NCBI GenBank assembly: GCA_019704295.1
Contig: AP024596.1
Location: 1,696,001-1,760,000, forward strand
DNA: 64,000 bases
Source: Sulfolobales archaeon HS-7
GTDB lineage: Archaea; Thermoproteota; Thermoprotei_A; Sulfolobales; Sulfolobaceae
Direction of reading: 5' to 3'
Positions within the stretch are counted from its first letter, which is position 1. The number at the start of each line of letters is the position of its first letter. The notes under the pieces are model-generated. The model worked only from the letters and a program-made list of their open reading frames with translations, had not been told where the DNA came from and did not search any database. A program made the position numbers and the translations under genes. Below, piece by piece: positions 1 through 64,000 of this stretch.

Positions 1-198
1 GTCAGAGTACTTAAACGTAGCGGAGTAATCCCCTTTAAGCAAACCTATTCCCACCCTACCACTTACCTTATACTGCTCTCCCTCCTTCGAAATAGACTTT
101 ATCCCAGGGAAACATTGTGACACTTTCTCTGGTTGGGTGAGAAAATCCCACAGCTTATTTATTTCTACCTTTACTTCATTTTTTCCCTCAAAGTTCAT
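1..198 (-). CDS. coxG: CoxG/SRPBCC-family protein (3' end runs off the window)
   Basis: Hand-translated, not in ORF track: MNFEGKNEVKVEINKLWDFLTQPEKVSQCFPGIKSISKEGEQYKVSGRVGIGLLKGDY. The W-x-F-L-x-x-P...C-x-P-G pattern is typical of CoxG; adjacent to cutB/cutC/mocA. Confidence 0.85.
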   Translation of the reverse strand, partial: MNFEGKNEVKVEINKLWDFLTQPEKVSQCFPGIKSISKEGEQYKVSGRVGIGLLKGDYSATFKYSD

Positions 199-225
199 AG
201 GTAAGTTCTCTAATTTCTAGATTAA

Positions 226-792
226 ATGCAAATCGGAGTTGTAGTCCTAGCTGCTGGACAGTCCAAGAGATTTGGCAGTAACAAAATGTTGGCTGAAATA
301 AGAGGAGTTCCGATCATTAAATGGACGTTAAGCATTTATCAAGGATTTGAAAGAGTGATTATAGTTGGGAAAGACGCAGGGAAAATGCTTGAACTTTTGA
401 AAAACGAAGTCGTGATTTACAACCCGACCTACGAAAAAGGGATGAGTACTTCTCTAAAACTGGGCATTAAGTTTTTCCATGATAAACACGGTATTCTCGT
501 AGCCTTAGGTGACATGCCATTTATCAAGAGAGAAACTGTAAGTAAAATCTTGGGGTCTTTTTCCCTAGAGTGTTCAGCAGTTGTCCCCGTATATTCAAAT
601 ATTCCAGGAAATCCAGTGTTATTAGGTAAAAGGATATTCCAAAGCGTGTTGACACTTGAAGGGGATAGAGGTGCAAAGAAACTCCTCGAGGAGAGAAAAG
701 ATGTATGCTTTATAGACGTCGATGATGATGGTGTTACGCTAGACGTAGATACTCCTGAGGATTTTGCCTTATTTTTTCAGCGGCAAGTTTGA
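226..792 (+). CDS. mocA: Molybdenum cofactor cytidylyltransferase (MocA-like NTP transferase)
   Basis: LAAGxSxRFGxNK, [22 protein letters not shown] and DVDTPED motifs; next to xanthine oxidase-family subunits. Confidence 0.88.
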
Positions 793-1258
793 TGGCTTCT
801 ACAATGTTCTGATAGCCCGTGCATCTGCATAGATTTCCAGATATTCCCTCCCTTATCTCCTGTTCCGTCGGATTTTGATTATGCTTTAGAAACCAGTAGG
901 CTTGCAATATCATACCAGGCGTGCAATATCCGCACTGTAACCCGTGCTTTTCCCAAAATGCCTCCTGAATAGGGTGTAGTTTACCATCTTTTGCCATTCC
1001 CTCGATAGTAAGTATTTCAGAACCATCAGCTTCAACTGCCAGCAAAGTGCATGATTTCACTGACTTACCATTAAGTATTACAGTACAGGCACCGCAGTTA
1101 GAGGTATCACATCCTACGTGAACTCCCGTATATCCGAGATCCCTTAGCACGTGTACGAGCAACCGCCTTGGTTCTACCTCAACCTCTTGTTCCTCTCCAT
1201 TTACCTTTAATTTAATCTTAACTTTGTCGTTCTGAGTGTAGACTTTCATGACTTTCAC
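734..1258 (-). CDS. cutC: Aldehyde oxidoreductase/CODH-family small [2Fe-2S] subunit
   Basis: [20 protein letters not shown] and NLCRCTGY motifs. Confidence 0.93.
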
Positions 1259-2106
1259 CTCTCAAGAGCTTCCTTTAAAGCTCTCTTAGTCATTACTTTC
1301 ACCATTTTCTTTTTGTATTCTACGGAACCCCTTATGTCCGCTGTTGGATTTGAAACCTTCATAGCTTCTTCTCCTGCCTTATCGAGTAGTTCGTCTGACG
1401 GCTTGTTACCTTTAAGTAATTCCTCTGCTTCCTTCGCTCTAATTGCTTTAGGTCCCACAGAAGTAAGACCTATCCTTACATCCTCTATCTCCTCTCCATT
1501 CATCTTGATCAAAACTGCTACTCCCACAATTGCGTAATCCCCAGCCCTTCTCTCAAGTTTCCTATATCTGTATTTATAGGCTGGCAACTTCGGAATAACG
1601 ATCTCTTGCACTAACTCCCCTTGCTTTAAGTCGGTTGTGAAAACGTCTTTCTGAAAACTCGAGAAAGGTACGTCCCTGACTCCCCCTCTATTTCTTATCC
1701 TAACTATAGCGTCGAGAGCTATCAGAGACGCAGGATAGTCTGCAGCGGGATCCGAATTAGAGACAACGCCCCCTATCGTACCCATATTCCTCACTTGTGG
1801 ATCAGCGACAACTGAGGCAGCCTCCGAAAGTAAAGGTACGTTTTTATTGATAATATCGTTTGTATTCAACTCGAAGTGAGTTACTAACGCACCAATAGAG
1901 ACAGTATCTTTCCCGTCATTAACGAAATGAAGTTCCTTTAAGCCCCTAATGTTTACTAGATAGGATGGTCTAATTATTCTCAGCTTTAACATGGGGATCA
2001 AGCTATGTCCCCCGGCTAATGGTCTTGCGTCCTGTTCTTTTTCTAGAAACTCAAGGACCTCGTCCATCGATTCAGGAATTACGTAACCGAACTTAGGTGG
2101 ATACAT
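1255..2106 (-). CDS. cutB: Aldehyde oxidoreductase/CODH-family FAD-binding medium subunit
   Basis: [29 protein letters not shown] and DIRGSVEYK motifs. Confidence 0.93.
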
Positions 2107-2424
2107 TACTTTAACTAACGTTACGCCAAATATAAATGCTACATCTTTTTGTTATAGCTAGAATATATTTATTGAATATACTATTGATACTACATTATTA
2201 ATCACAGAGGAGATTTTCGGGGCGATCCACGCCTCCTTTGCGAATTTTGTATATTTCAGTAAACATAATAAATTAAATTCAATTTTACTGCAATCACTGG
2301 TAGGGATTTAAACTTAGCAATTTACTGTATTTCGTCTTAATTTCTCTTAAATTACAATTCGCGATTAACTCATGAACGGCCCAAGTTTAGACCCTCATGA
2401 GTTACATCTTTAACCTAACGGGAA

Positions 2425-2600
2425 GTTAAGGGGACGAAAGTCTCCCTTCCATGAGAGATGGGTAGTCCCTTATGGAAACGACTTTATTTTTATATATACA
2501 TGATCCTCCGAAGGATACCAGTCAACTCCTTATAGAGGTGTTCGCATGCTAGCATTGACCATACTCAAGATTTTTAGTCTGTGAACTCCTCCCATAAGTT
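2425..2600. mobile_element. Decayed IS200/IS605-family end fragments (left end on +, possible right end on -)
   Basis: GTTAA-GGGGACGAAAGTCTCCCTTCC...GATGGGTAGTCCCTTATGGAAA closely parallels the left end of the element at 48608-48907. GTGAACTCCTCCC at 2581 reads GGGAGGAGTTCAC on the - strand. Confidence 0.55.
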
Positions 2601-2632
2601 CAGATCTTTCACCCTCATAGTTTAGTGAGCTC

Positions 2633-4180
2633 TTACTCTACTATTCCAATTCCGCGCGTTCTTCCTTCCCTGAAAACGAAAATTTGCCCATTCTCCATAT
2701 ATTCGGGCCGATATAGGAATTCCATTCTCACATTCGACGAATCTCCTGCTCTCAACACTTTCTTCTCTATATTCTTAAACCTTACTGCCTGCCTTATCGT
2801 AACTAAATGTAATGTGGCAACATAGCCTTCCTTAATCGTAGTCGGATGATGTAGTAAGAACACTCTTGCGTCAAATTCCGTAGTTCCTCTCGACGGTCTA
2901 TAGATTATAACCATTCCCTTCCTTAGGGAATCCTTTTCTATTCCCTGTAAGGCAAAAGTGGCTATAATCTTCGCTTGTACTCTATCGACGAAAACCCTAT
3001 TTACTTGTATCCCCTTTACCCTAACCTTAACGAATTGACCCTCCTGCGAAGGACCCAAGTATACTTCTTGGTTCATTTGAATGCTTCCACGAACTAAAGT
3101 TGCAAGGACAACTACTCCAACCCCTTTTACATCGTAAATTTCATCTATATACGCTAGTAAACCTGACTCTGATGGCGTTTTCTTCGATTGGAGCAGATTC
3201 ATGAACCTGAGTAGGAGAGGAATGCCTTCGTAAGTCACATTTGACACCCTGAATATTGGAACAACTCTGTTTGTCCTCATTGAGCGGAATGCGTTATACA
3301 GATCTCCCTCCTCTTCAACCACATAGGCTAGCTTGTTTATGCCGGGCAGTTTTAGAACAGACTTTACCTCATTCACCACTTTTTCAACTCTCTCCTTATC
3401 GTATTTATCGATCTTAGTTACTACTACGAACATAGGAATTTTCAGAACCGACGTTAGTCCTAAATGCTCTCTTCCCATAGAGCTCAACCCGTCATCGCAT
3501 CCAACTGTTAACATGACGTAATCCGTTCCGTAGCCCATTAGTCCTTTTAGTGTAGTCCTAAGGTACTTTTCGTGCCCCGCCAAGTCAATTATTTTAATTA
3601 TTTTAGAAGAACGCAGGGTAATCTCCGCCTCGTCCAGTGGGTCCCTCATATTATGGTTTACGACCCTCCCCTCTTGATCAAATCCAAGAATTCGCATTCC
3701 AACAGCCGAAGTCCTACCGCTTACTACTTCGTGTAGGAACCTTGCAACTGCGTTTCTCAGAATGCCGTTTCCGTCGTCTTTCCTTCCTGTTATTAATGCA
3801 CCAAGTAAAGTCGTCTTCCCGGCGTTCACATGTCCAAGAACAGCCACGTGAATGGTTATGGGCAACTTCTCCTTAGTTCGTCTAATCAAAATCTCAGCAG
3901 CGTACATACCATGATTAACCTCTACTCTCCTCAATATAGAAACTTTAGCATTGATCACCTCTGCGACCTTCCCAAGTATTTCTACACTTCGAGTGAGTTC
4001 CACCTCCGTTATTCCCTTAACTTGACCATCATCCGACACTCCTAGAAAATAGATAGCCTCGCCTCCTCCCTCCTCCAACCTGTACTTCATCTGCGTTGCT
4101 AATCTCTCAAGTCTATCAACATTGTCTGCACTGAGAAGTAGTTTATACTCTATTGCTCCTTCGTCCCTCTCTGGCTCCAT
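2633..4180 (-). CDS. GTPBP1-family translational GTPase (EF-1A-like)
   Basis: GHVNAGKTT, GRTS, DLAGHEKY and TKID G-motifs, EF-Tu-like domains II/III ending FREGRTRGIG, and the N-terminal EYKL...LATQMKYRLEEGGGEA extension. Confidence 0.9.
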   Translation of the reverse strand: MEPERDEGAIEYKLLLSADNVDRLERLATQMKYRLEEGGGEAIYFLGVSDDGQVKGITEVELTRSVEILGKVAEVINAKVSILRRVEVNHGMYAAEILIRRTKEKLPITIHVAVLGHVNAGKTTLLGALITGRKDDGNGILRNAVARFLHEVVSGRTSAVGMRILGFDQEGRVVNHNMRDPLDEAEITLRSSKIIKIIDLAGHEKYLRTTLKGLMGYGTDYVMLTVGCDDGLSSMGREHLGLTSVLKIPMFVVVTKIDKYDKERVEKVVNEVKSVLKLPGINKLAYVVEEEGDLYNAFRSMRTNRVVPIFRVSNVTYEGIPLLLRFMNLLQSKKTPSESGLLAYIDEIYDVKGVGVVVLATLVRGSIQMNQEVYLGPSQEGQFVKVRVKGIQVNRVFVDRVQAKIIATFALQGIEKDSLRKGMVIIYRPSRGTTEFDARVFLLHHPTTIKEGYVATLHLVTIRQAVRFKNIEKKVLRAGDSSNVRMEFLYRPEYMENGQIFVFREGRTRGIGIVE

Positions 4181-4247
4181 ATTTCCCAGGCTTATAAAGC
4201 CCCCACCTTTACTTCTGCTTTTTATCTTTTAAACATTATTATTAAGT

Positions 4248-4730
4248 ATGGGAAAGCTCGAGCTGATATATGAAGAGACTTTGGAGTGTCCAATTTGTCA
4301 TAACAAGACGCTTTTAGTGACTGATTACATCTACGATAGTGGGATCACAGGTAAGCTCTTACTTTCCTCCAGTTCTTGTTCTACCTGTGGGTATAAAGTG
4401 GCTAGTGAATCTCCCGTTGAAGTTAATGAGGAAAAGATTATAGAAATAAAAGTTAACAATGAAGATGACCTAGGCACGTTAGTTTACAGATCGGGTTTTG
4501 CAATGATAAGAATCCCAGAATTGGGACTGGAGGATTTCCCAGGAGGTTCGTCGCCTGGAGAGATCACGACAATTGAGGGTATTCTAGAAAGACTTATTGA
4601 GAACCTTAAGGACTTCGGAGATGTTTCCAAGTTAGAGCAGGCTATGCGTGGAGACATTAAATTTACAATAATAATAGAAGATCCTTACGGCTTAAGCTTT
4701 GCGATTAAAAAAAATATTACTCAATCTTGA
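4248..4730 (+). CDS. ZPR1-type zinc finger protein
   Basis: CPIC...CSTC and IPELG...GEITTIEGIL...EDPYG motifs. Confidence 0.88.
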   Translation: MGKLELIYEETLECPICHNKTLLVTDYIYDSGITGKLLLSSSSCSTCGYKVASESPVEVNEEKIIEIKVNNEDDLGTLVYRSGFAMIRIPELGLEDFPGGSSPGEITTIEGILERLIENLKDFGDVSKLEQAMRGDIKFTIIIEDPYGLSFAIKKNITQS

Positions 4731-5241
4731 TTTCCTTGCCTTTAAATGACTGCTGTTTCTTCTTGAGATTAATTTCCAGAACACCGTTCTTGTATGTAGC
4801 TTTGACACTGTCCTCGTCCACCTCTGCGGGGAGTTCAACAGTCTTACTGTATTTCTTATCCTGTGCATCTGCAGTGATAAACAGCTTATCGCCATTTATA
4901 CTGACCTTAATCTTGTCCTTATCTGCGCCTGGAATTTCCGCCAGTACTCTAATGTCATTATCTTTTTCAATTATATCGACTAGTGGTTCCCTCTCGTTAC
5001 TTATTACAGGTTTGCTTCCAAGTCTCTTTACGTTACCGAATTCCTGAATCTGCGGTTTTCCATCAGGTCCTACGGTTACCCTGAATCCATACACGTAAGG
5101 TCCTATTTCTCCAGTTGATGAGGTGCTTGCTCTCCTCATAAGTTCCCTCTCAAACTCCTCGAATTCCTTCTGCATATCCTCAATCATCTCGTCGAAGTAA
5201 TCGAATATATCCCTAATCTTCTTGGGCATCGTGGTCACCAA
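4717..5241 (-). CDS. hsp20: Small heat shock protein Hsp20
   Basis: GPYVYGF...GPDGKP...EFGN, REPLVD, AEIPG, ATYKNGVLEI and C-terminal IKIE. Confidence 0.95.
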   Translation of the reverse strand: MVTTMPKKIRDIFDYFDEMIEDMQKEFEEFERELMRRASTSSTGEIGPYVYGFRVTVGPDGKPQIQEFGNVKRLGSKPVISNEREPLVDIIEKDNDIRVLAEIPGADKDKIKVSINGDKLFITADAQDKKYSKTVELPAEVDEDSVKATYKNGVLEINLKKKQQSFKGKEIKIE

Positions 5242-5337
5242 GTACTTCTGGCCTCTTAAGGAAATAAAGTTAACCGAACGAAAAAAATTTAAGTCAGAGC
5301 ACGTAATATTTATTTTTTAATAAAAAGAGAAGTGAAT

Positions 5338-5394
5338 AAATGATTAAAGCTCAGGCATCTGAGGAATGATGAATGCCCGACCCAAGGATGAACT
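5338..5394 (+). ncRNA. Candidate box C/D guide sRNA
   Basis: ATGATTA (C, 5340) - 12 nt - CTGA (D', 5359) - ATGATGA (C', 5366) - 15 nt - ATGA (imperfect D, 5388). Confidence 0.55.
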
Positions 5395-5815
5395 ACGGTT
5401 GAATTAATTCAATTAGAACTCCGTTAGCGGATCGGGGATGGATGAAAACGGTTAGGTAATTTAAGGCTCCTCTCCTTGGGGTTTCATCTATGAAAGTATA
5501 ATTCGACTTCATCTTCTGAATGAATTCCCATATATTGGGGACTAGTATTGCAATATGATGTAGCCCTTCTCCTCTTTTGGTGAGGAATCTAGCAACGGGA
5601 TTGACTTCGTTATAATGAACGGGCTGGATTAGTTCTATCATGGAGTCCCCATTCCTCAAGAAAATAACTTTAATATCCCTGTCCTCTAAAACCCCGGACC
5701 ACGTTATGTCAAAGCCTAATGTTTCGTAAATTTTAGACGTCTTCTCCAAATTTTTAGTGGCTATTCCAACGTGATGAATTCCGGTACTCATCATATGATT
5801 TTTAAGGTAGAACAT
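5393..5815 (-). CDS. mce: Methylmalonyl-CoA epimerase (VOC family)
   Basis: IHHVGIA, IELIQP, RGEGLHHIA and FIHPRSANGVLIEL. True start is probably one of the internal Mets (MMSTG). Confidence 0.9.
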   Translation of the reverse strand: MFYLKNHMMSTGIHHVGIATKNLEKTSKIYETLGFDITWSGVLEDRDIKVIFLRNGDSMIELIQPVHYNEVNPVARFLTKRGEGLHHIAILVPNIWEFIQKMKSNYTFIDETPRRGALNYLTVFIHPRSANGVLIELIQP

Positions 5816-5827
5816 TAATAGTTGATT

Positions 5828-5944
5828 ATGATAACTAACTCGATTGCTAACGTAGGGACAATAATTTACGCTTCAGCCTACCTTTCGTTACTCCTAGCAT
5901 CGATAGGTGCCGCTATAGTGCTAATAAATAGGAGGAAGACATAA
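5828..5944 (+). CDS. Putative 38-aa single-pass membrane micro-protein
   Basis: Hand-translated: MITNSIANVGTIIYASAYLSLLLASIGAAIVLINRRKT*. One hydrophobic helix plus a basic tail; fills the gap between mce and the T4P operon. Confidence 0.5.
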   Translation: MITNSIANVGTIIYASAYLSLLLASIGAAIVLINRRKT

Positions 5945-6034
5945 CTAACCAGAATGTCCTAGGAAAACCTTAAAATATTACTTAGCGGGGCAAGGGAGAT
6001 TCAAAAAAGGGGGGTATAGGAGGTTAAAGAAAAG

Positions 6035-7954
6035 TTAACTTAGCAACGTGAGAAGATTACCTAATTGAAACGGATTTATATGTAGTATGTAGAAAAGGGA
6101 TAATTCCATGGCAAGGATAGAAGCTAAAGCTACTATAGAAACCTGAAAAACTCTAAAAGTACTTTTGGCAGTAGAATCGTAGGCTTTTGCGTATAAAATT
6201 CCAAAGATCACTCCTGTTTCAGCTATCATAAACTCTAGGGTAGGAAGCATTTGCTCAAGTACATTTCCAATGTGTGTAAAAGCTTGGAAGAAAGTCAATA
6301 TACCGGTAAGTCCGCCAAGCGAAACTGAGAAGCCTTGAGCAGAAGCTGTCTGTATCGTGGATTGGAGATCGGGTACTTGAACAAGAGACGATATTGTAAC
6401 CATGACGTACACGGTAAGTACTATTATTCCAGCTAGTAGGGCAGGAGCAAGTACGGTAGAACCTAGAAAAGCATATAGACTTTCCTTTTTCTTTTGCAAC
6501 GCATCATAATACGCATCCCCTATTTCAGAAAGTCGCCTTAAGACATCATATCTTAAAACTCCTTGCCTATCCATATCGATAAGGGATCTAAATACGGTCT
6601 TTGCCAACCACGAGTCGGAGTCAGGATAAACCTGACCTACTGTTACTGCCTCAGACAAGTAACTATCGATCATTCGGTTTATTTCCCTTCCAAACGCCTT
6701 GTTCCCCCTCAGTTTGGTTAATGCCGTATAAAGATTGTCTCCTGTAGACCTTATGTGCTCAGCTACAGACCTTAGAAATATTGGCATTTTCTCATCTGCC
6801 TCATTCTTCCATTTCATTCTTCGATATATCGGATAACCATAAACTGCCGTAAAAACCATTACGGGAAATAGAAATAACATCCATAACTGAACGGAAAACC
6901 GCAAAAAGTTCTCCAAAAGGAATATACCCGCAAACGTGCCCCCACCTAGGAATAAACCCCAAAACAGATTTCCCTTTATCTTAACGTCCTCCGGGGGAGA
7001 TTGAAAAACTAAGTAAAGAATCAATCCAATTCCTAATAACGGATACATAAAGAAGGCTATTGAATCAGCACCGTATATCGGATTGTTTTGAACAATGGCA
7101 AACCATATGGCAAGCATAGGGAGCATTAACAAAAAGAGTAACGAGAGTTCGCTCATGCTAGATGCGACCTTTCCAAATCTCTCCCACTTATCTCGAAGGA
7201 AGTCCATTACTTCGACTGTCATTCTGTCCAAATATGAGGATAGACTTCCTCCTATCTTAGATATTGATACAGAACCTGAGAGAATTCTTTCAAATATCGT
7301 TGATGGGTGATCTATTGCTTCTCTCATTACTGCATCGTCAGGTTGCATTGAGAATACTACGAAGTCCCTGTAAATTTTCTCAAATTCCCTAGATGATTCC
7401 GGAAGGGTGTCCTTCTCTCGCTTAAGCTGTTCAATCATTTTTATAACTCCAATCCCTAGCTGGGACATGCTCCACATCATAAGTGCCAGAATTGGTAATT
7501 CTTTCGACATTTGAGAGGATATATTATTTCTAATCTCGTAAGTTTTTACCCAAGGGTAAAATATTGTTAATGGGGACAACGCGGCGGAGGCTAAACCATA
7601 GTAAGGATTTCCCGTAAACACGTAAATAAAGATAGAGACTATTGCTACAAGGGGAAAACCCAATAATGTGTACCATTTAGCTTGGGACAGCCAAAGGTCA
7701 GGACTCTCAATAACCTTTGCTCTCTCTATTAGAGAGGCCATAACGTCAACCATATCCGAATTTCTATACTTAAACGATAAAACAGTTAAGAGGGTGGTGT
7801 AGATGGCTAAAGATGACAATATCGTGAATAGATATATATTTTTAACGAAATAAAGAAATATTATCGAGAGGGCTAAAAAGGTTGCAGTGAGGATCGTGCC
7901 AAGGGACGGATTGTAAATTTCTAATGAGAAACTTCTCTTCACTCCTCCTATCAC
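6035..7954 (-). CDS. T4P/T2SS inner-membrane platform protein (TadC/GspF-like, two repeats)
   Basis: Polytopic membrane protein with two T2SSF-like cytoplasmic domains (ELP...SREFEKI; MPIFLRSVAEHIRSTG). Start overlaps the ATPase stop. Confidence 0.88.
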   Translation of the reverse strand: MIGGVKRSFSLEIYNPSLGTILTATFLALSIIFLYFVKNIYLFTILSSLAIYTTLLTVLSFKYRNSDMVDVMASLIERAKVIESPDLWLSQAKWYTLLGFPLVAIVSIFIYVFTGNPYYGLASAALSPLTIFYPWVKTYEIRNNISSQMSKELPILALMMWSMSQLGIGVIKMIEQLKREKDTLPESSREFEKIYRDFVVFSMQPDDAVMREAIDHPSTIFERILSGSVSISKIGGSLSSYLDRMTVEVMDFLRDKWERFGKVASSMSELSLLFLLMLPMLAIWFAIVQNNPIYGADSIAFFMYPLLGIGLILYLVFQSPPEDVKIKGNLFWGLFLGGGTFAGIFLLENFLRFSVQLWMLFLFPVMVFTAVYGYPIYRRMKWKNEADEKMPIFLRSVAEHIRSTGDNLYTALTKLRGNKAFGREINRMIDSYLSEAVTVGQVYPDSDSWLAKTVFRSLIDMDRQGVLRYDVLRRLSEIGDAYYDALQKKKESLYAFLGSTVLAPALLAGIIVLTVYVMVTISSLVQVPDLQSTIQTASAQGFSVSLGGLTGILTFFQAFTHIGNVLEQMLPTLEFMIAETGVIFGILYAKAYDSTAKSTFRVFQVSIVALASILAMELSLFYILHINPFQLGNLLTLLS

Positions 7955-9486
7955 ATTACTCCCCTCCTTTCGTAGAACTTCTGGAGTCCGCTCTTGAACT
8001 CGGTAATCGTACTCTTTGCGGTTAGTTTGAAGAATTCATTCCTTTCCTCTAATTCTAGTTTGAGCCCTTCCTCAGTTTTCCCCTTTTTATACGCTAATAA
8101 GGAGAGCCGTTTGCTTTTGATGAGATCAGAGTCGTCCCACATATCAGTCACAGGGTTATAAACAGCTAGTCTATTATAGACGGCTTGACCTTGAATGAGA
8201 TTAATCTCTCCCATTTCCTGTACTCTTCTCCTCAGAAACGTATTTCCATTTACGTTCACTGGAAAGGAATCAATGAATACTACTAAGGAAATTATTGAGA
8301 AGAAAGAGTCGTCAATACCTGAGTAATTAAATCTGGCCTTCAGTGATGGGAAGTCCTCTGCGTGAATTGAGGTCACTCCTCCGTGACCGCTGGCCACTGA
8401 ATGAATGAACTCGTTTAATTCCTCCTTTGTCCTCACCTCTCCTACTGACACTAGATCCGGTCTTATCCTCAGCGTGTGAGCTATCAGTTTATCGAGAGGT
8501 ATGTCAACAGCCTCGGCATACTCCATAAAAGTTGTACTTTTTCTGGAAATCAGCCTTACCCAGTTAGGATGAATTACCTTAAGTTCTGGGATTTCCTCAA
8601 CCGTCACTATTTTCCAAGTTGGTGGAAGAATGGTAAGCATGCCGTTTATAAGTGTCGTCTTACCGGTTCCCGATCTCCCAACCACTAATACGACTCCCCT
8701 ATTTTCCAACACATACCATATTGCTGATGCCATCCAATCGGACATAATTCTCTTGCTGTAAATCATATAACTAAGGGTCCATACGTCTTCTAAGGGTTTT
8801 CTTATAGATATCGATGAACCTGGAAGAGAAACCTCCCTTCCGTAAGTAAGGGCTAATCTGTATCCCTCAGGAGAAATAGCATCGACTATTGGTTTTGCTA
8901 GTGTAACGGACTTTCCAGCCTTCAATGCTATTCTCTGAACGAGGTAATCCGCGTCACTTGGAGTTAGATGAATGTTGGTCGGAAGCCACGTTCCGAAACC
9001 TCTGTGAAAGACCCATACTACGTCTCCCCTTGCTTTATCAACTCCAGCACCTGCATATGAAATATCCTCAATCTCCATATCGTCAAAGAGAGGAGTTAGT
9101 ACATTATATCTGAGGATGTCCCTTATCACGTAGTAACCCATAGTTTTGTCGTAGTCTATAGCCTGCAAAATTTGAGCTATCAACTGATCCTCCTCAGAGG
9201 GTTTTATGACGTAATACAGCATTTTCATCTTATTTTCAAGTTTAGCCTTCTTCTTCTCGTCAAGATAAGGTTCATCAATTTGATAGGAGAATCCATCGTT
9301 AGTCTTTACTACATATGAAGATGGGTACTCAACTCCTTTATCCTCATATTTCCACTTTAATTTAGTTTCGGATAGGATCTCTCCTTTATCCACCTTTTTA
9401 AGACATTTTATATTAATGTCAGTACCAAGTGGTGTTTCAGATGCCGTCACAATCTTCTTTCTCTTAAACAAAGACATCTTACCCAC
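7951..9486 (-). CDS. T4P assembly ATPase (VirB11/TadA/ArlI-like)
   Basis: Walker A GRSGTGKTT, Asp box VTVEEIPEL, Walker B RPDLVSVGEVR, His box SGHGGVTSIHA. Confidence 0.93.
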   Translation of the reverse strand: MGKMSLFKRKKIVTASETPLGTDINIKCLKKVDKGEILSETKLKWKYEDKGVEYPSSYVVKTNDGFSYQIDEPYLDEKKKAKLENKMKMLYYVIKPSEEDQLIAQILQAIDYDKTMGYYVIRDILRYNVLTPLFDDMEIEDISYAGAGVDKARGDVVWVFHRGFGTWLPTNIHLTPSDADYLVQRIALKAGKSVTLAKPIVDAISPEGYRLALTYGREVSLPGSSISIRKPLEDVWTLSYMIYSKRIMSDWMASAIWYVLENRGVVLVVGRSGTGKTTLINGMLTILPPTWKIVTVEEIPELKVIHPNWVRLISRKSTTFMEYAEAVDIPLDKLIAHTLRIRPDLVSVGEVRTKEELNEFIHSVASGHGGVTSIHAEDFPSLKARFNYSGIDDSFFSIISLVVFIDSFPVNVNGNTFLRRRVQEMGEINLIQGQAVYNRLAVYNPVTDMWDDSDLIKSKRLSLLAYKKGKTEEGLKLELEERNEFFKLTAKSTITEFKSGLQKFYERRGVM

Positions 9487-10237
9487 CTCCTTCGCAGACC
9501 CTTCTGTAGCATGGCTGAAAGTCGTTTAATGGAAGCATTGAAGAGTGTTCTAGATTACCGTAAGCTGTTGTAACTGCAGCCATGATATTCTGAAATTCAT
9601 GCTGGCTTAACTCATTGAAGAAATACGTATTGATCAGAACGTTTTTCGAGCCAATAGGCGGTAGGTTAAGGTTACACCCATTCCCCCGATGCAGTCCGTA
9701 CGTTACATTATTGTAATCTTGGATGCTTTGAAACACGTAGTATGTTATTGAATATTCCTGTCCAGGAGCTAAATTCAGATTTAGGGGTTCACGATACCAC
9801 GGAGTACCTTCTGGTACACCACCAATAGCATCCAACATTTCTAGGCTATCTATATGAGATACCACGGAACCGATATTCTTTATGATTATGTTGATTTCAT
9901 AGTAACTTCCCCAAAACTTCTCCCCTAGAGGTAGCGAACATGGTTGTGGAGGTGGAAGAGGGGGTGGAAGAGGTAGAGGTGTCGTATAATATTTCACTAT
10001 CACGCAATGCTTTACTATTGATAGGGTTACGGAGATGTCTTCCTGATTTTTATTTTGTATGTGAAGTTGAGCTTGGCTAATTTCAGTTGAAATAGCTTGA
10101 TTATCTGCAAAGAATATCCCCAAAGCAGCGAGTGAGGCTAGGACTATAAGGAGGAATATTATCGTTCCAATTACTGTCCCTAAACCTCTCCGAAGGAAAC
10201 CCAATCCATAATTAAACACTATACGGAACCACCTCAT
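9479..10237 (-). CDS. Prepilin-like protein 4 (minor/tip pilin, Pro-rich insert)
   Basis: Class III signal peptide RRG|LGTVIGTIIFLLIVLASLAALGIFF, a PLPLPPPLPPPQP segment and 5 Cys. Confidence 0.8.
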   Translation of the reverse strand: MRWFRIVFNYGLGFLRRGLGTVIGTIIFLLIVLASLAALGIFFADNQAISTEISQAQLHIQNKNQEDISVTLSIVKHCVIVKYYTTPLPLPPPLPPPQPCSLPLGEKFWGSYYEINIIIKNIGSVVSHIDSLEMLDAIGGVPEGTPWYREPLNLNLAPGQEYSITYYVFQSIQDYNNVTYGLHRGNGCNLNLPPIGSKNVLINTYFFNELSQHEFQNIMAAVTTAYGNLEHSSMLPLNDFQPCYRRVCEGGG

Positions 10238-10664
10238 ACGCGTTTCCCGCTGTGGTGTATATAGTAACGTTATAGTTGTTCGTGGGTACCACTAAAGGTA
10301 TTACTATCAAATACTCTTTGCCTGAAATGAGATTCCCGTAAGGTTCGAAATAGAGGAGAGGTTTTCCACATGAGACGTTCTCTACCAGGTAAACCGAGGC
10401 CTGTACAGGTGTGAAATAACTTCCATAAGTTGCGTAAGCTATAACTAAGTTCCCAGGACCATAATTCATAACATATACACATATGTCAGAGGAATTGTAA
10501 TCGGCGTAAAGGACAGATAAGAGCTGAACATCTGGAGTTTGAGAAGATGTGGGGACTGAATTGAAGAAGAATCTTCCGTCTATTGATAGAAAAGCCCCCA
10601 GCAATATCAGGGTGATCACAAGAGACAGGAGGGCTGCAACAACGTCCGACAAACCCCTGTTCAT
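10212..10664 (-). CDS. Prepilin-like protein 3
   Basis: MNRG|LSDVVAALLSLVITLILLGAF class III signal; beta-rich domain ending IYTTAGNAY. Confidence 0.87.
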   Translation of the reverse strand: MNRGLSDVVAALLSLVITLILLGAFLSIDGRFFFNSVPTSSQTPDVQLLSVLYADYNSSDICVYVMNYGPGNLVIAYATYGSYFTPVQASVYLVENVSCGKPLLYFEPYGNLISGKEYLIVIPLVVPTNNYNVTIYTTAGNAYEVVPYSV

Positions 10665-11191
10665 GCTCCCACCTCAGACGCCGACGATTGTATAACAATT
10701 GACGTCGAGCCTAACGTACCAAATACCTTCACTATAGTTACGTTTCCAATAAGGAAAAATGGCAAAGAAACACCATTCAGCTGCTGATTTACAGAACAGA
10801 AAGTGTAAAGGAGCTGATGCTTACCAGGCGGGACGGGATATGGCAAATTCACTTCATAATTCTTTAAGAGGGAATAGTTACTAAATGTTGTATAATATGG
10901 ACCTTTAGGCTGTATACTCCAATACCCTGAACCGGTTGGATTAGAGATCGTGATCTGATTTACTACAAAAGAATAATACCCATCGTTTTCTACACATAAT
11001 TCAACCAAAGCTAAATTACCTCCGTTCACAAGAATTACTTTCGATGTAACTGTAACTTGAGGGGTAGATTCTAGGTTGTTTATCCAACCCACCCCTATGT
11101 TATAAAGAACAGTCCAGGCTAAAAAAACAATTAAGATTAGGAGGAGAGAACCTACAATATTCGATAATCCTCTCCCCCTTTTTACTACCAG
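10661..11191 (-). CDS. Prepilin-like protein 2 (extended upstream to a CTG start)
   Basis: ORF-track start at 11092 misses an in-frame class III signal KRGRG|LSNIVGSLLLILIVFLAWTVLY. The only near-cognate start before it is CTG at 11191, 6 nt after AAGGGGGG. Confidence 0.78.
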   Translation of the reverse strand: MVVKRGRGLSNIVGSLLLILIVFLAWTVLYNIGVGWINNLESTPQVTVTSKVILVNGGNLALVELCVENDGYYSFVVNQITISNPTGSGYWSIQPKGPYYTTFSNYSLLKNYEVNLPYPVPPGKHQLLYTFCSVNQQLNGVSLPFFLIGNVTIVKVFGTLGSTSIVIQSSASEVGA

Positions 11192-11203
11192 AGAGGTCCC
11201 CCC

Positions 11204-11767
11204 TTAGTCCTGTACGACTACGCTGTACTGGTTTATTATTGATTGGCTAGTGACGTTATCCTGCCCTATTACTACGAACACAACAGTTTGCCCTACCGTC
11301 AGGGAGATTCCTGAAGACGATGGCATTAGCCCTTGAAACGTCACTGATTGTCCTGGTTCTACTAGTAAAGCGCCATCACTTAAGACCTCATATTCTCCGC
11401 CGGCTGGAGTTATGTAATTAGTTGTACTTCCTCCTCCATTTCCACCAGACGCAGATGCTTTCCATAAAGCGCTTTGTACACCATTAGCGCCAAGTGCTAT
11501 TTCGCTTATGGCCAATGGGTCATTCCCGCTATCCGTAACAGTGACTGCAATAGATGCTCCATTTGCCTTATAATTACCTCCCGCTATTATTACAGAGGCG
11601 TCAGACACTGAAACTGAGGCATCATGACTATTAGATGCAAATAGTCCGAATACGAAGTGACCTATCAGTAGCGCCGCTACAATAGTTAACACTATTAATA
11701 ATAACGAACCTACTATGTTGGATAGACCTCTTTTTACCTTTTTCCTAGAGTTTCGGGTTACATACAT
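11204..11767 (-). CDS. Prepilin 1 (probable major pilin)
   Basis: RKKVKRG|LSNIVGSLLLIVLTIVAALLIGHFVFGLF; Ser/Gly/Thr-rich Ig-like domain; first gene of the operon. Confidence 0.9.
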   Translation of the reverse strand: MYVTRNSRKKVKRGLSNIVGSLLLIVLTIVAALLIGHFVFGLFASNSHDASVSVSDASVIIAGGNYKANGASIAVTVTDSGNDPLAISEIALGANGVQSALWKASASGGNGGGSTTNYITPAGGEYEVLSDGALLVEPGQSVTFQGLMPSSSGISLTVGQTVVFVVIGQDNVTSQSIINQYSVVVQD

Positions 11768-11796
11768 GTTTCTTCTGAAATAATCGTCCTGCTTCC

Positions 11797-11873
11797 TTTA
11801 TAAAAAGAACACTCCTGAACGAAAATAAAACTTAGAGCGGTCTTAGTTTCACATTGGTTCCACTCAGGTTCCA
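11797..11873 (-). promoter_or_regulatory. Pilin operon promoter: TATA box plus three 11-bp-phased direct repeats
   Basis: TTTTTATAAA on the - strand (11797-11806), about 30 nt upstream of the pilin ATG. AGTTTCA/GGTTCCA/GGTTCCA at 11845, 11856 and 11867. Confidence 0.5.
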
Positions 11874-12436
11874 TTTTTCCTTGCGGCTTAATTATCTTCA
11901 GATTATTAATGAAGAACTTACTCGCTACCTGTCAAAATTAATTCTCAGCATTTTCCTGAATTTCATTTGAATATCAAAGTTGTTAGTATAACGTAACTAG
12001 GATTTAAAACTCAATAATTGTTCCCTTGGGTGTTAATAAACCTCCTGAAACGCTGGAAAACTTGGATCATAACGATATTATTAGACTCCTACATGACAAA
12101 TTCCTCGCATATCAATTACTAGACTACGGTAAGTTTTAACGGATACATTATTTCTAAGAGAAGATATTAACTCCGGATATTAACGTTTTAAGATTTGATT
12201 AACCTCTGTTACATAAACTTTTGAGCAATACTAATAATTAAAAAAGACCTTAATAAAAAAGGTCTAGTCCCGACCGAAAACAATGTTGTGTTAAGTAATA
12301 TAGAAATTTTTCACTTCATTTTCTATATACTGATAAATGCTCACTAAAATATTACACTATTCTATATTATTCTGTTTTTTACTATCAAGAAATAACTAGT
12401 GAAAAGCTTATAACAGACAAATAATGAAATTATGTT

Positions 12437-12922
12437 ATGGAATATACGGGGCAAATAGACGTAACAACCCTTTTAGGAGACACAAATTTGATAAAATTCG
12501 TCCAGAACACGCATGATCTAATAAATCCCAATATTATACTCATGAAAGGGGGAGAGCATTTCGTAGTTCTCTTCATAGCTCCAAAGGTTAATATAATGAT
12601 GTCGAGTTTGATTACCGCGTTTCTTCTGATTCTCGAATACCTGATAATAACTAAAATGGATTTCTTCAGAAATCGTTTTTTCAAATCTAAGAAATTAAAT
12701 ATACATCTTAACGATAGAGACCTTATAATATTACGAGTGTTATTAGATGGGACCGACCGTTTTTCCGAAATTGTTATGAGAACTGGATTGCCCAAATCAA
12801 CAGTTTATAGGAGGCTACTAAGACTTATAGACCAAGGAGTAGTAGAGGAACAAAACGATATTTCTGGGAAGAAGTATAAAGTTAAAGATGAAAAAATTAG
12901 AAAATTAGTAAAGGGGTATTGA
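12437..12922 (+). CDS. Membrane-anchored protein with C-terminal winged-helix HTH (possibly N-terminally truncated)
   Basis: Hydrophobic segment MMSSLITAFLLILEYLII, basic linker, then LNDRDLIIL...FSEIVMRTGLPKSTVYRRLLRLIDQGVVE wHTH. Confidence 0.78.
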   Translation: MEYTGQIDVTTLLGDTNLIKFVQNTHDLINPNIILMKGGEHFVVLFIAPKVNIMMSSLITAFLLILEYLIITKMDFFRNRFFKSKKLNIHLNDRDLIILRVLLDGTDRFSEIVMRTGLPKSTVYRRLLRLIDQGVVEEQNDISGKKYKVKDEKIRKLVKGY

Positions 12923-13647
12923 ATTTTCATTTTGTAGGTAAATTACCCCTTGCCCCTACCAGAAAATCAAAAGTAGTTTATCTATTTCGAATGTGATGTC
13001 AGAGGTAAAAACAATTTTTTATTGTAAAATAAACACATTTCTAAAGCTTAACTGTGGATTCTCGTACCTAATATGATTGTAAAAGAGATAATGAGAAAAA
13101 ATCACAGAGGTAGATCTTCGATCTCTAGTTAGTTCTTGATATTACGAAATTCAACGGAGAAATGGCAGGAGATGCGTGTAGAACACTCATTTTCAATCGA
13201 TTAGGAGATCCGTAAAGACAATAAGTAAACCAATGGCAGTTTATGTGAGGAACTAAGCAGGGAATGATCAGAAGATGACGAGGAGACTCAACGTGAAGGG
13301 AGATCTCGGCTAGAATATAAGCATGGAGTTAACACGTCGATAAAGGGAAATAGACCGTTACTGTGGTAGCAGATTGTGAGAGGTATAAAGGGATTCTTCC
13401 CGCAAAGACATATTAAAGCCTGGATTAGGTCTAAATATACCAGGAATCTCTGAGGCCGAGATTATTAACGAGATCCCAGCAAGTTCGATACGCGTCATGA
13501 CTACCTTCAGAACTTGTAAAACTTCGTCCTCTAACCACTCTCTTAGTCATACTACAGGTGAGGCTTTGACGCAGGGATAGAGGATAGCCTAGCTAACTTC
13601 AATTTAGACAACCGCAAAAATATATTGTTCAACCAAGATATTAGCGT

Positions 13648-14088
13648 ATGTTAAGGGAATCGTCAGACGTTTTACTCGATTTGTGTTCAATGATTGTAAA
13701 ATGGTTCGGAAATGAAGTAAAGGGAATTGTGGTGAATTTAAAAAGTAGCAAAATAGTCGTCTTAATTGTTCTGGATGGTATAGATAGGATCTCTTTAGTT
13801 GCGCGAGGGGAAATATCCTCTTTCTTTTTAAAGAAAATAATGAGAAGTGAAAATTTTATTAAGTTCGTCTCAAAAACGGGACATGAACCGGATTTAACCC
13901 TTCTCTTCCTTACTGAGGAGGAACTGAGTTTTCATATACCCGGTATTGTTGAAATCTTAAGAGGGAGTTACGTTTTATTCGGAACGGACAAAATAAAAAA
14001 GGAGGTGAAATTTTCAAACGAGTTACCTTCATCAGGCAGGGCAGTTTTCTTCGGCAAGTTAAAAAAAGGGGAGGTAATTGACATTTGA
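13648..14088 (+). CDS. Degenerate minimal nucleotidyltransferase (MNT)-like protein
   Basis: Size, VLIVLD strand, LTEEE, and K-x-GEVIDI end resemble archaeal MNTs; no GS or DxD motif; overlaps a HEPN-like gene. Confidence 0.55.
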   Translation: MLRESSDVLLDLCSMIVKWFGNEVKGIVVNLKSSKIVVLIVLDGIDRISLVARGEISSFFLKKIMRSENFIKFVSKTGHEPDLTLLFLTEEELSFHIPGIVEILRGSYVLFGTDKIKKEVKFSNELPSSGRAVFFGKLKKGEVIDI

Positions 14089-14501
14089 ATAACAGCTCCA
14101 CTGCTTCTGAATTCATTCTCCGCTCAGTTCGTCTTATGAAATGCGCTGAAAGCGCGTATGAAGAGGGCGACATCTCTGCATCTGTGATCCTGCTATATTC
14201 CGCAGCTTCTTACGGTATTAGAGCAATACTTATTTTACATGGTATATACACAAGGGAAGAGCCGATGAGCTATTTGAACTTAATCCCGTGGGACACAATT
14301 TTAGATGAAAGGGAAATGATCGAAATACTCTCCACAATAATAGAGATTAAACAAAAGGGAGAAATTGCAACGGTTATTGAGGAATCCTCGCTAAAATATC
14401 CCAGTTTATTAATAAGGAATGTAGAAGCTAAGGATTTAATGGAAAAGGGGGAGAAATTGATACAAACCTTACAGAGGTACTTCGATGAGTTTCATAATTG
14501 A
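14085..14501 (+). CDS. HEPN-domain protein (degenerate)
   Basis: A-x-x-A-Y-EEGD...A...IRAILILHGIY helical pattern and EAKDLMEKGEKLI end. Confidence 0.7.
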   Translation: MNNSSTASEFILRSVRLMKCAESAYEEGDISASVILLYSAASYGIRAILILHGIYTREEPMSYLNLIPWDTILDEREMIEILSTIIEIKQKGEIATVIEESSLKYPSLLIRNVEAKDLMEKGEKLIQTLQRYFDEFHN

Positions 14502-14685
14502 CCTTGACGAGAGCGCTTGTAATAGTTCCGTAAAGGACATCGTTTCATACGCTGAAGTTTTCCAGGACATAACCTTCTCCACATCTAATCAAGAACTTCT
14601 CCTCGCATTAGAGAAGAAGTTCGAATTGAAAATAGTGAGAAGAGAGGGGGAGAAAATATATTTCAAGATAGTTTATCTTGGTTAG
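14485..14685 (+). CDS. Small hypothetical protein, possibly TusA/SirA-like fold
   Basis: 66 aa; IIDL...C near the N-terminus and EGEKIYFKI end; overlaps both neighbours. Confidence 0.5.
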   Translation: MSFIIDLDESACNSSVKDIVSYAEVFQDITFSTSNQELLLALEKKFELKIVRREGEKIYFKIVYLG

Positions 14686-14711
14686 CATATTACCAACAAC
14701 TAAGGGAGTAC

Positions 14712-15290
14712 TTGCGATATTCGGAAGTTGACGATTATCGTTCAGCGACTTTACTAAACCTGATCATCGTTAAGGACTATGAGGAATTGTTACCCCCAAT
14801 AATTAAGGGAAAGATCGTGGCTATTGTGGGCGCAGGACCGTCTCTGTCTAAAGTAAAGGAGATCGATGCGGAAGTCGTTATATCGGCCGATGGAGCTACT
14901 AACTACCTAGTTGAAATTGGAATAACGCCGGATATAGTAGTAACTGACCTCGACGGTATTTCCACCTATCCTCCTTCTATTTACGTAGTTCATGCGCATG
15001 GTGATAACTACTCCCTTTTGTGGAAAGTTAAGCACATGAGAAAAGTGATAGGAACATGTCAGGTCAGACCTTTCGGAAAGCTTCACCTTTATGGGGGATT
15101 TACAGATGGGGATAGAGCTTACGTTATCGCAAGGAAATTTGGTGCGAATTCAATAAAGTTCTTCGGATGGGATCTTGAGTCAGACTTGACCGGAAAATAC
15201 TCTAAGCCCTACTTGCTATCGGATACTCTAAACACAAAGCAAAAAAGCATTAAGCTAAGAGTTGCTTCTACTATTCTTAGCGTTTTTTAA
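14712..15290 (+). CDS. mptE: 6-hydroxymethyl-7,8-dihydropterin pyrophosphokinase (MptE/DUF115-like)
   Basis: [29 protein letters not shown] and GGFTDGDRA motifs. True N-terminus probably lies upstream. Confidence 0.87.
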
Positions 15291-17054
15291 CCTTTTCTTT
15301 ATGGAGGGCTTTATCTTATTTATTGCCTCGATCAAATCCTCCTGGGTCAGATTTCTGGAGGAATTCCCCTTTATTCTCTCCTTTAAGACCTTTATCTTAG
15401 CCTCTCTTGTAATAGCGGCAATATCTGCCCCAGAATATCCCTCAGTCATCTCCGCAAGTGTCCTACAGTCCACAGACTTACAAACGTCGATACCTAGGTA
15501 CTTACTAAAGATATCATCTCTCTCAAACGAATTAGGCAGGGGCATATGTATGATCTTATCAAATCTTCCGGGTCTGAGTAAAGCCGTGTCCACCATCCGT
15601 ATTCTGTTCGTAGTGGCTACTACTACTACGTCCGTTAGAGACCTTATACCGTCCATTTCAGTTAGGATCTGATTAACTATTTTAGAGGCGCTGCTCTCTT
15701 TATTTCGTCTAGAAGCTATAGCGTCTATCTCATCAAGTAATACGATAGACGGCTTGTTCTCTCTTGCCCTGTTAAACACTTCCTTTATTACCGAAATAGC
15801 GCCTTCGTATCCCTTATACATAACCTCCGCACCGCTCAGCGGAATTAACTTTACGTTAAGAGTCCTCGCCAGAGCTTTAGCCATCATGGTTTTTCCCACG
15901 CCAGGTGGACCGTAAAGCAGTATTCCCCTAACGGGTGAGATCTTCATCTCTTCCATCATTTTGGAGTATTTGAGCTGCATTTCAAGTATCTCAAGAAGTT
16001 CCTCCTTTACCTGCTGATAACCTCCAATATCGTCTATAGTTATTTCGCTCTTATCCTCCATCTGTTCTTGCTTTCCTCTCCTTTCGTAGTCTAATCTGAA
16101 CTTCTCGTAATCTTCTACCATGGAAAGCGAAATACTGGGCTTATAGTTCTTTATAATACTCTGGAAATCGCTCATTGTAATTTTTCTCTCCACCCCCTTT
16201 TCGAGGCTTTCGGATGCCACTTTCCTGGCAACCTCCTGACATATATTAGCTAGGTCTGCACCACTGTACCTTTCCGTGATTTCCGCCAACGTATCAAAGC
16301 TTACGTCTTCCGCCAATGGCATACCGCTACAGTGAACCTTAAGTATATCCCTCCTAGCCGATTTAGAAGGGGGACCGAGATATATGAGCTTGTCGAACCT
16401 TCCAGCTCTTAAAAGCGCCTTATCAAGGAGTTGTGGTACGTTTGTAGAGCCTACTATTATGACTCCCTCCTCGCTCTCCATACCATCTATTTCTGACAAC
16501 ATTAACGAAAGAAGTCTAGGCGTTACGGAATCTCCGGTATGGTTCTCCCTTTTAGTCCCTATTGTATCGATTTCATCAAAGAAAAGTATACAAGGCGCAT
16601 TCTTTCTGGCAGTGGAGAATAATTCCCTTAACCTTGACTCGCTCTCGCCATACCATTTACTCATTATTTCGCTAACGTTAACGTAAACGAAGTTCAGCTT
16701 TGCACTGTTTGCCATCGCTCTCATCATTAAGGTTTTACCGCATCCTGGAGGGCCGAAGAGTAATATACCCTTTGGGAGCCTTAAACTGTATTTTTTCGCC
16801 ACGTCTTTATACTTAAGCGGTATCTCTATGTATTCCTTTATCTCCTTTTTTACATCGTCGTAACCCCCAATTAGATCCCATGTTATATTTTCGCTTTTGC
16901 TTTGAATCATGGGCTTCTGTACTTTTTTCTGTACGTTTTGGGGTTTGGGATTCATGAAAGCTCGCTTTGACCAACTCTTAGTTATTACGTAAAACAGCAC
17001 TGAGAACACTAATGCTGAAACCGCCAACTCAATTGCTAATGATAACGAACCCAA
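15255..17054 (-). CDS. Membrane-anchored double-AAA ATPase (CDC48-like)
   Basis: N-terminal TM helix and two AAA modules ([28 protein letters not shown]; SRH ALLRxGRFD). Confidence 0.92.
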
Positions 17055-17302
17055 CTTACTCTAACATAATATTAAGCATAAGGGTTTAAATATGATATTC
17101 AAGCTTTTCTACGTAATTGTACATGGTTATAGCCTGTATCGCAAACCAGTAAGGATCTTGGAGGTTGTGATATTTCCTAAAAGAGTAACCATATTGATTA
17201 CTCATTCGTCACGCTTTGACAGTTTTTATATCACGAGTCACGCTGCAAAAACTCTCATCATTTCATAGAAAACTTTCTAAGATAAGGGAGTATTATTTGA
17301 TT

Positions 17303-17362
17303 GAGATGATGTGTTAATGGTGACGGAACTGAGACATGATGTGTCGTTGCCGGGCTGAAATC
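17303..17362 (+). ncRNA. Box C/D guide sRNA
   Basis: ATGATGT (17306) - guide - CTGA (17329) - ATGATGT (17336) - 12-nt guide - CTGA (17355), in an intergenic region. Confidence 0.78.
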
Positions 17363-17839
17363 GTCCTTCTAAGTTCTCGAAGAATAGATTTTATCCTATA
17401 AGTTATCCTCATGAGTTCTAGAGTAAAATCTGGCTAAATCGCCAAAGATCCCACTGATCGTTATATCGAGAAGAGGTAAGGGCCTTCACCTAGGGTATTC
17501 ATAATACTCAATACTTTAGAGCGTGAGTATGAATGAATTCTTCAATGGTGTCCCTTAGACACGATAATATTAAAGGACACAAAGGAAGATATTTTGATCT
17601 TCGGAATCCGTATAAACAAGGACAACTATTTCCAATCTCATACTCAAGTATACCACTCATGATCAGGGGTTAAAATGAAAATACGACCTTACTCAAGCGT
17701 CATACCCATTCAGAAAATAATAGCGTGAGAATTATACTTACTACCTTGAACGATTCAATAATCATGTGATAGAAACTGAAAGCTTAATCTCAAAGTTTTC
17801 AACCATTAACCTTTTACATCCGTTTTTCCTACTAATAAC

Positions 17840-18928
17840 ATGGATTTAGAACCCTCCTATAACGGTAGAAGTTTACTCAATTTGGGTTGCACTCTTGCCC
17901 ATCATCTTTCTGTTGAACTTCAATGTGAGGAACTGCCAATTAACTTGAAAAGAAAAGTAATTCTTTTTCTTATAGACGGATTGGGTATTTCGCAGCTTAA
18001 AGCGGCATCGGCAATAAATGAAAAAGTCCAGACCATAACTTCCGTGTTTCCCTCTACCACAGCAACGGCGCTAACCACACTTTTTACTGCTCAGATGGTC
18101 GGAGACCATAAAGTCCTCGGATATAACGTTTACGTAAAGGAATTAGGGGGAGTAGTAAATACGTTGAAATACACTCACGTCTTGACGAGGGGACATGACG
18201 CCTTTAGACACTTGAGGGATTTCGCATCCCTGTTTAACGTAAAGAGTTTCTTGAAAGTAGCTGAAAAGTCGGGGAAAAAGATAGGTGTAGTAACTCCTGT
18301 CGAGATAGCCGATACTGCTTTTTCTAACGCGATATACGGGGAGCCTGAATATCATAAGTATTCCACGCTATGGGACGCTTTATATAACGTAAGGAAAGGT
18401 ATTGATGCCGATCTTCTGGTTGTTTATATACCATATGTCGATAAGATGTCACACCAATACGGTCCTTACTCCGAACCGGCACTTGCTGCATTAAGGGAGG
18501 TGTTTTTCAACGTCTATCAATTGGCTTCTAGGCTCTCTGACCGAGATGTCATAATAACAGCAGATCACGGTCACGTAGATACCAGTAAAACTATTTTCCT
18601 TGATTTAGATACGGAGCTCTTGTCACGACTCGACATGCCTCCATATGGTGATCCGCGCGCAGTGATGTTCTCTACAAGATATGAATTAACTCCTTACCTA
18701 TACGAAAAATATCCTTATTTAAAACTGATGAGCGATGATGAACTCATCTCATCAGGTCTTATGAAACCTGCAAAGGGTTGGATGCCAGATTACATAGGTA
18801 TTCCTAGTGATAGTTCTGCGTACATTTACAGATATAAGGGGGATGCGGATAAAGTAACACTAATAGGCAATCACGGCGGATTATCGAAAGAGGAGATGGA
18901 AATTCCATTGGTGGTAATAAATGGTTGA
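17840..18928 (+). CDS. Alkaline phosphatase-superfamily nucleotide pyrophosphatase/phosphodiesterase
   Basis: IDGLG, SVFPSTTA, DKMSH, ITADHGH and GNHGGLS motifs. Confidence 0.88.
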   Translation: MDLEPSYNGRSLLNLGCTLAHHLSVELQCEELPINLKRKVILFLIDGLGISQLKAASAINEKVQTITSVFPSTTATALTTLFTAQMVGDHKVLGYNVYVKELGGVVNTLKYTHVLTRGHDAFRHLRDFASLFNVKSFLKVAEKSGKKIGVVTPVEIADTAFSNAIYGEPEYHKYSTLWDALYNVRKGIDADLLVVYIPYVDKMSHQYGPYSEPALAALREVFFNVYQLASRLSDRDVIITADHGHVDTSKTIFLDLDTELLSRLDMPPYGDPRAVMFSTRYELTPYLYEKYPYLKLMSDDELISSGLMKPAKGWMPDYIGIPSDSSAYIYRYKGDADKVTLIGNHGGLSKEEMEIPLVVING

Positions 18929-19454
18929 ATATTACGTCCCAGAATGGGAAAAGATAGAAGAAGATATAATGAATGCGGCAAAGAAGATGGTAGATGACGG
19001 TTACCTTCCCACAATGGCAATAGCGATATCGACCGGAGGCCTTATCCCCGCGAAAATTTTAGCCGATATAATAGGTATAGAGAAGTTGAAGTTTGTTGAA
19101 GTGAAATTATACAGAGGAATATCTCAAAAGGAAAACAAGCCTACTGTTCACGCTATTTACATCGATAACGTGGAAAAGGAGAAGATAATCGTTGTGGATG
19201 ACGTTTCCGATAGTGGTGAGACGCTGGAGACCACAATCAATGCGATAAGCATGTTCAGACCTACAAAATTAAAGAGTATGACTGTGTATGTCAAGCCGTG
19301 GACTAAGCTCATGCCGGATTATTACGCTGGAATAATAGACAAGTGGATAATTTTCCCCTGGGATAAATGGGAATTTTTAAGAGAAAAACATGACATTCCT
19401 ATAAATTACGAGTTAAGACGTAGATATGAAGAATTACTAAGATCTAAAAAATAA
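18921..19454 (+). CDS. Purine phosphoribosyltransferase (type I PRT)
   Basis: GGLIPA, PRPP loop VVDDVSDSGETL and WIIFPWD. Confidence 0.88.
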   Translation: MVEYYVPEWEKIEEDIMNAAKKMVDDGYLPTMAIAISTGGLIPAKILADIIGIEKLKFVEVKLYRGISQKENKPTVHAIYIDNVEKEKIIVVDDVSDSGETLETTINAISMFRPTKLKSMTVYVKPWTKLMPDYYAGIIDKWIIFPWDKWEFLREKHDIPINYELRRRYEELLRSKK

Positions 19455-21123
19455 TAGGTTCCCTATATTCTCCCCACACCTCTCGTAATGTGCTACTTAT
19501 CTCCCCAACAGTTGCACCTACTCTGACAGCTTTAAGAATAGCTGGAAAGAGGTTGGTCTCGGTTTCAGCTAACTTCCTGATCTCATTTAGGGCAGAGTCA
19601 ACCTTGATTTCATCCCTAGAATTCCTCAGAACTTTCAATCTATTTAAAACGTTTTGCCGGGTTTCCAGATTAACTCTAAATATCTCTATGTCCTTTTCCC
19701 ATCCCTCCTCCACGAAGGAGTTAACTCCCACAACTTCTATATCCCCCTCTTCAATTCTCCTTTGAAGTTTGTAGGCACTCTCCGCGATCTTGACTTGAGG
19801 ATATCCAACTTCAATTGCCCTAATCATTCCACCCATTTGCTTTATTTTGTCTAATTCCTTCCATATCTCCTCTTCTATATAATCTGTAAGCCATTCTATG
19901 TAATACGAGCCGCCTAGCGGATCTATAGTATCCGTTGCTCCGCTTTCATGGGCTATAATCTGCTGAACCCTAATTGCAATTTTTGCAGCTTTTTCCGTAG
20001 GAAGTCCAAGGGCTTCGTCGTAAGAATTTACGTGAAGGCTCTGGGTACCTCCTAGAACTGCAGCAAGAGCCTGAAGTGTAGTCCGTATTATGTTTATTTC
20101 AGGTTGCTGAGCCGTTAATTCTGCGCCTCCAGTTTGAGAGTGAAACCTGAGGAGCATCGATTCCCTCTTTTTCGCACCGTACTCCTCTTTCATCAGTCTA
20201 GCCCATACCCTTCTGGCCGCCCTGAACTTAGCTATTTCCTCAAAAATGTCTAGATAGCTTGCAAAGAAAAAGGAAAGTCTTGGCGCGAAATCGTCTATTG
20301 AAAGTCCACGTTCTAACACCCTATTAACGTACTCCATTGCGTCTCCTATTGTAAACGCTACCTCCTGTATTGCAGTGGAACCCGCTTCCCTTATATGGTA
20401 ACCGCTTATACTAATGGGATTCCATTTAGGTAAATTTCTTGCAGAGTATTCTATGAGATCTGCAGCATACCGCATGGAATTTAATGGGGGGTAGACGTAG
20501 TTTTTCCTCGCTATGTACTCCTTTAAAATATCATTCTGGACAGTCCCTTCAATAACTTGAGCTTGGATTCCCCTGTACTCAGCCGTGATCATATACATGG
20601 AAAGTAATTCGATTGCGGTTGCATTAATCGTCATAGAAGTACTAACTTTGTCCATGGGAATTCCGTTCATCACTACGTCCATTTCCTTCCAATTTGACAT
20701 TGAAACGCCAACAACACCCACTTCGGATAGGGCCAATTCGTTATCTGGGTCCAATCCCAGCTGAGTAGGTAAATCGAAAGCAATACTGAGTCCTGTCTGT
20801 CCTGCATTAAGGAGTTGTTTAAATCTTGAGTTTGTTTCCTCTGCGGAACCGTAACCCGCGTATTGCCTTATAGTCCACAATCTACCCCTATACATGGTTG
20901 GATATATCCCTCTTGTAAAAGGGTATTCTCCAGGAAAACCAAGTTTATTTAAATAGTCTTCACTTACGTCCAGAGGAGAGTAAAGTCGGTTAATCTCTAT
21001 CCCAGATCTAGTTAGAAATTTACCCTTCCTCTCCCCCCTTTTTTTAATGAAACTGCTTAGAACTTCCTGCTCCCATTCCTTATATTTCTCCTCTATATCC
21101 ATGAGATTAAGTCGTATTACCAA
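19444..21123 (-). CDS. mcmA: Methylmalonyl-CoA mutase, large (substrate-binding) subunit
   Basis: PGEYPFTRG, WTIRQYAGY, QNDILKEY, SISGYHIREAG and QSLHVNSYDEA; no B12-binding domain. Confidence 0.95.
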   Translation of the reverse strand: MVIRLNLMDIEEKYKEWEQEVLSSFIKKRGERKGKFLTRSGIEINRLYSPLDVSEDYLNKLGFPGEYPFTRGIYPTMYRGRLWTIRQYAGYGSAEETNSRFKQLLNAGQTGLSIAFDLPTQLGLDPDNELALSEVGVVGVSMSNWKEMDVVMNGIPMDKVSTSMTINATAIELLSMYMITAEYRGIQAQVIEGTVQNDILKEYIARKNYVYPPLNSMRYAADLIEYSARNLPKWNPISISGYHIREAGSTAIQEVAFTIGDAMEYVNRVLERGLSIDDFAPRLSFFFASYLDIFEEIAKFRAARRVWARLMKEEYGAKKRESMLLRFHSQTGGAELTAQQPEINIIRTTLQALAAVLGGTQSLHVNSYDEALGLPTEKAAKIAIRVQQIIAHESGATDTIDPLGGSYYIEWLTDYIEEEIWKELDKIKQMGGMIRAIEVGYPQVKIAESAYKLQRRIEEGDIEVVGVNSFVEEGWEKDIEIFRVNLETRQNVLNRLKVLRNSRDEIKVDSALNEIRKLAETETNLFPAILKAVRVGATVGEISSTLREVWGEYREPIIF

Positions 21124-21295
21124 ATATTATGTATTCTCCAGACCCAATTTCCTCTGAGCAGGACGTGAATACCATTTCCTACACTTTAGAGATAATTTCA
21201 GTTATTTTCGATTACTTTCTGGGACCGAATAGCAAAAAATAGAAGGCCGTAATTCGTCACCAATCAGGTTACTTAACACTAGTGAGTTTTCTGAT

Positions 21296-21850
21296 TCATC
21301 TTGTACAAACTTTTATGAAGTTTTCAAAGACGAGTTGACCCATTTGAGTATGCTTTACCTCAGGGTGAAATTGGACTCCGAATATTGAATCCTTATTGTT
21401 AGCTACCGCCTGTATAGTACTTTCCTGGCTTATTGCCAGCACCTTAAAATCAGGAGGGGGCTGATAAACCTCATCGGTGTGACTCTCCCAAACGTTAACA
21501 ATATGAGGAAAACCCGTAAGTATTGTGTCGTTATCAATAATCTTGACCTCTGTCATACCGTATTCTGGATTTACAGCACGTCGTACTCCCCCTCCAAAAG
21601 CGTAGTTTATGATTTGATGACCTAAGCAAATTCCTAAAATTGGTCCGTCGAAACTCCTCACCAGCCTCACAGCATGTTCAATTCCTCCATCCACGATGGA
21701 TTGCGGTCCGCCGCTAATCACAATACCGTCCAAACCACTTACCTCCTCTTCGGAAGTTGTTAATATCTTAACCTGAACTCCCATATACTTTAACACTTTT
21801 GTGATGAGGTGGTTATACTGCCCGCCGAAATACATGACGCCTATATTCAA
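21296..21850 (-). CDS. guaAA: GMP synthase glutamine amidotransferase subunit A
   Basis: GGQYNHLI, SGGP, GICLGHQ, WESH and VQFHPEV motifs. Confidence 0.93.
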   Translation of the reverse strand: MNIGVMYFGGQYNHLITKVLKYMGVQVKILTTSEEEVSGLDGIVISGGPQSIVDGGIEHAVRLVRSFDGPILGICLGHQIINYAFGGGVRRAVNPEYGMTEVKIIDNDTILTGFPHIVNVWESHTDEVYQPPPDFKVLAISQESTIQAVANNKDSIFGVQFHPEVKHTQMGQLVFENFIKVCTR

Positions 21851-21897
21851 ACTCTATCCACAATAAATTAATTCATGAGAAATCAATTTAAGAATTA

Positions 21898-23022
21898 ATG
21901 AAAGTCGGAGTTATAGGTTCTGGAACAATGGGACACGGAATTGCGGAAGTTGTCGCCATCAAAAAACACTCCGTCGTACTGATTGATGTAGATTGGAAAT
22001 TCCTAAATAATGCAAAAGAAAAAATATATAATTCCTTAACTAAGTTAGCTCAAAAAGGAGAAATAAAAGATACTCCTGAGGAAGTGATGGAGAGAATAAA
22101 ACTCACGCTAGATTATAAGGAATTAGCCGACGCTGAGTTGATAATCGAAGCTGTCCCAGAAAAGATTGAAATTAAGTCCGATGTATTTAAAAAGGTAGAT
22201 AGTATAATCAATAACGATACCATTCTAGCCTCAAATACAAGTTCGATCCCCATTTCATCGATTGCAGAATTCACTAGCAGAAAGGAAAATGTAATAGGAT
22301 TACACTTCTTTAATCCTCCGCCCCTGATGAAATTAGTAGAGGTGGTACCAAGCAAATTCACCTCAGAGGAGGTTGTGAGGAGAAGCGTTAATATAGTTTC
22401 GGAATTGGGAAAAGTTCCAGTGAAACTGAGAATCGAGGTGCCTGGCTTTGTGAGCAATAGAATATTCTTACGGCTTTTGCAAGAGGGATGTAGAGAAGTA
22501 GAGAACGGTGAGATGAGGGTGGAGGAGTTAGATTCCATGCTAAGACATAAAGTGAAATTACCTATGGGTATATTCGAACTTGCCGATTATACAGGAATCG
22601 ATGTTATAGTTGACATCTGGAACGTGATAGTCTCAGGTGGAGCAGACGATGTACCTTGTTCGTTATATAGGGAAAAGATAGCAAGGGGAGAACTCGGAGT
22701 TAAATCAGGGAAGGGGTTCTACGTCTATCCCGCACCTGGGAAATTCGTTAAACCAGAACTAGTTCCTACGTCTAAAGGGGAACCGGCTAGATTTATATCC
22801 CTCGCGGTGAATGAGGCTGCTTGGCTAGTGGCTAATTATATTGTAAGCAAGGATGACATAGATACAGTTATGAAGCTGGGATTTAACTTCCCTAAAGGGC
22901 TGTTTGAGATGGGTAATGAATTCGGATTTAAGTCAATTATAGACAATTTAGTTGATATCTATACAAGAGGATATAGTGCCTATAAACCTAATGAGTATCT
23001 TTATAATCTTGTTAAGGACTAA
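21898..23022 (+). CDS. 3-hydroxyacyl-CoA dehydrogenase
   Basis: GSGTMGHGIA, IEAVPE, SNTSS, HFFNPP, PGFVSNR and PMGIFELAD motifs. Confidence 0.92.
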   Translation: MKVGVIGSGTMGHGIAEVVAIKKHSVVLIDVDWKFLNNAKEKIYNSLTKLAQKGEIKDTPEEVMERIKLTLDYKELADAELIIEAVPEKIEIKSDVFKKVDSIINNDTILASNTSSIPISSIAEFTSRKENVIGLHFFNPPPLMKLVEVVPSKFTSEEVVRRSVNIVSELGKVPVKLRIEVPGFVSNRIFLRLLQEGCREVENGEMRVEELDSMLRHKVKLPMGIFELADYTGIDVIVDIWNVIVSGGADDVPCSLYREKIARGELGVKSGKGFYVYPAPGKFVKPELVPTSKGEPARFISLAVNEAAWLVANYIVSKDDIDTVMKLGFNFPKGLFEMGNEFGFKSIIDNLVDIYTRGYSAYKPNEYLYNLVKD

Positions 23023-23148
23023 ACTCGTAGCCGAATAGTATAAAGATGGGCTTACAAGTAGCAAACATTACTTAAGTATCTAGCAGCTAAAACTTTTCGG
23101 TTTATCAGAACTTTTTGGCAACTACAAAAATTTAAACTACGTTAAGTA

Positions 23149-23769
23149 TTGACGTACAGGTTGATTAAATATTTCAAGCATTCTATGGTGGTTATCGATA
23201 ATGAGATAGTTATTGACCCTCACGACGGAGTAAGCATAGGTTATGAGAGGCCAGAGATAGAGAAAGTGAACTTAGTTCTCATAACTCATGATCATTACGA
23301 TCACAACGCGTATGAGAGATTAAGTTATGATAAGCTATTCCAAAGTTTTGTAGGTCTTACCGAGTGTAACGGTTGGAAGATACTTGGAGTTCAGGCGTTC
23401 CACGATAAAGTTAGGGGTAAAAAGAGGGGGAAGACGTCGATGTACGTTCTTGAGAAAAAAGGAATAAAGTATACCCACTTAGGAGATTTGGGTCATCCAC
23501 TTGATAGTTCTGCTTTTGAATATATTAAAAATACGAAAGTAATGTTTATTCCATCGGGAGGCGTCACAACTATATCATGGGACGAGGCCATCAATATTAT
23601 CAGAAGGGTAAAACCGGATATAGTGGTACCGATTCATTATTGGTCTCCCGGATGCTTGTTACCACTAGATCCATTGCCTTCGAATCTTCATGTGGAAGGA
23701 TACGAGATAAACAAGCTTAATACCTTCATCGATGAAAGCGAAAAAGTGAAAAAAATTGTTATAATTTAA
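23149..23769 (+). CDS. Metallo-beta-lactamase-fold hydrolase
   Basis: THDHYDH, HLGDLGH and PIHY motifs. Confidence 0.88.
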
Positions 23770-23935
23770 TCTTCTCCACCTTAGCTACAGGAACTATTTC
23801 ATGAGAAATCTCTTCCATAACTAGCTTTTCAATAGCTTTTCTTATTACCTCGCTCCTATTATACCCGTGTTTGGTTGCGTACCTATCTAATAACTCAAAT
23901 ACCTCCTCATCCAACTTAAAGGTTACGACTCTCAT
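23759..23935 (-). CDS. aCcr1: Ribbon-helix-helix cell-cycle regulator aCcr1 (58 aa)
   Basis: Hand-translated, below the ORF cutoff: [58 protein letters not shown]. Matches the Sulfolobales aCcr1 pattern as I recall it (MRVVTFK...LLDRYA...NRSE.IRKAIEK...VPVA.VEKIKL). Confidence 0.88.
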
Positions 23936-23943
23936 ACTTTCTC

Positions 23944-23954
23944 AGTATTATACT
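23944..23954. promoter_or_regulatory. Putative aCcr1 binding box in its own promoter
   Basis: AGTATTATACT (5-bp arms, 1-nt centre) contains AGTATTA and lies 8 nt from the aCcr1 start codon. Confidence 0.55.
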
Positions 23955-24079
23955 TGTATGCTTAATACATTAAGCGTATTTATCTCGATAATACCGTATT
24001 CCTCTTCTAGTACTCAGACTATAATAAAAAGACTAATATAGGAGTTAAGCGAAAGTATAATTAAGCTAGATGAGGACTA

Positions 24080-24367
24080 ATGCCGACGATACACCTATCG
24101 ATCCCTGATACTCTTTATGAAAAGCTTAGACAGAAGTCTGACGAAATGGGTATACAAATAACCGACCTGGTAAAACTTTACATAAATAACGGCCTAAAAG
24201 AGGACTCAATCAAGGGCAATAATAGGGAAGCAGATGAAATTTTGCTGTATATTGAAGCTAAATTATCCAAATTGGATGCAGTAGTTCTAGATCTAACCAG
24301 AAGAGTTAGGCAGCTTGAGGAAGAGGAATTAAAGGACGTTGAAACAGAAATAATTAAAAACGATTAG
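24080..24367 (+). CDS. CopG/RHH DNA-binding protein with C-terminal coiled coil
   Basis: MPTIHLSIPDTLYEKL...MGIQITDLVKLYI RHH domain followed by a heptad region. Confidence 0.8.
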   Translation: MPTIHLSIPDTLYEKLRQKSDEMGIQITDLVKLYINNGLKEDSIKGNNREADEILLYIEAKLSKLDAVVLDLTRRVRQLEEEELKDVETEIIKND

Positions 24368-24441
24368 TGTAACAAATGTAAAAGGGGCCCATGTGAAACT
24401 TCCTCGTTACCGAGGTAGCATGTACATGGGAGGGTCTACCC

Positions 24442-24495
24442 CCATGATGTGACAGGGACGTTCTGAGAAAATGATGTTAACTAAAAAACTGAATC
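24442..24495 (+). ncRNA. Candidate box C/D guide sRNA
   Basis: ATGATGT (24444) - GACAGGGACGTT - CTGA (24463) - ATGATGT (24471) - 11 nt - CTGA (24489). Confidence 0.68.
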
Positions 24496-24730
24496 ACATC
24501 GCAATTAAAGTAACTGTTTTAAGAATAGAACTATTCTTTCTTATCTTCATCATAAGCTGATTTAACTTATTTAAATCCTCAACCTCAACCTCAGCAACAA
24601 CATCGTACTCGCCATAAACCGCATTTACCGCCTTTATTTCAGAGAACTGCTTTATATATGAGACGACGTCAGTCTCCTTTCCAATAGATGTAACAACAAG
24701 AATATATGCTTTTATATTTCCTTTCTCCAT
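24494..24730 (-). CDS. Stand-alone Lrp/AsnC ligand-binding (RAM) domain protein
   Basis: AYILV...GKE...VYGEYDVVAEVE...IRK...KTVTLI; no HTH domain. Confidence 0.88.
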   Translation of the reverse strand: MEKGNIKAYILVVTSIGKETDVVSYIKQFSEIKAVNAVYGEYDVVAEVEVEDLNKLNQLMMKIRKNSSILKTVTLIAM

Positions 24731-24807
24731 GGCAATTAATAATTAAAGTTCAGATATAAATAGCTAATTATTAGTCAGAAATTTTCCATTTTTGGAGATT
24801 TTTATCC

Positions 24808-25980
24808 TTACCTCAGAAGGACTCTCTCTGGGTCGAATTTCCTTGACGCAAAATATATTATCAAGGCAGACGCAACAGCAGTTGCGACAAGATATAGAAT
24901 GGCGTTTTGCCATAGCCCGGTAGCAAAGGACTGTATTCCGCCAGCAATCTGCACATAGGGTATAACGAGTATTAACGAACTAGGAAAACTCAGATTGGTC
25001 AAATTTAATAACATACCTGCAAACGACGCAAGCATACCTAGAAATAGTATTAGTGTTGATATAAGCTGAACATTTCTCACTGACCCACCAATAGCTATAA
25101 GCACAATTAAACTCAAAGAAGCACTAAGAAATACTGTAACTAGTAATGAGATAAAAACGTATGATAGAAACGATATAGAAAAAGCAAACGATTGGCCTGT
25201 TATATACGGCACGGCTATTGAAAATAGAACGAGTCCTAAGACTTCAGCGAAGGATGAAAGTATTCCCATAATACCACTAGCGATTGACTTACCTATTAAA
25301 AGGTCGAACGTTCTGGAAGGTGTAGCTAAAAGGGACTCTAAGGTTCTTCTCTCCCTCTCTCCTGCAAAAGAGTCAACAACAAACAAAACTACGGGTGTAA
25401 CACTCGGAAACATTACGAAGGATATAATTCTGGATAGTTGAGCTAGCTCCTCATTCTTACTTGAGACGCTAACCCCAGTGGGAGAGACGTAACCCTCTAC
25501 TACGAGTAAAGGATACCTGATCTTTGCAGGAGGTATAGTAGTATTATGTTCCAACTCTAAAATTCTCTGGTAAGATATGTTTACATCTAGTTTATACAAA
25601 GCGTTGTTGGCTATGTCGGAAGCAGAGGAGGATGAAGAAATCAGTGTATATTCGTAAACGTACACACTCCTATTAAGGACCGATGCGTTAATATAAAAGT
25701 TATCAGGAATTACCAACTTTACCGCAGGTTCTTCTGTATAGTTATTAATGTATACTACTGCACCTTGACTTTTCATTGAACTAGCAAGGAAGTTAACATA
25801 CATGTTGTTAAGGGGGTTCTCATTTACGATTAGAATGACAGGTTGATGATAAATCTGAGACGCAACTATTATTCCTCCAATTAATGGAAGTAAAATAAGA
25901 GGCAGAATTATTGAACCCAATATTAACCGCTTATCTCTTCGCAAATCGAGAAGTTCTCTAGACGTAATTACTCGAATCAT
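24808..25980 (-). CDS. ABC-2 type exporter permease (NatB-like)
   Basis: RELLDLRRD and AGERERRTLESLLATP motifs; multiple TM helices. Confidence 0.88.
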   Translation of the reverse strand: MIRVITSRELLDLRRDKRLILGSIILPLILLPLIGGIIVASQIYHQPVILIVNENPLNNMYVNFLASSMKSQGAVVYINNYTEEPAVKLVIPDNFYINASVLNRSVYVYEYTLISSSSSASDIANNALYKLDVNISYQRILELEHNTTIPPAKIRYPLLVVEGYVSPTGVSVSSKNEELAQLSRIISFVMFPSVTPVVLFVVDSFAGERERRTLESLLATPSRTFDLLIGKSIASGIMGILSSFAEVLGLVLFSIAVPYITGQSFAFSISFLSYVFISLLVTVFLSASLSLIVLIAIGGSVRNVQLISTLILFLGMLASFAGMLLNLTNLSFPSSLILVIPYVQIAGGIQSFATGLWQNAILYLVATAVASALIIYFASRKFDPERVLLR

Positions 25981-26729
25981 AACTCTGCCCCCACAGCCTT
26001 TATGAATGCTTCCTCTAAATCACCTGCTGAGAATAATTCCCTTATCTCCTTAGGACTGCCTTGAGCGACAACTCTCCCTTGGTTTATCATAACTATGAAG
26101 TCGCACAACAGCTCTATTTCTAACATATCGTGGGAGGAAAAAAGTATAGTTGATTCCCCTTTTTTACCGATGTCTTTGATCATTTTCCTAATCTTAACAG
26201 CAGATTCGACGTCGAGACCAGAGAGCGGTTCGTCTAAAAGGGCTATAGGAGAATTTGTCATCAGAGTCCTCGCTATCAGAAGTCTCCTTCTCATACCCCT
26301 ACTATAAGTGGACGTCATCTCGTAAATCTTATTCCCTAAATTAGCGATCTTAATACCTCTTTCAAGCATATCCTCAATCTCTTTCTTCTCCCCCTTACTA
26401 TATATCCGGGCGTAGAACTCCAGATTCTCAATTCCAGTTAGCCTCTCATAAGGCGATGCATCCTCTGGTAAATATGATATATATCCTCGGTTTCTCGCTT
26501 CATTAGGGGCAAGTCCGTTTACCTTTACCTCCCCCTCAAACTTGGTAATTATTCCAGAGATTATTCTTATTAATGTAGTTTTCCCGGCTCCATTAGGACC
26601 AACTAAACCAAATACCATGTTTTTATCCAGTTTGAATGAGATTCCGCTAAGTGCCTGCTTTTTTCCAAAGGACTTCCTGACATTGATAACATCAATCGGA
26701 GACACAGTCGCAGTCATACCTATTAACAT
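25977..26729 (-). CDS. ABC exporter ATP-binding subunit
   Basis: GPNGAGKTT, YSRGM, LLDEP and SSH motifs. Confidence 0.93.
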   Translation of the reverse strand: MLIGMTATVSPIDVINVRKSFGKKQALSGISFKLDKNMVFGLVGPNGAGKTTLIRIISGIITKFEGEVKVNGLAPNEARNRGYISYLPEDASPYERLTGIENLEFYARIYSKGEKKEIEDMLERGIKIANLGNKIYEMTSTYSRGMRRRLLIARTLMTNSPIALLDEPLSGLDVESAVKIRKMIKDIGKKGESTILFSSHDMLEIELLCDFIVMINQGRVVAQGSPKEIRELFSAGDLEEAFIKAVGAEL

Positions 26730-26770
26730 TATAATCTGTTAATTTAATCCCTTTTGCAAAAGATAAACTA

Positions 26771-27406
26771 TTGATAGGAGACGTAAGAGATAGAGTTATA
26801 GAGGCTATATTACGATATGGTGATAAATGTAGACTTATCTTGGAGGTAGCTTTAGAACTATCGGAAAGAAATAATGAACTAGGTGATTTCAGCTCAAAGG
26901 AACTCATAGATGAACTTGCAAAGAGAGGCTATGAGATAAATCCGAGCCTAATTTTAAGAAATTTAGAAAAGGAATTTGGAATTATTACGACGACTTACAG
27001 AACATCAAATCAGCACTGGTGGAAATTTATAGATGCAGAAAAGGTGAGAGAAGTTATACAAGACAAAGAAGAAGATCCAGAAGTAGCCTTAATAAGAACA
27101 CAAGTCGCTAGTTTGGACCTTCAGACGATTGAGGGAAAACTAGATTTCATGTTGAGGAAGGAGAGACTTACTGATGTAGATAAGATGAAGTTTAGAGAGA
27201 TAGCGTTTAATGTTCTCCCCCTTATCGTAGATGTCTATAAGAAAACTCTTGAAAGAGAAGAAACATATGAAATAGCAAGCAAACTAAAGAAAATTATACT
27301 AATGGCGGAACAGGTATCGAAAAAAATGGAAAAGGAGAGTACTAAAGAATTTAGAAAGAATACTGCCTACACCCTAAGACAAGAGGCAGTTGAAAGGGAA
27401 CCATAA
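26771..27406 (+). CDS. Hypothetical protein with winged-helix-like N-terminus
   Basis: 211-aa ORF; LGDFS...L...G....P..IL..LEKEFGII.T.Y....QHWW pattern followed by a helical C-terminus. Confidence 0.65.
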   Translation: MIGDVRDRVIEAILRYGDKCRLILEVALELSERNNELGDFSSKELIDELAKRGYEINPSLILRNLEKEFGIITTTYRTSNQHWWKFIDAEKVREVIQDKEEDPEVALIRTQVASLDLQTIEGKLDFMLRKERLTDVDKMKFREIAFNVLPLIVDVYKKTLEREETYEIASKLKKIILMAEQVSKKMEKESTKEFRKNTAYTLRQEAVEREP

Positions 27407-27619
27407 TCACTTAAAGAAAGTAGGGAAAAAGTATATTTTTGTCGTAATTTTAACAATGTTTTTGTTCACTATTTATATTAACAGTAAATTCCTGAGTTTT
27501 GTGTAAGAAACGTTTACAGTCATTAGAGTGGTCGCGCTAGAGTCGAAAAGGACTAGTTAACTTTGTCCTTAGAGTTCCTGTTCATTAGTCGTTTTACTCT
27601 CTTTACATCATTGTAAACT

Positions 27620-27800
27620 AGGCTGCCTTTCAGGACAGGGTTTTATGGCCTCCTCGTTACAAATAGCGTTAGGGCTTCTTGGTTACAAAGGGTATAGTCC
27701 CACTTAATCCTCGTATGTATTCAATGGAGGATGATTGAAGGACATACGTACAAATAGACCTTTACTGGGATGTCTCGGTGATTGCGTAAGTGGCCATTAT
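27620..27800 (-). mobile_element. Decayed IS200/IS605 (tnpB 3'/right-end) remnant
   Basis: The - strand reads GAGGATTAAGTGGGACTATACCC...AAAACCCTGTCCTGAAAGGCAG, resembling Sulfolobales tnpB 3' ends as I recall them; no ORF. Confidence 0.4.
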
Positions 27801-28000
27801 TAATAGTTCTGCAAAGGTCATAAGTATGAGGAGACTATTCATACCTACGAGTCTTTCTCCCATTGTTGTGAAATGAATTTGAAACGTTACCTGAATTGCA
27901 CATAAAAGGTCTTCAATTACTTTCTGACAAATATTATTGGAAATACTGTGGAGTAACCTTGAATTCTGAGAGACATAGTTTTTTGCTTTCAAAATTAAAA

Positions 28001-28056
28001 ATGTCAGTCCGAGAGCTCCTCATCACGCATCAGCCGGTTTGCTTACTCTTCATCTT
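28001..28056 (-). ncRNA. Box C/D double-guide sRNA, probably targeting 23S rRNA domain V
   Basis: ATGAAGA - GTAAGCAAACCGG - CTGA - GTGATGA - GGAGCTCTCGGA - CTGA. The C box overlaps the stop codon of the upstream gene. Confidence 0.82.
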
Positions 28057-28940
28057 CTTATTTTTTTAATTAGATGATCTACTATATATCCTGCTGGCAA
28101 TATTCCAGTGCCGCGCGTAAATCCCTCCCAAAGAGGCGAGGCGTTCACTTCCAATATCTTATACCCCTCACTCGACTCCACAATATCAAGTCCGGCATAG
28201 TCCAAACCCAGTGTTTCCACAGCACTTAATGACAGCTCTTCTAATTCAGATGTAATTTTTACAGTCTGAACTGTACTGCCTTGTGCTACATTGGTCTTCC
28301 AACTTGTCTGATTGATCCTGTAAACTCCGCCCAGGACCTTATCACCTACAACTATAATTCTTATATCCCTTCCTGGCTTCTCCACATATTTCTGTATATA
28401 TACGGGTTGGTTTATGGAGAGAATAGATTTCGAAACTCTGAATGCTATATCAGGGTCTCCTACTCTTACTATTCCTAATCCTAGACTACCCATAACTGGT
28501 TTTATGACCACGTTTCCCCATTCTCTGGTAAGCATCATCGCTTCCATAGGAGTTTCCACAACTGCAGTTTCGGGAACCGGTAACCCTCTTCTCTTGAGTT
28601 TTATAAGGCTTTGATATTTATCTCTAGAGTCCAGGATTCCTTTAGGGCTATTTATCAGAACTACGCCCTGATTTTCAAGTTCTTGTAACACATCTATACG
28701 TTTAACTAATTGCTCAGTTGTTGTAATGAAACCCAAACTCCTTATAATACCTCCGTCTAATTGCATGTCGTGACCGGAATACCTTATATCCAAATGGTCA
28801 GTTATCCACACGCTTAATTTAGATATCCTCAGGTAAAGCGCAGAGTAATTTCTGTCCTTGATACACATTAACAGTTGCCTAGAACTTTCAGTGACCTTAG
28901 GCGATTCATGAATAACACCAAGTCTTATTTGTCCCACCAC
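28050..28940 (-). CDS. RimK-family ATP-grasp alpha-L-glutamate ligase
   Basis: RDKY, PVPET, VIKPVMGSLG, YIQKYV, RDIR, WKTNVAQG, AGLDI and LEVNASP motifs. Confidence 0.9.
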   Translation of the reverse strand: MVGQIRLGVIHESPKVTESSRQLLMCIKDRNYSALYLRISKLSVWITDHLDIRYSGHDMQLDGGIIRSLGFITTTEQLVKRIDVLQELENQGVVLINSPKGILDSRDKYQSLIKLKRRGLPVPETAVVETPMEAMMLTREWGNVVIKPVMGSLGLGIVRVGDPDIAFRVSKSILSINQPVYIQKYVEKPGRDIRIIVVGDKVLGGVYRINQTSWKTNVAQGSTVQTVKITSELEELSLSAVETLGLDYAGLDIVESSEGYKILEVNASPLWEGFTRGTGILPAGYIVDHLIKKIRR

Positions 28941-29028
28941 GGCGAAAATTAAGGCATAAGATTAAATATTTACCTTATGCAAAATTTTTCAAAGACTCCC
29001 TCTCACTTTTTCACATTGTAGCGAAATA

Positions 29029-29523
29029 TTATTCCCTTAAGTAGAGGTATACCAGAATACCTGCAACAATAAAACCTGTGTATACTATGATATCTTGGTA
29101 GAAATTGTGTAGAAATCTACCTATAATAGCTCCTATTATAACTACTATTAAGAATCCGAACATGCCGTTTCCAAGTCTTAGAATATCCGAACCTATCTTT
29201 GGTTTTATCTGGTAAACCGCATCAATCAAGTTTATTAAAAACGGGATCAATCCGATTAGTGAAAAATAACCGAATTCCCTAATACTCGAAGAGAGTACTA
29301 GGAAAGTTGCTATCGTTAAACCCGCAGCGTATGCAGTAGAAAAGTATAAAGAAGAAATTGCGTTTTTTATTCCACTCCAGAATCTATATCTGACCATTAA
29401 AAATATAGTTATAAGAAGGCCTACCGTGCTAGACCCAATAAATAAATAAAGATTCAAAGACACTGATGTTAATGGTAAGACAACAAGTAAAAGTGAAAGC
29501 CCTAATATTTCATAACGATTCAT
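29029..29523 (-). CDS. Hypothetical integral membrane protein
   Basis: 164 aa with about 6 hydrophobic segments; no class III signal. Confidence 0.7.
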   Translation of the reverse strand: MNRYEILGLSLLLVVLPLTSVSLNLYLFIGSSTVGLLITIFLMVRYRFWSGIKNAISSLYFSTAYAAGLTIATFLVLSSSIREFGYFSLIGLIPFLINLIDAVYQIKPKIGSDILRLGNGMFGFLIVVIIGAIIGRFLHNFYQDIIVYTGFIVAGILVYLYLRE

Positions 29524-29962
29524 CGTATAAAAGTAATATAAGAGATTAATATATTCTACGCAAAAGGTGAAATACTTTAATTAATGAAAACAAATTTTGT
29601 AATTAGCTCCGTTTAGAACGCGTTGAGACTAAGAAGATTAATATTTGATCTTCTTGTAGGCAGCAAGTAAGCCCTAACTTAGTACATAACCTTATACCTC
29701 TAAGATAGACATACTAACTTTGATGTGATTCACGTCTCTTTTCCGAATTTAATTCATTTATAAAATAAGATGAATTTAATTAAATATCATCGTATGGAGT
29801 GAGTAAGGATTAGCACTCAACAATTTCCTTTATTTAATCCCTATTTACCATAACTACGATTCGCAATGGAAATCTGAATCACCTACCTTCGTTATATACA
29901 CTAAATTCTCGTACCTATTTAAAGAATAAAGTATATATTATTGCCCATAAATATCATATTCA

Positions 29963-31798
29963 ATGGCTAAAAGAAAAGGAGGTAACACTCCAGAGATAAT
30001 TCCTAGAAGGAGTTCAACGGAATTAATATTTAGAAATACCTCACTGGCGAAATCGCTAGCAAAGGGATATGAAATTAAACTAAAGCAGGCAGGACTAAGC
30101 ATAGATCCTCTGTCATATGCATCTACGATGCTATTTTACCTAATTATAGGGTCCGTGAGTGGTGTTGCAATTGCAGCTGTAGGTATCGCTTTAATTTTTA
30201 AATTCTATATATTAGCAATTGTTAAAAATCCAAAGATAATAATTATAGCTCTACCTTTAATACTCTTTGGCATGCTTATGCCAATTATTCTATACTTAGC
30301 ACTTAATGCGAATATATCTGAGAAAATTGATAAATTGAAGGTAGGATTAGATAGCGAGACCCCAATATTCTCAGCGGTCTTCCTCGTGTATATTCGATCG
30401 GGACTAAATCCTGGTTACCTTTTTGAACAGCTAGCTGAGAGTAAAGCCTTTAATAACATTAGGAAGTTCTCATCTTACATAACCAAGAGAGTAAAATACG
30501 TAGGAGGAGGAATAGAGGAAGCATTGTTATCCGCAGGTACTATTTCTCCCTCAAAGACGTTCAGAGATTTACTATTTACATACGTTACTGCTATTAGAAC
30601 TGGAGCTCCAGTTGTCAATACATTGGCTGCTAAGGCTCAAGATATTCTTAAGGACTTCGAAGTTCTCACTGAGAAAGCCGCCGATAATCTCTCAGGGCTC
30701 GCTGAAGGTTACGTTATATACCTCTCCTCTGGATATATTTTCTTCTTCTTAGCTGCGATAATGTCTGGACTGTTTCCCACATTTAAAATACCTTTACCCG
30801 TCCTAGCGATACTCGCCATATTTGTAATCCCGATGGCTAATTTTGTATTCACGTTCTGGGCGGATAAAATACAGGTTAAGTTTCCAGAAGAAACAATGAA
30901 AGCGTATAAGATTTTCTTCATATCTTTTCCAGTGGGAATTGCAGTGACAATTGTGCTTTTAGCATTAACAAAGCAATTACTACCTCTAATAACATTAACA
31001 GGGGGCCTTAACAACATTAACCTGACTTCTATAGACATAGCTGTAGGTCTAATAATAGCCTCAATTCCGCCTTATATTGAAACTAAGAAGGAATTAGGTA
31101 GTCGTTCTGGATATAACGAGTACATTGTTAGGTTTCTAAGGGCTATTGGGGAGGGACTTAGGGCTGGTCTTTCCCCTCAATCCGTGATGGAGAGACTTAG
31201 GGATGCAAGCGAAATGGGAAAGTTCAGAACTATATTATCAGAAGTTACGGCGATCCTCATGTTCGGAGTGTCCTTAAAGGACGCATTTAAGATCGGTGCG
31301 TCAAAAATAAGAGACTTCACAGCAAAAGTAGCTATGGTGTCGCTTGCTGATATGCTAGAGATAGGAAGTATGACACCTGATACAATTGAAAGTATAGCAG
31401 AACAAATTGACACCCAACTCTCTTCAGAGAAAAGGTATAGAGAGAAAATCAAAATCCTCATAATAAGCCCCTACCTTGCGATATTTCTCTCTCTATTTGC
31501 CTCAGTTGTTCTAGGCGCATCAATTGTAAAGCTATTTAGCGTAACAACACTACCAGCTTTCAGTTACGGCAATCTCGAACAAGCTATCATAGAATTACCG
31601 AGAATAACTTACGTAATAGGAATTTCTTCAATAATTAACGCTTTCTTCGCGGGGTTTTTTGTAGGTAAACTGCAAACTGGTAAGACTGCATCGGGTTTCT
31701 TACATTGTATAATACTTACAGTAATATCCACTGTTATGGTAATAATTGCGCCGCATTTAACTTTAGTATTTCCTCACACATCTACACCGACTATTTAA
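29963..31798 (+). CDS. aapF: T4P membrane platform protein, Aap type
   Basis: Two T2SSF domains (YIRSGL...YVTAIRTGA; FLRAIGEGLRAGLS); upstream of an ATPase and an AapX-like gene. Confidence 0.82.
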   Translation: MAKRKGGNTPEIIPRRSSTELIFRNTSLAKSLAKGYEIKLKQAGLSIDPLSYASTMLFYLIIGSVSGVAIAAVGIALIFKFYILAIVKNPKIIIIALPLILFGMLMPIILYLALNANISEKIDKLKVGLDSETPIFSAVFLVYIRSGLNPGYLFEQLAESKAFNNIRKFSSYITKRVKYVGGGIEEALLSAGTISPSKTFRDLLFTYVTAIRTGAPVVNTLAAKAQDILKDFEVLTEKAADNLSGLAEGYVIYLSSGYIFFFLAAIMSGLFPTFKIPLPVLAILAIFVIPMANFVFTFWADKIQVKFPEETMKAYKIFFISFPVGIAVTIVLLALTKQLLPLITLTGGLNNINLTSIDIAVGLIIASIPPYIETKKELGSRSGYNEYIVRFLRAIGEGLRAGLSPQSVMERLRDASEMGKFRTILSEVTAILMFGVSLKDAFKIGASKIRDFTAKVAMVSLADMLEIGSMTPDTIESIAEQIDTQLSSEKRYREKIKILIISPYLAIFLSLFASVVLGASIVKLFSVTTLPAFSYGNLEQAIIELPRITYVIGISSIINAFFAGFFVGKLQTGKTASGFLHCIILTVISTVMVIIAPHLTLVFPHTSTPTI

Positions 31799-31831
31799 TC
31801 TTTATATATATGTACTACAATATTATATTAA

Positions 31832-33532
31832 ATGGTACCAATAAAGTTTCCGAAAAAAAACAATAAGGTTACCATTGACACTAATAAAGAACTTAGTGAG
31901 ATGCCTTTGACGCTTATCCCGTTTTACACGATAAGTCCAGAGGAGTTAAATCAAATCGTAGCTGACTATGAAGTGGATATTACTAAAACAATCCCTAGTG
32001 ACGTAATAACTGAGCTGCAAAATAATAGAATAGATACGGAAATAGCGCTACCACATGTCTTTATTGCGTATGATGACAATAAAGGGCTATACACGTATAA
32101 CGTGGTCGAACCAGAAATAGATTCGACAGCAATGTCTATTTACATTGATATAATTGGAACATTAGAACGGAAACTTATTGAGGAAGGTTCAAAGCTTTCA
32201 ATATCGTCAATAATAAAGGACGTTGCAAGTCTTCATAAGACGCTAATAAATACAGAAGACCAAACAAGATTAACGCTGAGTACGCCAGGAAAGATCGCCT
32301 TATACTATTTCTTCAGGAATGTCTTTGGGTATAATATACTCACCACGTTACTTACGGACCCGCGAATTGAAGACATATCTATAGGTGGAATAGGACAACC
32401 CGTTTACGTCTATCACAGAGAATATGAGTATATACCTACAAATATCACAATAAATGATATAATGAAAGTTAATAATGTGATCAAGGATGGAAAAGAACTT
32501 TTGGATCAAATTCTCCTAAGATTTGTATTTTTAGCGAATAAGACTATATCAATTGCCAACCCGATCGCTGATGGAGTTCTTCCCACGGGTTCACGTATAG
32601 CAGCGACTTTTCGAAACGAGATATCAGTCAGAGGTTCAAGTATGGTGATAAGAAAGTTCGCTGGAAGACCAATTACTGTACTCGACCTCATAAATAGCAA
32701 CGTTATGTCGCCTGAAGCTGCCGCATTTTTATGGTATGCAATAGACATGAAAATGACGTTCATGGTAATGGGCGTTACTGGTGCAGGAAAAACCACAGTG
32801 CTTAATGCGATTCTCAACTTAGTCAAGGACACTAATAAGATAGTATCCATAGAGGATATCCCTGAATTAAGGCTGGCTAATGAGAATTGGATACAGCTTG
32901 TCAGCCGACCCGCTTACGGAGATACTGGGAAGGAAATCTCTCTAATGGATTTAGTAAAACTCTCACTAAGGTATAGGCCGGATATAATAATTGTAGGAGA
33001 AATAAGGGGGCAGGAGGCCTACGTTTTATTTCAAGCGATCTCTACCGGGCATGGAGGCGCTACAACCTTCCACGCATACGATATAGATTCCGCCACGAAA
33101 AGACTGATAAACAACCCATTGAATATACCAGAGGCATGGATTCCTATGATGAATTTAGGAATCGTCGTCAGAAGACTTCCGGTCTTTATAGGAGATAAAA
33201 TGGTATTAAGAAGAAGAATTGTATCAATTGATGAGATAGTTGAGTATAACGATTTTAGAAGAGTAGTAAGCTGGGATCCAAGACGTGACGCTCATGTACT
33301 CGATATTGAGAATTCAAAAGTTATGAGAAACAGACTCGAAGAGTCGGGAAAGACCTTAGAAGAAGCCAAGGAGGAGATAGAAAGAAGAACAGCATATTTG
33401 AAAGCGTTAACTAAAATACCACAAATAGTCCAAAGCGATGAGAGTTATAAGGAGCTTAAAAAGTACATAGTGAAGTATAGTATAAGACCAGAGGAAGCGA
33501 TAAAGGAAGTTACGATGCAGGTCAGGACGTGA
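31832..33532 (+). CDS. aapE: T4P assembly ATPase, Aap type
   Basis: GVTGAGKTT, SIEDIPEL, RPDIIIVGEIRG and TGHGGATTFHA motifs; flanked by aapF-like and aapX-like genes. Confidence 0.85.
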   Translation: MVPIKFPKKNNKVTIDTNKELSEMPLTLIPFYTISPEELNQIVADYEVDITKTIPSDVITELQNNRIDTEIALPHVFIAYDDNKGLYTYNVVEPEIDSTAMSIYIDIIGTLERKLIEEGSKLSISSIIKDVASLHKTLINTEDQTRLTLSTPGKIALYYFFRNVFGYNILTTLLTDPRIEDISIGGIGQPVYVYHREYEYIPTNITINDIMKVNNVIKDGKELLDQILLRFVFLANKTISIANPIADGVLPTGSRIAATFRNEISVRGSSMVIRKFAGRPITVLDLINSNVMSPEAAAFLWYAIDMKMTFMVMGVTGAGKTTVLNAILNLVKDTNKIVSIEDIPELRLANENWIQLVSRPAYGDTGKEISLMDLVKLSLRYRPDIIIVGEIRGQEAYVLFQAISTGHGGATTFHAYDIDSATKRLINNPLNIPEAWIPMMNLGIVVRRLPVFIGDKMVLRRRIVSIDEIVEYNDFRRVVSWDPRRDAHVLDIENSKVMRNRLEESGKTLEEAKEEIERRTAYLKALTKIPQIVQSDESYKELKKYIVKYSIRPEEAIKEVTMQVRT

Positions 33533-33721
33533 ATACACCGCTTTGATATAAAAAACAATCTTAATTAGTTGAACACATTCACTAGTTTTATAAGTTATTT
33601 CCTTTTAAGTTAAAAAAAGAACATGTAGAATAAAATTTCTGATTATCTGAATTATAGAGAATTGCGAACTAAAACTTTTATTATTTTAAAGTAATCAGGT
33701 ATATAAGGTTAGAGTGACGGC

Positions 33722-35959
33722 TTGATGTTAGATGCGTCCATATTCAGTAGAGCAATGAGCGGTATGAATGTTGACGATTTGAAGAAACTTCAAGCTGACA
33801 CCGACGTACTCATTCTGGGAAGAGGGACTTCAATGACAGGGACTATCTTAGGAATAAAGGCTAAAAGAACAGATATAGCGAAGGATAAACTTGATAATGG
33901 GAAATTAATAGAAAAAGATACCGAGAGAGATGGACTATACTATTACAGGGTAGCGGCTGGAGCTAAGTTCTCTGACGTTATATCAACGCTTTCGAGCGAA
34001 AATATGGTACCTGCTATCTTCCCTCTATATTTGGAGGGAACAGTTGGAGGGTTTGTAGCGACTAATGGTTCTGGATTCGGAAGTTACAGATATGGATTCG
34101 TCTCCTTTAAAAAGAAAACTGGAGAGCTAATTGATAATAACGTAGCTAAGATTGCCGCTGTACCTTACATGGAGCTAATTGAGACAGATTACGAGGTAGA
34201 CATAGCTTGGTCGGGTCTTATAATACAGGATGCTGTAAAATATTATGTTCCCCAGGATCTTGCAGAAAAGGTAGGTATAAATGGTAAGCCGGTTAAAATT
34301 AGCGAAATAATCGCTATCATAAATTCAATGGTATCCCTTTCCTTCTCTCGTGAATATATACCAGTTATCTTGAGAGGGGAAGTAGGGATTAAGGATAAAA
34401 TTCCAAATTTTTTTACCCCAATAATAGGTTACGTGATAAAGTATAACTCTCCGGACGCCCAAAATGTAATACTAGGTAAAGTTAAACAGTCAGAATTAGA
34501 TGAATTATTCAAGTTCCTAAAAAAGGAAACCAAGATCCTGCCTTTTCCCTCCTTGACAACGTACACAGAAGTACACAAAAAAATTATGAATGATTATAAA
34601 GGAGTAAAAATACCGACGAAGTACGTAAGCATTAAGGACGCTTTCCTCGACGCAACAATGTGTATCAACTGTGGAAAATGTATAGATACATGTAAGGCCT
34701 TTGAAGTGTCCCGAAATTTAGATAACTCTGCTGTAGGGAGATTGAATAGAGTATCAATAGGTGAGACGGATTTCCTACCATGCTTCGGTTGCACAAGATG
34801 CGAGGAAGTTTGCCCGGTGGGAATTAAGATATCTAGTATAACTGAAATACTACCTAGATTAAGTAAAGAGAGAAAAATAGAACCAATAGAAACTTCCCCT
34901 GCTACTCCCATGGCAAGGTCACTAGAGGCAAAAATTGACGAAAAATACAGAAATAGACCGCCTGTCTTACTTTTCGTGGGCTGTACATCAAAGTATGACC
35001 CTGTAGGATTAGAAGGATTTCTACAGTTCCTACTTGATTACGGAGATGAACTAAAGGCTTCTCCTCGGGCAAGACTTATTGACGACATTTCATGTAGTTT
35101 CAACAAATACGTTGCAGGCGACGTTGAAGGGGCGAAAAATGAACTCATGAAAATTGTAGAGAAGAAGAAGATAAATAACGCTGAATCCGTATACTTTCTA
35201 TGCCCAGAGGAAATGTACGTTTATCAAAACCTTATTGACAAAAACGTTAAGTTGGGATATGAACTACTTAAGGACAAAATATCAGTTAATATTCATAAGG
35301 GATGCTGGTTGAAGAAATTAGGTATTGTTAACAATTCTGACGAATGTGCTGGTAATTACTATACCGTTTATATGAATAATCTGGTCAAATCATACATTAG
35401 GGACACACCAGTTTGCCCTTTCGCCTCATGGAAAACTGGAAAACCGTCAGTTTACGCATTATTTAGGAAAAATATTTCTGAGGAAGTAAAAACCCAAGCT
35501 AAAGTAAATAAAGAATTAAATTTGAGCGAAATATTTTATTTAGCCATAAGAGAGGCTACCTTGAATTCAGCGGAATATATGGCCGATAAGTTAAATAATT
35601 GGAAATTAGGAGGCAGGAATTTTTACAAGAGTATTATAACACCTTATGTAAAAAAGGAGTTATATGTAGCCCTTGTAGGAAAGTTAAAGACTATTAAGGA
35701 TGAATTAAAAGAACGGAGCATAGACGATCCTTATTTACAAGCAGAGATTGACAAAGCTGTCGATGAAATAAAGGGAATGAGTTGGGAACCTTTGTTGATG
35801 GAAATTAGAAATAGAGTTATTAATTCAGCTAAACTCGACTATTTAAACAGGACAATTGCAGAATCGAAGGAGTTTCTAGACGTTCTTAGTGAAATAGCAT
35901 CATCTATGATACAAAAAAATATAATTATAGATGCAATACGAACAGTATATTATTCATAA
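33722..35959 (+). CDS. aapX: FAD-binding/4Fe-4S oxidoreductase-like protein AapX
   Basis: PCMH-type FAD motif GTVGGFVATNGSG, CINCGKCIDTC and CFGCTRCEEVCP; linked to the T4P ATPase. Confidence 0.78.
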   Translation: MMLDASIFSRAMSGMNVDDLKKLQADTDVLILGRGTSMTGTILGIKAKRTDIAKDKLDNGKLIEKDTERDGLYYYRVAAGAKFSDVISTLSSENMVPAIFPLYLEGTVGGFVATNGSGFGSYRYGFVSFKKKTGELIDNNVAKIAAVPYMELIETDYEVDIAWSGLIIQDAVKYYVPQDLAEKVGINGKPVKISEIIAIINSMVSLSFSREYIPVILRGEVGIKDKIPNFFTPIIGYVIKYNSPDAQNVILGKVKQSELDELFKFLKKETKILPFPSLTTYTEVHKKIMNDYKGVKIPTKYVSIKDAFLDATMCINCGKCIDTCKAFEVSRNLDNSAVGRLNRVSIGETDFLPCFGCTRCEEVCPVGIKISSITEILPRLSKERKIEPIETSPATPMARSLEAKIDEKYRNRPPVLLFVGCTSKYDPVGLEGFLQFLLDYGDELKASPRARLIDDISCSFNKYVAGDVEGAKNELMKIVEKKKINNAESVYFLCPEEMYVYQNLIDKNVKLGYELLKDKISVNIHKGCWLKKLGIVNNSDECAGNYYTVYMNNLVKSYIRDTPVCPFASWKTGKPSVYALFRKNISEEVKTQAKVNKELNLSEIFYLAIREATLNSAEYMADKLNNWKLGGRNFYKSIITPYVKKELYVALVGKLKTIKDELKERSIDDPYLQAEIDKAVDEIKGMSWEPLLMEIRNRVINSAKLDYLNRTIAESKEFLDVLSEIASSMIQKNIIIDAIRTVYYS

Positions 35960-36170
35960 CATTAACTAATTTTCAGTAAGTACTAGTCTAAAGATTATAA
36001 GTTCAAGATATAAGAATAACACATGTTCCGGAGTTTAATGGTAGTATTGTCTATAGAGTATTACGAGAGGTTAAATGTCTTGCTAATATCTAGAACTAAA
36101 GGCCGGTTTAGCAACTCTACATTAATTATTAGACAGTTGTAAAGTTTCGGCTTAGTAAACACTCCCATTG

Positions 36171-36428
36171 TTGACAGAAGGGGATTCGTCCCTCTCAGCT
36201 ACCCCTTTACCTAAAGGACTCTACACTCTATGAGGGCCGTACCCCTGAAGTTAACGTTAGTATCCTAGATAGGACCGCTCATATGGGCAGAGGCATTCCA
36301 CATGGATCTTAGCTTAGACCTCACGAAATAGCTTTCTCCGTGGATGACTACCGTTTATATTCTGGGCGCTAAGCGATAGTCAAACTTATAAAAAGGGACT
36401 ATTCGCCCTTGCAGGTCTTCCTCCCCTT
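36171..36428 (-). mobile_element. Non-autonomous IS200/IS605-derived miniature element (decayed)
   Basis: The - strand starts AAGGGGAGGAAGACC...GGGCGAATAGTCCCTTTTTATAAG (like the 48.9-kb left end) and ends GAGGGACGAATCCCCTTCTGTCAA. GC-rich island in an AT-rich spacer; no ORF. Confidence 0.55.
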
Positions 36429-36901
36429 TGAATTTCCAAATGAAGATAAAGGGACTAAGATACACCGAATCACTTAGTTACGCCGAGATCCACTAGATCA
36501 AACCTGTTCGATAAGCTGAACATATATAACAAGGAACCCATGAGGAGCGTAATAATAGTAAACCAAATCTTTCCTTTCGTCTACTGAACCAGAAGATGTT
36601 CGTTCCCTAATTCAGGGAGATTCAGGTATACATCGCGAATTGTAATTATTGCATGTAAAGATTAAATAAAGGAAATTGTTAAGTGCGAATCTCTACCTAG
36701 TCCATACGATTGGATTTAATTAAATTCATTCTATGTCTCTAAATAAACCGAATTCGCAATTAACACATGAACAGTCAGTAATCCATGCGAATGATCATCC
36801 ACTACGATTAAAGTGAGAAAAATCACTTTTTTTAAAAATATGTAGAGAATATTAGCCCCAGGATGTTTTCGCAGTCTTAAGCTCGTTGACGAATAGCTAA
36901 T

Positions 36902-37414
36902 TTACGCCGTCCTTCTTACGGAGCTAACTATTATTTTCCTTGCCTCTTCCACATCACCCCATCCGGATATTTTAACCCATTTGTTAGGTTCAAGTTCCTT
37001 ATAATGTTCGAAGAAGTGTACTATCTTATTCTTTACATGTTCATTTATATCCTTAACGTCCTTTATGGATGAAAAGCTAGGATCTATTTTATCCTTGGGA
37101 ACGGCTATTATCTTCTCATCGTTTCCCTCTTCATCTTGCATTTTCATAACGCCTACAGGCCTGGCCTCCACAACTGTTCCTGGTAAAAACGGAACGTTAG
37201 CTATTATCAATACATCTAAGGGATCTCCGTCGTCAGCCATAGTTCCCGGTATAAAACCATAGTTAAACGGATAAACCATCGACGTATAGAGAACCCTATC
37301 TACTTTAATTACTCCTTGTTCTTCATCGTATTCATACTTTACATTCGAACCCATCGGAATTTCAACAAGCACATTCACAAGTTCTGGGGTTTTATTCCCT
37401 GGACTAAGTTTCAT
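36902..37414 (-). CDS. ppa: Inorganic pyrophosphatase
   Basis: [26 protein letters not shown] and [10 protein letters not shown] motifs. Confidence 0.97.
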
Positions 37415-37423
37415 AGAGATGCA

Positions 37424-37960
37424 TTACAAGTTTAAGTTATAAGTTTTTAGGAGTTCCAACACAGAATCCCTTGCAAAAGAATAATCTCTGTCAAGATAAT
37501 CTTTAAGTTGTTTCATATATGTTTCCTTTATTTCGGAGGTATCAGGGGCAATCTTCTCGTATCTTATAGCTTGGATAATTGAAGAAATAATATCACCTAA
37601 TTTCGCTAGTTTCGCCTCATAGGTACTCCTCTCTTTTAATTCCTTAGCATATTCCTTTGGTACTCCTAGCCCAAGCAGCGCCTCAAATTCGACGTTGTCT
37701 TTCTCTTGAATTCTTTCTGATGCCCACTTCGGAATATCCCCTAGAAGAACCTCCCCCACATCATGGAGTAAGGCCAAAGTCGACGCCCTATCACAATTTA
37801 CATTGATATCCTTAAGTGAGATGCATATATTTAGAGTTAATATAGCGGCCTCAAAACTATGTTCGGCTACTGTCTCCCCTAACGCAGGGGGAACTCCCCT
37901 TTGCATCCATCCGGTTCGAATTAGATTCTTAGTACCCGCTGTAATTCTCTCAATATTCAA
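37424..37960 (-). CDS. HD-domain hydrolase (YfbR/5'-deoxynucleotidase-like)
   Basis: RTGW, ETVAEHS and LLHDVGE...GDIP motifs. Confidence 0.88.
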   Translation of the reverse strand: MNIERITAGTKNLIRTGWMQRGVPPALGETVAEHSFEAAILTLNICISLKDINVNCDRASTLALLHDVGEVLLGDIPKWASERIQEKDNVEFEALLGLGVPKEYAKELKERSTYEAKLAKLGDIISSIIQAIRYEKIAPDTSEIKETYMKQLKDYLDRDYSFARDSVLELLKTYNLNL

Positions 37961-39288
37961 ATCATTTCCACCACGCTGTTCAATGTTTTTAAAAATTTAT
38001 CCACATCCCTTTCCCAAAATCTAATCATAGCTTCTTTACCTTTCATACCCCTATCAAATATAACGTTACTTAAGCTCTGCGAATTGGCGACTATTTTCCC
38101 TATCCACGCCATAGTCCCCCCCTCCGGACCAGAGGGCTCTTCCTCCCTGTTAATTTCAAGGGGAACGTAACCCAATTTCCTAAACGCTTCGAGAATTCCT
38201 TCATCAAACCTTATGTTCATCAAAATCACAGCGTTAATCCCATTTCCTATTAAGGAATGAAGTAGTCTTGCAGTATGGGTAGTCCTGCAGAATACAGGTG
38301 GATTATTTACTTTTACCTGATCGTCTCCATACTTGGTTATTCTCCCTTTAAACGTAGCAATATCACAAAGGTCTATTACGTATCTCGGGTCGGATGCGTG
38401 AGCAATATTCGATTGAACCTCAGGTATTAGTTTATAAAAACCTCGCTTATTCGCAACGAAGTTATCAATTTCTAACATATTAACATAAGTTTTCCAACGG
38501 GCTCTCTCTCTATGTAGGTGAGCTAAAGGCTGGAATACGCTGTTGCCTAGGCCAGGAGTTTTACTAAATTCTATTCCTATCTCCATTAACTCTATTGACT
38601 TTCTTAACCCGTCCTTCACACTGTAACCTTGAGCTAGAAAGCCTGCCAGATATGACGCTAAAGCAGAACCTGTTCCGTGTACGGTGTTCCTAATGCTCCT
38701 TTTATGGCGGAACTCCACTACCTCTTCCTCCGTAAACAGTATATCTACGACCTCATTTAGTGGAAGATGTCCTCCTTTTATTATAATATTTCTTACGTTG
38801 AAGACATCGTAAATTTTCCTTGCCGCGACCTTCATTGTATCTACATCAGTTATCCTTACTCCTGTTAATTTTTCTGCCTCAGGAACGTTTGGAGTAATGG
38901 CTAGCGAGTCCTTTACTATATACTTCGTATATTCATCGAAATCCTTTATCAGGGTCGTCCCATCCTTAGCAATTATTACAGGGTCTACTACGAATTTCTT
39001 ATCAGTGAGGAGTTGTCTCACGATCCTTGCTTGCCCACCCGTGTAAATCATTCCAGTTTTCGCATAGGGAAAGTCGAAATCCTCCTTAAGCACCTCTATT
39101 TGCTTGGCTAAAACCTCTTCGGGAATAGGGAATATTCCCCTAATCCCTAAGGAATTTTGGAAAGTTATTGCAGTCTGTACTCCTATCCCATGTACACCTA
39201 TGGATTCCAGCGTTTTAAGGTCAGACTCTACTCCTGCTCCATTACCTGTGTCAAACCCCCCTATTGTTAATACTACGTCTTTATCCAT
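37957..39288 (-). CDS. thiDN: HMP(P) kinase / thiamine-phosphate synthase fusion
   Basis: [22 protein letters not shown] and HGTG (ThiD); [14 protein letters not shown] and GKEAMI (ThiN). Confidence 0.92.
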
Positions 39289-39973
39289 TCTTCTTTACCC
39301 TCGTGTTTCCCGCAACTACCCAAAACTCTCCGTCATCCCTACGCTCTAATTTCCAAATTCCAGTAGTATGCTTTACTAATTCCAAAGCCTCCTCAACTGC
39401 TCTTATTGCGTCCTTTCTCCCCCTCCCCAAGGCCATTATCAGAATAACGTCATCGCCAGGATGGATATCTCCAATTACATGAACGATCTTCAGTTTTAAT
39501 AGGTCGCGGTATTTACTTTCTATTTCGCGCCTTATCTCCTCCAATCTTTTTCTAGTGTAGTCCTCATAGACCTCATATGATAACGAGGAAACCTTATGCC
39601 CTTCTACAATACCCTTCACGAAACCGAGGTAAATAACTAACGAACCTGCCTCCTCGGGAGCTTCCTTTCTAAATTGGGCAATTTCGTTTAAGAGATCCAA
39701 TCGTTTTCCAATGAGCAACTCGCCCCCCGAAGGAGGGGGGAGGAATGCAACCTCTGCTCCGTCAGTTAAATTATTATCTATTTTTCCATTGACAAGGATC
39801 GAGATTCTTATCGAACCTATGCCATACTTTATTATATTGTAGAACTTTTCTCCATATTCCTTAGATAACTCTTTCACCAAACAATCTACATCGTTACATG
39901 ACGTCTCGATATCCTCTTCCGCTCTTCCTGTAAGATCTCTTAGAAGTGCGAAATATCTTATATGTAGTTTCAT
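39281..39973 (-). CDS. MoaD-MoaE fusion (molybdopterin synthase)
   Basis: Ubiquitin-like domain ending PPPSGG, followed by MoaE (GFVKG, VH, IWKLE). Confidence 0.9.
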
Positions 39974-40240
39974 AAATCTAAACTAGGTTATGTAAATATT
40001 ATTTTTACACGTTTTGAGGCGGGCTAAGATGTTCTGATCACTGCTACCCGACGACGCTAGTAATTCCTTAATTAAATGTTACGCCAACATTCACTATAGT
40101 TTTACGCGAGAGTAAATGCGCAAAAAAGCTAACTCATCAGCATAACTCCTAATGGTACGTAGTGACAAAAGCTTGTATTCCATCGCTTAGTAAGATTATT
40201 ACTAAACGTTATGACAGTACACCAGACATTCTTAGATTAT

Positions 40241-40470
40241 GTGAACTAGCCCCACCGACAGACTTCCTGATTCACAACTACGTCTTGCTGGTCGTAGAGG
40301 GCCCCACAGGCTCTGAGGGTCGTACCGACCACGAGGTGAGCTTAACACCGATGTATTACACCACTGATGGGAGCAGAGGCGAACGGCGTAGACGCTTTCT
40401 TATGCGTCTCGGTAACGCTTACTCCTTCGCGAATATCACTGAGCTGAGTGCGTCCCTTTTCACATCTAAC
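40241..40470 (-). mobile_element. IS200/IS605 right-end (omegaRNA-type) remnant
   Basis: The - strand ends GGTCGGTACGACCCTCAGAGCCTGTGGGG...CAGCAAG...GTGAATCAGGAAG...GGGGCTAGTTCAC. It shares GCCTGTGG, CAGGAA and TTCAC with the 48.6-kb element. Confidence 0.62.
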
Positions 40471-40596
40471 ATTAATTGTAAAGGAGACTATGCATCCCTA
40501 ATCGGTCTACCCATTACCACTATTAAGATAAAATTGTAATAAGGTGGCTATATATTATCATAATCTAAATCCACGTTATAAAATTGGGCAAGCTTC

Positions 40597-41307
40597 CTAC
40601 TCATCGTTATCTTTTCCGATAACTGCTGTGACTAAGGCGTCTTCTTGAGGAACTCCTATGAATTTCGGGGTTCCATTAACAGCCACAGTAGGGACTGACA
40701 TAACCTGATATTTATCTGCTATATCTGGATTTTCGTAGGCCTCCACTACTTCTGAGTGAATTAACGGCTTATTGTTTCGGTAAGCCTCGTAAGCGACCAT
40801 ATGCGCAGTGAGGGCAGCGTATGGACAGTACGGGCACGAGGGGGTCACTATCGTTTCTATTTTAGCCTCCCTATCAAGGGTTTTCAGTGTCTCAACAGTC
40901 TCAGGACTCAGACCGCTATCTCTTTGTGACAATCTTATAATTGTTTCAATAAGTGCTCTAATCTCCTCTCCTATAGGTGCTCCAGTCCATCTTAAGTAAC
41001 CGTCGAGAAAAGCGACTGTAGGAACTCTTTCAACATTAAATTTCTTGAAGACCTCCTGTGACGCGGGATCCTCTTTATCCACTACCTTAACCCTCAACAG
41101 GTATCCTTGATCTATCTTTGGGGAACTATCCTTTACGTACTCCATAAGTTTAACTGTCAAATCACAGTATCTACACTCCCTGTTCTTACTGTCCGTAAAA
41201 ACGTAAACCTCTACCTGTTCCTTCATATCCTTGAGCGCTTCAACGAGAGCGTTTTTCATTTCCTCGTTGAATAACTCTGAATATTCCTCCTCTGACATAA
41301 TTAGCAC
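40597..41307 (-). CDS. pdo: Protein disulfide oxidoreductase (two thioredoxin folds)
   Basis: CRYC and CPYC motifs, ERVPT and MSVPT cis-Pro loops. Confidence 0.9.
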   Translation of the reverse strand: MLIMSEEEYSELFNEEMKNALVEALKDMKEQVEVYVFTDSKNRECRYCDLTVKLMEYVKDSSPKIDQGYLLRVKVVDKEDPASQEVFKKFNVERVPTVAFLDGYLRWTGAPIGEEIRALIETIIRLSQRDSGLSPETVETLKTLDREAKIETIVTPSCPYCPYAALTAHMVAYEAYRNNKPLIHSEVVEAYENPDIADKYQVMSVPTVAVNGTPKFIGVPQEDALVTAVIGKDNDE

Positions 41308-41352
41308 CTAATTTTTCTCTACTTTTCTATATTTAAGTTTTGTTACTAATAA

Positions 41353-42969
41353 CTATAAATTCCTCCTTACTCCGACTTTACCTTTCAGCTCGCTTTCATT
41401 TATTACAACGTATATTGTCTCCTCTCCCACTTCCTCTCCTTTAATCCCGAATGTGGATGGCAAGTAAACTGTTTTGTCTTCGGATAGGGAGAGAGCTGCT
41501 GATGGACTCTTTACCTTGATACTCGGCGAGTCAACGAATTTTGAAATTCCTACTCCATCAATATAACCAACGCTTTCTCCAGAACCTACTCTTACAATTT
41601 TTCTTTTAATTTCAAAGTCAAATTCCTTAGGTTCACATATTTCCGAACTTATTATTAATACGTCTCCCACCCCTCTTTTCATTGCCTCGCATGCCACACT
41701 ACTTCCGGCGTAAAGTATTCTGGATATACCTGAGAAACTTAAAGAAGGTTCTTCCTCTCCTATCACGGTATAACCTGAAAAGGTGTTAATTAGCTTCACT
41801 GAAACCGGTTCGTTTACATTAACGCTTTCTCCACGCCTTAAATGAACGTAGCCATCAGAGAGAGTAAATGCGCCTATCATATAACTATCAAAAGGGGGTA
41901 AGTAAGCATAAACTTGACTTTTGCCTCGTAGGAGAATCGCTGGGAGAAACGCGTCTCTTCTTCTATCTCCTTTAATTTCATTTAAACTGTTTGCAATGAT
42001 CTCCCTTCTCTCAGTGAAGTCTAAAATCGATTTAACTAACTCCTCGAATACAATTGTAGCTGAAACAGGATTCCCAGGCAATCCAACTACTACCTTATCG
42101 TTAATAAGAGAGGCTATTGTTGGTTTCCCTGGTTTAATATCTATCCCGTAGAAAATTATTGTCCCTTTTTCAATTAATATTTTATTGACGTAATCCCTCT
42201 CACCTGCACTCGTACCTCCTACAGTTATGATTAGGTCAGAATCGTTTAACGCGGTCAGAATTTCTTTCTCCACTTTTTCCCTAACATCGGTTACGTAGAC
42301 CCTTCTAATTACAGTAGATCCCATTTCCTTAAAAGCTGCCTGCAGGAAATAGCCGTTAGAATCGAAAATTTTAGGTGCAAAATAACTGTTCACCCCTGGT
42401 TCAATTATCTCATTTCCAGTAATAATTATACTAACAGACATTGGTTTGTACACTCGAACCTTGGAAATTCCCTGAGAAGCTAGAAGAGACACCTTATAAG
42501 CCGAGATCCTTTCTCCCTTGCCTAATATCATTGTACTTTTTGATATGTCGCTCCCTATTATAGCGACGTTATCCCATGGATTTACTTTCCTCCCTACCAA
42601 CAAATGGTTTTCTCTCCTAGATGTGTCTTCAACTTTAACTACTGCATTTGCTCCATGTGGTAGGATGGATCCGGTATCGACCTCCACCGCCTGCCTTCCC
42701 TCTACCTTTACTTCTTTCGCTTCACCAATCTCTACTTTGTCGATTACCGCGAAGTCGCCAGGACTCAATTCCGACTTAATTGCGTATCCATCTACCGTAG
42801 ACCTAGAGAATGGCGGTAAGTTAATATTGGCATATACCTCCTCCGCAGATATGAAATTAAGTGAATCTAATAGGTTTACTTCAACAACTTGCCGTCTAAT
42901 TAACTTGGATAATCTCTCTCTAGCCTCATCAAGGGTTATAAGTTCCTCGTCGTTAAGAGTAATCCTCAT
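41353..42969 (-). CDS. moeA: Molybdopterin molybdotransferase MoeA with C-terminal extension
   Basis: PPFSRSTVDGYA, TGNEI, GGTSAGERD, KPGKPT and GLPGNPVSA motifs. Confidence 0.92.
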   Translation of the reverse strand: MRITLNDEELITLDEARERLSKLIRRQVVEVNLLDSLNFISAEEVYANINLPPFSRSTVDGYAIKSELSPGDFAVIDKVEIGEAKEVKVEGRQAVEVDTGSILPHGANAVVKVEDTSRRENHLLVGRKVNPWDNVAIIGSDISKSTMILGKGERISAYKVSLLASQGISKVRVYKPMSVSIIITGNEIIEPGVNSYFAPKIFDSNGYFLQAAFKEMGSTVIRRVYVTDVREKVEKEILTALNDSDLIITVGGTSAGERDYVNKILIEKGTIIFYGIDIKPGKPTIASLINDKVVVGLPGNPVSATIVFEELVKSILDFTERREIIANSLNEIKGDRRRDAFLPAILLRGKSQVYAYLPPFDSYMIGAFTLSDGYVHLRRGESVNVNEPVSVKLINTFSGYTVIGEEEPSLSFSGISRILYAGSSVACEAMKRGVGDVLIISSEICEPKEFDFEIKRKIVRVGSGESVGYIDGVGISKFVDSPSIKVKSPSAALSLSEDKTVYLPSTFGIKGEEVGEETIYVVINESELKGKVGVRRNL

Positions 42970-43000
42970 AAAAAAATGAAAGAATCTAAAACTATTAACT

Positions 43001-43333
43001 TTACGCGTTAAGCGCTATTAAGGATGCCTTTAACAGTTCCCCTAAAATAACCATGATCGAGTTTATTACCTTATCCTCGTCTATTTGCTCTCCCACCGAT
43101 TCCGCCTTTACTTCGCTAACTATTTCATTTGCTATATCCGAAACCGTCCTTTTTCCATCACACATATTCCACACGTAGAATGCCACAGGAGCTACCTCAT
43201 AAGTTCTTTCCTCATCCAACTTGATATAAAAACCCTCCTCGCTTTCGTCTTGTCCAACTGCTTCTCCTCTCTTCAGAGGTGTAACGTTTCTCATTTCTTC
43301 AAAGTTTAACGAATTATTCTCATTACTGGTCAT
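43001..43333 (-). CDS. PqqD/RRE-family protein
   Basis: YEVAPVAFYVWNMCDGKRTVSDIA...L.EL....LI pattern. Confidence 0.8.
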   Translation of the reverse strand: MTSNENNSLNFEEMRNVTPLKRGEAVGQDESEEGFYIKLDEERTYEVAPVAFYVWNMCDGKRTVSDIANEIVSEVKAESVGEQIDEDKVINSIMVILGELLKASLIALNA

Positions 43334-43755
43334 TCATCTTCGCCTTCATTATGCCTTCTGTATCCTCTCCCCCTTCCCCTAAAGTTCCTCCTCTGTGGTC
43401 TATAACCTTCTGGGGCCTCAGGAGAATTTTGAGGAATCTCCGATTCTGACGGGAATGCATCGCCGTCTGCCTCACTTATTTTACTTGTATTTCCTGCGTT
43501 AAGATTAACTTGATTCCTAAAAACGGATGTCCAGGCATTCTCGATAACTATGACTTTTCCTGCCTGAATAGAACCAGCTAATTTACCCCAAAGGGTGAGC
43601 TTCGTCCTACCAGTTTCGTCACCTACAGTAGCCTCGCTTATAGTTCTAACTCCATTCCTAGTCGTAATTTCCCTTTGCTCACCCGCTTCAAGAACTCGAA
43701 CCTTCACGTTTATATTGCTCATATTTGGTTTGAGATTACCTACTTTTTCTTCCAT
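43330..43755 (-). CDS. ssb: Crenarchaeal single-stranded DNA-binding protein
   Basis: MEEKVGNLKPNM, GDETGR.KLTLWG OB fold, and Arg/Gly-rich plus acidic tail. Confidence 0.96.
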   Translation of the reverse strand: MEEKVGNLKPNMSNINVKVRVLEAGEQREITTRNGVRTISEATVGDETGRTKLTLWGKLAGSIQAGKVIVIENAWTSVFRNQVNLNAGNTSKISEADGDAFPSESEIPQNSPEAPEGYRPQRRNFRGRGRGYRRHNEGEDE

Positions 43756-44303
43756 ACCTAATCTATCTCACTTAAGTTATGCAAGATGAGCTTAGTTGTT
43801 TACGTATAAAAATTTTTCTCTCTGAAAAAGTTTCAGAATATATTCTATAAAATGTTTACTTGTGATCTGCAAAACATGTCACTCAACCCTCAAGTGTTAC
43901 CTTACATAAGCATCTACGAATAACAACTTTACTAGATCTCATGTTAAATATATCAATAAATTAGTTTAATTTAATTTCTAAATAACATTCTTTATAACTT
44001 TTTACCTTATCTAGTTATTCCCGTTGATTGCATATTATACACTGTTGGATAAGTTTCAATGCACATTAGACTTTGTTATGAGGTCATAGAGGCATCGCCT
44101 AGTATCCTCAGGAGGAACTAGAAGTTTCTAAACTGCTAAAAGCGCCTTCTTAAGTTAGAGATATTTGTTATTTTCCACCAACGAAAAGATTGAAAACAAA
44201 GCCTTATATCAGCATTTTGAAGTAGTTTTTGCGTTAGTGTAGCGAAATTCATGAAAGTCCTGTCGCCCCCTACTTATGGAAAAGTTATCTGAAAGCTCGC
44301 TAG

Positions 44304-44768
44304 CTATTTAGAGGTTATTTTGTTTTTATTTCTCTCTTCTCCTGATATCTTACTTATTTCCTCATATAATTCGGGGTACGTATTCCTGATTTTCTTCAGG
44401 GACCACGGTTTTAATCTCTTCGACTTTACCCCCCTTATTACCGATCTAATCCACGTATCATAAATCCGATCCCCTCCTTTCACATAAAATTCGCGTAGAA
44501 TACGAAGACATTCATCATCACTCAACTGCTTAATATTACAGAGATATCTGCTCCCGACGTAAAGTATAAATCTCTTTCTGCCGTCCTTAAGCCCGGTCTT
44601 TAGAACAGTGTCAATCCATCCATATGTTATTTTATTCACGATAGGGATAGGAAAGTTTCCGTAAACATCAAATAGGAGCCCTTTATCGTCGTAGACTCTT
44701 GATATTTGACCATCAAACTCGACATAACCTGCCCGTGTCCCATCAGGATAGTAAAGAGGATACTTCAC
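44304..44768 (-). CDS. priX: DNA primase non-catalytic subunit PriX
   Basis: YPDG..AG..E, Y.WI..VL..GL.DGRKRFILYV.SRYL.NIK and WI.SVI.GV..K.L.PWSL motifs. Confidence 0.88.
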   Translation of the reverse strand: MKYPLYYPDGTRAGYVEFDGQISRVYDDKGLLFDVYGNFPIPIVNKITYGWIDTVLKTGLKDGRKRFILYVGSRYLCNIKQLSDDECLRILREFYVKGGDRIYDTWIRSVIRGVKSKRLKPWSLKKIRNTYPELYEEISKISGEERNKNKITSK

Positions 44769-44771
44769 AGA

Positions 44772-45446
44772 TCACTTTCTACCAAAATTATATAAAAACT
44801 CCTCGTCATACGGTGAGCTTAGGAGGATCCCCATCACCTTGTAGGATGATATTCTATCAATGAATTTGGTTAACGCATCTACGTTAAATTTCGGTTGGGG
44901 TAACGCTTTCAACATTTCCCTATTTTTCTCTGTAATTACAATAAAATAGGGAATCATCCTTGTTGTATCTAATCCTTCCAACTCTGCAGGATCTTCTAGG
45001 TTCAGCACGAAGTAGAAATCAGCATTTATTGCAAGTCTTTGCCTCACATCCATCATTGGTTTACGCATGCTAAGCATTATCCCCACTTTTAGATTATACC
45101 TTCTCAATACGTTAAGTGCTATTTCCGTACTAAGGTGATCTACACTGGTTCCTATACTCGGCGCATCGCCTTGAGTTATAGCGATCCAGCTCCCTAGACT
45201 ACCCATAGTTACTGCAACTGAATGTAAATGAAGTTCGTTAATGTCCCTAAGACGTTGATTTACTATTACGTACTTCTCTGAGGGAAGGACACTTCGCGCT
45301 ACACACGCTGGCAGAACTGGTAACACTCCAGGATATCCCATAGGAGAATCGGGGATGTCAATTCCGTCATAATGAGACAGCTTTTCTACTTGTCGTTTTA
45401 TTTTATCTGTTTTCCTCTTTGCGATCAATTCCGCAAGCATCAGCAT
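44772..45446 (-). CDS. Methylenetetrahydrofolate reductase-like TIM-barrel protein
   Basis: DGIDIPDSPMG, RLRDIN and TQGD motifs resemble the MetF fold; short archaeal form. Confidence 0.65.
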   Translation of the reverse strand: MLMLAELIAKRKTDKIKRQVEKLSHYDGIDIPDSPMGYPGVLPVLPACVARSVLPSEKYVIVNQRLRDINELHLHSVAVTMGSLGSWIAITQGDAPSIGTSVDHLSTEIALNVLRRYNLKVGIMLSMRKPMMDVRQRLAINADFYFVLNLEDPAELEGLDTTRMIPYFIVITEKNREMLKALPQPKFNVDALTKFIDRISSYKVMGILLSSPYDEEFLYNFGRK

Positions 45447-45996
45447 GACGATAAACTAATGATACCTGTTAATAAATTATATTCTAAAGGAAGTTAGGAT
45501 AACTCAATTAACCTGGAATTACTAAGAGGTCAATCATCATGGCGTTGCAAACAACACTTTATGATTTGCTATCCTGTCCGAAAGAATCCCTCAAGCCCTA
45601 AGGGGATACCGCATTGATCTCCATGTCCAGGGTATCCCAAGGGGGATGTTAGTTGAAGCTAAGATATACCTGGCAATCTTGAATTGGTATTTTGGTGACT
45701 TCGTAAGATGTTGTATACTTCCTCTCTAAGGTAACTATGTGAATAGTGATTTAGAACTTCACCTAGATAAACGTCGTAATCTTTCACGTTATTTACCTTG
45801 GGCAACTAGGTTTTCTTCATGACTAAATCATTGTAAGGACTCGCTATTCTTATTCCTAGAGCTACACAATAACGTCAAATTTACAATAAGTATTATTTAC
45901 TTTATTAACTAAATTTGAATGTATATGAATAATTATCCTCGCACCGTATAATCAGGACGATAGTATAGGAGAATTACGAGAAATGAAACTCCCTTA

Positions 45997-46105
45997 CTGA
46001 CTTCCTAAGTGCCCTAAAAATATCCGGCACTGTCCTCTGCTAACTTTTAATTCATAACGCTGAAATCCTCTTTTCAGCCTAGATCCTTGAGAGATACATC
46101 CTCAC
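45997..46105 (-). mobile_element. Decayed IS605/IS1341-type right end
   Basis: The - strand ends TTTAGGGCACTTAGGAAGTCAG, resembling the GGAAGTCAG terminus of Sulfolobales tnpB-only elements as I recall it. Confidence 0.35.
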
Positions 46106-46289
46106 TTGCCAGTATGTTCAATAAAGTTACTTTATATTACCCTCTACTCGTAATTAAATGGATTTAATTCTAGACTCACGTGTTTTATAACTTTTTGGTT
46201 TATTTAATTATTCATATTAATTACATATTAGACACTGTACATGTTTTCTCCGTAAAAGTGAGTCTCATTAACAGTAGTGCAGAAACTCG

Positions 46290-46370
46290 TTAGGAGGGCC
46301 TTCGATTCCCATAGTCACCAGGCCTAACAACCCTCCAACCAACATAGAATCATTTCTTTTTTTATAAGTT
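46290..46370 (-). mobile_element. Possible IS110-family non-coding leader remnant
   Basis: The - strand reads TGTTGGTTGGAGGGTT...GTGACTATGGGAATCGAAGGCCC, resembling from memory the leader upstream of Sulfolobales IS110 transposases; no transposase follows. Confidence 0.35.
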
Positions 46371-46502
46371 ATACTAACAATATCTTACTAGTGTGAGTTT
46401 TCTCAGTGAAACTGTACTATGATATTGCAATGATTATAACCCTACTTTATGCATATTAAGCAAATAAAGAACGAATATCGTATATGTATCATCAAAAAAG
46501 GC

Positions 46503-47513
46503 TTACGGCATGATAACCGTCCTGATTCGTAAATTCAATGAAATGTAGTTGCTTAGTTCTTTCGCATAGCCGTTCCTTGATCCGTCAATTATAGCGATCC
46601 TTGGTTTCGAGGTGGATATATATTCTAACGTCTCTTCGAAGTCCGCATGATCACTTAAGGCAACTCTAACCGTTCTGTTATCAATCTTTCGAACAGGTTC
46701 GTCAAACTCCCATCCAGATAGTTGAAACGCGTAATGATCGGGACTCCTCTCATAAAACCTGTTAAAATGAAGGAATTCGACGTACCATTTGTCCTTTTTA
46801 ATTTGCTCTACCGATGGATCTTTACTTTCAAATAGCTTCCCTATATTATAACCGTATTTTTCCGCTATCTTACTTATCTTAAATATCTTTCCCTCCGCTA
46901 TAAATGGAGCGTCAATTTTACTCTGCCGAAGTATCTGCATAGCCTCCTGTATTTTTCCATGATATGCAAAAACCTGAACGGGACCCTTACTAAGCGCATC
47001 AGACACGTAGTCAGAGAAAAGTTCCTCAACGTAGTCCTTAAACGGTCTAACGAATCGAGGGTTTCCATATGTTGCATCAATAATCAGGATATCTGGGTGG
47101 AGGATTTCCGTTCCCTTACCTGGTGATCTGAAGTCACCTGTATACGCTATATCGAGAAGTTTGTTTTGTACCATAAACTGTGTTGAGCCCAGTACGTGTT
47201 CAGCCTTATGTGCGCTGATCGTCTCTCCTTCTATTTCAACGCTCTGTCCGTAATTTATGGGGATTTTGATCACATCTGGAATCTTATAACCTAATACTTC
47301 TAGCACTTCTAAGGTCGCAGGGTTTGCGATTATTCCAAGCATTTGTTTTATGCTTTTGTTTATTTCGGAAATATGATCAGCATGAAAGTGCGTAACTCCT
47401 CTAAAACTAGCGAGTTCATCATGACCATCTACAACAAAGTGAACACCCAACTTTATTGCACCAGTGGGTTTCACTGTTACTAAATTCCTGAAATTAGCGA
47501 AGTTCACAATCAT
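46503..47513 (-). CDS. MBL-fold beta-CASP-type nuclease
   Basis: THFHADH, HVLGS, YTGDF, DATYG and SDHADF motifs. Confidence 0.88.
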   Translation of the reverse strand: MIVNFANFRNLVTVKPTGAIKLGVHFVVDGHDELASFRGVTHFHADHISEINKSIKQMLGIIANPATLEVLEVLGYKIPDVIKIPINYGQSVEIEGETISAHKAEHVLGSTQFMVQNKLLDIAYTGDFRSPGKGTEILHPDILIIDATYGNPRFVRPFKDYVEELFSDYVSDALSKGPVQVFAYHGKIQEAMQILRQSKIDAPFIAEGKIFKISKIAEKYGYNIGKLFESKDPSVEQIKKDKWYVEFLHFNRFYERSPDHYAFQLSGWEFDEPVRKIDNRTVRVALSDHADFEETLEYISTSKPRIAIIDGSRNGYAKELSNYISLNLRIRTVIMP

Positions 47514-47539
47514 AATATTTAGATCGCGTTAATATCCTT

Positions 47540-47655
47540 TTACTGGCGTAATACCAAGGAGGACTCGGCATCACTCTCCCATCTACGTGGGCGTCCACCG
47601 AGTCATGGCCGTCTACATTCTCTTTCCCTAGTTAGTAAAAAACTTTTCCTTTTAA
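47540..47655 (-). mobile_element. Decayed IS605-family 5' fragment
   Basis: GC-rich island; the - strand reads ACTCGGTGGACGCCCACGTAGATGGGAGAGTGATGCCGAG, resembling the 5' region of a Sulfolobales tnpB group as I recall it. Confidence 0.35.
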
Positions 47656-47793
47656 ACTATGTACCAACCAGCATGGGGGCAATTATCAGAAAGTCTGCCA
47701 ATAGTGTATGATTCTTGTGATAACCTATAATATGGTATTACTAGGGTAGTCAATTAATTCATTTCTCATAGAGAACAAATTACATGTGATACC

Positions 47794-48318
47794 TTGAGTA
47801 TAGATGTAGAGAATTCCTCTAACAATTATAACCTAGAAATCGCAACGCAGGCCGTAGAGAGCCTTGTACATATACTCTCCGCGGCTTCAGTAGTTGATAA
47901 ACTAGAGGGTCTGACTAGGAACGAAAGGGATGTAATTGCTAAATATATAGGAGAATGGATTTACGCTCTGCCTCGTATTGAGTACGTAGAGGGTATGATA
48001 GAAATAATAGGGGAAAACGTTAAGAACAGAATTACTTCCGTGATCTTTAATTTTTCTGACAGGTGGTTAGAGGAATTAATGATTGACGTAACTAGATTCT
48101 TAGCTGGCGAAAGCTCATACCTTTTAGGGCAGGACGTCGATCAGCTCAGCGAAAATATTATTGAATTTCTTCACGCTTTCGGGATAGAGAAAAATATAAT
48201 AGAACAGTTTTTAGTTGAAGAACCTATCAGGAAAACTAGAATACTCTGTTCTATACTCGCCGTTACCTTGATTATCTCGACTGTAAGTGAAAAGTTATGG
48301 TCGATGCGTTTTCAATAA
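47794..48318 (+). CDS. Hypothetical protein
   Basis: 174-aa acidic helical ORF overlapping the next gene. Confidence 0.65.
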   Translation: MSIDVENSSNNYNLEIATQAVESLVHILSAASVVDKLEGLTRNERDVIAKYIGEWIYALPRIEYVEGMIEIIGENVKNRITSVIFNFSDRWLEELMIDVTRFLAGESSYLLGQDVDQLSENIIEFLHAFGIEKNIIEQFLVEEPIRKTRILCSILAVTLIISTVSEKLWSMRFQ

Positions 48319-48611
48319 TATCTGAGAAAGTTGTAGATGTTGCAATAAAATACGGTTGTGAAATTACCGTTCAGAAGGACGAAATAATATCTATCGAAGG
48401 AGTTGCAATGAGTGATATGATAGAAGCGGTAGCCAAGAGAACAGGCTTTTGGCTCTCTAAAAAGGAAGGAAGTTCATTCTTCTGTAATATATGTTCTAAG
48501 GGTCCTTTCACTAAACGTGGTCTTTACCTTCATTTATCTAGACTTCACCGGAGTGAGATCAAAAGGATTATTGAAGAAGAGCTTAAGGTTGAGGTTAAGA
48601 AATTTACGTGA
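48297..48611 (+). CDS. C2H2 zinc-finger protein
   Basis: FFCNICSKGPFTKRGLYLHLSRLH. Confidence 0.82.
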   Translation: MVDAFSIISEKVVDVAIKYGCEITVQKDEIISIEGVAMSDMIEAVAKRTGFWLSKKEGSSFFCNICSKGPFTKRGLYLHLSRLHRSEIKRIIEEELKVEVKKFT

Positions 48612-48907
48612 AGTTTCCTGCCATCATGAATAAGACATTTTCACCTCGCGATTTCCTGCTCTGCCGGGAAACCTCGTTTCCTCTTCACCCGAAGCGGAGG
48701 TTCCATAGAACGGTACCGTTCTGTAATGCCCTGTCTGGAAGACGGATTACGCAGGGTTCTCTCTCTCCACAGGCTTAAGTTCGCGATCCCAGGGGTACTG
48801 ACCAAGCTCTTACAGCCGTGGTCTAAGAAATTTTTGATATAGAAATATGAAAACCCTTTTATAAGGGCAATCCATCCACTCCCTTACGGAAGGGGACCTT
48901 CGCTTCC
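48608..48907 (-). mobile_element. Non-autonomous IS200/IS605-derived miniature element (about 300 bp) with both ends and a structured RNA-like core
   Basis: Left end follows GTTAA (GGAAGCGAAGGTCCCCTTCCGTAAGGGAGTGGATGG); right end CAGGAAACTTCAC; internal hairpins; no ORF. Confidence 0.75.
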
Positions 48908-48987
48908 TTAACCTCATTAAGTTAAAAGGGATTAACTATATTTAACTCGATGATAAGGACTAAATTTTCGTCGTTTTACAGTAATTT

Positions 48988-50136
48988 TTATCCAGAATCA
49001 CTCAACATTCTGTCCAACTCCTCCTTTAAATCTTCTACATCCTCAATACCTACAGAAAGCCTCAATAAGGTATCCGTAAGTCCAATTTTTTTCCTTTCTT
49101 CTGCAGTTAAACTCCTATGACTCATAGTCGCTGGATGGGATATTACGGAGTTTACTCCTCCCAAGGTTTGCGCTGGAATTATTAAATTACCCTTCTTCAT
49201 TACTGAAATTGCATCATTTCCCGTTCCTTTCACTTCGAAACTAATTACCCCACCATATCCTCTCAGAAGTCTTCTAGCTCTTTTGTAATCAGGATGAGAA
49301 CTAAGTCCTGGATAGATAACTTTGGAAACCTTTGGATGGTCCTCAAGAAATTCTGCTAATGCTAAGCTGTTTTGATTTATCGCGTCCATTCTTACCTTCA
49401 ACGTTTTAATACCTCGTATAGCCATATAGGCCGCATGGGGATCTATTGACGTTCCCAGTGTTCTTCGTAACAAATCTATAGAATTCATCGCGTTCCCAGA
49501 ACCTATGACAAATCCAGCGATTACGTCATTATGACCTATTAAGAACTTAGAACCGCTGTGTACTACAATGGCATTACAGTACATTAACGGATTTAGGTTA
49601 ATAGGTGTAGCAAAAGTGTTGTCCACAATTAAAGTAATCCCGTTTTCCTTTGATTCCGCACATAACCTCTCCAAGTCGGGTACTCTTAATAAGGGGTTCG
49701 TTATTGTCTCTACGAAAACAAAATTAGGTTTGGCTATTATATCAGTAGGCAAGGTTCCTGTTTCAACTACTTTAACTTTAACACCCCACTTGCTGAGGAA
49801 ATCAGTAAAAAACCTTAAAGTCCTCCCAAAAATATCCATCTGTAAGGAAACGAGATCTCCAGGTTTTATCAGTGATAAAACTGTCGTAGAAATTGCCCCC
49901 ATTCCTGATGAGAAGGAAATGCCTCTTTCTCCTAGTTCAATCGACGCTACAAGTTCGTTCAACCTCTCAACTGTTGGATTAAGCTCTCTAGAATACCTGT
50001 ATTTCTCCCCAACCGGAAAGGCGAATGATGTCGTTTGATAAATAGGTGTGGTTATTGCCCCAGTTAAAGGTTCTATTTTCTCAGCAACTAACTTACTTCC
50101 TATTCTCAATTTTAGTTCCTTTTGCGAAGTCTGCAT
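48988..50136 (-). CDS. metB: Cystathionine gamma-synthase (Cys/Met PLP enzyme)
   Basis: PIYQTTSF, YSRELNPT, FSSGMGAI, DNTFATP, HSGSKFL.GHND and RLSVGIED; in an operon with homoserine kinase. Confidence 0.88.
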   Translation of the reverse strand: MQTSQKELKLRIGSKLVAEKIEPLTGAITTPIYQTTSFAFPVGEKYRYSRELNPTVERLNELVASIELGERGISFSSGMGAISTTVLSLIKPGDLVSLQMDIFGRTLRFFTDFLSKWGVKVKVVETGTLPTDIIAKPNFVFVETITNPLLRVPDLERLCAESKENGITLIVDNTFATPINLNPLMYCNAIVVHSGSKFLIGHNDVIAGFVIGSGNAMNSIDLLRRTLGTSIDPHAAYMAIRGIKTLKVRMDAINQNSLALAEFLEDHPKVSKVIYPGLSSHPDYKRARRLLRGYGGVISFEVKGTGNDAISVMKKGNLIIPAQTLGGVNSVISHPATMSHRSLTAEERKKIGLTDTLLRLSVGIEDVEDLKEELDRMLSDSG

Positions 50137-51028
50137 TTACAACTGTGCAATGAATGTTAAAATTTGAACATTCGTTAGCAACAAATCTCCTTATATATTC
50201 CGAATTAGTACTGTCGTCAGTTAAGCCAAATACTGTGGGACCTGCACCGCTTATCGCGACTGATATCGCTCCCCCCTCAAGCAATCTTCTCTTCATACTT
50301 GGGTAGAATGGAAACAAAGATAACCTGGAAACTTCTACGACGGGATCGTGCATACCTTCCCTTATCATTTCCTTACTTCCTAATTGAAGACCGACAAGCA
50401 ATGAGGATAGACGTCTCGAAAGTTCTACGTGTTCCTCCATACTGATGGACTTTGGAACCATTTCTCTAGCTCTCTTCGTCTTTTGTTCGATGTGAATATC
50501 TGGTATAACTAGCAAGATCCTAAGATCCTTAGGAGGGGAGATAGTAAACACCTTAATTGGATTAACTGAATATACAACTGTAAAGTTCCCAAACATGCTG
50601 GCTGCAACGTTATCCGGATGAGGTACGTTAGCTGCAGCCTTCTCACCCATCATAGCGTAATAAGTTAACTTTTCATGAGGAATTCCGACACCTAAAAGTT
50701 CGTTGACTGCGCTAACGGCCGCCACAGCTGAGGCTCCACTGCTTCCTAATCCCAGTCCCACTGGTATACCTTTTGAAAGAGTTAATTTTACGCATAACTT
50801 GAGTTCTTCATCCTTTAATAAATGAAGAACGGAAAGGCCTGCAGTGTTTTTCTCGGGATCTATGGTCATTTCCCTCTGAGTAGACAACTCCACTTTCGCC
50901 TCACCCTCGCAGGTAATTGCTGCGGTAACCGTATCGAAAAAGGCATTATGGGCTACTGCAAGCAAGTCGTATCCTGGTCCCAAATTAGCTGAACTCGAAT
51001 ATGCTATAGCTTTAACGACATCCGCCAT
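50093..51028 (-). CDS. thrB: Homoserine kinase
   Basis: SSANLGPGYD, GLGLGSSGAS, HPDNVA and ISGAGPT motifs. Confidence 0.95.
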   Translation of the reverse strand: MADVVKAIAYSSSANLGPGYDLLAVAHNAFFDTVTAAITCEGEAKVELSTQREMTIDPEKNTAGLSVLHLLKDEELKLCVKLTLSKGIPVGLGLGSSGASAVAAVSAVNELLGVGIPHEKLTYYAMMGEKAAANVPHPDNVAASMFGNFTVVYSVNPIKVFTISPPKDLRILLVIPDIHIEQKTKRAREMVPKSISMEEHVELSRRLSSLLVGLQLGSKEMIREGMHDPVVEVSRLSLFPFYPSMKRRLLEGGAISVAISGAGPTVFGLTDDSTNSEYIRRFVANECSNFNIHCTVVNADFAKGTKIENRK

Positions 51029-51306
51029 CTTTACAGAGTATTAGGTTTAATTGGTTAAGAAAGCTACGTTTTAGGGAGATGAGTAATTCGCCTTAAAAAA
51101 CATTAAGATGATGAAAACACAGCAATTTCGATAGAAAAGAGTTTACTATTACAGAAGATAATGGGAACGTATACTTATGTAAATCTCTAGTAGTTTTGAT
51201 CTTCGTCGCGATTAATAGGCTCTTTTAATAAGTGTTAATAACACTAACCTGACGATTCCCATACCTAGGTTAAGATGTAGAGCTCTCAGTAGTGATTTGG
51301 GGAGTT

Positions 51307-51732
51307 TCATTTAGTTGTTTCCCTAACCTTACTACTGCCCAAACCTGATTCTAAATTGAACGGTTTCCCTGACTTAGCGATATGTGGAACTTTATCAGAA
51401 TGTTTTCTCAGGAACTCTAATTCCCTCTTAAGATCACTTTCCCTTTTCATTCTTAGATTATCTGGAAGCATTCTGGGTATTTCGTCAATAATTGGATACC
51501 ATCTTCCACAGTTATTGCAGTATAAAATGCCCTCTACTATCTCCCTCTTAAAGCACTCGTCGCATGGTGCATCACTGGCAACCTTATCCTTTCTAAGTCC
51601 ACAATAAAGCTCGCATAGGGGTTTAGTTTCATCTGTAGTTCTATCTATTTCATCTTCCTTGAAGGAGTATAGTTCTAATGGGAAATGCTTACAGATGGGA
51701 CATGCAAGCAAGTCCATTAGCCTGTATTTCAA
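51307..51732 (-). CDS. trm112: Trm112-family methyltransferase activator
   Basis: [15 protein letters not shown]...[20 protein letters not shown]. Confidence 0.9.
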
Positions 51733-53090
51733 CTCCCTAACACCGAAGTCAATTCTCTTGAGATCTGCTCAAGTGTATTTTGGTCTTTTGACTCGATCAT
51801 TACTCTTATTATGGGTTCTGTTCCACTTTTTCTTACTAAGAACCAGTACGAATCAGTAACTATTTTAATACCGTCAATTGTAATAACCTTGCCCTTGTTC
51901 GAGTATATTGAGATAAGCTCATTGTAGATTTTATTGATGTCAGTATCTGCTTTTATGGGAACTTTAGTCTTCTTTGTAAAATACTTTGGCAGGGAATTGA
52001 AAAGTTCGTATGACGATTTTCCCTCATTTGCCATTAAGTCCAGCATTAAGGCAAATGTCATAGCGCCGTCTCTAACGTACTGATGTAAGGGGAAAATGAA
52101 TCCCCCGTTTTCCTCAAAACCCGCTATTCCTCCCTCGTTTTTCAACGTATGAGCTATTACAACACTTCCTACCTTTGTGTACTCCACTCCTATACCCTTT
52201 TCCTTTAGGAATTCCTCTACAAGTAGTGAGGACGATACTGCAGTGAAGATCCTGTTTGGAAAACCTTTTTCTTTTGTCGAAGCCCACCATGATAACAGAG
52301 CTCCAGATCTGTCGCCCCATCTAACCTCTCCCCCCGAGTCAATAAATATAGCTCTATCTGCATCGCCATCATGGGCTACACCGAGGTCAACCTTAAGGGA
52401 CTTCGCTACGTCCGACGTTTGGGCTAAAGATTCAACCGTAGGTTCTGGCGTCCTTGCTGTGAAAAGTCCATCCAAGTGAGTATTAATACCGTAGACTTTG
52501 CACCCCAGCTCACGAGCAACAATAGGGGTAGTTATAGACCCGACACTGTTAGCTCCATCAATGAGAACCTTGAAACCCTTTCCCCTTATCCTATTAACGT
52601 CAACATGAGACAGTATTCCCGATACGTAAGTTTCTATAACTCTATCCTCTCTTTTCACGTCGTTTAGTAATGATTTCCATGTAACAGAATTAAATTTTTC
52701 AGAGAAGAATATTTCTTCAATTTCATCCTCCTGTTGTCTGCTTATCTCCACGCCGTCTGGACCCATAACTTTTATTCCGTTATACTCAGCTGGATTATGA
52801 CTTGCTGTAATCATAACGCCTCCGTCATATCCTAACGTTTTAACTCCGTATTGAAGAGTAGGGGTTGGCATTAGGCCCGCTTCATATACTTTTACCCCCG
52901 TTGAGAGTAGACCCGCTTCGACAGCCTTTGTGAGCATATCTCCTCCGTTTCTTGCATCTCTTGCAATTAGAATTCTCTTATTGTCTCCAAAGAAAGTCCC
53001 TATTGCCATGCCCACTTTCAATGCAAGTTGAGGTACCATGTCCTTATTTATGATTCCTCTTATACCGTCAGTTCCAAATAATTTACCCAT
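51729..53090 (-). CDS. glmM: Phosphohexomutase (phosphoglucosamine mutase / PGM-PMM)
   Basis: [27 protein letters not shown] and RKSGTEP motifs. Confidence 0.88.
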
Positions 53091-53539
53091 AGAGAACTCT
53101 ATTCTTACTAGCTAATTAATGTTACACCACTTTTTTGAGTTTTACATGATAGGGCAGTTATTTGAATAACTTTGCTGGAACTGAAAGCCTTCAGTTACCA
53201 GGGGTGATTCAGAGTTCTTTACGGATTGTAATTTGTAAGAAAGATGGATAAAATAAAGTGAATTGTTGAGCGTAAGTCCCCCACTAATCATTGCGATTGT
53301 ATTGAATTACATTTATTACAATTCTTAAAATAAACTGAATTTCAAAATAAGATGTGAATTGCTCGATGTCGGCTTTTCACGTTGAAAAGAGCCCCATTAA
53401 AAGAGTTCTTGCTTAAGCAATTGCAGGGTATTAGAGTTAATCTGATATAATATTACTGATGTATTTCGAATTAGATAACCTCATGATAACAATCCCCTAA
53501 CCAATTATCCCCGTTTAACGCTCTTTTCTTTATAACGAG

Positions 53540-53944
53540 CTAAGAGAGGTCCAAGTAGCGCATTCCTATGTTATCAATTCTATGGGCAAGCTTACTCTTG
53601 GATAGTCTTAGTGAACCCGAAACTCCCTTTATACATAACTCCTCAAAGTCATTTAATATCACATTTATGGGATCTGATGTTTCACAGGAAAAATCGACAT
53701 ATCCGTCATATTCTATTCTACGAACGGGAATGTCGTTTATTGATAATATTAAGCCTCCGAAAAGGAGGGCTAAGCAGAAGGCCGTTTGCGTACACCATTC
53801 ATTTATTCTCATTCCTTTCTCTAAATCTTCAAATCTGAGATTGAGGATATTTTTCTCCTTTGTTATAAAAGGAGGGGAATATGCCACAGTCACCTTAATT
53901 CTCCTGTCTATCTGTATTTCCTTTACAGATGGAAAGGATATCAT
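53540..53944 (-). CDS. Hypothetical protein
   Basis: Translationally coupled (ATGA overlap) to the upstream DHPS-like gene. Confidence 0.55.
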   Translation of the reverse strand: MISFPSVKEIQIDRRIKVTVAYSPPFITKEKNILNLRFEDLEKGMRINEWCTQTAFCLALLFGGLILSINDIPVRRIEYDGYVDFSCETSDPINVILNDFEELCIKGVSGSLRLSKSKLAHRIDNIGMRYLDLS

Positions 53945-55440
53945 TCGCCTATTCGCCTGAATAGCCTTCTATCCTGAACGTAATTTTTGTCAAGGTCCCT
54001 CGCAATTTCTGCTTTAGCTAATTCATAACCTATGTAAAGAGCATGTTGAGGGGACACATGCGTCTTCCTTAGGAGCGTTCTGCCTATCGAAAGAGCATCT
54101 CTTCCCTTAAGCGTGAATTTGTCCTTTCCATAAAATGTAAGGTAGATGTTGCCTCCTTTTTTCCAAATTTTTACGAAGCCCTCTCTATCAAATACAGGTT
54201 CTTCATTAACTACCTCCACTATTTCCTTAGGTTCCTCCTCATCGTCACTTTTTCGCTTATCCTTAACAAGTAATAGGTCAACCCCTATATCCTTAGGGAA
54301 CCTACCTTGTGTCTGCGCTATTGCCATTAACTCTCCGCTTCGTTTTAACTCCCAGGAAGACCACTTCGTCTTTCCCTTTTCCATTGTGAGTAGACAAGAA
54401 GTTCCTGCCTCTACTGCCAAGGCTGTTAGTAAGCCGTTTACACCGTGACTGTCAACATCGATAAGTTCGGTAATGTTTAAAGTGCCCATTAAAAAGGGAA
54501 TGTTAGGAAATTTAACGCTAAGTTGTTTATATGCATACAGACTGTCTATCACCCCTTTTAGTGGAGGTGCCATAACGGGATCTCCTATTATCTTTGTGTA
54601 TCCCATATCAGAAGCTTTATTAAGTAACCATGACACTGTCTCCAATTTATTTTCCCTAGAAAAAGGCGCTACTACAAAGGTGGCGTCCTTTTTAACATCT
54701 GTTAATCTCTCAATATTTATTTCGTTAAGGTTAAACACAAAAGACGCTCCGGCCTCGATACCAGCTTTCAATTCCAAAATAGAGTCGGAATCAACTGCAG
54801 CGTGAAACCCCGTATCCAAAACCCTTTTTATCATTTCCTTTATATATGACGGATCAGAGGAGCCAACGGGTGTTCCGACAACTATCACATCAACATAACG
54901 TTTAACTCTATCAATTTCCTCAAGCTGTGAAGACTGGGACACCTCCAGGAAGATTCTAAACGGGGGAGGTCTAAGCGGTATCCTAAGTCCGTTCACCTCC
55001 ATGAAGTCCTTATTCACCTCGGTCAACTCAAGAACTTTATTAATGTAATTTTTCCTCATTTCATCGATTACCCTATCTGCCGGGTCCTTCTTGGAAAGTG
55101 TAATCCCTCTTTTTAGGGCGTCTATAACCAGAGGAATATCAGCGGCTTCTTCGGTGCCCTTAAAAGTAGGGACGTGGACCTTTTCCTCAATAACTGTACA
55201 ATCGCCGTATACCAGACCGGGAACTAATATTATGTCATAGCCTTTTAAGTCCTGATCCTTTAATTTCTCCGCGATATACCTGACGCTCATTAGAGCAGCG
55301 ACTGGGTAATCTAAGGACTTTATTGTAATATCTACGTCTTTAATTTCACTGCAGGCTCTTTTGACGTCATCCAATGCAAGCGTTCCAGTGACTACTAGTA
55401 GCCGCATAACTACATTGCCGAAAGTGGGATTTAATTTCAA
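53941..55440 (-). CDS. Dihydropteroate synthase-like protein (archaeal type)
   Basis: VTG.LA...PVAALM N-domain, pterin-binding barrel (NITELIDVDSHGVN) and C-terminal HALYIGYELAKAEIA...YVQD. Confidence 0.88.
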   Translation of the reverse strand: MKLNPTFGNVVMRLLVVTGTLALDDVKRACSEIKDVDITIKSLDYPVAALMSVRYIAEKLKDQDLKGYDIILVPGLVYGDCTVIEEKVHVPTFKGTEEAADIPLVIDALKRGITLSKKDPADRVIDEMRKNYINKVLELTEVNKDFMEVNGLRIPLRPPPFRIFLEVSQSSQLEEIDRVKRYVDVIVVGTPVGSSDPSYIKEMIKRVLDTGFHAAVDSDSILELKAGIEAGASFVFNLNEINIERLTDVKKDATFVVAPFSRENKLETVSWLLNKASDMGYTKIIGDPVMAPPLKGVIDSLYAYKQLSVKFPNIPFLMGTLNITELIDVDSHGVNGLLTALAVEAGTSCLLTMEKGKTKWSSWELKRSGELMAIAQTQGRFPKDIGVDLLLVKDKRKSDDEEEPKEIVEVVNEEPVFDREGFVKIWKKGGNIYLTFYGKDKFTLKGRDALSIGRTLLRKTHVSPQHALYIGYELAKAEIARDLDKNYVQDRRLFRRIGE

Positions 55441-55448
55441 AGTATAGA

Positions 55449-56240
55449 CTAGTTAGAGAATAGAGCGGTTAACTCATGTTTTTCTCTTTTATGCGATACT
55501 ATAACGCCTTTGTCTATTTCCTTCACCGAATTCAGGTCGATATCGATGTCTCGCCCAGTAAGATCGTAAATCTCATAACCCAACCTCTTACAAAAGTTAG
55601 ATGACGACGCTACATCAACGTTCCTTATTGTTCCCCTTAAGTCTAAGAAAAGATAGGTTCTTCCTAGACACGTATATATCATATCTAGTGATGAACAACC
55701 CAAGCTCCTGAACTTAAATCCCCTGAATTTTGAGAGAAGTTCCTTCGCTTTTTCGGCAGTTTTATAATCAAAATAGGCCAGAATAACCTTTTTAGCCTCA
55801 TGTGCACTGCCTTTGAATTCCGTTTTGTTAACGTATGCTATGTGCTCGTCATAAGAAAATACATCACTGGTAAATACGCTTTTGACAGAACCGGCGACAC
55901 TATCTCCCTCTTTACTGAAAATCGCAAGTGATACCGATGACCAGGGAATACCAGATAAATAATTTGTACTTCCATCAAGAGGATCAATAACGGCAACATA
56001 TTCGTATTCCGAATTAACATGAGTTCCAGATTCCTCAGTTATTATCTTGAACTTGAAACCAGTGGAGTTTAGGTTGTCAATTATGAATTGTTCCGAGAGC
56101 CTGTCTACTTTCCTCGATACATCTTTGTCATGATAGCCTACTACTTGATCCATTCCCTCCTTATCGGTAAGTTCCTTGAGATAGTCAGATGCCAATTCAG
56201 TTATTCTTTCAGTTATTTTCCTTAACATCCTTGCCCTCAC
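55449..56240 (-). CDS. Inositol monophosphatase / FBPase family
   Basis: [19 protein letters not shown] and DVA motifs. Confidence 0.88.
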
Positions 56241-57198
56241 TTAGGTCCTTATAAGCGGAGTAGGCAGCAATAGCTCCCTGAGACACCGCTGTTATGATTT
56301 GTCTAAACCCTAACCACTTATTAGTACAATCACCGGCGGCGTAAACTAAGGGTAGATTTGTTCGCATCCAATCGTCAACCTTTATGTAACCGTTTTCGTC
56401 CGTTTCTAAGTTGTTCTTCCTTGCGAAATCTACAGGAGGTTCAAAACCTATTTCCACGAATATCCCATTAACGTTAAGTTTTCTTCTTTGCTTATTTTTA
56501 ATATTCTCTATTTCCACTTCCTTGACTATCTTCTCTCCTTCAATTTTGGTAACAACAGAATTCATAATTATTTCTACGTTTGGTTTCTCTGAAACCATTT
56601 TAACGTATACGGGCTGGGCGCGGAAGGAGTCCCTCCTGTGCACTAGGTATACTTTTGTAGCATATCTTGAAAGCAATTCAGCCCCTTCTAATGCTGAGTC
56701 TCCTCCACCTACTACCACGACTTCTCTTCCTTTAAACAGAGGAGCATCACATATCGAACAGTAGGAAACACCTCGTCCTGCAAACTCCTGTTCGCCTGGA
56801 ACATTGAGTTTCCTTCTCTTGACCCCCACGGTGACAATAATTGTTTTACTCTTAAACTCCCCTTTCCTTTTTGTCTTTACTACGTAATAGTCTCCTTCCC
56901 TCCTAAAAGACTCTACAGTATCCATTAGTTGAGGGACTTTATATTTTATTACGTGACTATTAAACACCTTTATTACATCTGCCGCCTGATAACCGATTAA
57001 TCCTAAATAGTCGTCAACTTCGCCCGCTTCAGTTAGTTGACCTCCTGGGGTCTCCCCTATAATGAGAGTATTAAGCATATATCTTGCAGTATATAAAGCG
57101 GTTCCATAGGCTGCTGGACCCATCCCTATTATTATTGTGTCAAATACATCTCCAGCTTTTACTTCGGCACTTTTAAAAGATATACTCATAATCTTCAC
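56209..57198 (-). CDS. trxB: Thioredoxin reductase
   Basis: [25 protein letters not shown] and AAGD motifs. Confidence 0.94.
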
Positions 57199-57272
57199 CG
57201 TACCAGGAATATAGTTTGGTCTGAAAATATTATATCTTTCTAATTAACCCTAATAACTAATTTGATATTATT

Positions 57273-58115
57273 TTAACCTGATGACAGTTCTTCCGCCTTT
57301 AATTGCGAAAGGAAGAGCTGAGGCAAATCTGACATTATCTTTCGATATTCGTTATCAATTTTTATTTCCCCTAATGTAGACAAGTAAAGCCTCATATAAT
57401 AGTCGAGCTGTGTGTTTACATATTCCTCTACGTTCTTGCCAAAATTCTTATACAGGACTGCAGCACTTCCAATTAATTTATCTAACTTTCCTTTGAATTT
57501 CAATATATCCATATAATCATCGATAATCTGATACTGTATCCCCAAACTTCTCCCTAACTGAAGAGCCTCGGGAAGATAAGTCGACTCTCCTGAGGCGAAA
57601 ATACCAAGAGCTGTGGAGAGTTCGAAGAAACTACCCGTTTTCAATTCAATTATGTCTATGTAATCGGGTGTTTCAAAGGTATCCCTTAATGCCCCCACAC
57701 CTATATTCCTCCATAGGTCTACACTGATCTTTAGCGCCTCGTCACCGTATTTTGAGATTATCCTAAGTGCAGATGGGATTAAGTAGTTGGTTGCAAGGAT
57801 TACCTTCTTGTTGCCAAATACAACCCATGCAGCTTTCTTACCCCTTCTTTCCAAATCGCCATCCATAATGTCATCTAACGCTAGCGACGCTGCGTGTAGT
57901 ATTTCCACTGCAAGAGCGCCATCTATCGCCTTTTCCTCCGACGAACCGAAAAATTCGGCTACCAGCATTACCAGTAATCCCCTAAACCTTTTACCGTCTC
58001 TTAACATGTATTTGCTTAGTTCAATTATATTCCAATCTCCATTCTGATTTATAAAATCGTCAATCTTCGCATCGATTAAAGTTTTCCTTTCTTGCCAATA
58101 CCTAAATAAGTCCAT
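57273..58115 (-). CDS. Polyprenyl (hexaprenyl) diphosphate synthase
   Basis: DGKRFRG, LHAASLALDDIMDGD..RRG, KTG and YQIIDDY motifs. Confidence 0.88.
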   Translation of the reverse strand: MDLFRYWQERKTLIDAKIDDFINQNGDWNIIELSKYMLRDGKRFRGLLVMLVAEFFGSSEEKAIDGALAVEILHAASLALDDIMDGDLERRGKKAAWVVFGNKKVILATNYLIPSALRIISKYGDEALKISVDLWRNIGVGALRDTFETPDYIDIIELKTGSFFELSTALGIFASGESTYLPEALQLGRSLGIQYQIIDDYMDILKFKGKLDKLIGSAAVLYKNFGKNVEEYVNTQLDYYMRLYLSTLGEIKIDNEYRKIMSDLPQLFLSQLKAEELSSG

Positions 58116-58117
58116 TT

Positions 58118-58861
58118 CTAATCCCCTTTAACCATCTCTTTACCTCTCTCAATTTCAGCCGTTAGGTAGAGTGGTGCTAATATAGGATCGTAATTATAAT
58201 ACTTAATGGAGACTTTGTTTCCATTTAACGATATGTCGCTGGACATCATACGTCCTATGTGTTCGTCTACTCCATTATAAACAACCACAGTATTTCCTGA
58301 ACACATTTTATGATACGGGTAATGATATGTTTTTACGAATTTATGAGTTTTAGTCAAAATTTCATAGGCTGGATACATTACTGGCGACAAGGCCACACAC
58401 TCGATATTATCTAACGGAAAAGGTTCCGAATCCTCTACGTTATATTCATTAATTTCCTCTAGAAGTCGCTTTGTTCTAACGTTCTCCTCAACCCTAAGCA
58501 ATGCTTCCCTGATGAGGAAAACGCTCATGTCTATTGAACAGTTCAGTCTAACAAGGATAGTTTCTATACCGAAAGGTTTTGTCTCCGCACACGTTACAAT
58601 TTGAGGTTTTGAGTTCAAAACCCTGGCTTCCTGTTGTACTTCGAAAATCTCCCTTTTATCTCCTCCTATAAAGAGAAAATTGTCTATATCATTATAATTT
58701 AGCGAGAAGTATAGAAACTCGTAAACTGATGTAATTGAAATACGTCTATTCGAGAAAGTGGACAGAATTCTATAGAGTAGATTCGATGGGAGTAGTCCGT
58801 CTTTCCCATACACTATATAGCTAACGTCTAAATTAACGCTTTCTCCAGAGCCTTGCAACAA
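58118..58861 (-). CDS. Hypothetical protein
   Basis: 247-aa ORF within an operon; no recognised motif. Confidence 0.6.
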
Positions 58862-59631
58862 CTACACCTTTTCTCGTCAGGGTTCTCTGGGATATTTGAT
58901 ATTATCCTTGACAGTAGTTTTTTCACGTTTTCTACGTTTTTCTTCATCACCTTCTCCACTTCTTCAGCTGTAACGGGATGTTCTGAATACACATCGTAAT
59001 CGGTTATCATGGCAAGAGTCGCATAACAAATTTGGGATTCGCAGGCTAAGTTAATTTCGGGAACTAATGTCATTCCAATCACATCACCATTTAACGTCCT
59101 TTTCCACGCGAGAGATTCTGCCCTAGTTGAGAATCGCGGACCTTCAATGCATATGTAGTTACCCCTCTTGTGGATAACCACTCCCAGATCAGCTGAGGAT
59201 TCGATAATAATTTCCCTGAGTTGTTCGCAGAACGGATCGGCCATTGAAATATGAGCTACTTGAGGCCCATCGTAAAATGTGTACTCCCTTTTTTTCGTCA
59301 TATCTACGAACTGGTCTGGAACCACTAAATCCCCAGGTTTATAATCATCTCTTAGACTACCCACAGCCGATACGGATATTATCCACTTTACTCCAAGTTG
59401 TGCTAAAGCGTATATATTAGCCCTATAGTTTATCTTATGTGGAGGTATTCTATGCCCCGTACCATGCCTAGGAAGGAATGCAACTCGCTTATTATTAAAA
59501 CTCCCAATTGATATGAAATCGCTTGGCTCACCGTAGGGCGTATGAACTTTTATCCTCTCTTCAATTTTAAATATTTCCGGATCATAGATTCCGGAACCAC
59601 CTATAATTCCTATCAATGCGGTACTGACCAT
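58828..59631 (-). CDS. mtnP: 5'-methylthioadenosine phosphorylase
   Basis: [39 protein letters not shown] and TDYD motifs; C-terminal CSC. Confidence 0.95.
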
Positions 59632-59703
59632 TACTACTACAGATTTTTTACGTAGTCGCTAACTATTATTTTTTCCCATTACACTATCGTGGGAAGTGGC
59701 GCA

Positions 59704-59788
<85 letters not shown>

Positions 59789-59895
59789 ATAACACATTAA
59801 AGAAGTGAATCCTCAGGCTAAAAAGCTTACACTGTAGTTTTGCGTTATTATCACGATTAGATAGTTTTAAATGTGGTAAGGTTAATGATAGGAAT

Positions 59896-59970
59896 AGCGG
59901 GGTGGGCTAGCCTGGTAAGGCCGCGGGGCTCATAACCCCGAGATCCCTGGTTCAAATCCAGGCCCCGCTA
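59896..59970 (+). tRNA. Initiator tRNA-Met(CAT)
   Basis: A1-U72 pair, CGGGG-CT-CAT-AA-CCCCG anticodon arm with consecutive G:C pairs, T loop GGTTCAAATCC. Confidence 0.95.
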
Positions 59971-59974
59971 TTAA

Positions 59975-60033
59975 AGATGATGACGAAGAAGCCGAGAAGA
60001 GTCGATGAATTGGCGAGAGGCAGCCACTGAATT
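59975..60033 (+). ncRNA. Candidate box C/D sRNA immediately downstream of tRNA-iMet
   Basis: ATGATGA at 59977 and CTGA at 60027 (54-nt span); internal D'/C' boxes degenerate. Confidence 0.5.
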
Positions 60034-60823
60034 ATTCAATTTCTAAATCCAATAACGTGTTTGTTACGATCGTCGGATCGTCAGATGAGTTGGTAAGTTC
60101 ATCTTTACTTGAAACACCAGTAAGGACCAAAATGCTATCTACTCCCAGCGTGTTTGCTAATCTTATATCTGTCTCTAACTGATCACCGATAATTACAGTC
60201 TTTCCAACTTTGATATCACTGCTTAACGGCACGAGTATCCATTTGTGAGGTTTTCCAGTTATAACATCAGGTTCTTTCTTTATTCCAAAAACTATTGCCT
60301 GTACTAATGCCCCTGCACCGAGCTTCAAACCAGCTTTTGATGGCCAGAGTCTATCAGCATTAGTGGCTATGAACATCGCCCCGTTTTTTATAATTCTCGC
60401 TGCAAGTGATAGTTTTTCATAAGTTGCGAACCTATCTAAACCGACTACGACTGCTTCAGCACCCCTTTCCAATGCCTGCTTCTCGTCTATTATAGTAAAC
60501 TGATTATTCCTTAACTCATTGATAAGACCTTCCTCGCCGACCACAAAAACATTCCTGACTTCCGTTCTAGTTTTAAGGTAATGCGCTGTCGCAACTGCTG
60601 AGGTTATTATCCTCTCAGGTTCGATCGGTAATCCAAAGGACGTTAAAAGCCTTGAGAGGAGAACCCTATTTATACCGGAATTATTTGAAATTAATACCAC
60701 CTCCTTCCCCATACTCCTCAGCTTACTCATAACTTGGAGATTCTCGTATATTGGTTCCCCTTCCCTTATTAGGACTCCATCTACGTCGCTTATTATGAGT
60801 TCATAATCCTTTAACTTTTTCAT
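60032..60823 (-). CDS. HAD-IIA (NagD-like) hydrolase
   Basis: DVDGVL, SNNS, GKP, IGDQLETDI and VLTGV motifs. Confidence 0.92.
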   Translation of the reverse strand: MKKLKDYELIISDVDGVLIREGEPIYENLQVMSKLRSMGKEVVLISNNSGINRVLLSRLLTSFGLPIEPERIITSAVATAHYLKTRTEVRNVFVVGEEGLINELRNNQFTIIDEKQALERGAEAVVVGLDRFATYEKLSLAARIIKNGAMFIATNADRLWPSKAGLKLGAGALVQAIVFGIKKEPDVITGKPHKWILVPLSSDIKVGKTVIIGDQLETDIRLANTLGVDSILVLTGVSSKDELTNSSDDPTIVTNTLLDLEIE

Positions 60824-61101
60824 CGAATAAGCCCCAACTTTATCATTATTTCGCTACTTAACTGTTTTTCGTCTCTGGGGAAGCCGAAAAGGCCGTAAGG
60901 TGAGTACATGGCACCTACACAGTCCCACTCAATATGTTCATTTTTAAGAATTTTAAAGAACAAATATCTCTTATTATACACATATATCGCATAAATGTTA
61001 TCACCTTTCTGACCTATATACATTGTACATTCATCCATTACTTCTACCTTTACTTTATCGAATTGAAGGTTATTCACGTCAAGAAGCATTTTAATTTCCA
61101 T
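60820..61101 (-). CDS. Hypothetical protein
   Basis: 93 aa, ATGA overlap with the HAD gene. Confidence 0.65.
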   Translation of the reverse strand: MEIKMLLDVNNLQFDKVKVEVMDECTMYIGQKGDNIYAIYVYNKRYLFFKILKNEHIEWDCVGAMYSPYGLFGFPRDEKQLSSEIMIKLGLIR

Positions 61102-61109
61102 TAGAAATA

Positions 61110-62747
61110 ATGTTTAGGAGGAATTTGAATTCAGAGGATGTAGTTAGAAGGTATTATACTAAGATCATAAAGCTGCCTAGTAGAAAAATAATGTCATTGA
61201 TTCTCCTAGGACTCTTTTTGATCTTCATAAGCATTTCAGCTGTTCTCGGAAGAACGTTCGATGTAATTATACTAGTTTCCGTATTACTAACTTTAACAGT
61301 ACTCTTCAGAAGTTCAAAACAGACTATACTCTTCACCTCCTCAATATCCGTCCTTATGGGTTCGGTCTTCGAATTAACTAAGTTTCCCTTTGTCTTTTCG
61401 GTACCATTTGCCACGCCTTTTCTATTTTTCTCTCAGATTCCGAAATCGAAGGAAGTAAAGGCGCTCCTGATATCTACCATACCGAGCTTAGTGGCTTCCT
61501 TTTTTGAACCCAAAGTAATCATATGGAGCTTAACTTACATATTAATTATTGACGTAATTATATTACTTTACTTTAGATTCCTCGACTATAAGAGTAAGAA
61601 AGTGATGGGTATGCCGGCTATGGAAAGTTTTCGACCATTTATCAGAAGTTGGCTTGAAGGCAGGGAAGTGTTCTTAGAAGAATTCCTCAAGGGAATATCT
61701 ACCATAGTAAACGTGCCAGTATTCATTTTGAATCTCAAGACGCAAAAGGGGGAATTCAATCTAATCCTTCCGAAAATTCACTATGGATTGTATGGCAAGG
61801 TTGGTAGTTCTAGATTCGTGTATTCCATGGAACACTATCTCCCCAATTCGCTTGTATTTCACGGTCCAGGTAGCCATGAGCTAGATCTAGTCTCCCATGA
61901 GGATTCTGATACACTTGCATCATATATAGCGGAACAGGCGAAAAGTGATAAGGAGTGGGAAACACTTAAGTTTTCTGAGATAAAGGTCGAGCAGGTAAAT
62001 AGATTCAGAATATATTCTTTATTTTTTGATAAGGTTAAGCTGGGATTCACAACAAGACCTGGAGTGGGAATTGATGATATGCCTGAGAACCTTTGGAATT
62101 ACATGAATGAGTATAATTGTGTACTTATCGATTGTCATAATGAGACGAAAGTCGACGAGTTTACTAAAAGGGAATTAAATGATTTGAAACTATTCATAAT
62201 GAAAAAGAGTAATTTCATCGGGAGACAACTAAAGTTAGGATATAGCGAGAGGATAGTAGATGGAAAAATTGACGGTTTATGTGACAATAGAGTAAGGGTT
62301 ATGGTATTCGACGATGACAAATACAAACTGGGAGTAGTTTACCTTTACGGTAACAACGCTGACGCGTCATTAGGAAGCGCAGTAAATAGAGCAGTGGGAG
62401 ACAGATTGGACTATGTTGTAGTTGTGACACCTGATGATCATTCATGTACTGGGATAAGTTATGGGAATCTTTATGAGCCCGTGTCTAACACTGCCACCTT
62501 AGTGACAGAAATTTCCGAGGGTATAAACCAGGCTATGAAGGACATGAGTGTTGTCCTCCACGTGAAGTTCAAAAAGATCGTCGCAAGGAAAATAAGAGTG
62601 TTAGGCAGGGTGATATCAACAATGGTTAATGGGCTTAGTGTTATGGGAAATATAGCAATTAAAACAGTGTGGTTTCCCTTTATTACTCCTTTATTAGCAC
62701 TAATATTAATATTATTTTTCCAGAGCTATATTAAATTCGTTATATAG
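61110..62747 (+). CDS. DUF2070-family membrane protein
   Basis: N-terminal TM helices; [28 protein letters not shown] and TPDDH motifs. Confidence 0.85.
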
Positions 62748-64000
62748 AGAGGTAACACTAGCTTTCCAGGTTTCTAATAATTCTGGCTTTTTCGGATATG
62801 ATATATACAACTGTTTAGCCTTAGCCATGTATTCAGCTACTATTTTGAGTTTAACAAGAAGAGAAGGACGTCCTAGCCCCATAATGACCCTCATGGCCTT
62901 ATCTGCAGTGGAAAGGTGAAGATTTCCATAAGTACTCACCTCCAAGAGGTCGTCCTCTTTTATTAATCCTTTTGACATTCCGTAATTTATATCACTGTCA
63001 GATAGCTTCTGGAGGAATCTCCTAAAGAGATCTAGGCTGGCTTGTTTTGCACCGTACCTCTCAATATAGCATAGATTCATATCCCATAACCCCTCTGCTC
63101 CGAAATTTCCAGTTTCGAATGCATTCATTATAGCCCTTGACGCACAATACCCTGAGATCATTGCCGATCCCTTCCCCCCGCCATGCACCGGATTAACTGT
63201 AAACGCGGAATCCCCTATGGCTAGAATTCCATTCCATGCCATTGTTGAAATTGGTCTTCTAGTGGCTACTAATGCACCACCTTTTACTAGCACTTTATCT
63301 GGGAGTAAGTCCTCTGCGTAAGTCTTCAGATACTTCTCATAATAGTAATGTGGATTAGGATATCCCATACCGTCCTGAATTCCCAAACCTACATTCGCTT
63401 TGTTTTTACCCTTAGGAAAATACCACCAATAGCCACCAGGTGAGGCCTTTTGGGAGATAAAGATCTTAAGGTATTCGGGTTCACTAATTTCATCTCTACT
63501 TAATAGGACTTCCCTATACGCAACATCTGCATCCTTTCTCTCTAACTGTTCGGCTATGGGCATTTCTGAAGGGAGTTTAGTCCTGACGCTTCTCGCATTT
63601 CCTGAAGCATCAACAACGATCTTCGAATAAACTTCGTATTCCTTATTTTCTCTTCTATTGAATATTTTTATACCCTTGACAAAATTACCTTCTACTATAG
63701 GTCCTGAGGCGGTCGTTAAGTCCATTATTGTAACCCCTTTGTCAGAGGACTCTTTAAGTAATCTTTGGGTATATGCGGGAGCGTTTATTTCAAATCCCTC
63801 GCCCTTAACAATCCATTCTGTTTTCATATCAGGACTGTAGAGCTTAATTCCCTCAATTTTCTGTTCTAACTGCTCACCTTCAGGATAAGGTAATCCCAGT
63901 TCGTCAAAATGACCTTTGCTTACTGCATCCCCACACGGTTTATCGCCTATTCTGCTCCAAGGTTTGCTATCAATTAGTAGAATTTTTAGACCAGTCTTGG
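62712..64000 (-). CDS. Digeranylgeranylglycerophospholipid (geranylgeranyl) reductase, 5' end outside the window
   Basis: Frame stays open beyond 63827 ([18 protein letters not shown]); [10 protein letters not shown] and GDSA...NPVHGGG motifs. Confidence 0.93.

Follow-up and report, generated by a model that had tools for sequence, protein, structure and literature searches.

The Bas system, or bindosome, of S. solfataricus (BasABC-BasEF, subsystem 4I) encodes several small pilins with class III signals ahead of an assembly ATPase, which is followed by a platform protein, and its core loci normally lie apart from the binding-protein/ABC loci (PMC13705601). In the Ups system the order is UpsX-E-F-A-B, with two pilins at the end. 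Little has been written on a third arrangement: Msed_1197 and Msed_1198 of M. sedula are listed, in the part of Auernik et al. 2008 relayed by PMC6593293, only as a 'FlaIJ-like' pair, the tree supplement of Makarova 2016 (PMC4858521) shows the M. sedula ATPase (GI 146303966) as an orphan long branch within clade 4, and the literature that we searched holds nothing on the two genes beyond annotation. Here we describe an orthologous operon in a window of 64,000 nt from Sulfolobales archaeon HS-7 (AP024596.1, positions 1,696,001 to 1,760,000), to which coordinates refer unless stated otherwise. From comparison of its sequences we consider it probable, at roughly 0.6, that the locus represents a distinct fifth T4F machinery lineage in Sulfolobaceae, a deep sister of Ups and Bas and a member of neither.

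Organization of the operon

The operon (6035-11767, minus strand) is a real T4F-type gene set of four prepilins, a T2SSE ATPase and a T2SSF platform, with all six frames open, and ORF calls and Pfam matches put every gene where the initial annotation had placed it. Pilin 1 (11204..11767, 187 aa; Pfam Pilin_N, 29 bits), the candidate major pilin, comes first. It is followed by the candidate minor pilins 2 (10661..11191, an open frame of ~176 aa) and 3 (10212..10664, 150 aa), the latter an ORF that overlaps pilin 2 by 4 nt, and by pilin 4 (9479..10237, an ORF of 252 aa from ATG 10237), a candidate minor or tip pilin. The assembly ATPase (T2SSE/VirB11 type; 7951..9486, 511 aa from GTG 9486; Pfam T2SSE, 75 bits) overlaps by 4 nt with the gene for the platform (TadC/T2SSF type; 6035..7954, 639 aa; Pfam T2SSF, 41 bits), all on the minus strand. 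Divergent from pilin 1, a plus-strand gene (12437..12922) encodes a membrane-anchored wHTH protein of 161 aa that is a candidate regulator. The tight coupling described previously holds in that gaps are 0-12 nt whichever starts are chosen, although two of the quoted overlaps, those of the ATPase and pilin 4, vary with start choice. The ATPase more likely begins at ATG 9477, with GGAGGTG ahead, which yields the 508 aa of an identical database protein (P0001), and pilin 4 possibly begins at GTG 10219, preceded by GAGGTGG. The ATPase retains an intact Walker A motif (GRSGTGKT), Asp box, Walker B motif and His box. Among solved structures its closest relatives are afGspE (2OAP) and FlaI (4II7), with profile matches spanning nearly its full length.

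The pil1-2-3-4-E-F order is kept in eight of the 47 Sulfolobaceae species searched (about one in six), namely the window's species, M. sedula, M. hakonensis, M. yellowstonensis, Sulfurisphaera ohwakuensis, Sulfolobus sp. S-194, Stygiolobus caldivivus and Sulfolobaceae RB850M. Identity between orthologues is 55-62% for the ATPase, 40-49% for the platform and 41-62% for pilin 1. Msed_1197/1198 are direct orthologues, with an ATPase 55% identical to that of the window and the same four pilins upstream. Outside Sulfolobaceae the system occurs in two of nine genomes of one further family (one genus), and it was absent from the 295 other genomes of the class that were searched.

Placement in ATPase and platform trees

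In the ATPase tree (support values are SH-aLRT) the locus family formed a clade of its own (100) on a stem of 2.03, apart from the Bas (97), Ups (100), Bas+Ups (99), Aap (100) and Arl (100) clades, and the platform tree gave the same pattern, with support of 100 for the family and a stem of 1.96. The BasE that passes its curated model and both Bas-like loci of this genome fall in one monophyletic Bas clade (96-98), and the locus family lies outside it. On addition of metagenome relatives, Ups, Bas, thaumarchaeal sequences and the locus family came together in a clade with support of 97, in which the locus family lay outside the other three. The Ups/Bas (subsystem 4I) group is moderately supported as the nearest relative, with the locus family as deep sister and values of 73-97 depending on model and sampling; a topology with the family as sister to Bas alone was not rejected (AU p = 0.136). 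Of the two readings offered by the initial annotation, the data favour an uncharacterised Sulfolobales filament system, with ATPase and platform each forming a clade of its own. The other, a divergent Bas-like locus, survives only weakly: the deep relationship to Ups and Bas and the AU result agree with it, but the family is placed outside the Bas clade. Neither the trees nor the pilin comparison reproduced the pattern named beforehand as the mark of an ordinary bindosome, nesting within BasE/BasF with one-to-one BasA/B/C orthology, since that orthology belongs to two other loci of the genome.

T2SSE ATPases are encoded at five loci of the genome in all, so that 'second type IV pilus system', as the locus had been labelled, understates its company. 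The two Bas-like loci elsewhere carry the one-to-one BasA/B/C homologues, and there are also Ups-like and Aap-like loci. The Aap-like set, correctly recognised earlier as a separate system with an Fe-S protein, lies in the window and comprises a platform (29963-31798), an Aap-clade ATPase (31832-33532) and an FAD/4Fe-4S protein (33722-35959). No match to the archaellin family was found anywhere in the genome.

Against this background we weighed whether the operon could be an ordinary bindosome (with BasABC-EF as orthologues) or else a Ups, Aap or archaellum locus of the ordinary kind in disguise. Its pilins-first order is Bas-like, and it gives weak matches to the NCBIfam models BasE, BasF, BasC, UpsA and UpsF. 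The scores nevertheless fall far under the curated cut-offs (BasE 159/1000, FlaI 186/550, UpsF 161/400, BasF 70/1300, UpsA 31/130 bits), while a S. solfataricus-type BasE reached 1134 and passed; the Bas-like ATPases of this genome scored 396 and 403. Bindosome identity was rejected on the separate clades, the low BasE and BasF scores and the presence of BasA/B/C homologues at other loci, pilin 1 being the sole pilin here with any likeness to the Bas set, a distant one to BasC-type pilins. Ups identity was rejected on the missing UpsX, the reversed gene order, the clades and the UpsF and UpsA scores, the platform aligning with the UpsF model over residues 93-610. For Aap, the Aap-clade ATPase of the genome is the one named above, and no Fe-S AapX-type gene lies within the locus; for the archaellum, the ATPase is outside the Arl clade, its FlaI score is low, and ArlH/X/F/G are missing from the locus. 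Gene content thereby bears out the original remark that ArlH/ArlX, the X-E-F-pilin order of Ups and AapX are all lacking here. Bas-like, Ups-like and Aap-like loci also exist separately in this genome, and we regard any such disguised ordinary system as very improbable.

The four pilins

All four pilins carry the RG|L class III signals noted initially (KRG|LSNIVG in pilin 1, GRG|LSNIVG in pilin 2, MNRG|LSDVV in pilin 3 and RRG|LGTVIG in pilin 4), each consisting of a basic stretch and G|L ahead of a hydrophobic helix of ~20 residues. A single Peptidase_A24 (PibD-type) gene is present in the genome, outside the operon (G000:473614). Pilin 1 is the best conserved of the four, with mature residues 1-35 nearly invariant among orthologues and a conserved NVT sequon. 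Its AF2 model (pLDDT 85) has as top PDB matches 6nav (S. islandicus pilus), 8q30 (S. acidocaldarius Aap filament) and 6w8x (S. solfataricus pilus). Identity within the pilin 3 orthogroup is 36-47%. In pilin 4, the first ~60 aa and, in the C-terminal part, a T.YGN motif are all that is conserved; its C-terminal part is otherwise variable and orthologues range from 155 to 321 aa. The AF2 model of pilin 4 (pLDDT 71) predicts a long helix and a beta-sandwich, with 8fk7 (Pyrobaculum type IV pilus) as top PDB match, so for both modelled pilins the best matches are solved archaeal type IV pilins. The description of pilin 4 as adhesin-like was not sustained: comparison with orthologues shows the Pro-rich stretch to be an insert specific to the window's lineage, modelled as a low-confidence loop in a pilin fold and not recognisable as an adhesin domain.

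Pilin 2 has no ATG, GTG or TTG ahead of its signal peptide, its frame being open from the pilin 1 TAA, and the ORF tool begins it at GTG 11092, within the mature protein. In the alignment a CTG (11191-11189) stands where the orthologues have ATG, and the Shine-Dalgarno match is weakened (GGGGGG here, GGTG in the orthologues). From this alignment, pilin 2 would either start at the CTG or not be translated independently. Given the non-canonical start and the weaker Shine-Dalgarno match, this genome's copy may be impaired, which raises the alternative that the system is decaying or silent here, even if the family still works in other species. In addition, no ATPase of the clade has a longer end branch than that of the window (0.6), and the regulator has diverged further than any other member of its family. 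A long branch is, however, expected for the only species of its genus sampled, and the six open frames, the intact ATPase motifs, the retention of every invariant residue of the pilin 2 orthogroup and the persistence of the upstream and internal elements described below (TATA box, repeats and T7 run) all speak against decay, which we judge improbable.

Candidate promoter, attenuator and regulator

Reading of the sequence identified a TATA-like box, TTTTTATAAA (11797..11806, minus strand), ~30 nt upstream of the pilin 1 ATG. Similar boxes occupy the same position at five of seven orthologous loci, a total of six once the window is counted (the names listed are Myel, Mhak, RB850M, Sohw, S-194 and Scal). 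Upstream of this promoter lie three TGGAAC/TGAAAC (GTTYCA) hexamers with 11-nt spacing (11846..11873, minus strand), a candidate operator. Such hexamers precede pilin 1 in all eight operons, numbering 29 in 8 x 200 nt against ~1.4 expected from shuffling, and the window cluster is one of only three in the genome.

A T7 run in the 5' part of pilin 2 (11121..11127, minus strand), 77 nt past the pilin 1 stop, is a candidate oligo-T attenuator. It recurs 58-81 nt past the pilin 1 stop in 8/8 orthologous operons, in two different codon contexts, and is the sole run of at least seven T in each of the eight and the sole run of at least six in four. Codons for hydrophobic helices easily yield T-rich runs, a caveat for the attenuator. 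Past the last gene, a T6 run (6003..6008, minus strand), 27 nt beyond the TadC stop, is a candidate operon terminator; T5-T7 runs lie 12-27 nt past the platform gene in five of the eight loci. The T7 run after pilin 1, the GTTYCA repeats, both in all eight operons, and the pilin 2 CTG in place of ATG are new here.

The wHTH protein matches HTH_IclR/TrmB/MarR at residues 90-150 and has a hydrophobic stretch at 42-76. A membrane-wHTH gene of the same family neighbours the operon in all eight Sulfolobaceae loci. At the M. sedula locus the regulator is instead of a long type that includes an extracytoplasmic domain, and it is encoded two to three genes away, adjoining a Rieske/cytochrome b fusion gene. 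The window's short form shares 35-43% identity with the others over the HTH only, so that orthology is positional rather than proven. The conserved neighbourhood and upstream repeat lend substance to the dedicated membrane regulator proposed at first, in the role of a candidate.

A model for the locus

We infer a working model that extends from filament production and the division into major and minor pilins to attenuation, the repeat binder and the biological role. The four prepilins would enter the membrane and be cleaved just past the RG motif by the single PibD-type peptidase, and a hexameric T2SSE ATPase docked on the T2SSF platform would drive assembly of a surface filament through the hydrophobic N-terminal helices. 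Pilin 1 would be the bulk subunit. Pilins 2-4 would be present in few copies and would prime or cap the filament, with the variable outer part of pilin 4 as the likeliest contact surface. Conservation, gene order and the T7 run make a split into one major and three minor pilins plausible. The whole operon may be read from the one TATA promoter upstream of pilin 1, with the T7 run probably ending part of the transcripts and leaving pilin 1 in excess of everything downstream, and the membrane-anchored wHTH protein encoded alongside probably binds the GTTYCA repeats. Our best guess at the biological role is surface or cell-cell attachment. More tentatively, with odds that we put slightly below even, the locus would define a new T4F subsystem, sister to 4I, with a fixed four-pilin design (one bulk subunit and three for priming or the tip), a control circuit of its own made up of a membrane-anchored wHTH sensor acting on the GTTYCA repeats and an oligo-T attenuator within the second gene setting subunit ratios, and a filament role other than Aap adhesion, Ups aggregation or Bas nutrient capture.

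A different product is conceivable: a short, cell-wall-embedded, bindosome-like pseudopilus, made of the four small pilins, that positions surface proteins with class III signals, for example substrate-binding proteins, Bas-like without being orthologous. The gene order shared with the S. solfataricus-type Bas locus, the proximity of the Ups and Bas clades with the AU result for a Bas sister, and the distant homology of pilin 1 to BasC-type pilins (29% over 168 aa) are in keeping with it, as is M. sedula, which carries the system yet has no Bas-clade ATPase. The initial annotation had noted the lack of a sugar-binding protein nearby. This is true at the locus but not diagnostic, because Bas core loci normally lie apart from the binding-protein loci and adjacency is not required (PMC13705601). 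On the other side, two Bas-like loci with BasA/B/C homologues already exist in the genome, the Bas accessory genes are missing, pilin 1 as modelled resembles adhesive pilins that form filaments, and in none of the eight genomes did neighbourhood comparison link a client protein to the locus. We consider such a pseudopilus unlikely, and prefer the surface filament.

Comparison with known systems

The locus resembles Bas in placing several small class III-signal pilins before the ATPase and platform, in the PibD-type processing expected for them, and in falling within the nearest larger clade. It differs in having four pilin orthogroups instead of three, in lacking a one-to-one BasA/B match, and in the absence of the Zn-ribbon membrane protein and the ~500-aa secreted protein that accompany Bas. 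With Ups it shares that larger clade, and UpsF is the best named match for the platform and UpsA for pilins 1 and 2; unlike Ups, it has no UpsX, four pilins rather than two, pilins first, and a separate clade. Ups-like loci coexist with the locus family in the same genomes, as in M. sedula and the genome studied here. In overall design the proposed arrangement recalls the Epd pili of Methanococcus maripaludis, in which piliation needs both a major pilin, EpdE, and the co-encoded minor pilins EpdA-D (PMC4371748). The likeness would be one of design only, one major with several minor pilins, as Epd belongs to another T4F clade and uses the EppA peptidase and Q+1 pilins.

A conserved six-gene operon for type IV filament machinery

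The HS-7 genome (G000), a single-contig Sulfolobaceae genome of 2.15 Mb and 39.6% G+C in which the window is C1:1696001-1760000, carries six tightly spaced genes on the minus strand at window positions 6035-11767. These encode pilin 1 (11204-11767, 187 aa, signal KRG/LSNIVG), pilin 2 (10661 to ~11191, ~176 aa, GRG/LSNIVG), pilin 3 (10212-10664, 150 aa, MNRG/LSDVV), pilin 4 (9479-10237, 252 aa, RRG/LGTVIG), a T2SSE ATPase (7951-9486, 511 aa) and a T2SSF platform protein (6035-7954, 639 aa). All ORFs of the packed operon described in the initial annotation were located, with Pfam matches to T2SSE (75 bits), T2SSF (41 bits) and Pilin_N (29 bits in pilin 1, sub-threshold in pilins 2 and 3), and the class III signals that it reported for the four pilins are read as KRG/L, GRG/L, NRG/L and RRG/L. 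Gene spacing is at most 12 nt whichever starts are chosen, so the close packing holds; two of the quoted overlaps, in contrast, hinge on start choice and are not fixed facts, since the ATPase has a likelier start at ATG 9477 (GGAGGTG just ahead) and pilin 4 a possible one at GTG 10219 (GAGGTGG just ahead). The ATPase contains Walker A (GRSGTGKT), Asp box, Walker B and His box motifs, and its nearest solved structures in profile searches, aligned over near full length, are Archaeoglobus fulgidus GspE (2OAP) and Sulfolobus acidocaldarius FlaI (4II7). The genome has one gene for a PibD-type A24 peptidase, outside the locus. An Rfam scan of window positions 5000-14500 gave zero matches.

The pilin 1-2-3-4-ATPase-platform order recurs in seven further Sulfolobaceae, namely Metallosphaera sedula, M. 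hakonensis, M. yellowstonensis, Sulfolobaceae RB850M, Sulfurisphaera ohwakuensis, Sulfolobus sp. S-194 and Stygiolobus caldivivus. Identity to the window proteins is 55-62% for the ATPase, 40-49% for the platform, 41-62% for pilin 1, 27-44% for pilin 2 and 36-47% for pilin 3, while pilin 4 orthologues match over the first ~60 residues only. Among the 351 genomes of the class searched, 8 of the 47 Sulfolobaceae species have orthologues, as do 2 of the 9 genomes of another family, and the rest gave none; in one metagenome-assembled genome of that family pilins 2-4, ATPase and platform are kept as a group, and the pilin 1 orthologue follows 1 kb downstream. ATPase clusters at least 49% identical number only 16 among 5.8 billion clustered proteins, the next tier being at 35%. 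Cultivated species including M. sedula have the system, and S. acidocaldarius and Saccharolobus are without it. The tree of the clade follows taxonomy, which suggests an ancient family that was lost repeatedly. Judged by its genes, the locus is a complete and conserved type IV filament (T4F) machinery.

The metagenome-assembled genome with the most distant orthologue also has a second, very divergent 618-aa ATPase (L010:9385-12849, ~8 kb downstream; end branch 3.45), preceded by small membrane or pilin-like ORFs. A tie of the system to metal oxidation was considered and dropped, as one smaller Metallosphaera genome is without it.

Pilins and the predicted filament

Pilin 1 is the best conserved of the pilins, with mature residues 1-35 almost invariant, a conserved C-terminal ...VVQD and a nearly invariant N-V-T sequon. 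Its AlphaFold model (pLDDT 85) comprises an N-terminal helix and a beta-sandwich, and its closest PDB entries are all filament-forming archaeal pilins, those of the S. islandicus pilus (6nav), the S. acidocaldarius Aap filament (8q30), the S. solfataricus pilus (6w8x) and Pyrobaculum pili. From conservation, gene order and the T7 run described below, we infer that pilin 1 is the major and pilins 2-4 the minor subunits, an arrangement with an archaeal precedent in the Epd pilus of Methanococcus maripaludis (PMC4371748). The product would most likely be a surface filament made of pilin 1, with pilins 2-4 as accessory subunits. A role as a Bas-like pseudopilus is possible; the one likeness between the studied pilins and those of the bindosome (Bas) is that of pilin 1 to the BasC type, which is distant (29% over 168 aa). 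A complex prediction with the globular parts of pilins 2, 4 and 3 (pilin 3 as partner) scored 0.00, which counts neither for nor against.

Pilin 4 varies in length, its orthologues ranging from 155 to 321 aa. The model (pLDDT 71) shows a 47-residue helix and a beta-sandwich, with the Pyrobaculum calidifontis type IV pilus (8fk7) as best match. This pilin had been described as adhesin-like, a view not supported here: a recognisable adhesin domain was not seen, the Pro-rich stretch PLPLPPPLPPPQPC is an insertion peculiar to the window and modelled as a low-confidence loop, and the ESM Atlas neighbours are unnamed archaeal pilin-like clusters that gave no adhesin lead. The variable outer part would still be the likeliest to act as a specificity surface. 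A second gene of the pilin 4 type, a paralogue of 201-216 aa, is found in Sulfurisphaera and Stygiolobus just past the divergent regulator gene (L067:4399-5004, L048:14809-15414 and L051:4487-5137).

Pilin 2 has an unusual start. ATG, GTG and TTG are absent ahead of its signal peptide, and the ORF tool places the start at GTG 11092, within the mature protein. From the pilin 1 stop (TAA 11206-11204) onwards the frame is open, and it is continuous across that codon; in the alignment, CTG 11191-11189 falls exactly on the orthologues' ATG (LVVKRGRG/LSNIVG versus MVIQKRRG/LSNIVG). Their Shine-Dalgarno GGTG is GGGGGG in the window (11189-11206 region). Non-canonical or coupled initiation, early gene loss and a sequencing error are all possible explanations.

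A conserved T7 run within pilin 2

The 5' coding part of pilin 2 contains a run of seven T residues (11121-11127, minus strand) after the pilin 1 stop. All eight Sulfolobaceae operons (the window and L044, L048, L051, L062, L065, L066 and L067) have such a run 58-81 nt past that stop, again early in the pilin 2 coding sequence. It is the sole run of at least seven T per operon (5.3-6.2 kb) in each of the eight, and the sole run of at least six in four. One subclade encodes it as GTT TTT TTA in I-V-F-L-A, the other as CTT TTT TTG/A in S-L-F-L-I, and the synonymous sites beside it vary; given these two codon contexts and varying neighbours, the constraint looks to act on DNA or RNA rather than on protein. 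Oligo-T tracts terminate archaeal RNA polymerase, and we therefore propose partial termination at this site, a candidate intra-operon attenuator by which pilin 1 mRNA would exceed the downstream message. The use of T-rich codons for hydrophobic helices makes chance T7 runs easier.

Promoter repeats and a candidate membrane-anchored regulator

Upstream of pilin 1, on the minus strand, we found a TATA-like box TTTTTATAAA at 11797-11806, ~30 nt before the ATG, and three TGGAAC/TGAAAC hexamers with 11-nt spacing (11846-11873); a repeat finder applied to the 670-bp spacer returned nothing beyond weak inverted repeats. The divergent gene that the initial annotation had predicted to encode a membrane protein with a winged helix-turn-helix (wHTH) is indeed present at 12437-12922 (plus strand), its 161-aa product having a hydrophobic stretch (42-76) and a C-terminal wHTH. 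Both features recur with the operon. First, 2-6 GTTYCA/TGRAAC hexamers occur per 200 nt upstream of pilin 1 in each of the eight loci, for a total of 29 against ~1.4 expected from shuffling (background 0.16-0.36 per 200 nt). Second, each of the eight operons has a neighbouring gene for a membrane-anchored wHTH protein, all of one family. It is a short form, directly divergent, in Sulfurisphaera, Stygiolobus, RB850M and the window; in Metallosphaera it is a long form (signal peptide and ~200-aa outer domain) two to three genes off. In M. sedula and M. hakonensis, a cytochrome b561/Rieske fusion gene lies between long-form regulator and operon (L044:4608-5915 and L062:14953-16155).

HS-7 also has a long form, 34 kb away (G000:1672829-1673590, 253 aa; 38% identity with the M. 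sedula protein across 275 aa), whose gene adjoins the same partner membrane protein. It belongs to a paralogous module (C1:1672269-1674244) that includes a divergent 179-aa membrane protein and a downstream gene for a 161-aa secreted protein. The genome holds three GTTYCA clusters versus 3.2 expected, a number at chance level; one is the pilin 1 site and another belongs to the promoter of the 161-aa secreted-protein gene, where GTTCCA-N2-GTTCCA...TGAAAC directly precedes the TATA box. It is thus the positions of the clusters, not their number, that tie the motif to the membrane-wHTH family, making the repeats a candidate site for these regulators, of which the secreted-protein gene may be a second target.

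Other filament loci in the HS-7 genome

The operon had been regarded as a second pilus system, which is not so, as it is one of five T2SSE ATPase loci in the genome. An Ups-like X-E-F locus at 120 kb has an ATPase and platform on very long branches, and adjoining pilin genes are absent. The separate Aap-like set with an Fe-S protein reported for the window was recovered at 29963-35959 (platform 29963-31798, ATPase 31832-33532, FAD/4Fe-4S protein 33722-35959). Two paralogous Bas-like loci (C1:1264415-1279000, 1.27 Mb, and 1596000-1606000, 1.60 Mb) have three pilins each, of BasA/B/C type and divergent from the BasE/F-like genes; one adjoins a 1412-aa protein with a class III-like N-terminus, and an extra BasA/B-like pilin pair lies near C1:1286668-1287195. 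Neither an Arl-clade ATPase in the tree nor an archaellin (PF01917) genome-wide was found, and HS-7 therefore appears to be without an archaellum. The idea that the studied system substitutes for it was dropped, since M. sedula has both.

Placement among type IV filament systems

For comparison we used reference loci from S. acidocaldarius DSM 639, M. sedula DSM 5348, an S. solfataricus-type genome, M. hakonensis, Sulfurisphaera ohwakuensis, Sulfolobus sp. S-194, Stygiolobus caldivivus and M. yellowstonensis. The pilins-first order does resemble Bas, as had been noted, being shared with the S. solfataricus-type Bas locus (Zn-ribbon membrane protein, BasA, BasB, BasC, BasE, BasF, 512-aa secreted protein), whose ATPase clears the NCBI BasE model (1134 bits against a cut-off of 1000). 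In a 61-sequence ATPase tree (IQ-TREE, LG+C20 PMSF, SH-aLRT), the studied family forms its own clade (100) on a stem of 2.03 substitutions per site, separate from Bas (97), Ups (100), Bas+Ups (99), Aap (100) and Arl (100), and both Bas-like loci of HS-7 nest within Bas. The platform tree recovers the same five clades (studied family 100, stem 1.96; Bas 96). Against NCBIfam models the studied proteins score far below cut-off (BasE 159/1000, FlaI 186/550, UpsF 161/400, BasF 70/1300, BasC 19/260, UpsA 31/130 bits), and the Bas-like ATPases of HS-7 reach ~400 bits with BasE as best model. One-to-one BasA, BasB and BasC homologues lie in those two loci. Separate ATPase and platform clades, low BasE/BasF scores and pilin non-orthology rule out an ordinary bindosome; by these comparisons of sequence, the locus is not a bindosome, Ups, Aap or archaellum.

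A wider ATPase tree (LG+G4 quick search) added metagenome relatives 27-40% identical (mostly 29-37%). It joins the studied family, one orphan, a thaumarchaeal group, Ups and Bas in one clade (97), with the studied family outside the thaumarchaeal group, Ups and Bas (94), a placement with which the platform tree agrees weakly (74). Uniting the studied family and Bas as one clade cost 20 log-likelihood units and was not rejected (AU test, p = 0.136), so that a sister relationship to Bas alone is possible; nesting inside Bas is contradicted because Bas is monophyletic. Taking both trees and the AU test together, we interpret the family as a deep-branching sister to the Ups/Bas group, which is subsystem 4I in the naming of Makarova 2016 and of Sivabalasarma and Albers 2026 (PMC4858521, PMC13705601), with the exact branching tentative. 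Of the two options in the initial annotation, a divergent Bas-like locus or an uncharacterised filament, the data favour the second, as a separate lineage nearest Ups/Bas, and go against Bas membership.

The M. sedula orthologues Msed_1197/Msed_1198 appear in the 2008 genome paper, quoted in PMC6593293, under the label of a 'FlaIJ-like' pair, and Msed_1193-1198 are named in no other paper within the searchable literature. Makarova 2016 shows the M. sedula ATPase (GI 146303966) on a long orphan branch within clade 4, where it groups with a Caldiarchaeum sequence at a support of 0.2 (PMC4858521). The text of the 2026 census on Sulfolobales gives just bindosome and Ups in 4I, and besides these Aap, archaellum and a rare 4B, and its main text leaves Metallosphaera, Sulfurisphaera and Stygiolobus unmentioned (PMC13705601). 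Going by these sources, the family was seen yet left unnamed and unstudied, the lineage being catalogued before solely as an unnamed FlaIJ-like pair.

The system is missing from the genetic workhorses S. acidocaldarius and Saccharolobus, from which the oversight so far may follow. As a compact case, it lends itself to questions about the working of archaeal minor pilins and the control of subunit ratios, for which the conserved T7 run is directly open to 3'-end mapping, and likewise about the regulation of a pilus operon by a membrane-bound one-component protein. Crenarchaeal surface structures are studied mainly in Sulfolobales, whose usual list of filaments comprises the archaellum, Aap, Ups and the bindosome (plus threads). 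To these the locus adds one more conserved machinery, which has an ATPase, a platform, four families of pilin and a putative regulator of its own and would form a new branch in the current T4F classification.
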